DNA from: Lama guanicoe | Taxonomy: Eukaryota | Length of the DNA stretch: 54,588 nt | Reading direction: 5' to 3' | Assembly (NCBI GenBank): GCA_013239625.1 | Contig: MU053691.1 | Span: 8,588-63,175, forward strand | Shown here: positions 1-54,588 of the stretch, piece by piece | Numbering within the stretch: the first letter of the stretch is position 1 | Layout: every line of letters starts with the position of its first letter | The notes under the pieces: model-generated | Databases searched by the model: none | What the model was told of the DNA's origin: nothing | What the model saw: the letters and a program-made list of their open reading frames with translations, nothing else | Translations under genes and position numbers: made by a program

Positions 1-2864
1 AAACAAAAATAAATAAAATCAGACATCTACAATTATAAATGTAAGTGTTCCAAACAAATATAAATCAATACAAATAAATCTATGGCTGATTTTTCCTGTA
101 TATGTCTGGGCAAAGACATTATTTCAACTTGAACATATAGGTAATGAATTTTAAATATTTTCAAGTCAGATACTGAAGGTGGGGGAGGGCAGAGGATACA
201 GAGAAGTATGTGCATGAGAACAATCATGCCCAGTCCCAGTAACTTAATTACTCTGTGCTCTGTTCATGTTAAGTCATGTGGCAAGTGGAACGATTTCTAC
301 CCAAGTAAGGAATGGGAACAGAAGCCATCATGGGGCACGACGGCATCAAGAAGAGCTGCTCACAGTCAGAACAGGGCACAAGCTGACCAGGCTGATAAAC
401 CAACTACACGTCACTGAGCTCGGGAAGCCAGGGAGCTCCCTGAGGAGCCGGAGAAAGCATGGCAACAATATACATACCAAACACAGCGGATGCTCATATA
501 AAGTGCTAAAATGAGATTCAGTTGTCTTATTAAAATGCCAGAGCCATGACACATTACTTCTCGGTCTTTCCTTATAAATAAAAATTAAGTCTGGAAGCAG
601 AAACAGTGACAGAGCCAGAAGATGGGTGACTAAGGGCTGACAGCTTATCTGTCTTTATCAAAATAATCACACTCTTTATTCTATTTTCCTTATCATAAAT
701 AGCCAATGTCTTTGAGATATTTATTATATGGAAAATATTGGGATAAATTCTCTACATATATCATCTAATTTTCTAAATCTTCTTTAAAAATGTTGCTTCT
801 GAAAAAAAGAATGGTCAGGCTATTTGAATCTTCGGAAATGAATTATCTAATTTGATCACTTAAAAGGGATCATTATTAGGGTACATTTATCAAGGTAGAT
901 ATTAATGTAAAGTAATTGTATCCCAAATAACCTCCTATTTGACTCCCATTTACTCAAATCAATCTGTATTTATACCTATCTCATTCCACAAAGGGACATA
1001 AGGCAGTTTTATTCTATGCCTTGTTGATATGAAATGCTGCCTTCATGCTAGATGTTTCCTAGAAATGGGATTTAAATTCCAGATCACAAGATTTCCTTCC
1101 TTGTGTCACAAAACATCTCATTTTTATGAAATACAAAAACAAAAACAAAAACATTTTGGAAAAGCAAAAAATAAGAGGCATAAGTTGTTCTGATTTTTGT
1201 CAGTTTTTCAAAAGATCCCTCAGAGTTTGACAGCCTTGTCAACAGCCATTCAAGCTGCTCTCATTTTACATGAACAGTAACATGTAATGAGACTATTTCA
1301 TGATCTAAAATTTCATTTCCCCACCTTTACTGTAAGCCCCTCTGAGGCACACACCATGCTTCTGTTACTCACAGGGCAGCAGGCCTGCATTTCTTGAAGT
1401 GAGTTCCTCCGACTACAGCACCTACCAGACACACTGGGAAAAGTGCTCTGCCGTCAAGTGAGCTGGGAACTGCTGCTACCCTTTGTCCAGAGGGCCCTGG
1501 AAATTCCTTCAAGCTTATCTTAGCCCAGCAGTTCTCATACTCATTTAGCCATGAAATACCCCATTTCTAGGGCACCAAATTGTAACAGCCTATGGACAAA
1601 CTTGAGAAATGCAGTGCTGAGTTCATGTAGCAGGTGCTAGTTGAGGGAACGGACCAATCAGAATAGTTCTTCTTATCCCAATATAAAGTATAAACTCTTG
1701 GGGTTAAAATCATCACCTTCTTAACCCTCTGAGGCACTCAGAAATTGCTTAGATGCTCCTTCAATAAGTAGTCATTGCTCGAAAAGACAGACGTGCAGGA
1801 GGAAGTAGTTCTCATCGGTGCTGCCTACCCGTCCTTTCCAAATCCATTTCCCAGTGTGTGTTAGTTCTCCATTTTTAGCTCTGAGTCTTGAGAGTTAGAA
1901 ATGTGAGCATTTTCATGACCTTATGTAACTATAGCAAGAAAGCATGTAGATATGAAAAGTAAATGAGGTAACGTTCCAAAGTGCAGCACCAACCAAAGTA
2001 AACATAAATCCCCTGTTAATGACCTCACCATGACACTTGTTTATAAAATCATTTGTGAGCTATGAAATCCTGCTTTGCAAGACTGAATTGATGAAAGTGT
2101 TAAATATTCTCTAGATACCCCAGAAATGTCCAGCACTACATCAGAGGTGGCGGTGCAGGAAGAGAGAGAGAGGGAGAGAGAGGAATTTCAGAAGGAAATC
2201 AAGATAACTGGCAAAATTTTGACGTATGATAAATACTACACATGAATTGTTGGGATTCGTATTGCTTTAAGGAATCATACTTAAATGCATAGTGATGTAG
2301 CACTACATAAACATAACACAGTTTTAATTGTTATTTTTAAAAAAACAAGGCAATCATTCCTGGACTCAATCAATGAGCACTCGTATTAGAGGCTCTAAGG
2401 AAGAGTATCTTAATGACAAGACTTCACCCTCCCTGGACAGTTGACTGTAACTTTGGGTACCCACATCACCTAGCAGATGCCTATCCAGCATCAGGCGCAT
2501 AATAAATGCTTAGTGTTTAAGAACTACAGGCAAACTACATAATGTTACTACTTTGATTTAAATCCATATAAAAGCATCTGTAACTGGAATATAACAACTC
2601 CATAAATTTGATATATAGATCAGTATCTTTGGATAAACACTTTAGCACTTAGACTGTATCACTTAAAATATTTTATCATCTTTTTGGTTTCTGGGCAGCA
2701 ATAACCAAGCCTCTTCTTCTCATCTAGTGAGACATGAAATGAAAATCTCACATAAACTTAGTCACTCCCTGTCTGTACTTAAAAAGATACAAAGAGGCTT
2801 AAATAGATAGGTGAGGTTTCTCAACTCTATAACAAGAAGAAGCCTCATGAAAAGAAGATAAAAG

Positions 2865-3075
2865 GGATGAATAAAAAAGGTGAAGGGAATTAAGAGGTAC
2901 AATCTGCCAGTTATAAAATTAATAAGTCACAGGGATGTAAGGTACAGCATAGGGAATACAGTTAATAATATTGTAATAACTTTGTATGGTATGTAATATA
3001 TGAAAAAACTGACTCACTAAGTTGTGCACCTGAAACTAACATAATACTGTAGGCCAAGTGTACTTCATCAAAAGC
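2865..3075 (+). mobile_element. L1 3'UTR fragment (L1MA-type)
   Basis: GTTATAAAATTAATAAGTCACAGGGATGTAAGGTACAGCATAGGGAATACAG...GCACCTGAAACTAACATAATACTGT. Confidence 0.75.
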
Positions 3076-3428
3076 AGGGAGGGGATGAAAGGGAGTTTTT
3101 CACCAAAAAAAAAATTGTAAACTATTTGCTTTTATGTATTACTTCTAATTTACAAATTCAAAGAATTTCAAACTCTCTTCAAAATGATTTGATATAAGGC
3201 TTCTCAACTAACAATAAATCATTACACATGCATGTGTTTTTTGATCAAATATGTGAAAGAAAATATTTTCTTCCCAGGCAAGTTCACGAGCCACAAGTTC
3301 CTGGGCAGGTGCACCAAGGGCGGGGTGGGGGGGAATATTTATCTTTTAACAACGACGTGACGGAAGTCTGTCCTCTCACTGAAAATGCATAAATATCAAT
3401 CATGAGTTGCTTTAACACTGTACATTAC

Positions 3429-3747
3429 CTCTCAGGTCTCTCTTTAGTTTTCTGACGTTTTTTTTGAAAATCTTCAAACTTCATCTGTGAGGTCTGAAGA
3501 AGGTCCTGGGGTTCAGGCAGTGGAAACACACACTGCTCCTTTTCCAGCATCCTAATCAGCGAGAAGCCCAGAGTGTTCATATAACTGAGAAGAATACAAC
3601 AGCAGCAGTGACAAAACAATGACACACACTGTCAAATTGCTCACCAGTAAAGAACAACACAACATGACTCTGTGAAAACCGTCTGACCTCACCAAAATTG
3701 TGCAGATAATAGGAAACAAAATACAACAAAAGGCTTCTGCAATTGTC
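3429..3747 (-). pseudogene. FMN2: Unprocessed (intron-containing) formin-2 fragment: two FH2-domain exons, degenerate and frameshifted
   Basis: Exon A (3747-3688, 60 nt, tag|GAC...GAG|gtcag) encodes DNCRSLLLYFVSYYLHNFGE; recalled FMN2 is [20 protein letters not shown]. Exon B (3551-3429, 123 nt, tag|GAT...AGAG|gtaat) encodes [30 protein letters not shown]/[10 protein letters not shown]; recalled FMN2 is [40 protein letters not shown]. Exon B has two +1 insertions in A-runs (123 nt versus 121 needed). A 136-nt GT-AG intron separates the exons. The [19 protein letters not shown] motif fits FMN2 better than FMN1. Confidence 0.88.
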
Positions 3748-6700
3748 CTAGGCAGAAAGACCAAAGTAAGTAGAAATAGATTTTGCAAATTATTACATAT
3801 ACAGTGTCAAATAAAATTAATTCCAGTAAATCCACATATTTAGATGAGAATATTTAGAATGAAAGGTGAAATTCTGTGTTTCACATTAACATTACTTTAA
3901 TAGCACAGAAGACCTTGTGTTCCCCACTGTTCCAACCTAATCTCCAAGTGGAAGCACAGCGGTTTCAGGGTGGACTCTCAACTGTGTACACTTTCCTGTT
4001 TTCACCCTCCTCGATCAGAAAATTAGCTCATCAATTTTTATGTTTTATTATTAAAAGTATACATACCATCTAAACTGAAAAGGCAAACTCTCTCCAGCAT
4101 TTCTGCACAGCTGGACCAACAGTGCCACTCCAAAAGTGAGTCTGACCGAGGCTTGTTTGTATGTAGATTAAGAAAATTTTAAAGTTAATTATTATTTCAA
4201 GTAAGCTGGAGCTTTAAAAATGCAAATACATATTATTAATTGTGTTAGCAATTGAGATGTCAAAATTAACATCCAGGCAGCTATATGTAACGCAAAATGT
4301 GTGTAGTTCTAAAGAAAAAAAGTAAAATTGTTTTGTATCTAACAAAGAAGAAGCTGTTCGCCTTTTTTCTGGCACATTTAGAGATATTAATTTTTATTTT
4401 TTTTCATTGCTCAAAATCTGGATGTGTGAAACCTAAAACATATTTCAAAACACCCACTTTAATACAAGCTTTGTTTCCTATAATATTCAATCAGTCAGGA
4501 TTCTTTCCCCCATTGATAAAAAGAGCAACATCGCTTTATAATCAAGTTTGACATGACATGATAATGAATCTATTAGATTACCCATATAGTAATATATTCC
4601 ATACTACTAACATATCTATATACAGAATATGCACAGTTATGATAATAAAAGTGATATATTTATAAGAAACAGGATTGTCTGTAAAATGATTTAAGCAACT
4701 GGATTCCTTTGTCTTTCCTAACTTATAAATCAGTGAAATGACTAGCAATACCTGAATCAATTAACAGAACATGTATTAAATGCCTGCTGATAGGCACACA
4801 GAGCAAAATTAATTCCGAGTGATCAGATCCATGTGGATATACAAATAGCACTAACTATATACATGTAGAAGTATATAAGTATAGTTATATGTGTTTTATA
4901 GAGAAAGAATGAAATCAGGAAGACTTTGCATAGCTCTTGTGAAATTATAAAAAAATCTTGCTTCTTGCTTCATTGCTTTTATCCAGATTACTTCTTATTT
5001 ATTTAAATTAATGAAATTTAACTTATTGGAGGATTAAGATATATTTACCAATGCAAAAAAACCTCTCATTCATATACAGTTATCATTCTCAGACTCTGTT
5101 TCAGATTCATTTTTATAAGTAACATTTACAAAAATGACTTGTTTCAATCCAAAAATCAGTTGTTAAAAACTATTCAAGGGCTAGCATATGTTTAGAAGAA
5201 AGTGGTTTTTTTTTTTTTTGAAGAAATGTGATTTATCAGGTTGCCAAAGTGGAGGTTCCTATGAAAGTGTGCATCATACAAATAAACAGCATTTGAACAA
5301 ATATAGCCATAAAAAATCACAAAAAAATGCATGCTGTTGATGTTCTAAGCAAGAATGTTCTCCCGAATTTTGGGAAAGCCCACTGACTGGCATTTCATAG
5401 AAGCCCGATGAAAGCCAAGTTAAGAGGAAAAATACAATGCAGAAAAGCACAGTTATCCTCACATTTATTCATGACATGAGTGCACAGAAGATACTGCATT
5501 TTCTGAATGGAAAGAGCTCACCCATAGCCTGGATGCCATCTACAGGGTCCTATGGTGTGCTCACTGCTCAGGTTTGTCCAGAAAACTGGCATTTTCCTTG
5601 TCTTTGGAGGACTGGCCATGCTTTTCCATTATTTCCAGTTCATCTCATTGTGCTCTGTGGAAAAACAAAAGCCAAGTGGTTGTTAGATAATCATGATCTT
5701 AAATACAGGAAAATTCTATATATCTTGATATTTTTATCATCTGTTTGAGGTAAAATTTGACTTAATTCATGATGCATTTTAAAATGTTTAAATATGTTTA
5801 ATGCTGACCAGATCATCTCCAAATCTTCCAAATGCTATTGGCTATTAGTGATGTTCCCATATAAATAATATATATTTTAATTTATTTCAGCATGCTATAA
5901 AACAGTACAGTTTTCCTCCCTTGTTTTTAGCTGTTTATAATGCTCTCTGGAATGCAAGACTTTCATTTTAAATTGGTATTCCTCTCAGAAATTAATCAAG
6001 TTAAATTTGAAAGTAATTTGATCCTAAAGGTGTTATAACATTTTTAAAGAAAAAAAATATATTTAACTATTGCAATCATTCTTTCTGCCTCTTTGTTTTG
6101 GGAAAAGTACAATTTAATTATTAAGTCATAGAACAAAAATAAAAGATTTTGATTTTGTCAAAAATTCTTCCAACACAAAAATGGCTCCAGGCTTCTTTTA
6201 TTTTTAACTGTCCTATTTCACCCTTTAAAACCCAAGCTAAAAATTTGTTGTCCTAAGTTTGGTTCTTTACAGGAGAGGATCCTCTGCATTTTAACCTAAA
6301 GCAGAATATTTTATACATTTCAAACAACACAAATTTTATTCTTAATACAGAATTTAGATGATTTTTATTTGCAGTCTTATCTCTATAATTCACAAAGATG
6401 TTTCAAAATATTTTCTACACTTTCTAAGTGTATTAAGAAGTCAGTAGACCACCATATCTTGCCTTTGAAAAAATCCCTTCAACATTTTCTTTTGTTTTAA
6501 TTTAAAGGCAGCTCAGCCAAGCCATAAAGTGTTGTAAATGATAGAACCTGAGAGATTTCTAACAAAGCTATTTTGTGTTTTCTATTCACTGACTGATTTG
6601 AAATGCAGGCTTTTCTGTTAATGGGATTACTTAGCAAAGACTAGCTCCTCAAAGGAAGCTTCTTTCAGCAGGAAAAGAAGATTTAATGACAGACCAATAG

Positions 6701-7012
6701 ATCTTCTGAGGGCTTGATCCATTTGGCTTTTGGAAGGTAATACAACAAAAGGATACAGAGAAGTAAAGGAGATGATTTGGCTTCAGTATAACCTACACTA
6801 AAAAGCCTGCCTTGCCCACCTTGATCCTCATTATAACAAGTCTCTGTCCATGATAACACAGAACCTTATATTTGTTCTGTTCTGTACTTACTACAATGTC
6901 TTACTGGTGCTACACATGTATGTCTACTTCTTCTACTGACTGGAGCTTTTTGGAGAGAAGGGCTATGTCCTGTGTATCTCTGTGGTCCTAGTGACCATTA
7001 TGATTCATGGTA

Positions 7013-7310
7013 CAGTCCTGCCCTCTGTATCCACGGGGTCTGCATTTGTGGATTCAACCAAACACAGGTCCAAAATATTCAGGGCAAAAAATTCCATAAA
7101 GTTCCAAAAAGCAAACTTGAATTTTCTATGCTCCAGTAACAATTCTGATAGCATTTATGTTGTATTAGAAATTATACATACTCAAGAGGTGATTTAAAGT
7201 ATACAGGAGGATGTGTGTGGGTTATATGCAAAATAGGAACAATTTTATTTAAGGGATTGAGCCTCTAGGGATTTTGGTAGCAATCCCTTGCAGATACCAA
7301 GAGATGACTG
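7013..7310. mobile_element. MER2-like TcMar-Tigger non-autonomous DNA transposon
   Basis: TA|CAGTC...GACTG|TA ends (TA target duplication) with imperfect TIRs. Internal GTGGATTCAACCAA...AAAATATTC motif. Confidence 0.8.
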
Positions 7311-9860
7311 TATGTAGTTAGAAGTCATTAATTGTTTTTAAAGACAGAAAAATTGAATCAGTAATTGAATAGGAAAAAAGAAGGCCTCCATCCTTGGAGA
7401 TGGGACAGGTAAGACGAGGAAAGTTAATGACAAGACAATCAAAATAAGAAATATTGCTGACATAATGATATACAGATAATGCCAACTGTTTACCATCATC
7501 CTAGAGTAAAATGAGGGTCTTTATGAGGTAATTTGAAACCCAAATAGATACCTATGCATGCTTGAGACAGAACTGGTTATGTCAAACACTAAGATACAAA
7601 TAGATAGATTAAAAAAATAAGAAGGCTGCGTCCAGCAATGCTACATGTGAATTCACTCATCTATACATTCATTCAACACAACGCTCTCGTGTACATGTCA
7701 TTCATGTCTTATGCAGGAATATGTATGTGTAGGAAGTTACAAAAATTAGAACTAAAACTTTATGTTAATCAAATCTGCAATATTCTGCTATTCATTGCTA
7801 CAGCAAGACCAGCTGTTTCTTCTTGCATGACATCTTGGTTTTTTCCTTCCAAAACATATGGTATCAAGCAAAAGTCAGTAATTTTCTACCTGTTAAAAAC
7901 TCCAATTTCTCAATCTTATCAGCAACTATCAGCTATGTTAAACTAGTGCTACAAATTCATACCACAATTTAGAGGTCATCTCGATACTTTTGGCTTTGAC
8001 CTTCAAAGTTATTATAATCTCAAGTGTTCTCCCCTGGTTCTTCTTTTAAAAAAATGAATTTTAGGGATTATTTATTCATCCACCCATTCAATCAAAAGCT
8101 GACTGTTTACCAGGCATTAAACTAGGCACTGGAGATTGCAAGATAAATGCTGGGCTTCAGATTCCAGCAAAACCCCACGTCACAAAATATCCATTTGCAC
8201 ATAATACCACTCTTGTTTGCTTAAACCTTCTATAGTGATCTTCTTCCTCTGCTTTTTAAAACTGTATATAACCCTCTATGAAGAGGATGTTGGTGATCTC
8301 ACTGCCATACCAGTGGTGATGAGAGTTACTTATTGAAATAGGTTCATTTTTCCTTATGGCCAAAGCTATGTGCAAAGTAGCTACATGCTAACACATTGAT
8401 TACCAACACAAAGGAACTTCCAAGTTCTAAACATGTAAATAACAAACCTTCCATCTTCAAATCCCAGGCACATACCTTCTAAGTTTAAATCATTTCAGTC
8501 TCCAGGACAGGGGCTATCTTTTGGTTATTTTCTTTCTTTTCTGTTCACCCTGTCCCACACCCACCCCTGCAGGTTTCTTCCAGAACATCCTTTTCTCAGG
8601 GTTTCCTGTTTGCCTGTAAATTAACTAGAGCCCTGCTGCTAAGTTGGAGGCTTTCACTGGTTACCAAAGATTCATCCCACCCAACACCCAGACACGCTAT
8701 TCACCCAAACACTGGCTGGAATGGATCCAGATTCCTGGCTGTCATCTCTGGTTTCACCAAGTATTTTGACCTCCACTGCCCTAAACTCACAGCACCTGAC
8801 ACTGAACCCTGATATTTCAATGCCTGAGAAAAACTGTACCTTTCCCAGGGAGGGGGTTAGGGAGCAGGGGTGGAGAGGGAGGGGAGGATGTTGAGAGGGA
8901 CAGATGCACAGTTCTGTGGCCCAGTCTGTTAATGACACCCAGCAGGTGTCTCTCCATTGCTGTTCCAGAGAACGCGGACTTGGATCCCTGAGAGTCGGTA
9001 AGTACTGCTGCATGGGCTGTCCACCTTGAGACTCATGGTGCTAGACAAACACTCTTAGAAGTTATATCGTTGACAAACTGTTTCATCTTAACAGTGATCC
9101 CCATACTATCTCCATCATGAAACATGTTTGTGTGTGAGAGACAGAAAAAGAGAAAGACAGAGACAGAGACAGAGAGAGAACATGTCAGTAACACTCCCAA
9201 GGACCCAGTGCTCTAAGGGATACACGTGAAAACACTGTGCTGGGCCAGACTTTCACCAGTTCCTTAATTCAGTTTCTACAATGTTCATTCTATTTCTACT
9301 CTAAATCTAATCTTTAAATCTTTGCCTCTGTCCTCAAACACATCCTCAAACACTGCCATGCCTCTCACTCTTAGGCTTGCCTCCTAATACTGTCCCCTTT
9401 GATGACAGTACTATACCCTCTGTCCTGGATTTCCTCCCACCCCTCTGTCGACCTCCTCAGTCTTCATGGCCCAGGCTGAAGCCCTTGTTTCCATTATAAG
9501 CCTTTGTTTTCCCTTCATATCCACACAGGTAACTACTTTGTCAACATTTCCAAGAAGCATCTTGGATCACATGAAAATCTAAAAATAAACTCAATTTTCT
9601 TCCCCTAAATATTCAGTGATCCTGATTACTGGAAACTGGAAACTAGTCACCCAGCCACAAAGCTGAGAGTCATCTAAACATCCCTCCCTACTTTGCCTCA
9701 GCATCTGACACATCACTAATTCTCCAGTTCACTTACTTCCCTCCATTTCCATGGCCATAACCCTTGTCCAAACTACCTCCTCTCTCAATTTGCCTTTTTG
9801 ATACTGGGCTTAGTCTCCTCATAGCCATCCGTGGCTCTCTAATATAAGTCCTACAGGGCA

Positions 9861-10831
9861 CACAGTGCCACCGCCCACGGGGACCACGAGTAAAAGGAGA
9901 GGAACCAGAACACATCAGCCGCTCTGAGGTACCTGCCGAGGAAGCGCCCAGAGGGCGAGGCCCTGGAGGGCTGGTGCCAGGGGCTGGAGGCGCGGAACCG
10001 GGAGCTGAGGGAGACGGCTGAGTAGGCGGAGTGGGAAATCCAGTATATCAAGGGGCTGCTCATCTAAGTGTACAACGCTTGAAGCAAGGGGTCCCGGAAC
10101 AGCTAGCCAGGCAGGGACTTTGTGCGGTAGGGGGCCCTGGTCTTCTGCTCTGGCTCCCTTGTCTTTCTGGGGCTGAGGTGGGAGGGTCCATCCCGCTGTC
10201 ATCCCCATGCATCCAGCTTCCCGTCAAACCCCTCCCTCCCTCCTCCCACCCCTCCTTTCTCTCTCCCCTTTGATCCTTGTCTCCTCTCCTGTCCATTCTT
10301 AATTGGCTCCCCTCTTCTCTCCCCAGAACCAAGGCATGTTTGGCCTCAGTCAACATGTACATCCATATGTAACAGCTGAGGAACAGAGCCCCACAGGAAA
10401 CCTGGGGAACAGGGGAGAGCTTGGAAACTTAGTCTCCCAAACAGGAAATGAGGCCAGGAAGCTCTGCAGAATGACGATGCATAGGAGGACAGGGGAATCA
10501 TCTGGGGACTAAGCCAAGAAAAGTTCTAAGAATGGTGCCCATAGAATGTAAGCCAAACAAGCCAGGTGACCTTGGGGAACTACATTTGGGGGATGGAGCC
10601 AAAAGGTGGGCAAGTTCGCAGAGCAGGTGGATATACAGGCAGATGGGGAGGTGGGCGGGGTGGAGAACAGCCGTAATTGATGACTGGGTGTTCATTTTAG
10701 CTCTGGGAGGAAGTCAGTGTTTTGTGAAGGTGTTGGAGGAGGGGCCGCATCAAGGTGAGGGGGGGCAGGGACTGACCCTTTTTGGGGAATTGTGAGTGGA
10801 AATAAAATGAAGCATTTCCTCTGAAAAAAAA
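9861..10831 (+). pseudogene. ATF5: 5'-truncated processed pseudogene of bZIP transcription factor ATF5 (bZIP + 3'UTR + polyA remnant)
   Basis: The frame from 9867 reads [75 protein letters not shown] (native stop TAG 10104-10106). This is colinear with the recalled ATF5 C-terminus ([75 protein letters not shown]). Four premature stops. AATAAA at 10801-10806 and A-tract at 10824-10831. No convincing TSD. Confidence 0.93.
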
Positions 10832-10869
10832 TTTTATTGTTTAAAAATTTGTAATATTTTTGTAATATT

Positions 10870-13330
10870 TTGACAGAAAATTATGACAGTACCAGGAGAC
10901 TAACACACTCCCCTATTACAGCACAGCCATTAACATCAAGACATTTTTAGTATTCATACAATACCACCATCTAATCCAGACCCATTCAGATTTTCTGATT
11001 TCCCAGCCTTGATCTTTATAGCAAAAACAAAACAATTAAACAAAGCAAATAAAACAAACAAAATGGGCTTCTCTTTTCATCCTTCTGTTTCCATTCCAGG
11101 ATCCAATTCAGGATCATATATTGATCTATTTGTCGTATGTTTTAGTTACCTTTAATTAGGAATGATTTCCCTAATATTTAATTAGCTTTTATGATCTTAA
11201 CATCTTTAGAGTTCTGGTCATTCATCCCATATAATTTCCTTTGATTTAGGTTTGTTTTATATTTTTGTATGATCAGATTCAGCATATGCATTTTTGGCCA
11301 GAATACTAGAGAAGTCAACCTGTGGTCTTTTCAGTGCAGCATAACAAAGACCAATGATATTCATGTGTCTCTGACTGATGATGTTAAATTTTATCACTTG
11401 GCTAAGATGTCAGCGAGGTTACTCCAATTTAAAGTTAATTAATAAGTATTTTTATTTATTAACTGATATGTGTAAGTATTTTATCAATTAATAAGTAATT
11501 AATCATTGTTTTCTGGGGCAAAACTCTGACACTATGTATAAACCCTGTTTCCTCAAGCATTTATCCACTAATTTTAGCATCTCCTGATGATCTTTCCTGA
11601 ATCAATTAACATAAATAGTGATTTTCTAATCTATCATAGAAAAACTAAGCAAAGAAATGGAGGATATAAAAAACCAAATAGAAATTATAGAACAAAAATT
11701 ACATTAACCAAAATAAAAAAGCCACCAGAGAGGCCAATGATCAATATTCAGAATTACTATCTCAGGGCAAATAATGGAACTTGAAGACAGAACAGAACAG
11801 TGAAAATAACCCAAACTGAACAACAGAGAGAAAATAGACTGAAAGAAGTTAATAGAATCACAGGGAACCACCTGTAGAAAAATAACAAAAAATTTAACAT
11901 TTGTATCAGCAGAGTCCCAAAAGGAAAAGAGAAAAATGTGGGACTGAAATAGTTTTCAAAGAAATAATAGACATAAATTTATAGGTACAAGGAGCTGTGT
12001 GAACCCCAAACAGAAATACATATCAAGACACACCAGAAATAAACTTCTGAGAACTACAGATAAAGGGAAACTCTCAAAAGTAGTAAAAGAGAAAAGGTAA
12101 ACTAATTACAAGGAGGAACAGTAGCTATCTCAATTGAAACTACGGAACCCAGAAGGAAGTGGCACACTTTTAAAGCAATGAAAGAAAAAATATATATTAC
12201 TCCAGATTTCTACATCCAGCAAGGCTGTCCTTCCAGAATAAAGGTGAAACAAGACATTCTCAGATGAATGAAAACTAAGTAATTTTGTTGCCAATAGAGC
12301 TGCTCTTAAAAATTCCCAAAAGAAGTTCTTCAGGCAGAAGGGAAATGACACCAGAAGGAAACTTGAAATACCATGAATGAAGAAGGAATCATAAAAGGAG
12401 TAAATATGGAATGCAACACAACTAATATTACATTTCTTCTGATACTGGGACTTAAGAAGCATCACACCTTCTGCTTTCACTCTCTTAGGATCTTGAGGCC
12501 TCCAAGTTTTGCAGAAATTCACACTAGATTTCTAGAAGAGGAGAGGCCTCCTTGGAGCACACACGGTGATGGCGTCAACTTCTAGGTACATTGAGTAGGT
12601 TGTTTTGGGTGTTTCATTTCCATTCAAGCCACAGAAGTGACCCTAGGCAAGACCAGGAGGAAAATCACCAACATTTTAAAACCACAGAATAGAGAAGTAA
12701 TAAATCGTTGTTGTTTTAAGCCTGTTTCAAATAATTCTTAAGAAAATAAAGATAAGCCAGAGATTTCATGAGAATATTTCCAAAACACATATCTGATAAA
12801 GAACTTATATCCAAAACATATAAAAACACTGATAATTCAGTAAGAAACCACTCAGCCCAGTAAAGAGATGGGGGATATTTTTCTGTCAACACTTCAACAT
12901 AGAAAATAAATGAATGTCAAAATATATATGAAAGGGTGGGTAAAATCATTAGTCATGGAAATTAATTGCTACTTAGTAATAAAGTGAAATCAACTACTGA
13001 CACATACAATAACATAGAGGAATCTCAAAAAGTGCAGAGTTAAACAAGCTAGACACAAAGAGTATGTATTACATAATTCCAGTTATATAAAATTTGAAAA
13101 CAGACAAGATTAATATATGATAATGAAAACCAGAACAGCGGTTTTTCTCTCTGGGTGCAAGGCAGTAACTGGGAAAAGAGAGAGGCGAACAGTTTTTGTT
13201 GTAGAAATGCTGTGTGTCTTAATTAAGGTGGTGGTTACATAGGTGTATACATTTGTCAAACCCATCAAACTTTAAACTTACCAACTGTGTCTTTTCAGTA
13301 AAGGTAAATCACAGCCCCCAAAAAAGAGAA
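10870..13330. mobile_element. Cluster of old L1M fragments (antisense 3' piece ~10870-11630, sense ORF1 region ~11640-12420, sense 3' end ~12740-13330) with a MaLR LTR piece ~12430-12725
   Basis: CAGAGTCCCAAAAGGAAAAGAG and TTCTCAGATGAATGAAAACTAAG (ORF1). MLT-type end AATAAATCGTTGTTGTTTTAAGCC. ACATATCTGATAAAGAACTTATATCCAAAAC (ORF2 end). Confidence 0.7.
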
Positions 13331-13478
13331 ATGGAAAAAATAAAGGATAAAACAAGCTGAAAATGTTAATATAAATTATGAGCAAATACATAATTTTTCT
13401 AAAAATATAAAGTACTTACAAAAACTGAAATCAAAGCTTGTTATTTATAAAGACAATCTTCTAAAACAAAGCAGTATT

Positions 13479-13712
13479 CAGTCAGTCCTTGAACACTGTG
13501 GATTTTAACTGCATGAGTCCACTTATTCAGGGATTTTTTTCAGTATTAAATACTACATTACCAAATGACCTGAGGTTGCTTGAGTCTACCAAAGGGGGAC
13601 CACATATGTGGAGGAACCAGGTATTTGGAGGGCCAACTCTGAGTTACACACAGACTTTTGGTGGCAAGGAGGATTAGTGCCCCTAACTCCTGCATTATTC
13701 GAGGGTCAATTA
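13479..13712. mobile_element. Tigger2a-like MITE
   Basis: Ends CAGTCAGTCCTTGAAC / TTCGAGGGTCAATTA resemble the Tigger2 TIR CAGTTGACCCTTGAAC. Internal GTCCACTTAT and GTGCCCCTAACTCC motifs. Confidence 0.75.
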
Positions 13713-13965
13713 TAATCAACTTTTGAGTTGTGAGCATATATTTGTGAAAAAAATTACCCATTGTAAAACTCTTCCTGCTACTCTAATGGGAAGAAGAGTG
13801 CACAGTGCATAGATACTTACAAGCTAACTACAGAAATTTCTCCCTGACACTAATGTTCAAATAAATTTATCTCTTGTTTGATAACAGTGAGGAAACTTCC
13901 AGAAAATATTGAGTGTTTTCCAGGGGTTGGTGTTTCTATTGATAGTGAATTGTAGTGTATTTATT

Positions 13966-14000
13966 TATATGTATGTGTGTGTGTGTGTGTGTATATATAT
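13966..14000. repeat. (TG)n(TA)n microsatellite
   Basis: TATATGTATGTGTGTGTGTGTGTGTGTATATATAT. Confidence 0.85.
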
Positions 14001-14855
14001 TTACACTTTTTTATCCTGTATTTTCATGATGTTTAGATGGAAACGCCAATGTAGGATCACTGGGATCAATTTCAGTACTGTCATGAACATATATTCCACT
14101 TGCTCAATATCTCTCTGAAGAAAGATTTTTTCTTACAATAGAAGTTTTGTTTAGCCAGTCACCATTTCCTTATTTCTCTTGATGATTTCAGTGATATCAA
14201 AAAATGCTTTATTAAGAAGGACCAACTTTGTTCAATTATAAATTATGGCACAATATATAATTCTGTGTCCATCACAAGACATAATGATTCAGATTTAAGA
14301 TTATCTTACAATACTGAAATAATTGTATTATGTTAAGGAAACCTATTTGGCTGAATCAAAATTTATGTGACGTTAAGGACTGTAAAAAGCCAGCCAAGAA
14401 GTCTCAGTGGATTACTGAATTCATACATGGTGAGGAGGATAATACCGTATCTGTGAATTCTGGTCATTAAAAATGTGTTTGCCTAGTGCTTCCAGGGCCA
14501 CTGAAGGAGAAAAAACCCTGGAGGAACAATGAGTGGGTTTTTATTAGAAAAATGCCCCTTGGAATAATTGCCAAAGTGTTCACAGTAGCTGGGGAGAACA
14601 CTCTGCAGGCCACCAGATGGAGAATGCAGAGATGAAAGACACTTTGGATGCTGTCAGCCCTTCACACCCACTATTTATACTTTGCTTTCCCTTCCTGCAC
14701 TTCGCACAGCCACTCAGGGTGCTAGTGACAAGACTTATTTCAAGCATGGAATAACCAATTCAATAAGTCCTCACAATTTGACAAGCAACTCACATGCGGA
14801 CCACACCCTTCCCCTTCATTCTACCAGTACCAGGCAATTATTAACTCTCTATTTA

Positions 14856-15035
14856 CAATGGTTCCCAAATTTTGCATACATCAGTATCACCTAGGGGGCT
14901 TGTTAAAACACAGATTGTGGGACTGCACCTGAAGAGTTTCTGATTCTATAGGTGGGACTCAAGAATTTGCCTTTATAACAAGTTACTAGGTGCTGTATTG
15001 CTACTGGTATAGGGACCACACTTCGAGAACCAATG
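14856..15035 (-). mobile_element. MER5A (hAT-Charlie MITE)
   Basis: CAATGGTTCCCAAA...ATCACCTAGGGGGCTTGTTAAAACACAGATT...GGGACCACACTTCGAGAACCAATG. Confidence 0.85.
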
Positions 15036-15598
15036 TAATATTTCATTCCTTTGACATCATTCCAGTTCTCTTCTGGGAAGAGTATGTCAATCTTTCAAGA
15101 AGATTAGCAGTGAGGGAAAAGAAGCTGAGGAAATAATAGTCTGTTTTACATCCAGAAATGAAGTGGAATATAATTAAATAAATCTAGCAGGAAGTAGGCT
15201 CAAGAGAAGGGCTTGTTAGAATTGAGATGTTTGTAGGAATTGGAGATAGAAATTCTGAAGAGGCGGAAGAGAGAGGAAAGAGGAAGTTTATTCACATTTC
15301 CCTTCCTTGTGTGTAGCTGGCTCTGAGGGCCACGAGCAGAACTAGCTAGTGGGAACTGTGATGGAACATTTTCAGAGAAGTTCCCAGGGCTTCTACATAG
15401 GGAACTTGTCATCCTTGAACACCACGTGTAAGGAGCTGCACACAGAAATTCTCTGTCTACTTCAGCTTAAGATAAAAAGTAATAAATTTATTTTCTAGCT
15501 TGCCAGTCACTCTAGTGATAAACTAACAGGTAATTAATTTGTTAGCGAGTACTTCTTTCCATTATTTACTTCAACTTGAAAATGTTTTCTGTGAAACA

Positions 15599-15702
15599 NN
15601 NNNNNNNNNNNNNNNNNNNNNNNNNNNNNNNNNNNNNNNNNNNNNNNNNNNNNNNNNNNNNNNNNNNNNNNNNNNNNNNNNNNNNNNNNNNNNNNNNNNN
15701 NN
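15599..15702. other. Assembly gap (104 N)
   Basis: Run of N. Confidence 1.
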
Positions 15703-18700
15703 ACAGAGCAGCTGTTAGAAGACTCTGCAAACTGAGTAACAGCAGGACAACTGGAAAGAAGACCAGAATTTAAAGTACCACCAAATCTCTGGTAAAGTTA
15801 CCCTGTTTTTTATCCTGTGGTCCTGTCACCTCTTGGTCACAAAAGTAAGCAGCACAGAATAACTACGGCCCTGTTCTTCTGAATACAGAACCTGAAAGAA
15901 GTACTCCAGGGACATGAAGTGTACTGGGGAGGTTACGATGAGGGGAGACCTCATGAAAGAAATCTCAGTAAATTTTTAAATAATCTTAGAAAATTTAATC
16001 CCAAACTTTGTGTGCATGTCTGGACCTGATACTAATCAGTATAATAAAGACTTGTTAAACCTGATTATCAGAAAGACTTCTGGTCAGACCCAGCCGGCCG
16101 CTGGACGTGCACTTGTGGGACAGATCTGAATAGCTCTGCAAAAGCGTTGAAATTGAATTGACATTCAACCCAGAGCCAAAGAAGACGGGCTGAAACCTGT
16201 GGCCTGAATTTAACCACATAAATTTCTTGCCAAAACAAACATACCAACTTTATTCAAAGGATTAAAAAAAAAACCTCCGTGTATGAAAGCATGATATAGC
16301 AGTCCAAAATTCCTCAGCATATGAAGAAACAGGAGACTCTCAATTCTTACGGGAAAAGACGATCAACAAACATCAACATTGACATGACAAAGTTATTAGA
16401 ATTACCTGGCAAAGATTTTAAAATAGTAAGTTATTTAAAATATTCTAACGAGAAATTGCAAGCACTCCTAAAATTAATAGGTTGGAGGACTCAGAAATGA
16501 GGTATAAAGAAGGATCAGAAGGGGGTCCGCCGCATCTCCGCCAGCGGTCGGCCCTGAACCGCGCGCCGCCGGGAGCTCTCGGACTCGAGCCGGCGCCGAG
16601 GAGCCCGGGGCCGCTGCCCGCAGCGGCCGAGCGCAGGGCCGGCTGAGCGGGACGCCGCCGCCTCCTCCTCCTCCTCCTCAGCAGGCGGCGGCCCGGGCCG
16701 GCAGCCACGCCTAAGACCCCTGGGACGTGCGCCTGCGGCGAACAGGAGGGGAAGGAGGGGCAGGAGGTCGCGCGGCCTCAGCCCGTCCTGCCGGCCCCGC
16801 GGCGCTGAGGTGGCTCGCGCGTCCCCGCCGGGCGCCGCGGATCCGCTGAAGAAGATCAAAAGGCGGCTGTCAGTGACACTCCGAGGGGGCCGAGGTGTAG
16901 ACAAGACCAGTGGTGCCCCTGAACAGACAGGCCTGGGTGAGAGCGGCGGCGGCGGTGACCGGGGAGAGGCCCCCACACGTGCTGCCCCTGGGGAGCCCCG
17001 CTCTGGACGCGGCCCGCCCAGCTCCGCACCAGAGGCTGTACACGGGGACTGGAAGGTGGGGTCGCCGGGGAGAGGGGGCAGGCTTCCGCCGCGCCCTCGC
17101 GTGAGGGGCAGGCACCAGGGAGGGTGCGCATGTGCAACCCCCCACCCCTCACCCCCTTCACCTCCTCACACCCGCACCCCCGTGCAAGATCTCCACGGAG
17201 GACGTCAACAAGCGCCCATCACTAGCAGCCCCCATCCGGCTGCCCGCTGGCTCCCTTGAGAAGTTGACCCCAATATCCCCGTCTTTGACAAGCCCCTCGG
17301 CTGCCACCTCCGCCGTGTCAGCCTGCCTGAGATCGACTTTGGGAAACTGGAGACCTACATCAAGTTGGACAAGCTGGGAGAGGGTACATATGCCACCGTC
17401 TGCAAAGGCAAAAGCAAGCTCACAGACAACCTTGTGGCGCCCAGGGAGATCAGACTGAACACGAAGAGGGGGCGCCCTGCACCGCCATCTGGGAAGCGTC
17501 CCTGCTCAAGGACCTCAAACATGCCAGCATCATCCCACCACACGACATTATCCTCAGAGAGGTCGCTCACACTTGTCTTTTGACTACCTGGACAAGGACC
17601 TGACGCAGTACCTGGATGGCTGTGGGAACGTCATCAACATGCACAATGCAAAACTCTTCCTGTTCCAGCTGATCCGTGGCCTGGGCTGCTGCCACCGGCA
17701 GAAGGTGCTACACCGAGACTTCAAGCCCCAGAACCTGCTCATCAACGAGAGAGGAGAGCTCAAGCTGGCCGACTTCGGCCTGGCCCGGTCCGAGTCAGTT
17801 CCAATGAGGACCTACTCCAATTAGGTTGTAATGCTGTGTACCGGCCCCCAACATCCTGCTCGGGTCCACGGACTACTCCTCTCAGATTGGCATGTCGGGT
17901 GTGGGCTGCATCTTCTATGAGATGGCCACGGGCCAGCCCCTCTTCCTGGGCTCCACGGTGGAGGAACAGCTGCACCTCATCTTCCGCGTCTTGGGAGCCC
18001 CAACTGAGGAGACGTGGCCAGGCATCCTGTCCAGTGAAGAGTTCAAGACATACTGCTATCCCCAGTCCCCTTGTCCTTGCTGTAGACTTGACAGTGGCGG
18101 GGCTGACCTCCTCACCAAGCTGCTGCAGCTTGAAGTTCGCAATTGGATCTCCGCAGAGGATGCCATGAAACTTCTTTTCTTGCTCAGTCTGTGGAAGCGG
18201 ATCCACAAACTTCCTGACACTACTTCCATATTTGCACTAAAGGAGGTCCAGCTACAAAAGGAGGCCAGGCTTCAGTCTTCATCAATGCCTGCCTAAGGCA
18301 GGCCAGCTTTCTGGGTGATGGGCACCGAGTTCTAAGCCACAGACTGAGGCCCCAGCAGGCAGCAGCTGGAGGGATGCCACACCCCTCACAGGGCAGCCCC
18401 CAGCTGCATCCTTCCTGCTTGCTGCCTGCCTACCTGCCTGACGCATGCTCACCTTCCCATGTGTCCCCTGCTGCCTGTGCATACACCTGACCATTGGCCT
18501 GTCAGCCCACCCATTGGCCAGTCTGCTGAGTGCTAACAAAGCTCTCATCACTCCTTAAATTAAAAAGAAAATCAAAAGGAAATATTTGAACTGAAAAATT
18601 TAATAACTGAAGTATAAAACTCACTAAATGAGTTCAAAAGCATAAAGTGCATAACAGATGAAATTGTCAGTGAAACTGAAAATAGATCAATAGAAATTAT

Positions 18701-21415
18701 TTAACCTGGAAAAAGATATTTAAGACAAATTAACACAGCCAGAGGAACCTGTGAGAAAATAACAAAAGGCATAACATCCCTGCCATCAGAGTCCCAGAAG
18801 GACAGCAGAAGTTCAGTACTGAAAAAATATAATTCAAGATATAACATAAAAAACTGAAATCAATCAGAAAAAATGGCATATTACCTGTAAGAGAAGAACA
18901 ATTTGAATGACTAACCAGAAACTACAGAAGGAAGAGGCATGATATTTTTCAGTTGCTGAAAGAACAGAACTGTCAGCTTGAAAATCTATATTTAGTAAAA
19001 AAGACCCTAGGCATGAAGGCGAAATGAAAGTGTTCTCAGATGAAGGAAAACTAAGAGAATTTGTTGCCAGCAGATTTGCTGTAAAGGAATTGCTAAAGGA
19101 AGTTCAGATTGAAGGGAAATGATACCAGAAAATAATAGTATCTTAGGGATAGTAAGCAAGAGAAATGGTAATTGTCATGGTATATATAATAGGCTATTCT
19201 CTTAAGTTCTTAAAAATGCAGTTGATGGTTGAAAACAGAAAAAATAATAACACTATCTGCAGGTTTTTTAATGTGTACAGATGTAATATATAATACAACT
19301 ACAACCTAAAGGGGTTAAAGAGATTCACATGGTTTTAAGACAAAATTCCACTTAAGGATGAAAGTATTCATTTCAATGTGACTGTGAAAAGTTAAATATG
19401 TAAACTGTAATTTTCAAAGAAACCATCAAAAACTATTTATACAAGACATACTAAAAAAACACAGTCAATAAAGTTAAATGATAAAAGTATTCAAATAACT
19501 CAAAATGAAGGCAGGATTTGGGGAAACAAAGGAAAAACAGAGGAAAAACACATAAATCACTTAATAAAATGGTAGATCTAAATCCAAACATATCAATAAT
19601 TACATTAATTTTAAATGACCTAAACTCATCATTTAAAAGACAGACTCTCACAATAAATATGGTAAGATTCTACTTATAAGAGTTATCTAGAACAGCCAAA
19701 CTCTTAGAAAAAGAAAGTAGAATGGTGGTTGTCAGGAGAGGAAAGTTAGCTTCCTAAGGAATATAGAATTTGAGTTTTGTAGGATGAAAAAATTCTAGAG
19801 ATGTGTTACATAACAATATGCATTTGGTTAACACTTTTACACTGTACACTTAAAATGGTTAAGAGGATAAACTTTATGTATCTATAACACAATAAAACAT
19901 ACTGAAGTTGTCAAAATAAAAGAAACATCCAAACAAATAAATAAAGCATAGTCAAACTATATGTGGTTTTTGAGAAACCAATGTCAAATATAATATCAGT
20001 GGTTATAAATGAAAGAATGATAAATGATATAGCATACAAACACTAATCAAAGTAATACTCAAGTGAATATATTAATACAAAGAAGTATACTTCAAAGAAT
20101 GAAAATTACCAAGAATAAGAACATTGCATAATAAACTTATCAGTTTACCAAGAAGATGTAGATTCCTAAATGTACATATACCTAAAAAAAGAGTTTTAAA
20201 ATGCACAGAATAAAGAGCGTGAAGTTAAGGAGAAATAAAGAAACCTACAAATATAATTAGAGACTTCAACCCTCCTCTATTAGTACTGGATTCAACTAGG
20301 AAAAAGAAAGCCAGCAGGGATGTGGAAGAACTGAGCATCACCATTAACTAAAAAGGTAAAATTTACAATTACAGAATGCTTTACTGAACAGTAGCAGAAT
20401 ATACATTATATATATTGTATTCAAAATATACAAAAAAATTCAACAATAAGAACACAATCTGATTTAAAATGAACAAGAGATCTGAACAGACAACTACTGA
20501 AGATTTTCAGACAGTAAATCAACATGTAAAAAATTGTTCAACACCATTTGTTGAATGAAAATTGAATGAAAATTAACAAAGCGATGGGTTATCTCTACAC
20601 AGCTTTCAAAGAGACTAAACTAAAACCTGACAGTACCAGTTGCTGGTGAGGATGCAGAGTAACAGGAACTCTCATGCAAGGCTGCTGGGAATGGAAAATG
20701 GTAGAGCCACTTTGGAAGACAATTTAGCTGTGTTTTACAAAGTTCATAGTATTACCATAAAATCCAGCAACTGCACTCCTAGGTATTTAAATATTTCAAA
20801 GCTATATACATATAAAATTCAACACATAAATGTTTACAACTGCTTTACTCAATACTACCAAAAACTAAAAGCAACCAGGATGTCCTTGAGTACATGAATG
20901 GGTAAGCAAACAGTGGTACATCCGTACAATGGAATATTACTGAATAAGAGAATGAGCCATCAAGACACAAAAATACACAAATGTATCTTGAATGAATATC
21001 ACTAAGTTAAAGAAACCCATCAGAAAAGGCTACATATTGTACAATTCTAGTTATATAGCATTCTGAATAAAGCAAAATGATATATATTATAAACAGATCA
21101 GTGGTTGCCAGGAGTTCAGGGAACAAGAGGAAGGGATCAGTTTCCTAGGTGAAGCTTTGAGGATTTTTTAGCTTGGTGAAACCATCTGCATAATTTAAAA
21201 ACAGGTACATGTTATATGTGTGTCAAAACCCACAGAACTTTACAGCACAAAAACCAAATATTGATGTATACAAGTTAAAAATAGCTAGGAGATCAGTGTA
21301 TCCCAGAATAGAATGTAGAATGTGACTAAAGAATCTAACTATATACAAAGGTATGTAAAACCTGGCTGAAGGCAAAAAGACCTAAGAAATTTTGATATGA
21401 GTGGAATCTGTGAGA
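15703..21415 (+). mobile_element. Old L1M-type LINE-1 relic(s): 5'/ORF1 region, ORF2 start, 3' end; host of the CDK16 retrocopy; includes a nested L1M 3' end at ~19650-19900
   Basis: A-rich decayed L1 motifs, for example GAACTGAAAAATTTAATAACTGAAG, CATCAGAGTCCCAGAAGGA, TTCTCAGATGAAGGAAAACTAAGAGAATTTGTTGCCAGCAGA, GGATGCAGAGTAACAGGAACTCTCA. Subfamily not determined. Confidence 0.8.
16523..18563 (+). pseudogene. CDK16: Processed pseudogene of CDK16 (PCTAIRE-1 kinase) with 5'UTR, whole CDS and short 3'UTR
   Basis: Intronless colinear match to CDK16: [110 protein letters not shown]. Ends ...GTEF-TAA at 18333-18335. The initiator position is GCG (16837-16839). Multiple frameshifts and stops. Flanked by diverged TSDs AAAGAAGGATCAGAAGG (16506-16522) and AAAGAAAATCAAAAGG (18564-18579). 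Confidence 0.96.
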
Positions 21416-24400
21416 TTAACCCAACACAATTAACAAAATGGTAATAAGAATATACATACTGATAATTACATTAAATATAATGGGATTAACTGCTCTGACC
21501 AAAAAATGTACAGTGACGGACTGGATACAAAAAGAAGACGGATGTATATGCTGTCTACAAGAGACCCACTTCAGACCTAGAGACACATGCAAGCTGAAAG
21601 TGAGGGGATGGAAAAACAAAAATTCCATACAAACAGAAACCAAAAGAAAGCTGGAGTAGCAATACATATATCTAACAATATTGATCTTAAAATAAAGACT
21701 GTTATGAGAGTCACAAAAGGATTCTACATAATACTCAAGGTACCGGTCCAAGAAGGTATAACAACTGTAAATATATACACACGCAACAAAGGAACACCTC
21801 AATATATAAGGCAATTTTTAACAAACATAAAAGGAGAAATCAACAATAACACAATAATTATGAGTAACCTTAACACCTACTTATATAAATGGACATCCAG
21901 ACAGAAACCAATAAGGAAATACAGACCCTAAATGACACATTAGACCAGATGGACTTAATTAATATCTAAGAGCATTCTAATTGAAAGCAACGTAACACAC
22001 CTTCTTCTCAAATGCACATGGAATAAACTCCAGAATCTATCACATATTGGATCACAAAGCAAGCCTCAGTAATTTAAGAAAATTGAAATCATACCAAGAA
22101 CCTTTTCTGATCACAAGGCTATAAGGTCAAAAATCAACTACAAGAAAAAAAAATGCAAAAACTGCAAATACGTGGAGGCTAAACAATATGCCACTACACA
22201 ATCAATGAATCACTGTAGAAATCAAAGAGAAAATTGGAAAATACTTTGAGATCAATGAAAATGAAAACACAACAATACACAAGTTTTGAGATGCAGCAAA
22301 AACAGTTCTAAGAGGCAAGATTATAGCAATACAAGTCTACCTCAGGAAACAAGAAAAATCTCAAATAAACAACCTAAACTTAAATGTAAAGCAGCTAGAG
22401 AAAGAGGAGCAAAGAAAACCCAAAGCTAGTAGAAGAAAAGAAATCATAAATTTCATAGCAGAAATGAATGAAATTAAGACAAAAAAATCAATGAAACTAA
22501 AAGTGGGTTCTTTGAAAAGATGAATAAAATTGATAAACCTTTAGTTAGACTCATCAAGAAAAAAGGGAGAGGGCCCAAATTAATAAAATAAAAAAGGAGA
22601 AGTCATAATCAATATCACAGAAATACAAGGGATCATAAGAGGCTACTATGAGCAACTATATGCCAACAAAAAGGACAACCTAGGAGAAATGGACAATTTC
22701 TTACAAAGGTGCAATTTGCCAAGGCTGAATCAGAAAGAAATAGAAAATATGAGTAGACCAATTACCAGTACTGAATTAAGTCAGTAATTTTAAAATATCC
22801 ACAAGCAAAGGTCCAGGACTAGTTGGCTTCACGGGTGAATTCTAACATAAATTTACAGAAGAGTTAACATCTAACCTTCTGAAACTATTCCAAAAAATTA
22901 AAGTGGAAGGAAAAATTTCAAATTCATCCTATGAGGCCACACTCACCCTGATACCAAAACAAGACAGATATCAAAAAACAAGAAAATCACAGGGCAATAT
23001 AACTTATGAGTATAGATGCAAAAATCCTCAATAAAAACTAGCAAATGGACTCCAACAATGCACTAAGAGGATCATATGCCATGATCAAATGAGATTTATC
23101 CCTGGGATACAAAGATTTTTCAATATCCACAAATCAATCAATGTGATGCATCACATTAACAAACTGAAGAATAACAACTGTGTGATCATCTCAATAGGTG
23201 CAAAAAAGCTTTTGATTAAAGTCAATATCCATTTATGATGAAAACTGTCCAGAAATGGGGTGCAGATGAAACATACCTCAACATAATCAAGGCCATATAT
23301 GACAAACACACAGCTAATATCACACTTCATGATGAAAAGGTCAAAGCATTTCCTGTAACATCAGAAACAGGACAATGATGCCCACTCTCACCACTTATAT
23401 TCAACGTAGTTTTGGAAGCCTGAGCCATAGCAATCAGAGAAGAAAAAGAAATAAAGGGAATCCAAATCGGTAAAGAAGAAGTAAAACTGTCATTGTTTGT
23501 GGATGACATGGTACTATACATGGACAACCCTAAAGAAGCAACCAGAAAACTACTAGAGCTCATCAATGAATCTGGTAATGTTGCAGGATACAAAATTAAT
23601 ATACAGAAATCAGTGGCATTTCTATCCACTAATAACCAAATAGCAGAAAAAGAAATTATTTAAGAGAACTCTGGAACAACATGAAGCTTACTAATATTCT
23701 CATTATAGAGGTACCAGAAAGAGAAGAGAGAGAGAAAGAACCTAAGATATTTTTTAAAGAGATACTAAACCCAAAGAGGAATACACCAAGGCACATAGTC
23801 ATTAAACTGAGAAAAATTAAGGAGAAGGAGAAAATATTAAAATTAGCAAGAGAAAAGCAACAAATAACATACAAGGGAACTCCCATAAGGTTATAAGCTG
23901 ATTTTTCAGCAGAAAATCTACAGGCCAGGAGAGAGTGGCAAGATATATGCAAAGTGGTGAAAGGGAGAAACCTACAACCAAGAATACTCTGCCCAGGGAG
24001 GCTCTTATTCAGATCTGATGGCAAATTCAAAAGCTTCACAGATAAGCAAAAGCTAAAAGAATTCAGCACCACCAAACCAGCTTTACAACAAATGTTAAAG
24101 AAACTTCTCTAGTCATCAAACTATAAGAAAAGGACAAAAAGAAGAAAGGGGGAAAAAAAGATCTTCAAAAGATTACTTTGTCAGTTTAGAGTCTTTTATG
24201 GTTTCATATACATTTTGGAATTGTTGCTTTAGTTCTGTGAAAAATATTGTGAGCACTTTGACAGGGGTTGCGTTGAATCTGTAGATTGTTTGGGGTAGTA
24301 CAGCCATCTTGATAATGTTGATTCTTCCAATCCAGGAGTATAAGATATCTTTCCATTTCTTTGTATCATCTTCAATTCCCTTCATCAATGTTTTATAGTT

Positions 24401-26785
24401 TTCAAAGTATAGGCAACCTCCTTGGTTAAGTTTATTTCTAGGTACTTTTGATGCAATGGAAATGTTTATGCCAGTTATAAAATTCTGGTTTTTGAAGTGG
24501 AAAAAAAGTGAATGAAGGGCTGCAAATGGCAAAATATCTTTCATTCTTATGGGTGAGTTGTATTCCATTACATATACATGCTGCATCTTCTTTTCCTTTC
24601 ATCTATTGATGTGCATTTATAATGCTTTCATACCTTGGTAGTTATAATTGGCAATTATAAAAATAATGTTGCTGTCAATAGCAGGTGTATTTATTTTTTT
24701 CAATTAATTTTTATTTTGTGGATGGCTTTATTCCTTTGATAACAATGTAAGTTTAAATAGCTAAAGCTCTAAACCTTCTTAGAAACAATGAAAAAAATAT
24801 ATATGCAAATTTAAAAACAATATGCAGTATTTTGGGTATATATATTTACATGCAATACATTGTACATGTGCAGTCAAATTGTAACAATTCTACCTAATAA
24901 TACTGAAAAATGGGAAAAAAGGAATTAAGGAAATAATACCATTTACCATTGTACTAAAACATATAAAATACTTAGGACTAAACCTAACCAACTAGACAAA
25001 GGACCTGTATTCTGAAAACTGTAAGACACTGAGGAAAGAAATTGAATTCACTTAAGTGATGGAAAGATATAGCATGTTCTTGGATTGGAAAAATCAATAT
25101 TGTTGAAATGGCCATAATTCCCAAGGCAATATACAGATTCAGTGCAATCCCTATCAAATTACGAATGACATTTTTCACAGAGTTGGAGCAAAAAAAAATG
25201 TTAAAAATTATATGGAAACAAAAAAATGCCAAATAGCAAAAACAATCTTAAAAGAGGAGAATGGAGCTGGGAGAATCACCCTCCCTGGCTTCAGGCTATA
25301 ATACAAAGCTACAGAAATCAAAACAGTATGGTACTGGCACAAAAACAGACACCTAGATTAATGGAATAGAATACAAAGTCCAGAAATAAACCCTTGCACC
25401 TACAGTCAATCAATCTATGACAAAGGAAGCAACAACACACAATGGAGAAAAGACAGTCTTCAACAAATGGTGCTGGGAAAACTGGGCAGCTACCTATAAA
25501 AGACTGAAATTAGAACATTCTCTTCACCATGTACAAATGTAAACTGAAAATGGATTACAGACCTGAATGTAACACCATATACTATGACATTTCTAGAGGA
25601 AAACATAGGCAGAACACTCTTTGACATAAATAACAGCAATATTTTTTATGACCAGCTCCTAGAGTAATGGAAATAAAAGCGAAAAATAAATAAATGGGAT
25701 CTAATTAGACTTAAAATGTTTTGTACAGTTAAGGATATCATAAATAACATGAAAAGACAACCTACAGAATGGAAGAAAATATTTGCAAACGATGCGACTG
25801 ACAAGGGACTAATTTCCAAAACATACAACCAACACATACAGCTTAATATAAAAAAATAAGCAACCCCATCAAAAAATGGACAGAGGACCTAAGTAATCAT
25901 TTCTCCAAAGAAGACATCCAGATGGCCAACAATCCCATGAAAAAATGTTCAATATCACTAATTGTAAGAGAAATGCAAATCAAAACTACGATGAGGTATC
26001 ACCTCACGTCAGTCAGAATGAGCACCTTTAAAAATTCCACCGATGATAAATGCTGGAGAGGAAGTGGAGAAAAAGGAACCATCATACTGTCGGTGGGAAT
26101 GTAAACTGGTGCAGCCATTATGGAGGACAGTATTGGGAGTAGTCAAAAAAATTAAAAAAGACTTGCCATATGATCAAGCAATCCCACTCACGGGTGTATA
26201 TCTGGAGAAAAGTATATGTTGAAAAGATGCATGCACCCCCAATGTTCACAGCAGCACTATTTACAGTAGCCAAGACATGAAAACAACCCAAATACCCATT
26301 GACAGATGACTGGATAAAGAAGATATGGTATGCATTTATATACATATACATACATACATACATACACACAATGGAATACTACTAAGCCATAATAATGAAT
26401 AAAATAATGCCATGTGTAGCAGCATGGCTGGACCTGGAGAACACAACTCTAAGTGAAGTATGCCAGAAACAGAAAGAAAAATGCCATATGATAGCACTTA
26501 TATGTGGAATATTAAAGGACCCAAATGAACTCATCTACAAAACAGAAACAGACTCACAGACATAGAGAACAAATTTATGGTTATCAGAGGATAAAGCTTT
26601 TGGGAAGGGACATATTGGGAATTCAAAATTTGCCCCTCTTGGGGAGTGATGGACATATTAGCTATCTTAATTGTGGTAGTGGTTTCATTGGTGTATACCT
26701 CTATCAAAATTCATCAAATTGTACATCTGAAATATGTGTAGTTTCCTGTACAGGAATCATGCCACAATAAAGGTGTTAAAATAAC
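21416..26785 (+). mobile_element. LINE-1, 5'-truncated, decayed near-complete ORF2 plus 3'UTR (interrupted by the 23659-24915 element)
   Basis: Endonuclease start MVIRIYILIITLNIMGL...ICCLQETH (21438). RT motif region TTGTTTGTGGATGACATG (~23494-23511). C-terminal [12 protein letters not shown]. 3'UTR with AATAAA near 26766. Confidence 0.93.
23659..24915 (+). mobile_element. Composite ORF1-only (HAL1-like) L1 derivative, copy 1, inserted in L1 ORF2 with TSD
   Basis: L1 ORF1 3' part (…NPKRNTPRHIVIKLRKIKEKEKILKLAREKQQITYKGTPIRL…, stop TAG 24110-24112), A-rich spacer, antisense ORF2 fragment (~24168-24455), linker, antisense ORF2-end fragment (~24519-24690), private tail. TSD AAAAAGAAATTA (23647-23658) / AAAAAGGAATTA (24916-24927). 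The host ORF2 resumes exactly after the second TSD. Confidence 0.85.
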
Positions 26786-26789
26786 TACA

Positions 26790-28095
26790 GATGTATATCT
26801 TTCATGAATATAAATACAAATCTTCAATAAAATATTAGCAAACTAAATCCAAAACTATATTAAGACAATATTAAACCAGGGTTTATCTAAGAAATTCACA
26901 CAGTTCAATTTTGAAAACTGATAAACATAATGCACAATTTTAGCAGACGAAAGAAAAGCCACATCATAACACCAATTGATGCAGAACAAGGATATGATAG
27001 AACTCGACATCTATTCATGATGAACATTTCTTAGTAATCTTCCTCAACCTGAAAAAAGAGTATTTTAAATACTTTCACTTGACATATTTAATGGTGAAAG
27101 GCTGAGTATATTTTCATTGTGTTCAACAAATCAAGGATGTCTTCTCTCACCAATCCTATTCAATATCATACTATAAGCAGCCACCAGTATTAATAACATT
27201 ACAAAGATAAATGAAAGGCACACAGATTGTAAAGGGAGAAATGAAACTATGCCTATAAGCAGATGAGATGAGTGTATTCATACAAAACCCAAGGAACCTA
27301 CACTACTGAAAGCTTCCTAGAACTGATAAGTTCAACAAGCCACAGTATACAAGTTCAACACACAAAAATCAAACATATTTCTACATACTAGCAATATGTA
27401 TTTGGAAGCAGATTTTTTTAAAATGCCATTTACATTATTTTAAGTTATCAAATACCCAGGAATAAATACAACATAATATGTGCAGGGTTTGTTTGTTGAA
27501 AATCACAAATTGATGATGAAAGAAAAGAAGACCTAAATAAATACTGTGTCCATGGATTGGAAGAATCAATACTGTAAAGGTGTCAATTCTTAAAATTTAA
27601 TTCAATTTGAATAAAAACCTCAGCAAGATTTATACTAGATATAGACTGATTCTACAATGCAAAACATTATAATGCAAAGGATTAGAACAGTTTAAACAAT
27701 TTTGAAAAAGAAAAATAAAATTGGACATACTACTTGATTATAAGAATTACTAAAAAGCGAGAGTAATAAAGACATCATGGTATTGGTAAACATATAGACA
27801 TACATCAATGGAACAGAATAGTGAGTCCAGAGATGGACTCATTCAAATATGGTCTATTGATTTTGTGAAAAGCTGCAAAGACAGTTCAATGGAGAAATGA
27901 TAAACTTTCAACAAATGGAACTGAGGCAACTGGGTACCTATATGAAAAAGGAAAATAACCTTAAACCTAATTCAAGTCAGTCAAAATGGATTGTCATTCT
28001 AAATGTAAATGCAAAGCTATAAATCTTTTAGAGGAAAACCAAGGAGAAATTCTTAAATTCTTAGGGTTAGGCAGAGATCTTAGATATACAATATT
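26790..28095 (+). mobile_element. Old L1M ORF2 fragment
   Basis: Decayed ORF2 motifs: AATAAAATATTAGCAAACTAAATCCA, CTCTCACCAATCCTATTCAATAT, CATGGATTGGAAGAATCAATACTG, TTCAACAAATGG. Confidence 0.85.
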
Positions 28096-29029
28096 TATCT
28101 ATTGACTCCAATTCCTCCTTGATTGAGGGTTGCTCCCTGGACATGGGGCATGGTGGGGTGGTGGTGTGTTAAATCATTCACAGACTTTTCCACTGGGATG
28201 AGCAATTTCCTAGAATACCAGAGAAAGAGTTTGGGTAGAGAAGGAAAGAGATACACATGCTTGAGGTGGGAAACATGAATGGGAAAGATCTGCCACAGCT
28301 GAGTGCAAACCCAGAATTGGGATGAGAATCTCCTACAGGAAAGAGGTAAAGGCAAAGTGGTAAGGGATGCAGTCGATCAGGTGGGCCTGTCATTGTCCAC
28401 CAGTATTGCCTCTGTGACTCTAGTGGCTCTCAAGGCCAGAGTCATGGAGACTATGATCTACTGAGGATGACTCTATATAAAAATACTGTCAGAACCTTTA
28501 GAATGCTCTTGCATCTGGGAGGTGAGGAGCGATTTCTGAGATTACTCACTGGAGGGAAGACATCACATGCATGTTGTCCTCTCTCTGTTTTATTGTTGTC
28601 TACACTAAGAGTAGAGTAGACTTTGGAACAGTACCCAGTGACAGTTAAAGCAGGCATAGCCTTTGATTGAGCAATTGCACTTGGGAGATGCTTCCTACAG
28701 AACGTAAGGCCCAGTACATAGGAATCTATGTGCAGAGATTTGTGTCCCAGGCACAGCGTCCACACTAGTAAATTGTTGATCATGATGCATGTTTCTTGAG
28801 GCCATTGTGGGGATGAAAGCTAATATATTAGAAATTCATTTTGCCAATTAGTTATCTATATTAAGACACATGGCAATGTGGAAACACTAAGATTTCCAAA
28901 AGAGGACTTCAGATTGACTACTCTGATTCCTCACACGTCATCCTCTGCACTTGGTGTGTGTCACAGCACAGCAGTCAGCAGGAGGAGCAAGGGAAACAGC
29001 AGAGACAGATGTGACAGTCAAGGGGAGGG

Positions 29030-30124
29030 GCCTGTGCTTCCTCAGCCCAGAATGGAGTCACCCTGGAGGGCTACCTCCTGGAACTCTGGCTCAGTAATTT
29101 ACTGATTTTTCTCCTGAGTATTAATTAACCCCAGAAAGTGAGGGGTAAGAGCAAAAAAAGAAAAAAAATTCTCTGTATCTTGGAGATGGAGACTGAGCCC
29201 TGGCTGTGTCCTCAGGGATCCTGGGCTTTGGCCATTACCTGCCTGTCTCTAGGGGCTTTTTATCTCATGGAAGCAGGTCTCTCAGTGAGTGCTTCTAGGG
29301 AGCTAGGAGACTCAGGAACAAGTTTTCAGGAACCAATTCTAGCCATAGATTATTCTAGGATCCTTTTTAAACATCCCATAGTAGGTCAGAGACAGGTGGG
29401 TTCCAAGGGAATTATGTTAACTAAGAGAAAAATCTACAGGCTGAATGAGGGCATGCCAGGGGAAGTGGAGGCCCCAGAGGACTGTCCGCTCGGGGAACTA
29501 TATGCCTTTGTGCTAATGATGCCCCAGGTTAGTGAGCAGGCTTTTGCAAGAGCCTGGTTTGCAGACTTAAAGTACAAGCCTGTGCTTCCTCAGCCCAGAA
29601 TGGAGTCACCCTGGAGGGCTACCTCCTGGAACTCTGGCTCAGTAATTTACTGATTTTTCTCCTGAGTATTAATTAACCCCAGAAAGTGAGGGGTAAGAGC
29701 AAAAAAAGAAAAAAAATTCTCTGTATCTTGGAGATGGAGACTGAGCCCTGGCTGTGTCCTCAGGGATCCTGGGCTTTGGCCATTACCTGCCTGTCTCTAG
29801 GGGCTTTTTATCTCATGGAAGCAGGTCTCTCAGTGAGTGCTTCTAGGGAGCTAGGAGACTCAGGAACAAGTTTTCAGGAACCAATTCTAGCCATAGATTA
29901 TTCTAGGATCCTTTTTAAACATCCCATAGTAGGTCAGAGACAGGTGGGTTCCAAGGGAATTATGTTAACTAAGAGAAAAATCTACAGGCTGAATGAGGGC
30001 ATGCCAGGGGAAGTGGAGGCCCCAGAGGACTGTCCGCTCGGGGAACTATATGCCTTTGTGCTAATGATGCCCCAGGTTAGTGAGCAGGCTTTTGCAAGAG
30101 CCTGGTTTGCAGACTTAAAGTACA
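29030..30124. repeat. Exact direct tandem duplication, 547-bp unit (29030-29576 and 29578-30124), period 548
   Basis: Both copies run GCCTGTGCTTCCTCAGCCCAGAATGG...GCAGACTTAAAGTACA. No difference seen by eye. ORFs at 29138 and 29686 translate identically up to the junction. A single A at 29577 separates the copies. Confidence 0.95.
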
Positions 30125-30167
30125 CGCTGTTGATTATTTGGAGATGTGTAGAGCTTATCAGGCCTTA

Positions 30168-30279
30168 CTCCACAACTCTCATGTAACATTTATGCATCTT
30201 ATTCCATCTCCCATCACTCTCCACCACTCTCATGTAACATTTATGCATCTTATTCCATCTCCCATCTCTCTCCACCACT
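30168..30279. repeat. 51-bp minisatellite, about 2.2 copies
   Basis: CTCTCATGTAACATTTATGCATCTTATTCCATCTCCCATC recurs with ATGTAACATT at 30181 and 30232. Confidence 0.9.
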
Positions 30280-31589
30280 TCTCTGGCTATGAGGATGACA
30301 TGGCCCTTTGAAAAACCTAAAGCTAGAGAAAATGCAATGAAGTTAGTGACATGAGGTGAGATAAACTGAACTGTGCTGGAGTTAATTTTATGAGAGCCTG
30401 TGTCTGTACAGAGAGGCAGAGAGACGCAGTGGATGTGGAGTAGGACAACAGAGGACACTTCTCTATCACTTTTTGTCTTTGTGTCACTGTGTTCAGTGGC
30501 TTTGCCTCTGAAGTCTGTCTCATGTGAAGAAGCTTGAAACCACAGAGGAGGCTAGCACATCTTTATTCCCTTTACCTTTGAGATAAAGGCTATGATTTTG
30601 AAAGCTGGCATACTGGGATTTATCATCTGGATAACGTTTTCAAATAACATTATTATAATTGAACATAATAGAAAAAATAGTTTTGAAATAAACTAACATG
30701 TAGTAAATATAGCTTTACAAAAAGTGTTGTTATTTGAAGTATTTAGAAAAATACTCAGCTCACAATATATCATAAAATAAATTCTTGTTGAATTAGAGTC
30801 AAATATGACAATGAGATCCTAGAAAAGTGTGATGACTAATTCATCTCTTAATGACAAATAATTTAAACACAAAAGTGAAGAATAAGAAGGAAGTGAAGGA
30901 AAAGGAGAAATAGTGAGATGATAGATTTAACTACATAAAATGTTAAACTTCTGTATATTGAAAATTCTTGGGAGCATAGGAGAGAAAGAATTAATATTAT
31001 TAATATGTAAAAAAGTTCATCCAAGTCAACAAGTGAAATATAAACACTAAAAAAATGGTCAAAGGATAGGAATAGATAATGACAAAAGAAGAATTTTAAG
31101 CAATAATACACACATGATAAATCCAATTCATTCTAAATTATCTAGAAGAGAAAGACCCAGATGTTGCCTATACCATGGCAAAGTCCCAGATGTGCACTAG
31201 TATCCAGTACTGATGAGGGTGCAGAAAAATGGGCTTTATAATGCACTGCTTTGTAGTTGGGGGCACAAGTGACCCTATGGAGGGGACCTGCCACTGGAGA
31301 AACAGAGAAGAACTGTGGGGCAGATTACTTCTAAGAGGAAGGGAAAAGAAAGGAATTGGGACATACCTGCTCAGCTTTTCCTTCAAAACTCACCAATAAC
31401 ATAAGTTCATCCCCAACCTTCATCTCTATGGGAGAAGAGTGAATGAAGTTGAAAGAAAGAAATGTGTTACAACTACAGGAGACTGCATAGAAAGAAGCAT
31501 CAGGAATTGGGAAGAAATCCCTCATTTCAACAAGCATATTCTTTTTTCTTTCAATTGTATAACTGCCTGTATTAACTATCTACGGTTGA

Positions 31590-32730
31590 GAAACTTCTAT
31601 TTTGAAATAGGGAAGATCAAGAGAATGAGAAAACAAGCCACAGATTGGGAGAAAATATTTGTAAAAGACATATCTGATAAAGGACTGTTATCCAAAATAT
31701 ACAAAGAACACTTAAAATCCTAAAATACAGAAACAAATAACACAATTTTTAAAATGGGCCAAAGACCTAAAGAGATAACTCACTAAAGGAAGTGAACAGA
31801 TGACAAATAACATATGAAAATATGCTCCACATCATAAGTCATTATGGAAATGCAAATTAAAACATCAATTAGAGACACTACACATCTATTAAAATGGCCA
31901 AAATCTGTAACACTGACAATATTAAATATTAACCAAGATGATGTAGAGTAACATGAAATCTCATCCATTGCTGGTGGGAGTTTAAACTGCTGTAGCCACT
32001 TTGGAAGACAGTCTGACAGTTTCTTATAAAACTAAACACTCTTATTCAATCCAGAAATGGTATTTACCCAAAGAATTTGAAAACTTATATCTACACAAAA
32101 ACTTACATGCAGACATTTAAAGCAGCGTTATTCATAACTCCCAAAACTTGGAAGCAACCAAGATGTCTTCTAATAGGTGAATAAATAATAAACTATGCTA
32201 TATCCAGACAGTGGAATATTATTCAACACTAAACAAATGGGGATGCCAAGCCATGCAAGGACCTTAAATGCATATTACTAAGTGAAAAAAGCCAATCTAA
32301 AAAGGCTACTTACCCCACAATTCCAACTATATGACATTTTGGAAAAGGCAAAACTATGGAGACAGTAAAAATACCAGTGGGCTCCAGGGCTCGGCAGAGG
32401 GGAGGGATGACTAGGTGGAGAACAGAGGATTTTTAGGGCATTGAAAATACTCTGTATGACATATTTCACTATACATTTGTGCAAAGCCATAGAATATACA
32501 ACACCAAGAGTATATGGTAATGTGAACTATGAACTTTGAGTGGTTTTAAGGTTTCAGTGCAGGTTCATCAACAGTAACAATTGTACCGCCCTGGTGGGGA
32601 ATACTGATAACAATATGTTATGCATCTGTGGGGGTATATGGGAAGTATCTGTACATTCTCCTCATTTTCCCTGTGTGGACCTAAAACTGTCCTAAAGACA
32701 TGAATTCATAATTTTAAAAATAAAATTAGA
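31590..32730 (+). mobile_element. L1MC-like ORF2 end and 3'UTR
   Basis: RMRKQATDWEKIFVKDISDKGLLSKIYKE reading, followed by an L1MC-type 3'UTR. Confidence 0.85.
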
Positions 32731-32849
32731 AAAATATAACAAAGCCAAGGTTAAATATTTTATGGATTAATAAAACTGTATGTTTCTAGAAACATTGATA
32801 GATTGCTAGAAACAAAGATAGATGCAAAATAGATTGCAAAGAAAGACTG

Positions 32850-33545
32850 ATATCAGAGACCGCAGCCCACGGTCAAGCACAGAAGCACCGCCACGATCTG
32901 GAAGCGGTAGTGGGGAGATTTACTCCCCTGGGCAGCAGCCCTATCAGAGCCAATGGGTAAACACCTCTCCTGACGGCTCTCACACAAGCAACTGGAAGAG
33001 ACACTCTATAAGTTCCTCTGAAGGTTCCCATGGGATCAAGTCTTAGTTGCCCTCAGTCTTTACTCCTTCCATCATTCTTGTCTGAAGTCTGATTCGGCCG
33101 GGATAACAAACAGCCATAGGCTGGGCAGCTTAAATGACAAACATTTATTTCTCACAGCTCTGGAGGCTGGAAAGACCAAAATCAAGGCACTGGAAGATTT
33201 TGTATTTGGTGAGAACCCACTTCCTGCCTCATAGATAATCATCTCTTGTGCCCTCACATGGTGGAAAGGACCAGAGAGATAACATGGGTCTCTTTAAAGA
33301 GGGCCCTGGTCCCACTCATGAGAGTTCTGCCCTATGACATAATCATCTCCCAGGGGACCTAACTGCAAATAGTATCACATTGGATATTTGGCTTTAGAGT
33401 ATGAATTTTGGGGGGACACAAAGATTCATTCCATAGCAGATCTCCCAGAGGCCTCCTTTCCACTATCTGGGATTTTTTCCAGCAAATTACCTGTATACAT
33501 GTTCTTACTCAATCTCTGCTTTTGACAATACCCCAAGTGAAATTA
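32850..33545 (+). mobile_element. ERVL LTR16-like relic split by an MLT1 LTR
   Basis: CAGAGCCAATGGG...GGTTCCCATGGGATCAAGTCTTAGTTGCCC before the MLT1, and TCTGGGATTTTTTCCAGCAAATTACCTGT...CTCTGCTTTTG after it. Confidence 0.5.
33079..33438 (-). mobile_element. MaLR solo LTR (MLT1A-like)
   Basis: ACATTTATTTCTCACAGCTCTGGAGGCTGGAAAG...ATCACATTGG...ATGAATTTTGGGGGACACA...CATAGCA. Confidence 0.85.
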
Positions 33546-33609
33546 AGTTTAATCTTCCTTTTTAATTCCAGGAGAGAATTTCCTTTCCACTACTCTGCAG
33601 TATTTGCTA

Positions 33610-34265
33610 ACAACATAAATGACTTGAAAGAAGATTCTTTCCCAGACCCTCCATATAATAGCCCGGACTGGATGACAACCTGAATTTGGTCTTGTGAGAC
33701 CCTAAGCAGTAAACCTTGTTGAGCCCATGCTGACTTCTGGTCAATAGAATTGTATTGTTTTAAGCCACTGAATTTGTGGTACCTGCTTTTCTCAATGATT
33801 TTGAGTCAACAAACAGGTTGAGAGATACAAGTTGTTCTTAATATCCTGCCAAAGTTCATGTCCTCAGAACCTCAGAATGTGACCTTATTTGGAAGTAGGA
33901 TAATTGCAGGTTTAGTTAAGATGAAGTCATACTGAAGCAAAGCAGACTTTTAATCCATTATGGCCGGTGTTCTTATGAAAAGAAAGGAGACACAGACACA
34001 CAGGGAGAAGCCCATGTCAAGATGGGTGCAAAGTTTGGAGTGATATATCTACAAGCCTAAAAGACCAAGGACTGTCAGCTACAACAGAACCTAAGAGAAA
34101 GGATGCAAAAAAACTCTCCCCCAGAGCCCTCAGAGCAAGAACATGGCCATGTGCACATCCTAATTTCAGATTTCTAGCCTCCAGAAATGTGAAAAAATAA
34201 ATTTCTGTTGTTGAAAGTCACCTAGTTTATGGTACTTTACTACAGTAACCCTAAGAAACTACTAG
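33610..34265 (+). mobile_element. Two MaLR LTR pieces (MLT1-type ~33610-33790; MLT1C-like ~33830-34265)
   Basis: TGTTTTAAGCCACTGAATTTGTGGT; AGAACCTCAGAATGTGACCTTATTTGGAA...TTCTAGCCTCCAGAAATGTGAAAAAATAAATTTCTGTTG. Confidence 0.8.
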
Positions 34266-34299
34266 AGAACCTGTGTTTTCCTGCCTTTTTAAGGTGAAC

Positions 34300-36311
34300 T
34301 TTGTTTTATTTTTTAATTAAAATATAGTTGATTTGCAATATTATATTAAAGTGTACAGCATAGTGATTCAATATTTTACATATTATATCCATTAAGAATT
34401 ATTACAAAATAATGGATATATTTCCATGTGGTGATCAATATAACCGTGTTATTTATGTATTTTATACATAGTAATCAATATCTCTTTATCTCATATTCCA
34501 ACCTTGCCTCACCCGCCTTCCTTCACCCCACTGGTGACCACTAGTGTATTCTCCATGTATCTGAGTCCATTTCTGTTTTGTTATATGTATTCATTTGGTA
34601 TTTAGATTCCACACATAAATGATAACATAGGGAATTCATGTTTCTCTGTCTGACTTATCTCACTAAGCGCAACACTCCCTAGGTCCGTCCATGTTGCTGC
34701 AAATGGCAGAACCGCATTGCTGTTACAGCTTCTCCACACAGTCATGAGTAGAGGGGTGTTTGGAGAGCTTCTGTATCTTGGCTCCCTTAAGTAATGCTGC
34801 TGTAAACATGGAGGTGCATGTATCTTCTGCAATTAGCTGTTTTGTTTTCATTGGATATATACCCAGGAGAGGAATTGCTGGACCGTGTATTAGTTCTACT
34901 TTCAGTTTTCTGAGGAACCTCTATGCTGTTTTCCACAGTTGCTGCACCAATTTACATTCCTTCTAAGAGTGTACACGTTTCCTTTTCTTCACATCTTCAC
35001 CAGCATTAATTTATTGTTTTTGATGATAGCCATTCTGACAGATGATTGATGCTCTATGATGCTGAGAATCTTTTCATGTGCCTGTTGGCCATCTGCATTT
35101 CTTCTTTGGAAAAAGTATATTCAAATCTTTTGCTCATTCTTTTAAGTGGGTTTTTTTTATATTTGGTTTTATGAGCTGTTTATATATGTTAGAAATTAAC
35201 CCCTTATCAGGCAAATTGTTTGCAAATATTTTCTCTCATTCAATAGGTTGTGTTTTTTTTTTGTTAACATTTTTCTTTACTGTGCAAAAACTTTCAAATT
35301 TGATTAGATCCCATTGGTTTATTTTGCTTTTATTTATTTTGCCTTAGGAGACAGATCCAAAAAATTATTGCTCTAAATTTATTTCAGAGTATGTATATGT
35401 TCTGTATATGTTGTCTTTTAGGAATTTTATTATTTGAGTTCTTACATTTAGGTCTTTAATCCATTTTGAGTTTATTTTTTTGTACATGGTGTGGGGGTAG
35501 TGGCCTAATCTCATTCCTTTATATGCCCCTTTCCAGTTTTCCCAGCACTACTTATTGAAGAAACTATCTTTTCTTCGTTGTACATTCTTGCTTCCTTTGT
35601 TGTTGATTAATTGATCATCACTGCCTGGATTTATTTCTGTTTCATTGATTTGTGTCTGTTTTTGTGCCAGTACCATGTTCTTTTGATTACTGTAGCTTTG
35701 TATTGTAGTCTGAAGACAGGGAGAATGATAGCCCCAGCTTTGCACTTTCTGTTTTTCAAAAGTGCTTTGGCAATTTGTGACCTTTTATGGTTCTGTATAC
35801 ATTTTAGAATTATTTGTTCTAGTTATGTGAAAAATATCATGGGTGTTTTAACAGAGATTACATTCAATCTGTAGATTGCTTTGGGTAGAATGGATATTTT
35901 AACAAAAATTCTTCCATTCCAAGAGCATAGGATGTCTTTCCATTTCTCTGTTACCATTTTCAAATTCCTTCATCAATATTTTAAAGTTCTGAGAGCATAG
36001 GTCTTTCACTTTTCTACTTTATTCTTATGTATTTTATTATTTTTGATGCAAATGTAATCGGACATTTTCTTAATTTCTCTTCCTGAGAGCTCATTATTAG
36101 TGAAAAGCAACAGATTTCTGTATATTAATCTTGTATCCTGAAAACTTTACTGAATTTGTTTATTAGTTCTAATATTTTGATAGATACTTTAGGGTTTTCT
36201 CTATATATTGTGATGTCATTTGAAAATAAGGACAGTTTTACTTCATCCCTTTCAATTTCTATGTCTTTTCCTTTTCTTGTCTGATTGCTGTGGCTAGGAA
36301 TTCCAGTAGTA
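34300..36311 (-). mobile_element. LINE-1, 5'-truncated, minus strand; its 5' end abuts the broken PRSS47 exon
   Basis: T-rich tail at ~34300-34314 followed by antisense 3'UTR and ORF2 (minus reading RDEVKLSLFSNDITIYRENPK, LPFAATWTDLGSVALSEISQTEK). Confidence 0.92.
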
Positions 36312-36507
36312 CGTATGATGCAGGAGGTGAAGTTCACAGGACTAGAGCAGCTGCAACATGCCTATGTCATTCCCAAAGGGATGACACTTATCAGAGTCTG
36401 GGTATATGATAATATGGCTCACAGATATCTTCTGGGTGTGCCTGGTGTGCTGGTACAGCTGGGGGTTTCCTAACAAAACCTGGTAATTCTCCAGGATGTG
36501 AGATTTT
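36312..36507 (-). pseudogene. PRSS47: PRSS47-like exon 4 (catalytic Asp, NDIGML), frameshifted and truncated by L1
   Basis: Acceptor ctcctccag|A AAA TCT. Stop plus 1-nt frameshift at 36344-36341. The sequence switches to L1 ORF2 (TACTGGAATTCCTAGCCACAGCAATCAGACAAG) at about 36311. Confidence 0.9.
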
Positions 36508-37230
36508 CTGGAGGAGGAAAGACGCATTGTCACCATCATGTCTGAGTGTGAGCTAGTTCTCTTTCCCTGAGTCCTCTTCTAACTGCCCACATGCCTCTGG
36601 ACCCCTCTAACCCACATGCCAGGCAGCTTTTGCCTCCCCATTTTTAATGGTCAGGAGCCCTTCTTTCTTGAGGCTACTTGATACTCTGCTTACAACCTCA
36701 GCATATGGCTTCTTCATCACACCCTAGAATTGGAGGAGCATATAATCTTAGGGCTGGATGGCGGGGAAGGGGGGTCGTCAAATGAAGGCCCTGTGCTTGT
36801 ACACAGGAGGAGTTCTGGTTCAGTCTCAGCTCTGACTTCACACTTCCCAGGGCTCCCCACATTCCACCTTCTGGGCCCGCACTTTTCCCGACCCGTCCTT
36901 TCTTTAAACATCTTCCTGCCCAAGGGCTGCTTGTCCACTAGTTATAAGCACTCACAAAAGATTTGTTAAATGAGCAAATGAAGACAGGAAAAGGAACCTT
37001 GCCTTGTTCCCTGAACACAGGTGGTGAAACTTCCCACCTCCCTGAGCTTGCATGCGTGGCTCCTCCACCCGGACACCCTCCCCCGTGCCCAACTCCAGCA
37101 AACACGCAGGGCCTGACCTCCCCCCCACCGTGTGGTCTGTCCTTCTCACCCATGTTGGGCTTTCTCTTCTGACAGGGTAGAGACAGGGTGAGGTGGGGTC
37201 TTGCTGCCCTCAATGCCACAGAACAGAGAG

Positions 37231-37819
37231 NNNNNNNNNNNNNNNNNNNNNNNNNNNNNNNNNNNNNNNNNNNNNNNNNNNNNNNNNNNNNNNNNNNNNN
37301 NNNNNNNNNNNNNNNNNNNNNNNNNNNNNNNNNNNNNNNNNNNNNNNNNNNNNNNNNNNNNNNNNNNNNNNNNNNNNNNNNNNNNNNNNNNNNNNNNNNN
37401 NNNNNNNNNNNNNNNNNNNNNNNNNNNNNNNNNNNNNNNNNNNNNNNNNNNNNNNNNNNNNNNNNNNNNNNNNNNNNNNNNNNNNNNNNNNNNNNNNNNN
37501 NNNNNNNNNNNNNNNNNNNNNNNNNNNNNNNNNNNNNNNNNNNNNNNNNNNNNNNNNNNNNNNNNNNNNNNNNNNNNNNNNNNNNNNNNNNNNNNNNNNN
37601 NNNNNNNNNNNNNNNNNNNNNNNNNNNNNNNNNNNNNNNNNNNNNNNNNNNNNNNNNNNNNNNNNNNNNNNNNNNNNNNNNNNNNNNNNNNNNNNNNNNN
37701 NNNNNNNNNNNNNNNNNNNNNNNNNNNNNNNNNNNNNNNNNNNNNNNNNNNNNNNNNNNNNNNNNNNNNNNNNNNNNNNNNNNNNNNNNNNNNNNNNNNN
37801 NNNNNNNNNNNNNNNNNNN
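37231..37819. other. Assembly gap (589 N) hiding the rest of PRSS47-like exon 3
   Basis: Run of N. Confidence 1.
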
Positions 37820-37894
37820 CTTGCCACGGCCTCAGGCCTGCCGCCACATCCCGGCCGCCGTACATCCTCCCTGTCACCTTGGGCTTCCCGTACA
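37820..37894 (-). pseudogene. PRSS47: PRSS47-like exon 3, visible part (activation peptide; His-containing part lies in the N gap)
   Basis: cacag|TG TAC GGG AAG CCC AAG ... CCG TGG CAA. Propeptide Cys is replaced by Tyr and the mature N-terminal Ile by Met. Confidence 0.85.
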
Positions 37895-38731
37895 CTGTGG
37901 GGATGCCCCTGCCTCCTATGACAGAGACACTGGTAGTGCCCCAGATGCCACTACCAGGGAGGCCCTGTATACTTCATAGATGGGAAACCAAGGCCAAGCG
38001 TCCAGAGGCCTGGCCACAATGCCAGGGTGCTACTGAGAACTGGACAGCACAGCACAACCGAGCAAGCCCTTTGGGGATGAGGGCTCAGTAGCCTGGTGGG
38101 CAGGGCAGGGGGACCAAGGGCAGCCACAGCAGGTGACAGCAGCATCTCCAGGGTGACAGACATCCCTGAGGGAGCCTGCCAAGGGCTGGGCCATCACAAC
38201 CATCACGTCCCTCGCTCAACACACCTCAGGGCCTGCTCTGCAGGTCAAAGAACTACAGGCCTGGAAGCTTGCCAGTATTACTTGCTCAAGGTCATGGCTG
38301 CTAAGGGCTCATGCCCCCTCCATGTCATCCCAGTATCTCAGGGAAATAGGTTCACAGGCAGAAGTCTGTGTTTCTGTGTGACCTGAGGAAAGTCACTGCC
38401 CCTCTCTGACTCAGGACCCTCCATTTCTAAAAGTGGGAGAGGGCCAATGAAGACAGCCCTGGCTCTAGGACCCCCACTTGGGAGGGCAGGGTTGCACCCC
38501 GGCCCCCTGAGAGTGGGCCTCCTGGCCTAGGGCCTGTGCTCCCAGGTCTCCCAGGGAAGTGAGACCCCCAGGTCCGCACTAAGGGCCACTTAGTCAGCAG
38601 TCCTGGTGCTTTCCTCCAGCCAGCCTCCCAGCCTCAGGGCCAGACCCTGCTACCTGCCCCATTCCACAGCCCCACAAAGGTCCTGGGGTGGTGCCCACCC
38701 AGAGGCCCCACGGTGGGGGCCTCTGACTCAC

Positions 38732-38758
38732 CTGTGTTAAGGGGGGTCTCTGGGCTGC
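38732..38758 (-). pseudogene. PRSS47: PRSS47-like 27-nt micro-exon 2
   Basis: Strong polypyrimidine acceptor cttctctctgcccttccctccaaccag and donor ACAG|gtgagt. Phase 1/1, in frame with exons 1 and 3. A tiny second exon is typical of tryptase/testisin-type PRSS genes. Confidence 0.75.
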
Positions 38759-38958
38759 CTGGTTGGAGGGAAGGGCAGAGAGAAGATGAGATTCAGTGAC
38801 TCAGGGCACCCAGGCACTGGTCACAGCCATGCCCCCCTGAGACCCTCTTGTGTAACCCATCTGAGCCCCACCCTGAAGGCCCAATGCACCTGCGGCTCTA
38901 GAAGCGCACCGCTGCCCATCAGGAGACAGGGCACCACCCTCCACCGGCCTCCCCACAC

Positions 38959-39085
38959 CTGGAGCCCGGCTGGGGGCAGCCGAGGCCCTGGGGGAGGGCC
39001 CTCACAGCTCCAGGGCGGCCGTGGGTGGCAGCAGCAGCAGCCAGAGGAGGGCCCCAGTCTGGCCTCAGCCTTTTTCCATGCCCAT
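38959..39085 (-). pseudogene. PRSS47: PRSS47-like exon 1 (signal peptide) with two in-frame TGA
   Basis: ATG at 39085 (second ATG at 39079). Hydrophobic core ALLWLLLLPP. TGA at 39067-39065 and 39004-39002, likely CGA->TGA CpG decay. Donor CCAG|gtgtgg, phase 1. Confidence 0.7.
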
Positions 39086-39214
39086 TTCCAAGGCTGCTGA
39101 CCCCCACCTTTCCCTGGCCTGACCCAGCCCTGAGTCTGGCCCCTGAGCCTGGGCCCTGACCCTTCCATGACCCTGGCTTTGACCCTGCCTGAGCCCAGCC
39201 CTGATCCCATTCTG

Positions 39215-39547
39215 ACTTTATTAACTTTTTAAACAGCTTATTGAGGTATGATTTATATACCATGAAGTTCACTTATTACAAGGGACAATTCAATGATTTT
39301 CAGTACATTTTATTTGTTTATTTTTATTTAAATAAACTTTTTATTTTAGAATCATTTTACATTTATGAAAAAGTTGCAAAGACAATGCAAAGAGGTCCCC
39401 TATCCCCTTCAACCAGTTTCCCCTAATATTAAGATCTTATATTACTATGGCCCATTTGTCACAACTGGTGAGCCAATAGTGACACATTATTAACTGAAGT
39501 CCTTTCTTTCTCTCTTTTTTTAATTTTTTAAAGTTTAAGGTGTACAT
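39215..39547 (-). mobile_element. Stacked antisense L1M 3'-end fragments
   Basis: T-rich starts AACAGCTTATTGAGGTATGATTTATATACCATGAAGTTCAC and AAACTTTTTATTTTAGAATCATTTTACATTTATGAAAAAGTTGCAAAG. Confidence 0.7.
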
Positions 39548-40350
39548 TGATGGAGAAATCACAAGCTTCACAGATAAACAAAAGCTAAAACATTTCAGCA
39601 TCACTAAACCAACTTTACAAAAAATGTTAAAGGACATTCTCTAGTCATCAAACCATAAGAAAAGAGAACAAAAAGAAAGAGAAAAAAAAAAGACCTACAA
39701 AAGATTGCTTTGTCTGTTCAGGGATTTTGCAGTTCCATAAAAATTTTGGAATTAATTGTTCTAGTTCTGTGAGGAATGTCAGAAGTATTTTGAAGGGGGT
39801 TCTTTTGAATCTGTGTGTTGCTATGGGCAGTGTGGCCATTTAGATAGTGTTGACTCTTCCAATCCAAGAGCACAAGAAATCTTTACATTTCCTTGTGTCA
39901 TTTCAGTTTTTGGAGTATAGGTAACCCCCTTGGTTAAGTTTATTTCTAGGTATTTTATTGTTTGTGATGTAATGGAAATGTTTATGCCAGTCATAAAATT
40001 CTGGTTTTTGAACTGAAAAAAAAAAAAGGGGAATGAAGGGCCACAAATGGCAAAATATCCTTCTTCCTTATGGGTGAGCTGTATTCCATTACATATATAT
40101 ATGCTGCATCTTCATTATCTGTTCAAATATTGGTGTGCACTTAAGATGCTTCCTCATCTTGGCAACTTTAAATAATGCTGCTGTTAATGGTAGGGTGTAT
40201 GTATCTTTCTGAATTAATTCTTATTTTCTGGTTGGCTTTATTCCTCTGATAACTATATAAGTTAAAATAGCTAATGCTCTACACATTCTTAGAAACAATG
40301 AACAGTACATACATGTAAATTAAAAAATATATGTGCAGGGAAAAAAAAAA
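39548..40350 (+). mobile_element. Composite ORF1-only (HAL1-like) L1 derivative, copy 2, more 5'-truncated, polyA-terminated
   Basis: Same module order and junction sequences as 24016-24830: ORF1 stop TAG 39642-39644, TCATCAAACCATAAGAAAAG, antisense ORF2 ~39700-39975, GGAAATGTTTATGCCAGTCATAAAATTCTGGTTTTTGAA, GAATGAAGGGCCACAAATGGCAAAATATC, TTCTTAGAAACAATGAA. Ends with ATTAAA (40319-40324) and A10 (40341-40350). Confidence 0.82.
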
Positions 40351-40860
40351 GAAATGAGCTATCAAGCCATGGAAGACATGGAAGAAACTTAAAAGACATA
40401 TTACTAAATGAAAGAAGCCAGTCTGAAAAGGCTACCAACGGTATGATTCCAACCAAATGACATTCTGGAAAAGGCACAGATACAGAAACAGTAAAAAGAT
40501 GGTGGTTTCCAGGAGTTTGGGGAGAGGGAGGGAGGGATGAACAGATGGAGCACAAGGGATTTCTAGGGCAATGGAATTATTCTGTGTGATACTACAGTGG
40601 TGGCTACATGTCATTATGCATCTGTCAAAACCCATAGAACGTACCCCATCAAGAGTGAGCCCTAGTGTAAACTGTGGACTTTGGTGGATAATAATGTGCC
40701 CATTTTGGTTCATCGATTGCACCGAATATGCCACGCTGATGAGGGATCTTGAGGGTAGGGGAGTATATCCGTGTGGGTGGGGAGGGCTATGTGGGAACTC
40801 TGTATTTTCTGCTCATTTCTGGTGTGAAATTGAAACTGCTCTAAAAAAGTAAATCTTATT
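40345..40860 (+). mobile_element. L1MC-like 3' end
   Basis: AAAGAAATGAGCTATCAAGCCATG...GAAAGAAGCCAGTCTGAAAAGGCTA...GAAACTGCTCTAAAAAAGTAAA. Confidence 0.8.
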
Positions 40861-40914
40861 AGTAATATACATTTATATATATATAAACAAAACAAAACAA
40901 AAAGAGAAAGCATG

Positions 40915-41510
40915 CCGAGATTTCCATAAGAATTCCTTTGAATCCATGATTAGTTTAAGAAAAATAGGCATCTTTACTATGTTGAGTCTTCCAAATCATA
41001 AAAACAGTGACTTTCATTTCTTTAGAACCTCTTGGTCTCTTTCATTGGCACTTTATAGTTTTTAGCATACAAATTCTATAAGTATTTTATTAGATTTACA
41101 CCTGAGTACTTCATTTTGTTCAAACAACTGGTGTTTCATTTTTAAACTATGTGTTATGAATATTTGTTTTTATTATTTACAAATGCAGTTGATTTTTGAA
41201 TGTTATTATTGCAATGTTACTGAACTCACTTATCAGTTCTAGAAGTTTTTTGTAGATTTTTTTGGATTATCTCCATCTACAAAGATACTCACATCACCTG
41301 TAATAGCAATAATTTTATTTTAATTCTTCCTTTAGAACTGGTATGACTTTTCCTTGCCTTTTGCAGCGTCGATAATTTCCAGTACTGTAAAGAACAAGCA
41401 TTATAAGAGTAAACATCCTTGCCTTGCTCCCAGTTTAGGGAGAAAGCATTCAGTCTTTGATCATAAGAAATGGTTTTAATTGCAGGCTTTTTGTAAATGT
41501 GCTTTATCCA
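40915..41510 (-). mobile_element. Old L1M ORF2 fragment, minus strand
   Basis: Antisense ORF2 motifs GCATCTTTACTATGTTGAGTCTTCCAA and ACATCCTTGCCTTGCTCCCAGTTTAGGGAGAAAGCATTCAGTCTTT. Confidence 0.8.
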
Positions 41511-41519
41511 TTTATGTTG

Positions 41520-43970
41520 GGTTCAACCTAGGAGCACAAGGATGGTTCAACATACACAAATCAATCAATGTAACACACCGCATCAACGAGAAAGGGCAAA
41601 AACCACGTGATCATCTCAATAGATGCAGAAAAAGCATTTGATAAAATTCAACACCGATTCATGATAAAAACTCTCACCAACATGGGTATAGAGGGAATGT
41701 ATCTCAACATAATAAAAGCTATTTATGACAAAGTACAGCCAGCAGAGTCCTCAATGGTGAAAAACTGAAATCCTTCCCACTAAAATCTGGGATAAGACAA
41801 GGTTGTCCACTCTCACCACTTCTATTCAACTTACTCTTGGAAGCCCTAGCCACAGCATTTAGGGAAGAAAAAGAAATAAAGGGGATCCAAATTGGAAAAG
41901 AAGAGTTAAAATTGTGTCTATATGCAGATGGCATGATACTAGACATAGAAAACCCTAAAAGTTCCACACAAAAACTACCAGAATCAATAAAAGAATTCAG
42001 CAAGGTAGCAGGATACAAGATTAATGGACAAAAATCAGTTGCATTTCTTTATGTTAATGATGAATCAATGGGAAAAGAAATTAAAGAAACAATCCCTTTT
42101 AAAATAGCACCCAAAGTAATAAAATACCTAAGACTAGATCTAACCAAGAAGGCGAAAGACTTATACATGGAGAACTACAAAACACTGATTAAGGAAATTA
42201 AAGAATACTTTAAAAATGGAAAGATATCCCCTGCTCCTGGATTGGAAGAATCAGTATTGATAAAATGGTCATACTGCCCAAGGCAATCTACAGATTTAAT
42301 GCAATCTCTGTCAAATTACCCAGGGCATATTTCACAGAACTAGAACAAGTCATAATGAAATTTATATGGAATCACAAAAGACCCAGAATTGCCAAAGCAT
42401 TACTGAAGAAAAAGAACGAGGCTGGAGGAATAACCCTTCCAGACTTCAGGCTATACCACAGAGCTACAGTCATCAAAACAGCATGGGGCTGGTACAAAAA
42501 CAGATATATGGATCAATGTAACAGAACGGAGAGCCCAGAAATGAACCCACAAACTTTTGGTCAATTAGTATTTGACAAAGGAGGCAAAAACATACACAAT
42601 GGAATAAAGACAGTCTCTTCAAAAAATGGTGTTGGGAAAACTGGACAGCAGAATATAAATCAGTGAAGCTAGATCACTTCTTCATACCATACACTAAAAT
42701 AAACTCAAAATGGATTAAAGACATAAACATAAGAAACAATAAACCTCCTAGAAGAAAACATAGGCAAAACATTATCTCACATACATCTCAGCAATGATCT
42801 CCTAGGGCAGTCTATTGAAGAAATAGAAATAAAAGCAAAAACAAAAAATGAGACCTAATCAAACTTGAAAGATTTTACACAGCAAAGGAAACCACAAGCA
42901 AAACAAAAACAATCTACAGAAAGGGAGAAACGTTTTGCAAAAGATGAAACTTGACAAAGGCTTGATCTCCAGAATATATAAACAGTTCATATAAGTTAAT
43001 AAGTAAAAAAAAAAAAATCCAAAAATGGGCAGAAGACCTAAACAAGCAATTCTCCAATGAAGACATACAAATGACCATTGGGCATATGAAGAAAGGCTCA
43101 ATGCTATTTATCAGAGAAATGCAAATCAAAACTACAATGAGTTATCACCTCACACCAGTCAGAATGGCCATCATTCAAAAGTTCACAAATGATAAATGCT
43201 GCAGAGGCTGTGGGAACCCTCCTACCCTGCTGGTGGGAATGCAGTTTGGTGCAGCCATTGTGGAAAACAGTATGGCGATTCCTCAAAAGACTAGGAATAC
43301 ACTTACCATGTAACACAGAAATCCCGCTCCTGGGCATATATTCAGAGGGAACCCTAATTCAAAATGACACCTTCACCCCCATGTTCACAGCAGCAGCATT
43401 TACAATAGCCAAGACATGGAAACAGCCTAAATGTCCATTGACAGATGGCTGGATAAAGAAGCAGTGGTATGCTTATACAATGAAATACTACTCAGCCATA
43501 AAATTGACAACACAATGCCATTTGCAGCAACATGGTTGTCCCTGGAGAATGTCATTCTAAGTGAAGTAAGCCAGAAAGGGAAAGAAAAATGCCATATGAT
43601 AATCATTCATTTGTGGAATCTAAAAAAACACAAAAAACAAAAGATAAATGAACTTAAATGTAAAACAGAAACAGACTCACAGACATAGAATACAAACGTG
43701 CAGTTGCCAGGAGGGAGGATGGTTGGAAGGGACAGACTATGAGTTCAAGATTTGTAGATACTGACAGGTGTATATAGAATAGATAAACAAGTGAATACTA
43801 TATAGCACAGGGAAATTAATTCAAGATCTTGTAGTAGTTCACAGGGAAATAGAATATGAAAATAATATATATGTATATATTCATGTATGACTGAAAAATT
43901 GTGCTGTATGCCAGAAATTGACACAGCATTGTAAACTCTCTATAACTCAATAAAAATAAATTTTAAAAAG
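41520..43970 (+). mobile_element. Relatively young lineage-specific LINE-1, 5'-truncated (RT to 3'UTR)
   Basis: Long ORF2 pieces [32 protein letters not shown] and [19 protein letters not shown]...[21 protein letters not shown]. 3'UTR ends TATAACTCAATAAAAATAAA. Confidence 0.95.
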
Positions 43971-44029
43971 ATAAGAGGGTTTTTGATATTTATTTATTCA
44001 AGGCATATTCATGGAGCACCATCCGTTGA

Positions 44030-44670
44030 GTTACGTCAGAAACTGTTCTTGATTGGAAAGCAACTGGAACTACCGCTGCCATGTTGGAGGACACAGCACC
44101 AGCATGTTTCACACCACGGTGAAGAAAGACATTGTCAGTTTAATATGTTTCACATGTTTGCAAGAAGTAGTTCTTCTAAAATATAACCAGTTCAGAAATG
44201 CCTTATTGTAGGACATAGCAATGTTGTGAGGGAAGGCAGTGACAGAAGTTTCTGGTGCACTCTAAAAGTGACTTAAAAGGGAGAGAGGAAGGGTAATGTT
44301 TTATCAGGGCTTACCCAAGGATGATACTAGTTTGGGGTATTATAGTCATTAGAAAGTTATACTCTGTAGTGAGTTGGCAGAGTTGTATGTACTGTGTAAT
44401 GGGTTGGCAGTAATATCCCAAATGTAGGAAATATTCTGCAAGACCACTCAATTCCCTTTGGGATTACCCGCTCATGTATCTCAGTAGTCTAGGTTCTTTT
44501 TTTGGTATCAAATTAGAACACATTATCTTGACCCACTATAAAACTGCCTTCGTTGAATTATGCCTAAGGCTATGCCCTCGGCGTTTACTGGGGGGCAGCC
44601 TTATGAATTTCATTGCTGCATCTGTCACAGAAATAAGGACACTGTCTAACATCACTCATCCCTCCCTCAT
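44030..44670. mobile_element. Possible ERV LTR relic
   Basis: A non-L1 segment with general LTR-like composition between an L1 tail and a CT-rich tract. No family recognised. Confidence 0.25.
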
Positions 44671-45429
44671 GTGACACTCCCTCCAAAAACGTCCCCCATT
44701 CCTTCCTCCCTTCCCTCCTCCTTTCCTTCTTTCTTTCTTCTTTTTTTAAACTTCTGAATGCGGTTGATGTAATTAAGTTCTGACATTAACTACATGGAAC
44801 CCTGTCCATCCTCTCCCCTTGACTTCCCACTTCTTTTTATAAGTCCTTCCTTCTAATTTATTTTCACTTGCGTTATTTTATTTCCTCCTTGTATTTTTTG
44901 GTAACGGGTCATTTGCTCTGACTTCAAATAATATTCTGACAAATTGTTGCTTCCTAGGTATTTTGTTATTAGGAAGAACAGCAGTGGCAGGAGGGTTTGA
45001 TCTTGCATGCCAGCACCGGGCGATGGCGACGGCTGCCTGGAGCCTGGTGTGGAGAAGGAAAGGGGTGCCATGCTCGATTGGCAACATCTGCGACGAGCAT
45101 GTTAGGAGAACTTGTTGGCGCTCCTACCAGGTGTTTGACATCTATGTCTTAAGTAGAATACATGGCTATTCTAACAAGAAAGCATAAACAAGTGAATTAA
45201 TGACTTTCTGACTTACAAACCAGTGATATATAAGTTTCATTAGCCCACATCCATTCTCCAAAGCATGATTATATTTACGTGAAATGAAGAAGAAAAAAAG
45301 AGGGGGTTCCTAAACTGCGATAAAAAAAGAATAAAATAGTACAAACCCCCTGGCCAGGTTCTGCTACGATCTGGATGCCCCGCTTGTAAACATGCAGAAA
45401 CTGAACCTGGAGAGGATGGAGGGCTGCCT

Positions 45430-46380
45430 TCGTCTGCCAGCCGGCCCGCGGGAGGAGAGCTGGGCGCCAGACCAGACCCGTTTGGGCAAGGAAGTGGGCC
45501 AGGAAGCCCAGCCCTGCGCGGCTCCTTTGGCAAGGGGTCCGCCGCCGCCGCCGAGGGAACTTTTTGGGACTGCAGGCTGGGGCAGGGGCCGAGGGGCGGG
45601 GAGCATCCAGACTAGGGATTAGAGGGACGTGGACCCAGAGGAAGGGGGTTAGCGGCGATGGCCGGTTTAACGCCAAGAGTGCCCAACGTGCAAGGCGCGA
45701 TCCCCCGGCCCTTCCGAAGGGAGGTGGTGAGGGGGGCGCCGGGAGGTCTGGGGCCTCGGGCGGGCTGTTGCGGGGTGGGGGGAGCGCAGACCCGGGCCGG
45801 GGCGCGGGAGTCGGCGCCGGGGCAGAGGCCCCGGTGGGCCCGGGGTGGGCGACTCACCCCGGCCGCCGAGAGGCTCCACGGCGAAGACGCCCCGCCGGCC
45901 CCGCGTGGCCCCGGGCCGGCCCCTCCACGCCGCCTTGGCCGCGCCCCTCCCGGGCAAGCGGGCGGGCGGCTGGGCGCGGCCCCGGGACACCCCGAGCCGG
46001 AGTCGGGGAGGGGCGGGGGGCCCCCAGTGCCGACCAGGAACAGGCCCCGCTCTGCTGTCCTGCGCGCCCCCAGCCTAGGAGCGGGGACCCCCGCCTGGGG
46101 AGGCCCCGCCCTCGGTCCAGCAGCCGGTTTGCCCTCCTGCCGCCAAAACGAAACCGGGCGGGGGGTGAGGGGGGGCGACAGCGACCAGACGGGAGCGCGG
46201 AAGGAAGCGCAGCCGCTCGTGCTGGCGGTGGGAACAGCGGTGACCGGGACTGCGGCGTCCCCGCGCTCCCAGCTGTGTCCCTTAAGGCAAGTCACTCAGC
46301 CTCTCAGAAACCTGGTGAGACCGGAGCGGGAAGTGATTCTCAGCACAGGGAATCCCTTTCCAACAACTGCGTAGAGCCTT
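45430..46380. promoter_or_regulatory. CpG island / probable promoter with no identified gene
   Basis: About 950 bp, very GC- and CpG-rich. GC boxes (GGGGCGGG ~45593, ~46010) and ETS-like GGAAGTG motifs (~45490, ~46329). Minus-strand donor CGGG|GTGAGT at 45857 and plus-strand donor CTG|GTGAGA at 46315. Confidence 0.75.
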
Positions 46381-47371
46381 GTGTCCTGGGCCTGATCTCA
46401 AACACCTCCTCGGCCCAAATTTCTTCCTCACTCGGGTACCCTAAAGCTGGGGGTGGGGGGACTTCAGGATCTGAGGAAGTGAGCCGGGGGTGGGGGGGAA
46501 CAACCCAGAGGCGGTGAACTTATCAAGGCTTCCCTGTCCCCACCCCCACCGTCTTTAGGTCCCTGGGATACCACCACCCCGACCCTTAAGGGGGCCCTGA
46601 CAGCTGCTAAAAGGGAGGCAGCCTGGTGACCAGATGGGTTGGTGGCCTCTAAGGTGAGCTGGCTGGAAAAATCCCAGCAGGACCCAACTTCCCTAGAGGA
46701 GACAAGGGAGCTGGTGGACATTCAAAATTGCACCTGAGCCTCTGGGGGAGGGGCTGGAGCAAGTGGCTATTAACTGGGAGGGAGGAGGCAGTCTGCCCAT
46801 CTCCTGCTCTCTCCCACCGTTCTTCCAACAGCCAACTCAGGAGCCCTCATCAGTCAGAGAGTCATGAACTGCAAGATTCTAACTTTCTAAGTTGGGGAAA
46901 CTGAGGCCTGCAGCCAAGCCATGGGAAGAATGAGCCAAGTGCCTGAATTACCAGCCATTTTTAATACCTTGATTTTCAGGCCAAACCATTCCCTGCCAGC
47001 CACCAGTCCTCTGGGTTGCCCCTTCCCAACCCTATCCTCCTGGGCAGCAGATGCCCCTCATTCCCCTCTTCCAGGTACAGAGGGGGAAACTGCTTTAATT
47101 CAAATCTGACAGGTCATGCAGATCCCAGCCTGGGTCTCCCTAGAGAGAAGTGGAGGAGGGCTGGCTGCTCAGGTGGCTTCCTCCCTGCAAAGTGAGAAGG
47201 TGGGAGGTAAAGGGAGGGAACCTTTGCCAGATCTTGCCCTGAATTTGGAAAGTGTGGGACCAAATTCCAAGCAGTCTCCATGGTGCATCTGGGGCAGGAA
47301 GTCATCTTGAGCAGGAAACTCTACCAGCAGAAATGCAGTGTCTCAGGGTGAGGCTCCATGTAGGCTCAAAC

Positions 47372-47398
47372 CACACACACACACACACACACACACAC
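47372..47398. repeat. (CA)n microsatellite
   Basis: Uninterrupted CA run. Confidence 0.9.
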
Positions 47399-49729
47399 GC
47401 CCTCCCACACTCCCCTCTGGGCCACTACCTGCTCCCTGTGCAGATATGGCAGAGACCTCCAGTGAGGGGATTGGGATCCCCCTTGCCAGGGGCCACATGC
47501 TGCACTCTATTTTGCCTTCTGCTGTGCTAACTGTGGCAGCCCCGTGCCCAGAGGGTACTGAGGCGTGCATGACCCCCTCTGCAGTCCCTTCTTTATCCTC
47601 CCTTCCACTGGAGGGGAATCATCTTCCTCTGAGTGATGCTTGAAGGAGTGGAAGGGGCCACACAGCTGCCCCCTCACCACCCACCTGAGGAGGCAGCAGC
47701 TGCCATGAGTTCCTGAGACACGTGGCTGCCCCCACAGAGTCACCCCTCAGGCTGAGGCCGGGGGTGCCCGTTGCTGTCAAGCTCCACGGGGAAGCCCCAG
47801 CTTCAGGAAGCACATTTTCCACAAACTCAGCACCCAGCTAAGCCCTGTGGGAGGAAGGGTAAAGCCAAGAGCCTGGGGCAGCTCCTGCCAGACTAGAGAT
47901 GGCTGGAAGCTGTGGGCACCTCTCTTGTGGCCTGGAAGGCTCCCTCTGGGGATGGAGGGTCAAAAGCACCCCAGGGCAAGCCAGAAATCCAGGAGTCAGC
48001 CTCCTGGTTCCATTCTCAGCCTAATAACTCCAGCTTCTGAAGAAGTTTACCCCCACACAGGGCTGGCTGTGTGGCTGCAGAACTCTGATGTTGAAACCTT
48101 CAGGCCCCAGGGAGGAGAGCTGGCTGCCAAAATCAGAGAGGTGGGTTTTAGCTTGAACTCATCCAGCCTTGGAAAGGCGTTCAACAGCTCCCTGGCCTGC
48201 CTGTTTCACATGTGTCTCCACTCCTGGTTTGTTCTGCATTCCTTAGAGCACTGCTGGCCCTGCATGTTTGTCACAGGTGGGATCTGACCATATCAATATT
48301 CCAACCCGCCCTTTTCAACCTGTCACTTCCCTGCTGAAAGTTTTCAAGTATCCCCAGAACTTTAAGGTGAGCTTCAAACTATATCTTCCAGCATTGGAGG
48401 CTCTTATCTTCCTTTCCAGTCTTATCTTGGTTTCCCCTTCAGCCACTGCTGTAAACTGATCGCCCCACTTGCACTCACCCCCTCACTCTGCATTTCCTCC
48501 TCCATCTGTCCATGTCTTGTTCATCCTTTCACACTCATGGCCCCTGCTCTGAACTCTCAGGATGATCCAGTGTGTTCCACATGAGCTCTTTGTGTTCACT
48601 ACCATGTAGCATTATTTCACTCATGCCAGCTCAGTCACTGCCACTTGACTGTTATCTTTAGGAAGAAAGAAAAGTGCTCTCTCTACTCCCATTGTGCCAG
48701 GACCCAAGAATTTAAGTAGAAGGTGGGCGAATCCCCTTTTGTGAGCATTCTCCTCACCGACAGCTGTGCCTGACACTAGGTGGTGCCAAGGAGCCCATCC
48801 CACTTGGGCCTGATGTTCTGACCTGACAACTCCTGAGCCACAGACACCCTTGATCTTTCCCATGAAAATAAAGGCAAACGGTGAGACAGTTATATCAAGG
48901 GGTGAATTATATCCTGGTGCCTGAGGAGGCAACACACAATCTCTGCCAAGATTCCTTCCAAAAGGAGACAGCACAGAAGCACCCACTGAAGCCCAGCTTT
49001 GATCTTTCCCTCAGGCTGACTGGGGCACAGTGTGGGTCTAGGGCGCCCAGCAGTGCCCATGCCCCTTTCTGACATGGCCTCTGGGATTAGGACTGGGGGT
49101 GATGGGTGAATCAAGCCAAAAATCTGGCAGGTGGCCACTGCCTCCTGCCTGATTCAAACATACCCCCAGGGCAGGCAAGCCTGGCATCCATTTCCGAATC
49201 AACCACCAATGACGCCAGCTGGAGCTCCCAGGGAAGTGGCAGGCAGACCATCCCTGGCATGGAGGTGAGGCCCATGGTGGGCGGTGGTCCTCAGGGGCAG
49301 TGCACTGCTGGGTTGTCCCTCCCAGGCAAGTCTAACTTGCAGCCCTGTCCAAGGTTATTCCTGGGGGTGACCTTGCTCACATGGGTACAGACAGCCTCAG
49401 GCGAGTGCAGGAAGCCTTCTAGCTGTGGCCCCCTCTCCTGCCCACCCAGCTCCTCTGGGTAAGTCAGCAGGGGGTCCTGGCAGCATCCACACCTAGTAGA
49501 GCAAAGGGCACACAGTGCCGGCCCAGCAGGTGCCGGCAGAGCACGACTGTCTCACGGACACAGGCCTGGGCAGCAGGGGGCTCGGAGCCTGCCTCCTGTT
49601 TACTGCCGACCCTCTAGCATCCCTTCCCCCGTCCAGGTTGCTGTACCGGGGAATCATCCCAGTAAAACAGGTATCTTTACAGAAGGGCCCAGGAAGAGCA
49701 GGACCCGCCACTAAAAAAAGCAAGCCTCA

Positions 49730-49829
49730 GGGGAGGGTAAAGCTCAGTGATAGTGTGTGCTTAACATGCACGAGGTCCTGTGTTCAATCCCCAGTGCCTC
49801 CATTAGAAAGTAAGTAAGTAAAATAAAAC
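49730..49829 (+). mobile_element. tRNA-Ala-derived SINE head (camelid Vic-1-like)
   Basis: GGGGAGGGTAAAGCTCAGTGATAG (A box) ... TTAACATGCACGAGGTCCTGTGTTCAATCCCCAGTGCCTCCA (B box, tRNA-like 3' end), followed by an AAGT/AAAT tail. Confidence 0.85.
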
Positions 49830-50273
49830 AAAATAATGCCATTTGCAGCAACATGCATGGACCTGGAGATCATCATTTTAAGTGAAGTAAGCCAGAAAGA
49901 GAAAGAAAAATGCCATAGGATATCACTCATATGTGGAATCTGAAAAAAAAAGAAAGAAAGAAAAGAAGACACTAATGAACTCATCTACAAAACAGAGTCG
50001 CAGACATAGTGAACAATCTTATGGCTTACTGGGGTAAAGAAGGTGGGAGGAGATATATTTGGGAGTTTGAGAATTGCAGATATTAACCACTATATGTAAA
50101 AATAAAGAACAAACTTCTGCATAGCACAGGGAACTATATTCAATATCATGTAATAAAATTTAATGAAAAATAATACGAAAACAAATATATGTATGTATAT
50201 GCATGACTGGGACACTGTGCTGTACAACAAAAATTGACACATTGTAACTGATTATACTTCAATTAAAAAAAAA
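49825..50273 (+). mobile_element. Lineage-specific L1 3' end directly fused to the SINE tail
   Basis: AAAATAATGCCATTTGCAGCAACATG...AAGTGAAGTAAGCCAGAAAGAGAAAGAAAAATGCC...ATACTTCAATT-A9. Same type as the 3' ends at ~43520-43950 and ~54510-54588. Confidence 0.9.
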
Positions 50274-52516
50274 GGAAATTTTACAATGGAGAACCAAAGA
50301 AAAAAAAAAAAAAAAGAAATGGGTGCTTCTTCATGCACAGGTAAAATGGGGTTCTTCCTAGAAGGGGAGATTTAAGGAACCTGATCCCTAAATCTCTCTC
50401 CCACTGGCTTTTCAATATATGAAAGTGTACAATTAGAAATAATTCTTCTTAGATTCTAAAAGCTAGCTCTTAATGACTTTTTTCTAAAAGACAAATAGTC
50501 CTATACAGGGGTAATACGTTAGCTCTTTACAGCTAATTAATTGGTTGACTACTAGTTAGGAAGAAAATGGAGAGTGGGGACAGGGGATACTTTAGGAGGG
50601 TGTGCACAGCCAGAGGAAGGAGGGGCGGCAGAGCTAGATTTTGCTTATTTCACAGTCTAGCCTGGCTTAGTCCAACAGCCCACTTGAGATAAGCAGTGGG
50701 TAAGCTTATAGATGCATCATCACTGGATCTAAGAATGAGGCAAGCTGTAATTGTCTAACTAGGAGATGAAAGAAATATACAGGCAACCATTAATTATGCA
50801 AATTACAACTTATATACAGATGGAGAATTCTTACATTTTTTAGTAAATAATTTGTTACTCAAGTTCTCTCAAATCCAACAGACATGTTCCTAGGGGGAGC
50901 TGTTTTTTTTATTCTTTATTTATTCAATTAGCATAATAGGAGAAATGTGCACTGCTGTTAATTTATACATTCATTCTTTCTGTGGATAAACTGACCAATA
51001 TTCCTTCTGTGCTTACAGGAGTCCGGTACAGGGCAATGCTATTCAGGATAAAAATGTAATGGAAGACACAGTTCCTGCCTTGAAGAGGTTACATCTGGGT
51101 TGGGAGATGAATGATACGTACACGAAACAACTGGGGAAAACACCAGGCTGGATAAAATCAAGTGTTCGGGTGCTTGGTTCAGGTTGCAAGCACTGTAGAG
51201 TCTCAGAAGCAAGAAAGATCACACAAGAAGAGAAATCAAAGAGCAGTTACTTTGAAAGGTATTTCATGAAGCTGCTCTTCCTGTCTCAGATGTCAGCAGT
51301 AAACTCTATGCCTCTTATCACCCTGGGAAAAGTTGAGATCAAGACCGTGTGATATTCCACACCTGCCCTGGACAGATCCAGCACTGCCCACTCTGAGAAC
51401 AGCCTGCCAACCACCCAGAGAAGGAACTCAACCATGGACTCTTGAAAGTTCTAAAATAATTTTTAAAAATGAAAAAGAAACAATTTCTATTCTTGATGTG
51501 TAAGTTCTTTGTGATGAATTATTAACTTCACTATACTGGTCTGTGGATTGTGGTTTGGACCTGCTACATCCATAGAGAAATTCAGATTCATTTTTGTTCA
51601 AATTTAGGAAACTGTTGTCACAATTCCATAATCTAATGTGCAGTACACATTTGAATGTACAAGCCAGCTGTTTGGTAGAATGTCCCTCAGTTTGAGTTTT
51701 ATCAACTGTTTCTTCATAATTAGTCATTTCATGCCTCAGAACCCAACTTAATTTCTGTTTTATGCCTCCACCACGCCAGTCCCTTGGGTCAGGCAACTGC
51801 GGCGGTCATTTCAGGCCCAAGCTTGAGGGCTTGTCACAGGCGCTGCCCCTTACCCATGTTGATGAAGCATCATTGAAATTAAATTTCAAATTTTCTGTCT
51901 TTAACAGTCTCTCAAAGAGCCTATGAAAGACACTAACAGCATGGACCCTTTCAAATGCCATGTCTTTGTTGTAGCCCCCTGGATCCCTCACCCTTTCAGG
52001 GATGGCCCTGGTCCTCTTCCTACATGGTGGTGAGAACAATCTAAGTCCATTTGGACATGTCAGCACTTTCCCTCAGTTCTGGTTCAGTTCTGGAGGCTTC
52101 TGAGGTGCTAACTTGTCAGGGTCTGAGGAGGGGAATCTGCCTGATGAACTCATCTCTCCCCGCAGGCGTCTACTGACATGTGACCGCCATGGTTGGTGCC
52201 TGGGCCTTGGTTCATGCAGGCTCCTTGGAGGAATGTCTCCCTGGTGCTTTCTGGACTGCTGGCTCTTTCTACTACTTTCCTGCCACTCTCAAGCATGGGC
52301 AGCAAGAAACTTGATGAGCGAAATACAATCCCTGACTCACTAGGCTTTGCTGCCTCCCCGGAGCACAAAGCAGACAGAGCCATTCTCGGTGTAAATCATT
52401 GACATGTGAATGTAGTTGTACCTCTTCTCCCATTCCCAACCCACCCTCAAATCTTCACTCCAGAAAATCCTTTTCTAACCTGAAGTCTTGCCTTTACTCA
52501 AATCTTTTATGTAGAC

Positions 52517-52711
52517 CAGTGGTTGTCAAAGTGTGGTTCCTGAATCACCAGCATCAGCATCACCTAGGAACATGTTAGCAGGCAAAGTATCTTCCACCCC
52601 AACTAGCCCTACTGAATCAGGAACTCTAGTTAGAGTAGGGCCTGGTAATCTTTGTTTTAATAAGCTCTCCAGATGATTTGGATGCTAGATAAAGAAGTTT
52701 GAAAACTACAT
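52517..52711 (+). mobile_element. MER5A (hAT-Charlie MITE)
   Basis: CAGTGGTTGTCAAAGTGTGGTTCC...CAGCATCAGCATCACCTAGGAAC...CTACTGAATCAGGAACTCT...AAGTTTGAAAACTA. Confidence 0.85.
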
Positions 52712-52745
52712 ATCTACACCTTGAGTTCGTTTTCTTCCCCTACTG

Positions 52746-52940
52746 CATTGGTTCTCAAATTTACAAAATACAGATACAACAGAATCACCTGGATAGCTTG
52801 TTAAAACAGATTCTTGGGTCCAACCTGCAAAACTTCTGATTCACCAGGTCTGATGTGAGGACTGACAATTGGCATTTCTAACAAGTTTCCAGGTGATGCT
52901 GATGATGCTGACCAGGGGACCACATTTCAGAGAACCATTA
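52746..52940 (-). mobile_element. MER5A (hAT-Charlie MITE), inverted relative to the adjacent copy
   Basis: CATTGGTTCTCAAA...AGAATCACCTGGATAGCTTGTTAAAACAGATTC...GGTGATGCTGATGATGCTGACCAGGGGACCACATTTCAGAGAACCA. Confidence 0.85.
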
Positions 52941-54242
52941 TCCCTAGAAGAGGCTTTAGCTCCGTAATTCTCTTCCTTCCATCTCTCCCCGTAAGATCCA
53001 TCTAACTATTATTGCTAATGTAATCAAATATAGTCTCTAGAAATCTGCTTACATGTAGCTTTTTCCAGTACAGAACAATCTTACACAACTTTGCCAAGTT
53101 CACTTATATTTTTGAAAGCCAATATCTGATGTTAGACCAGCAGTGCTTAAGGCTTTTCATCCCAGGTTCCTCTCCAATTCAAGGGCTCCCATAGCTAATC
53201 CATCTGTAGGACATCCCACAAGATTCAGAAAGAGGAAAAATGCCTACTGTTCACCTTGTAAGATCTGTCTTACAAATAGGTCAGCATTTCATTGGCTTCT
53301 CACCAGAGACTGATGTACTTCCTGGGGAATTACAGTGGAGTCAAAGAAAAGGGGATGGACAGGCAGTTGGAGGGGGCAATGAATGAGCAAATGCTTTGAG
53401 AGTCATTTACTTACTCTTTGAGGTGAAGGGGTTTTATCATGGTTTGGGTAAGAAGAGAGAAACAATTTAACCTCATGACATCTTGCAGTTTAATTTTTGG
53501 TTTCAATATCCCCAGATTTAAGGAGAAAAAAAGTGGCCACCTCCCCCCTTTCCTGCTTAGTTGTATTGAAATCCACTTCTCCCCTGCAGCATCATGAGGG
53601 CCCACAAAGCCCCTGATCCCACTTATTTTTCACCTGGTATCCTGAAGAGACACCAAGTCTTTTTTGGCTTAATTACCACAGAACGATTACTTTAAGTCTG
53701 CAGGGCACAGTCACATTATTAGCTAGGCAAGGAGCCACTTCAGAGAACTGTTTCTTCTAATTTGATCTTTTTTTTTTGTCATAAAATTCTATTTTGTTAA
53801 GTGACCCACATGGTTCTGAATGAAAGCACTGACCAAAGAACAGATTGAATATTAGTTACTACAATCATTTGGATGGGTCAGCATCATTTATTAATAATCC
53901 CAAGCATTGCAATATTAGGACAGTCTTGAGGGTGCCCTGCACATGAATAGGACTATGGCACGTAGAGCAAAGTTGCAGAGACTTTTCTGCTGAAACAACG
54001 CTCCTATTCCCACTACAGGGACAGATGCGGATTTGTTTCCTTATGCTTGTGTCCAAAAGAATGGGAGTGCTTGTGTTTTTCAGACATTTGCTATGGTTAT
54101 CTACCTCCATCTTCTTACCCTGCCTGGCATTAAACACAGCACCTTATTCCTTGTGGTGTTAAGTAAATATTTATTGAGTGGAAATCTGGAGACCACCAAT
54201 TAAAGACTGGGATCAAGGTTTTCTGTTTTACTCTTCTCTTCA

Positions 54243-54588
54243 CAGTGATGCAGCCACTGTGGAAAACAGTATGGAGGTTCCTCAGAAGACTAGGAATAGA
54301 CTTAACATATGACCCAGTCATCCAGCTCGTGGGCATATATCCAGAAGGAACCCTACTTCAAAAAGACACCTACACCCGTATGTTCATAGCAGCACTATTT
54401 ACAATAGCCAAGACATGAAAACAGCCTAAATGTCCATTGACAGATGACTGGATAAAGATGTGGTATATTTGTACAATGGAATACTATTCAGCCATAAAAA
54501 TGACAACATAATGCCATTTGCAGCAACATGGATGTCCCTGGAGAATGTCATTCTAAGTGAAGTAAGCCAGAAAGAGAAAGAAAAATAC
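54243..54588 (+). mobile_element. Young L1 ORF2 3' end, runs off the window
   Basis: GCAGCCACTGTGGAAAACAGTATGGAGG...GCAGCACTATTTACAATAGCCAAGACATG...GCCATTTGCAGCAACATGGATG. Confidence 0.92.

What the first reader, a model, noticed from the sequence alone, without database searches (positions are those of the whole stretch)
16523..17185. CDK16 retrocopy 5' end shows strongly directional AT->GC change and keeps a CpG island (gBGC hotspot signature)
Seen against the recalled CDK16 protein: nearly all N-terminal replacements go toward GC-rich codons. Examples: M1->A (GCG), M4->L (CTG), Q->R, M->V, I->V, N->S, I->T, D->G, L->P twice, I->A, E->G, L->W, M->V, D->P. CpGs are dense, not depleted. The kinase-domain part downstream decays in the ordinary way (for example NRIS->NWIS, and E->TAG after TYSN). 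Established: GC-biased gene conversion at recombination hotspots fixes weak->strong mutations, and unmethylated CpG islands attract PRDM9-independent recombination. Inference: the retrocopy brought its own CpG-rich 5'UTR into AT-rich L1 DNA, stayed unmethylated in the germline and became a long-lived hotspot, possibly also a new promoter.
Basis: partly seen in the sequence, partly recalled or inferred. Interest (0 to 1): 0.7.

Follow-up and report, generated by a model that had tools for sequence, protein, structure and literature searches.

The report
Dead CDK16 retrocopy gaining GC
A dead, intron-less copy of the CDK16 gene, pasted into AT-rich repeat DNA of a mammal (probably a camelid), has changed almost only from A/T to G/C across its CpG-rich front end while its tail drifted without direction, the footprint expected if the imported CpG island became a long-lasting site of meiotic recombination.

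Summary
16523-18556 is a dead CDK16 retrocopy in L1-like DNA, with a target-site duplication. At codon positions fixed by CDK16 proteins of several mammals, 16523-17185 shows 26 of 84 A/T sites turned G/C, 3 of 194 G/C sites turned A/T and 3 of 278 GC-conservative changes; the distal part shows 15 of 217, 16 of 219 and 4 of 436. W->S is about 5 times faster, S->W about 5 times slower, neutral classes unchanged: the gBGC signature. Best reading (0.6): long-lasting gBGC at an imported, germline-unmethylated island. Not shown: methylation, recombination, PRDM9 independence, promoter activity; parent mRNA and raw reads were not seen, so assembly error is unlikely but open. A decayed felid CDK16 retrocopy shares four of the GC-ward changes but also a carnivore residue; orthology unresolved. 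The scan noted the same pattern before on other DNA (ARHGDIA, POP7, SRSF2, PHETA1 retrocopies; unchecked notes). My paper searches found no study of retrocopy-seeded hotspots.

The parts
16200..16505 (+). Old L1-like, AT-rich upstream flank (left end approximate); no GC rise in 50-base bins
   Evidence: Aligns with another L1-like copy near 11600-11700; GC 0.24-0.40 per 50 bases. The L1 label is recalled, not from a library search.
16506..16522 (+). Upstream copy of the target-site duplication; carries G at two substituted sites and one extra G where the downstream copy and another L1-like copy have A
16523..16836 (+). CDK16 5'UTR-derived CpG island core (GC 0.81, CpG o/e 0.96); W->S 6 of 22, S->W 3 of 101 against pig/fox/dolphin
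16837..17255 (+). Former N-terminal coding sequence, zone of strongest A/T->G/C change; start codon lost (GCG)
   Evidence: 20 of 62 W->S, 0 of 93 S->W in 16837-17185; bins stay high to about 17250
17137..17185 (+). About 35 extra bases of C-rich 8-mer tandem repeat inside the former coding sequence
   Evidence: insertion against the parent protein; period 8, 5.8 copies
17256..18335 (+). Rest of the dead coding sequence (kinase domain), GC bias tapering to balance; frameshifts, stops at 17822 and 18294; carries the SPCPC splice variant
   Evidence: variant also in fox, whale, leopard proteins
18336..18556 (+). CDK16 3'UTR-derived segment, CpG-depleted (1 CpG in 225 bases), undirected change (2 of 39 W->S, 5 of 74 S->W)
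   Evidence: porpoise/yak read-through translations
18557..18563 (+). Short A-rich remnant, probably the decayed tail
   Evidence: sequence; inference
18564..18579 (+). Downstream copy of the target-site duplication (A-rich, matching the other L1-like copy at the differing sites)
18580..19500 (+). Continuation of the interrupted L1-like element (right end approximate)
   Evidence: matches to 11870-11933 and 12257-12356

Best explanation
An L1-made copy of a CDK16 mRNA, including about 310 bases of CpG-rich 5'UTR, was inserted into an old AT-rich L1 element (shown). The copy lost its coding capacity (shown). Its 5' 730 bases then fixed A/T->G/C changes about five times faster, and G/C->A/T changes about five times slower, than its 3' end (shown at protein-fixed sites). 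The cause is GC-biased gene conversion (strong inference). The most likely reason recombination stayed there for a large share of the copy's life is that the imported island escaped germline methylation and acted as a 'default', promoter-like hotspot, with gBGC renewing CpGs in a feedback loop (inferred, not tested). A constant population-scaled bias of B about 5 (2.6-9.8) would give the observed W->S gain.
For: Opposite shifts of W->S and S->W with unchanged GC-conservative rates; A and T sites both affected, A>G 13 of 58, T>C 5 of 26; transversions raised too; taper with distance (Spearman p=8e-6 for W->S); upstream target-site copy gained G; CpG loss 1 of 52 vs 7 of 35; Arg CGN decay 1 of 10 vs 7 of 16 (p=0.10); method control: an owl-monkey CDK16 retrocopy scored the same way gives 13 S->W to 5 W->S among 26 changes. 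Literature: hypomethylated loci show gBGC-inferred recombination in 33 of 52 mammals, many with intact PRDM9 (PMC11161765 section 8); newly hypomethylated mouse regions become hotspots in PRDM9-KO (PMC13186367 passage); five retrocopy-type human islands were nearly unmethylated in sperm (PMC4122923).
Against: No parent mRNA, so synonymous sites are unpolarised: third-position comparison with yak gives 6:0, but kinase-part comparisons with other species also lean W->S (11:2, 7:3), so it does not discriminate. Non-CpG S->W suppression is not significant (p=0.15), and S->W (0.22) is higher than constant B=5 predicts (0.03), so the hotspot was probably intermittent. Upstream flank shows no GC rise beyond the target-site copy, although a hotspot centred on the island should spill over. 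A downstream flank piece (18747-18810) also shows an unpolarised 12:2 GC lean. T>G exceeds A>C in the finding (6 of 26 vs 2 of 58, p=0.01; p=0.10 when extended to 17255), which gBGC does not predict. In dog, intergenic CpG islands are not enriched for hotspots and gBGC creates islands (PMC4350167); most retrocopy-type islands were methylated in monocytes (77 of 104). First positions of Arg and Leu and all Ser codons were left out, which hides some CpG loss (adding Arg first positions: 26:4 vs 15:18, p=0.001).
Confidence: 0.6

Rival explanations
1. gBGC, but from one or more ordinary PRDM9-directed hotspots or a high-recombination region that happened to cover the 5' end; CpGs survive because gBGC opposes their loss, not because the island is unmethylated.
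For: Same substitution signature. gBGC generates CpG islands away from genes in dog (PMC4350167). Distal GC* (0.49) is above local GC (0.39) and a second, non-retrocopy CpG island lies at 45430-46290. Non-CpG S->W drop is borderline.
Against: The peak coincides with the imported island and starts at the insertion edge. A brief burst would leave S->W near background, but it is 0.22 (0.05-0.62) of background and CpG loss 0.10 (0.01-0.51). PRDM9 hotspots are short-lived (PMC11323403 passage).
Confidence: 0.17
2. The copy became a transcribed non-coding unit or promoter, and selection for high 5' GC (export, avoidance of silencing) or a promoter-linked mutational bias drove the change.
For: Functional retrogenes have higher GC4 than their parents, read as selection (PMC7181179); many retrocopy promoters overlap CpG islands (PMC4772013). 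Only one ATG and 4 TpA remain in 733 bases. T>G/A>C asymmetry. One-mismatch NRF1-type site at 17125-17136 (motif recalled).
Against: The ORF is destroyed; about 30% of W sites changing regardless of context needs implausibly even selection per base; pseudogenes in the same study lost GC4. A mutational hotspot would raise GC-conservative changes, which are flat. The target-site copy outside the mRNA also gained G.
Confidence: 0.1
3. Assembly or base-calling errors in a GC-rich, poorly covered stretch.
For: The window has N gaps and a 548-base near-exact tandem duplication. The best DNA runs hold only 0.58-0.68 of the sampled words, and the GC-rich 5' part is 32% of that query, so the missing words could be exactly this part (or 1.2-1.7% even divergence). 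T>G excess. Raw reads were not seen.
Against: Changes are not enriched after GG or before CC (6 of 25 vs 25 of 79, p=0.62); most are transitions; GC-conservative changes are not raised; the taper extends over a kilobase; four changes recur in a felid retrocopy.
Confidence: 0.07
4. The GC alleles came in with the source: the parent, or an earlier already GC-shifted retrocopy, or A-to-I edited RNA.
For: The 5'UTR references are not the host's own. A felid retrocopy (P0209; P0212, Lynx) shares M13V, I31T, L43R, L62P (chance 0.006-0.06 by the count taken), which would fit a common, already shifted source.
Against: The 20 coding changes are at residues identical in alpaca, Bactrian camel, pig and horse (490 of 495 codons agree). 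At least 7 of 11 W->S changes in 16873-17064 are absent from the felid copy. Editing gives only A>G, but 11 of 26 T sites changed. An intermediate source only moves the same bias elsewhere.
Confidence: 0.06

Closest known systems
PRDM9-independent ('default') recombination hotspots at germline-hypomethylated, promoter-like CpG islands, inferred from gBGC (Joseph et al. 2024, PMC11161765, section 8 and passages read; dog: Berglund et al., PMC4350167, passages read)
   Same: A CpG-dense island with GC* near 1, raised W->S, suppressed CpG loss, signal decaying over about a kilobase.
   Different: Here the island belongs to no live gene: it was imported by retrotransposition into L1-like DNA and sits on a dead pseudogene. 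Methylation, DSBs and PRDM9 status are untested. Camelid names were not found in that paper's text or in the 4 supplementary files held; its datasets may not all be held.
L1-mediated processed pseudogenes (recalled class; GC4 loss of pseudogenic retrocopies in PMC7181179, passages read)
   Same: No introns, target-site duplication, tail remnant, frameshifts and stops.
   Different: Typical pseudogenes lose GC and CpG (as the owl-monkey and felid CDK16 copies do); this one gains GC at its 5' end.
Retrocopy-derived CpG islands such as PPP1R26P1 in RB1 (PMC4122923, abstract and first part of section 15 read)
   Same: A CpG island carried in by a retrocopy; some are unmethylated in sperm.
   Different: Described for methylation and imprinting; the parts I read do not treat substitution bias or recombination. 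No host gene or imprint is shown here.
5' GC gain of functional retrogenes read as selection (PMC7181179; summarised in PMC11323403, passages read)
   Same: GC gain after retroposition, strongest near the 5' end.
   Different: This copy has no open frame, so the gain cannot be selection on the protein's expression; it suggests a non-adaptive route to the same pattern.

Membership tests
L1-mediated processed pseudogene | Introns absent; collinear with spliced mRNA | tested here: met
   495-codon CDK16 protein aligns continuously over 16837-18332 with UTR homology on both sides
L1-mediated processed pseudogene | Target-site duplication | tested here: met
   16506-16522 and 18564-18579, 14 of 17 columns alike
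L1-mediated processed pseudogene | 3' poly(A) tail | tested here: inconclusive
   Only 7 A-rich bases before the downstream copy; no AATAAA in 16300-18700
L1-mediated processed pseudogene | Coding capacity lost | tested here: met
   Start codon lost, several frameshifts, stops at 17822 and 18294
gBGC tract | W->S raised and S->W lowered after polarisation | tested here: met
   26 of 84 vs 15 of 217; 3 of 194 vs 16 of 219; protein-fixed sites only
gBGC tract | GC-conservative substitutions not raised | tested here: met
   3 of 278 vs 4 of 436, p=1.0; small numbers
gBGC tract | Strand symmetry of the bias | tested here: inconclusive
   A>G = T>C (p=1.0) but T>G > A>C (p=0.01; 0.10 in the wider span)
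gBGC tract | Holds at synonymous sites against the true parent | tested here: inconclusive
   Only other species' third positions available; W->S lean in both 5' and kinase parts
gBGC tract | Fixation bias seen in allele-frequency spectra | not tested
   No reads or variants were examined
PRDM9-independent CpG-island hotspot | CpG island by composition | tested here: met
   663 bases, GC 0.76, o/e 0.81
PRDM9-independent CpG-island hotspot | Germline hypomethylation | not testable with these tools
   Indirect only: CpG loss 1 of 52 vs 7 of 35, which gBGC could also give
PRDM9-independent CpG-island hotspot | Meiotic DSBs or crossovers concentrated there, independent of PRDM9 | not testable with these tools
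   No map available; no camelid PRDM9 paper in the 20 listed of 575
PRDM9-independent CpG-island hotspot | Evolutionary stability of the hotspot | tested here: inconclusive
   S->W ratio 0.22 (0.05-0.62) argues for long action; non-CpG part borderline; no branch-wise data
Retrocopy-borne promoter | Transcription start within the island | not tested

The most novel reading that the evidence does not exclude
A few hundred bases of CpG-rich 5'UTR, moved by L1 machinery into methylated repeat DNA, are sufficient to found a new meiotic hotspot that lasts tens of millions of years in a PRDM9-bearing mammal, with no functional gene attached. Retrocopies would then be dated, randomly placed natural insertions that test what makes a default hotspot, and the 5' GC gain of retrogenes would be largely gBGC, not selection. 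In the boldest form the felid copy is the same insertion, more than about 70 million years old (date recalled), in which the hotspot was on at first, then went off in cats and stayed on in camelids.
Probability: 0.3. Interest if true: 0.72.

Novelty: new variant of a known kind. Interest (0 to 1): 0.45.

Why it matters
What makes a PRDM9-independent hotspot (CpG-rich sequence itself, lack of methylation, or real promoter function) is open, because such hotspots sit on live promoters where the factors are confounded. A dead retrocopy carries the island without the gene, has a known ancestral sequence and brings its own 3' control. If retrocopies with a 5' island systematically show this footprint, and those without do not, island sufficiency becomes testable genome-wide from existing alignments, and the selective reading of retrogene 5' GC gain needs a neutral null. 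As one locus it is a clean example of known processes.

Tried and rejected
No host genome was held, so neither the parent gene nor other retrocopies of the host could be aligned. Read-level checking was not obtained, which leaves base calls, polymorphism and expression open. Protein searches for an annotated translation of this copy in other camelid assemblies: none among 8000 candidates, 57 hits with the N-terminal piece, none carrying the window's derived residues as a set, 16 hits among representatives, one of them the felid copy; weak evidence of absence since dead ORFs are rarely called. A-to-I editing rejected (T sites change as often). General hypermutation rejected (neutral classes flat). 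GG-context miscalls not supported. No strict G-quadruplex pattern in 16523-17255. Third-position test with yak, a rodent-like and an unnamed protein: not discriminating. Flank polarisation: no blastn hit for the upstream flank, only unpolarised hits downstream. Lynx N-terminal 46 residues found no significant match near the insertion. Dropped before counting: codons next to indels, codons where references disagree, Ser codons, Arg/Leu first positions, and three poorly aligned stretches (16745-16792, 17830-17856, 18054-18086); unmasked counts were 27 of 89 and 6 of 210 for the finding. ARAGORN found nothing. Literature: searches (listings only unless named) showed no paper on retrocopy-seeded hotspots or on a camelid CDK16 pseudogene; bioRxiv 10.64898/2026.06.26.734816 has no occurrence of gene conversion, CpG or methylation. 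The library lacks most subscription papers.

Full report
What it is. Window 16523-18556 is an intron-less copy of CDK16 on the + strand. Mammalian CDK16 proteins align continuously from 16837 to 18332. Predicted proteins that read through the 5'UTR in pig, dolphin, fox and sloth align from 16523, and porpoise and yak read-throughs of the 3'UTR align to about 18556. A target-site duplication brackets it (16506-16522, 18564-18579) and both flanks match another L1-like stretch of the window (the L1 label is recalled). The start codon is now GCG, and there are several frameshifts, two internal stops and a C-rich repeat expansion, so it is a dead processed pseudogene. The host is probably a camelid: a SINE near 49731 resembles a camelid type I recall, and an unchecked scan note on this genome says camelid. 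I did not verify this; the counts do not depend on it, because only codons identical in alpaca, Bactrian camel, pig and horse were used (490 of 495). The copy keeps E437 where both camelids have D, so in a camelid host it predates their split (more than 11 million years per the abstract of PMC13751797, listing); distal divergence is 35 of 436 sites.

Method. No host genome was held and no parent mRNA or reads were seen. I polarised changes at codon positions where every codon of the parent residue has the same base, then dropped codons beside indels, codons where references disagree and three poorly aligned stretches. Ser codons and Arg/Leu first positions fall out by design. The 5'UTR and 3'UTR references are other species, so the coding count is the cleanest.

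Result. Coding part of the finding: 20 of 62 W sites became S, 0 of 93 S sites became W. Whole finding: 26 of 84, 3 of 194, and 3 of 278 GC-conservative changes; GC* 0.95 (0.88-0.99). 17256-17700: 13 of 147 and 3 of 86 (GC* 0.72). 17701-18600: 15 of 217, 16 of 219, 4 of 436 (GC* 0.49). The W->S rate ratio is 5.1 (2.8-9.8), the S->W ratio 0.22 (0.05-0.62); CpG loss is 1 of 52 against 7 of 35, non-CpG loss 2 of 142 against 12 of 270 (p=0.15). Transitions and transversions both rise, A and T sites both change, and adding Arg first-position CpG losses leaves the contrast (p=0.001). The island has GC 0.76 and CpG o/e 0.81 in a background of 0.39 and 0.16. The upstream target-site copy has G at three places where the downstream copy and a third L1-like copy have A: small, but independent of any reference. 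An owl-monkey CDK16 retrocopy scored at protein level gives 13 S->W and 5 W->S of 26 changes, so the method does not make the bias.

Mechanism. Opposite movement of W->S and S->W with flat neutral classes is what biased conversion gives and what hypermutation, RNA editing or mere protection from deamination do not give (established theory; counts). Constant B of about 5 fits the gain but predicts an S->W factor of 0.03; the observed 0.22 suggests action over most, not all, of the copy's life (inference). Why here? The peak covers the imported 5'UTR and the first 420 coding bases and fades downstream. Hypomethylated promoter-like loci carry gBGC-inferred hotspots in 33 of 52 mammals, many with intact PRDM9 (PMC11161765, section 8); a review states that newly hypomethylated mouse regions became hotspots in the PRDM9 knockout (PMC13186367, passage); five retrocopy-type human islands were nearly unmethylated in sperm though 77 of 104 were methylated in monocytes (PMC4122923). 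I put 0.6 on a long-lasting default hotspot at an unmethylated imported island. The steps 'unmethylated', 'PRDM9-independent' and 'promoter' are inferred only.

Against. gBGC can itself create or preserve islands, and intergenic dog islands are not enriched for hotspots (PMC4350167). The upstream flank shows no GC rise; a downstream flank piece shows an unpolarised 12:2 GC lean. Third positions against other species lean W->S in the kinase part too (6:0, 11:2, 7:3), so that test is uninformative. T>G exceeds A>C. The best DNA runs share only 0.58-0.68 of sampled words, which fits either 1.2-1.7% even divergence or absence of exactly the GC-rich 32% of the query; errors are made unlikely by context and class tests but are not excluded.

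A second copy. P0209 (unnamed) and its cluster mate P0212 (Lynx canadensis) are a decayed CDK16 N-terminus full of CpG-type losses that shares I31T, L43R and L62P with the window, and M13V in the lynx model. Chance of such overlap in independent copies is 0.006-0.06 depending on how many felid W->S changes are counted, before matching the allele. Against orthology, it has the carnivore residue V47 and its upstream residues look like another part of L1 (recalled) with no match near the window's insertion. Either it is the same old insertion with the hotspot switched off in cats, or these sites change convergently. Unresolved; flank synteny would decide.

Comparison and novelty. It is a processed pseudogene (membership met but for a weak tail) and a gBGC tract (main features met at protein-fixed sites). 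It works like a default CpG-island hotspot; membership is untested. Retrocopy promoters in CpG islands (PMC4772013, passages) and 5' GC gain in live retrogenes read as selection, with GC loss in pseudogenes (PMC7181179, passages; PMC11323403, passages), are known. Searches showed no paper on retrocopy-seeded hotspots; the library is incomplete and bioRxiv supplements are closed. The scan holds four unchecked notes of the same pattern in other genomes; they are leads that the class recurs, not support. Verdict: real, gBGC very likely (about 0.8 over the first two explanations), a new variant of a known kind, interest 0.45.

Noticed in passing
P0209 / P0212 (Lynx canadensis model): Decayed felid CDK16 retrocopy sharing four GC-ward replacements with the window copy but carrying the carnivore residue V47; possible ortholog that lost the island, or convergence.
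   Followed up: partly
P0185, P0186, P0188, P0213 (Aotus nancymaae): An owl-monkey CDK16 retrocopy with ordinary S->W decay; its N-terminal 110 residues are joined to unrelated sequence in two models that the source names KLRF2, so a CDK16 retrocopy may serve as a first exon there.
   Followed up: partly
window 45430-46290: A second strong CpG island (GC 0.76, o/e 0.78) just downstream of an L1 3' end, followed by GC-rich CpG-poor DNA; no gene identified.
   Followed up: no
window 9830-10050: Small CpG-rich patch (GC 0.62, o/e 0.57 in 9801-10000).
   Followed up: no
window 29030-30125: Tandem duplication of 548 bases with 1 mismatch; recent duplication or assembly artefact.
   Followed up: no
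window 17125-17136: One-mismatch match to a recalled NRF1-type palindrome, the only one in the window (0.02 expected); the mismatch is the single Arg-codon CpG loss in the island's coding part.
   Followed up: partly
window 18054-18086: The copy carries the rarer SPCPC splice variant and lacks about a dozen codons just before it.
   Followed up: no
window 16523-16836: The CDK16 5'UTR reads as an open frame fused to the start codon that is nearly invariant in pig, dolphin, whale, fox, sloth and deer mouse models; possibly a non-AUG N-terminal extension of the live gene.
   Followed up: no
window 18336-18563: Only about 220 bases of 3'UTR and no AATAAA: early polyadenylation or internal priming.
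   Followed up: no
window 17256-18600: A>G outnumbers T>C on the sense strand (18 of 208 vs 7 of 156, p=0.14); would fit germline transcription but is not significant.
   Followed up: partly
window 49731-49810: Short tRNA-like SINE head resembling a camelid SINE (recalled, not tested; ARAGORN called no tRNA).
   Followed up: no

Follow-up and report, generated by a model that had tools for sequence, protein, structure and literature searches.

Two stretches of the window, by which we mean the whole 54,588-nt piece of Lama guanicoe DNA that was analysed, are probably decayed copies, truncated at the 5' end, of a single composite repeat derived from L1. They likely represent a dead, probably camelid family of the HAL1 (half-L1) type, which would have depended on copying in trans. 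No tRNA genes were found in the window, which consists of L1-rich mammalian DNA, and a tRNA-like SINE at approximately 49731-49810 is one that we take to be camelid Vic-1 by its looks. An entry of SINEBase gives vic-1 as a camel SINE (PMC3531059).

Two copies share one mosaic architecture

Each copy consists, from left to right, of the end of a sense L1 ORF1, an inter-ORF spacer remnant, a piece of antisense L1 ORF2 (AS1), a linker, a second piece of antisense ORF2 (AS2) and a tail. The parts of copy 1, together with its insertion site, are as follows.

21410..26630, plus strand: host, a decayed 5'-truncated L1 (ORF2 and 3' UTR) interrupted by copy 1; its 5' limit was judged from the sequence
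23647..23658, plus strand: left TSD, 11/12 identical to 24916-24927
23659..24112, plus strand: 3' part of L1 ORF1, 150 codons, ending in TAG; Pfam PF02994 and PF17490
24113..24168, plus strand: distal inter-ORF spacer, joined directly to the ORF1 stop (by-eye comparison with the pig L1 consensus as excerpted from PMC6501411 supplement 1)
24169..24455, minus strand: AS1, antisense L1 ORF2 just after the RT core; 74% to window L1
24456..24518, plus strand: non-L1 linker with an internal A-run at 24501-24507; also in the peptides P0003 and P0243 (see below)
24519..24706, minus strand: AS2, antisense L1 ORF2 C-terminal end; 71% to window L1
24707..24827, plus strand: tail common to copy 2, 84.7%
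24828..24915, plus strand: private 3' end, weakly like an L1 3' terminus (shuffle test of 24780-24930)
24916..24927, plus strand: right TSD, 11/12 identical to the left one, after which the host ORF2 resumes

Copy 2 spans the inner part of copy 1 and lies 15 kb away from it.

39548..39644, plus strand: last ~32 ORF1 codons with TAG
39645..39700, plus strand: inter-ORF spacer remnant
39701..39971, minus strand: AS1, with a 24-nt deletion common to P0003
39972..40039, plus strand: linker, with an A12 run at 40016-40027
40040..40215, minus strand: AS2
40216..40350, plus strand: shared tail, with ATTAAA at 40319-40324 and A10 at 40341-40350
40346..40896, plus strand: old L1 3' end immediately following copy 2, presumably L1MC-like; 72% and 70% to the L1 3' ends at 32248-32748 and 20943-21238, respectively

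A preliminary description of this DNA had proposed that the two stretches share one unusual architecture, and each motif that it listed was indeed found in its place. A global alignment of 24016-24835 with 39548-40345 was collinear through all junctions, with 83.5% ungapped identity over 769 columns (K2P 0.19), and BLASTN of 24016-24827 against 39548-40338 gave 76.9% identity over 832 columns (E 6e-179). By segment, identity between the copies was 85.6% for the ORF1 end, 92.5% for the spacer, 78.5% for AS1 (the lowest of all segments), 93.7% for the linker, 82.6% for AS2 and 84.7% for the tail. The same description had called the copies clearly diverged with unrelated flanks, and the flanks are indeed unrelated. 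Their 3' ends also differ, and copy 2 retains 8 nt of L1-like sequence that is missing from copy 1.

The AS1 and AS2 pieces were 71-76% identical to an ordinary L1 at 41520-43960. Sense ORF2 is absent from both copies, their ORF2-derived pieces being antisense, partial and permuted. An exact 31-mer of the linker occurred twice in the window, with no matches in 100 shuffles. When the linkers and tails were used as queries against the rest of the window, three of the four scored inside the shuffle range and the copy 1 linker reached 32, with a shuffle maximum of 31; judged by these comparisons, nothing else in the window resembles the linker or the tail convincingly. Since the window is dense in L1 debris, one might suppose that independent L1 fragments came to lie in the same order by chance. 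We regard this as refuted, with virtually no probability left to it, because the non-L1 linker (93.7%) and the tail (84.7%) are conserved between the copies and because the junctions are identical in three carriers, the third of which is described below.

The sense half derives from ORF1 and the distal inter-ORF spacer

The ORF1 part of copy 1 runs for 150 codons with one internal stop and no frameshift. PF02994 (profile positions 55-98 only) and PF17490 were above the Pfam cut-off, and among the 120 protein matches listed for this ORF1 identity reached 65% over the full query. After residue 35, in the RRM-type domain, copy 1 has an in-frame deletion of 25 codons that none of the 120 listed ORF1 matches shares; most of them carry an insert of 24-26 residues there relative to copy 1. 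If this deletion was already in the source element, the ORF1p was probably crippled. The ORF1 N-terminal half and the 5' UTR are absent from both copies, which are both 5'-truncated. The earlier label "ORF1-only", in the HAL1 sense, goes beyond what the two copies preserve: both break off before the ORF1 start and any promoter, and the ORF1 of copy 1 carries the 25-codon deletion. A promoter and a full ORF1 would have to be supposed for the source element.

The TCATCAAAC sequence and the A-rich spacer were present as first described. They are, however, not private to the element and correspond to what L1 itself has in the distal part of its inter-ORF spacer. In two excerpts of pig L1 consensus from PMC6501411 supplement 1, this spacer is long and has the TAG-TCATCAAACC motif at its distal end, ~310 nt past the ORF1 TAG and ~80 nt before the ORF2 ATG (counted by eye). 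Because the same TAG-TCATCAAACC motif stands in the pig L1 spacer, the present element has lost the proximal spacer between the two TAGs (~310 nt). Its sense part stops ~25 nt short of where ORF2 would begin.

The insertion site of copy 1 and the right boundary of copy 2

Both halves of the L1 that hosts copy 1 are collinear with the L1s at 41536-43754 and 34739-36314. Aligned with a paralogous ORF2, the empty site shows no gap and keeps the reading frame. What had been reported as a 12-bp TSD cleanly splitting a host ORF2 was thus confirmed with respect to the clean, in-frame split; the duplication itself is not perfect, with 11 of 12 positions identical, a match that was equalled in 24 of 5000 random host windows. 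At its 3' end copy 1 has neither a clean poly(A) tail nor a canonical signal, and the base before the TSD makes no textbook nick site. When 24780-24930 was compared with four L1 3' ends, one of 500 shuffles matched the score for one of them, and the other three comparisons were not significant.

For copy 2, an end in ATTAAA and A10 had been described. Both motifs are there, without a TSD, and the A-run does not close the copy cleanly: it runs into another L1 3' end, overlapping its start at 40346. A search for TSDs, with copy 2 alone or together with the downstream L1 3' end, returned at best 8 exact bases or 9 of 10, none of them at the ends. Of the hallmarks of TPRT, a TSD was found in copy 1 only, the signal and A10 in copy 2 only, and 5' truncation in both.

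The old L1 3' end at 40346-40896 is either the target of copy 2 or part of the unit that moved. If the latter, the full unit would be longer, its true 3' end would be this old L1 3' end, and copy 1 would represent a shorter or differently ended subfamily. In favour of this, copy 2 continues unbroken into the L1 3' end, and sequence from further upstream in that L1 is missing on the left side of copy 2. Against this, ATTAAA and A10 lie exactly at the boundary, and copy 1 is without such a tail yet has a TSD. We give the longer unit rather less than even odds; it is compatible with the composite family proposed here, the boundary being the sole difference.

Further carriers of the mosaic outside the window

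With the minus-strand frame across the junctions as query, a search of a protein collection gave 3204 significant matches, of which the best 120 were listed. One of these, P0003 (an unnamed NCBI peptide from a 1027-nt contig), carries AS2, linker, AS1 and antisense spacer in this order and reads through all three junctions (AS2/linker, linker/AS1 and AS1/spacer). At the amino acid level it is 65% identical to copy 2 over 130 aa and 56% identical to copy 1 over 149 aa. Its score of 133 bits compares with at most 105 for the others among the best 120 of the 3204 matches, except for a tandem ORF2 repeat (P0002), which is not a member. The 141-codon minus-strand frame at 24173-24598 of copy 1 was also considered as a gene and rejected, as copy 2 is frameshifted and stopped there and Pfam returned nothing.

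Copy 2 and P0003 have in common the deletion of 24 nt (8 codons) in AS1, a position at which 111 of 111 scorable L1 ORF2 matches are full length, and seven residues are found in these two alone. In a tree of 50 columns and 33 rows, which included 30 of the 113 usable matches, copy 2 and P0003 formed a clade with support 98/95. The three copies grouped together with P0006 at 98/87; P0006, an ordinary-looking ORF2 piece, was nested among them, and the copies are not a clade by themselves. Since P0003 shares the 24-nt deletion with copy 2 only, the unit spread from at least two sources and not by local duplication. The proposal that the mosaic moved as one unit, and is therefore a family, is thereby strengthened by a third carrier with the same junctions outside the window.

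Since the copies are 15 kb apart, and copy 2 corresponds to an internal section of copy 1 and lacks a TSD, copy 2 might also be taken for a product of old local duplication or gene conversion involving part of copy 1, in which case there would be no family. To this reading, whose local-duplication form had been named early on as a possible refutation, we now give hardly any weight and regard it as largely refuted. The flanks are unrelated, copy 2 retains the 8 nt of L1-like sequence lost in copy 1, and P0003 shows identical junctions, departs from the two copies at 15 and 12 of 50 aa and groups with copy 2, which is unexpected for a two-copy local duplication.

A profile search of 1.84 billion representatives returned four matches, namely P0003, P0243 and two repeat-rich proteins that we took to be chance matches. 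P0243 (ENA, 7 contigs, with the near-identical P0245) carries the linker junction without the distal piece, AS2. Its fit to the linker had a cost of 13 over 57 nt versus a shuffle minimum of 19-20, including a frame outside the profile, and the start of AS1 also fits. The N-terminus of P0243 matched AS2 no better than shuffles did (45 of 60 were as good), and P0243 keeps the L1 register where the other three carriers have a 4-nt deletion. P0243 may represent a form that is older and shorter, a copy made by internal priming, or a sequence related to the source locus. Altogether there are at least three full carriers (copy 1, copy 2 and P0003) and one partial carrier (P0243), with P0003 and P0243 known from peptides alone.

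Scans with DNA patterns gave 11 matches in metagenomes, 1 in genomes and 7 in viral sequences, none extending beyond 27 nt, and we took them to be chance matches; these microbial and viral collections are poor in mammalian DNA. Locus scans with P0003, in collections equally described as poor in mammalian DNA, gave 89 and 9 pattern matches of which none was confirmed, and a short-peptide search with the junction stretch produced no candidate. Of the sequence words that make up copy 1 with its flanks, 54-64% were present in 14 of 24 listed public runs, under five organisms with contig sets of ~2 Gb. This shows only that the locus is common to related species. Six RNA runs had small word shares (0.05-0.18), providing no evidence of expression.

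A possible founding event

The arrows of ORF1 and AS1 converge, and AS2 is out of L1 order. In twin priming, an inverted upstream piece comes to lie head-to-head with the sense 3' end of the same RNA. With ORF1 and AS1 convergent and the ORF2 pieces permuted, neither twin priming nor a single internal deletion would fit, and we rejected a twin-primed (5'-inverted) L1 as an explanation.

We propose instead an L1 cDNA that ended, through internal priming or early polyadenylation, within the A-rich inter-ORF spacer and ~25 nt short of the ORF2 start. This truncated L1 would have landed at an endonuclease-type site within a 5'-truncated L1 ORF2 fragment of opposite orientation. Transcripts started at the L1 promoter would have read on through the flank (AS1, linker, AS2 and tail), which would in this way have become the 3' UTR, and the RNA of the element would have been copied in trans by the ORF2p of complete L1s. 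More than one source copy would have been active, with copy 2 and P0003 coming from a source with the 24-nt deletion and copy 1 from a source without it. AS1 would have been young when it was captured, as it is still open in copy 1 and P0003.

At the break between spacer and AS1, the last bases of AS1 on the minus strand are AATCTT. In the host L1 this position is TCTT/AA, and the L1 at 35 kb has TTTT/GA there. An endonuclease-type site is thus found at this break in two of three ordinary window L1s, the third being without one, and such sites make up 0.2-0.8% of positions on the sense strands of window L1s. Both types of nick site, as well as internally primed 3'-truncated L1s, are listed in Table 1 of PMC4859970, as far as excerpted.

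The 3' UTR may subsequently have grown stepwise at its A-runs. The A-runs after the linker and at the end of copy 2, the differing 3' ends, and the missing AS2 in a single peptide, P0243, suggest this tentatively, and we would place it somewhat short of an even chance. A more far-reaching reading is that of an undescribed camelid half-L1 with serial growth of its 3' UTR by read-through, older short forms such as P0243, and a functional stretch of ~480 nt antisense to L1 ORF2 mRNA; the element RNA would pair with helper L1 mRNA and capture nascent ORF2p, or seed small-RNA silencing of L1. We hold this combination to be quite improbable. That AS1 is the segment of lowest identity (78.5%), and that 24 nt of it were lost in one lineage, both argue against a functional antisense role, and this part of the reading has no support.

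Comparison with known elements

The primary papers on HAL1 are said to be those of Smit (1999) and of Bao and Jurka (2010). The class is already known and has arisen many times; available portions of two papers state that HAL1 arose several times in mammals (PMC5753468) and describe it as possibly bipartite, made by internal deletion (PMC5786205). The present element resembles HAL1, as characterised in excerpts from PMC5753468, PMC5786205 and PMC13756887, in its sense L1 ORF1, the absence of sense ORF2, dispersed 5'-truncated copies and, in copy 1, a TSD. Membership in HAL1 is likely on these sequence features but incomplete, with only 150 and ~32 ORF1 codons surviving in the two 5'-truncated copies. 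It differs from HAL1 in that ~480 nt of its 3' UTR are antisense ORF2, and, unlike the internal-deletion HAL1 of the PMC5786205 excerpt, it fits a truncated L1 with a captured flank better.

The pig element HAL1_SSc (3016 bp; PMC6501411 supplement 2) likewise has an L1 ORF1, a break within the inter-ORF spacer and a foreign 3' UTR (PMC6501411 supplement 1). However, HAL1_SSc keeps the proximal spacer whereas the present element keeps the distal end, and its 3' UTR, which ends in an ordinary L1 3' terminus, is unrelated by eye. Three motifs of the present element had no match in this comparison; of five linker and tail motifs compared with the PMC6501411 consensus material, three had no match and two had one match each, in unrelated sequence. 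With a different spacer break, a different 3' UTR and unmatched motifs, identity with HAL1_SSc was rejected.

Another reading would make the carriers processed retrocopies, all from one host or chimeric transcript with L1 debris in its 3' part; without an L1 promoter or a working ORF1p, they would behave like a pseudogene family and unlike HAL1. The 5' end is present in neither copy, the ORF1 of copy 1 has its 25-codon deletion, and the 3' ends differ with no clear L1 3' terminus, all of which would agree with retrocopies. The ORF1 frame of copy 1, whose 150 codons contain a single stop and no frameshift, speaks against them, as does a sense part that ends just before the ORF2 start, like that of HAL1_SSc. 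Moreover, two source lineages imply that copies became sources, which would be easier with an internal promoter. We therefore judge retrocopies to be unlikely and favour a HAL1-type composite element.

Two further systems are relevant, both taken from excerpts of the respective papers. Gibbon LAVA is likewise composite and non-autonomous, and its 3' part includes an antisense module of old L1 that came from one progenitor locus; movement of LAVA in trans by L1 proteins was shown experimentally (PMC5174737). It differs from the present element in having an SVA-derived head and no ORF, and its proposed origin is trans-splicing or SVA insertion (PMC5174737). Insertions of 3'-truncated, internally primed L1s, and 3' transduction, are like the proposed founding event and the gain of the tail (PMC4859970); those cases are single insertions, whereas here the product would have become a source element.

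We found no camelid-specific HAL1 in the literature searched, which did not cover Repbase or Dfam. The main text of PMC8605555 contains no "HAL1"; PMC6726744 and PMC3183009 mention, in their accessible parts, only alpaca L1 and LTR families and the HAL1s of other species. A dromedary supplementary table (PMC6675863) has the pan-mammalian names HAL1b, HAL1M8 and HAL1ME among the matches listed of 869 for "hal1". Compared with the literature in this way, the family could about equally well be undescribed or already described.

Age and meaning of the family

The divergence corresponds to ~0.095 substitutions per site per copy, from which we assume, at a mammalian neutral rate, a family age of roughly 40 My. 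The family is probably camelid; it looks long dead, with no sign of present function. The two copies are thus best read as members of a real, dead, composite L1-derived family of the HAL1 kind, whose founding junction is unusually legible. Where its consensus is missing, repeat maskers would annotate every copy as four or five L1 pieces, unrelated to one another and lying in both orientations, and such splitting would distort the counts and ages of camelid L1s. The junctions would further provide a readable route to a half-L1 besides internal deletion, in which a truncated L1 lands in antisense L1 debris and takes its flank as a 3' UTR.

Antisense ORF2 segments and the insertion site of copy 1

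In copy 1 of the composite HAL1-like repeat (23659-24915), a single frame runs across the linker and joins the antisense ORF2 pieces on either side of it.

24173-24598, minus strand: open frame of 141 codons in copy 1, fusing an ORF2 C-terminal piece, the linker and AS1, the first antisense ORF2 segment

Because the equivalent of this frame is broken in copy 2 (39548-40350), we take it to be incidental. Between the copies, AS1 appeared less conserved (78.5% identity) than the linker (24456-24518; 93.7%) and the spacer (24113-24170; 92.5%), both of which are short.

AS1 of copy 1 (24210-24448) was homologous, at 69.5% identity, to a stretch of the host L1 ORF2 (24965-25201) that begins only ~50 nt downstream of the insertion site, and the two form an imperfect inverted repeat. 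This proximity could reflect either coincidence or homology-guided targeting. The database peptide P0006 is an ORF2 piece in ordinary frame whose start coincides with that of AS1. In the tree it branched from within the family copies, and it may be a near relative of the L1 from which AS1 was derived.

Other insertions and duplications in the window

~16520-18565, plus strand: decayed, intronless CDK16 copy (PDB match)
30168-30279: tandem repeat, 51-nt unit, 2.2 copies
~49731-50272: tRNA-like SINE with an L1 3' end (49822-50272) immediately after it

The CDK16 copy, with CDK16 as the top PDB match of 17329-17439 (E 3e-16), has a 5' leader rich in GC and a terminus rich in A; it is a processed pseudogene, apparently inserted into old L1 ORF1-like sequence. 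A 548-nt head-to-tail duplication (29030-29579 and 29578-30127; 99.8% identity) is either very recent or an assembly artefact. The SINE, which we presume to be Vic-1-like, and its adjoining L1 end may represent a SINE-L1 chimera or a nested insertion. Finally, the L1 pieces sharing 89-90% identity (43247-43590 with 54246-54586; 49828-49911 with 54503-54586) are younger, stemming from a wave that came after that of the host L1.
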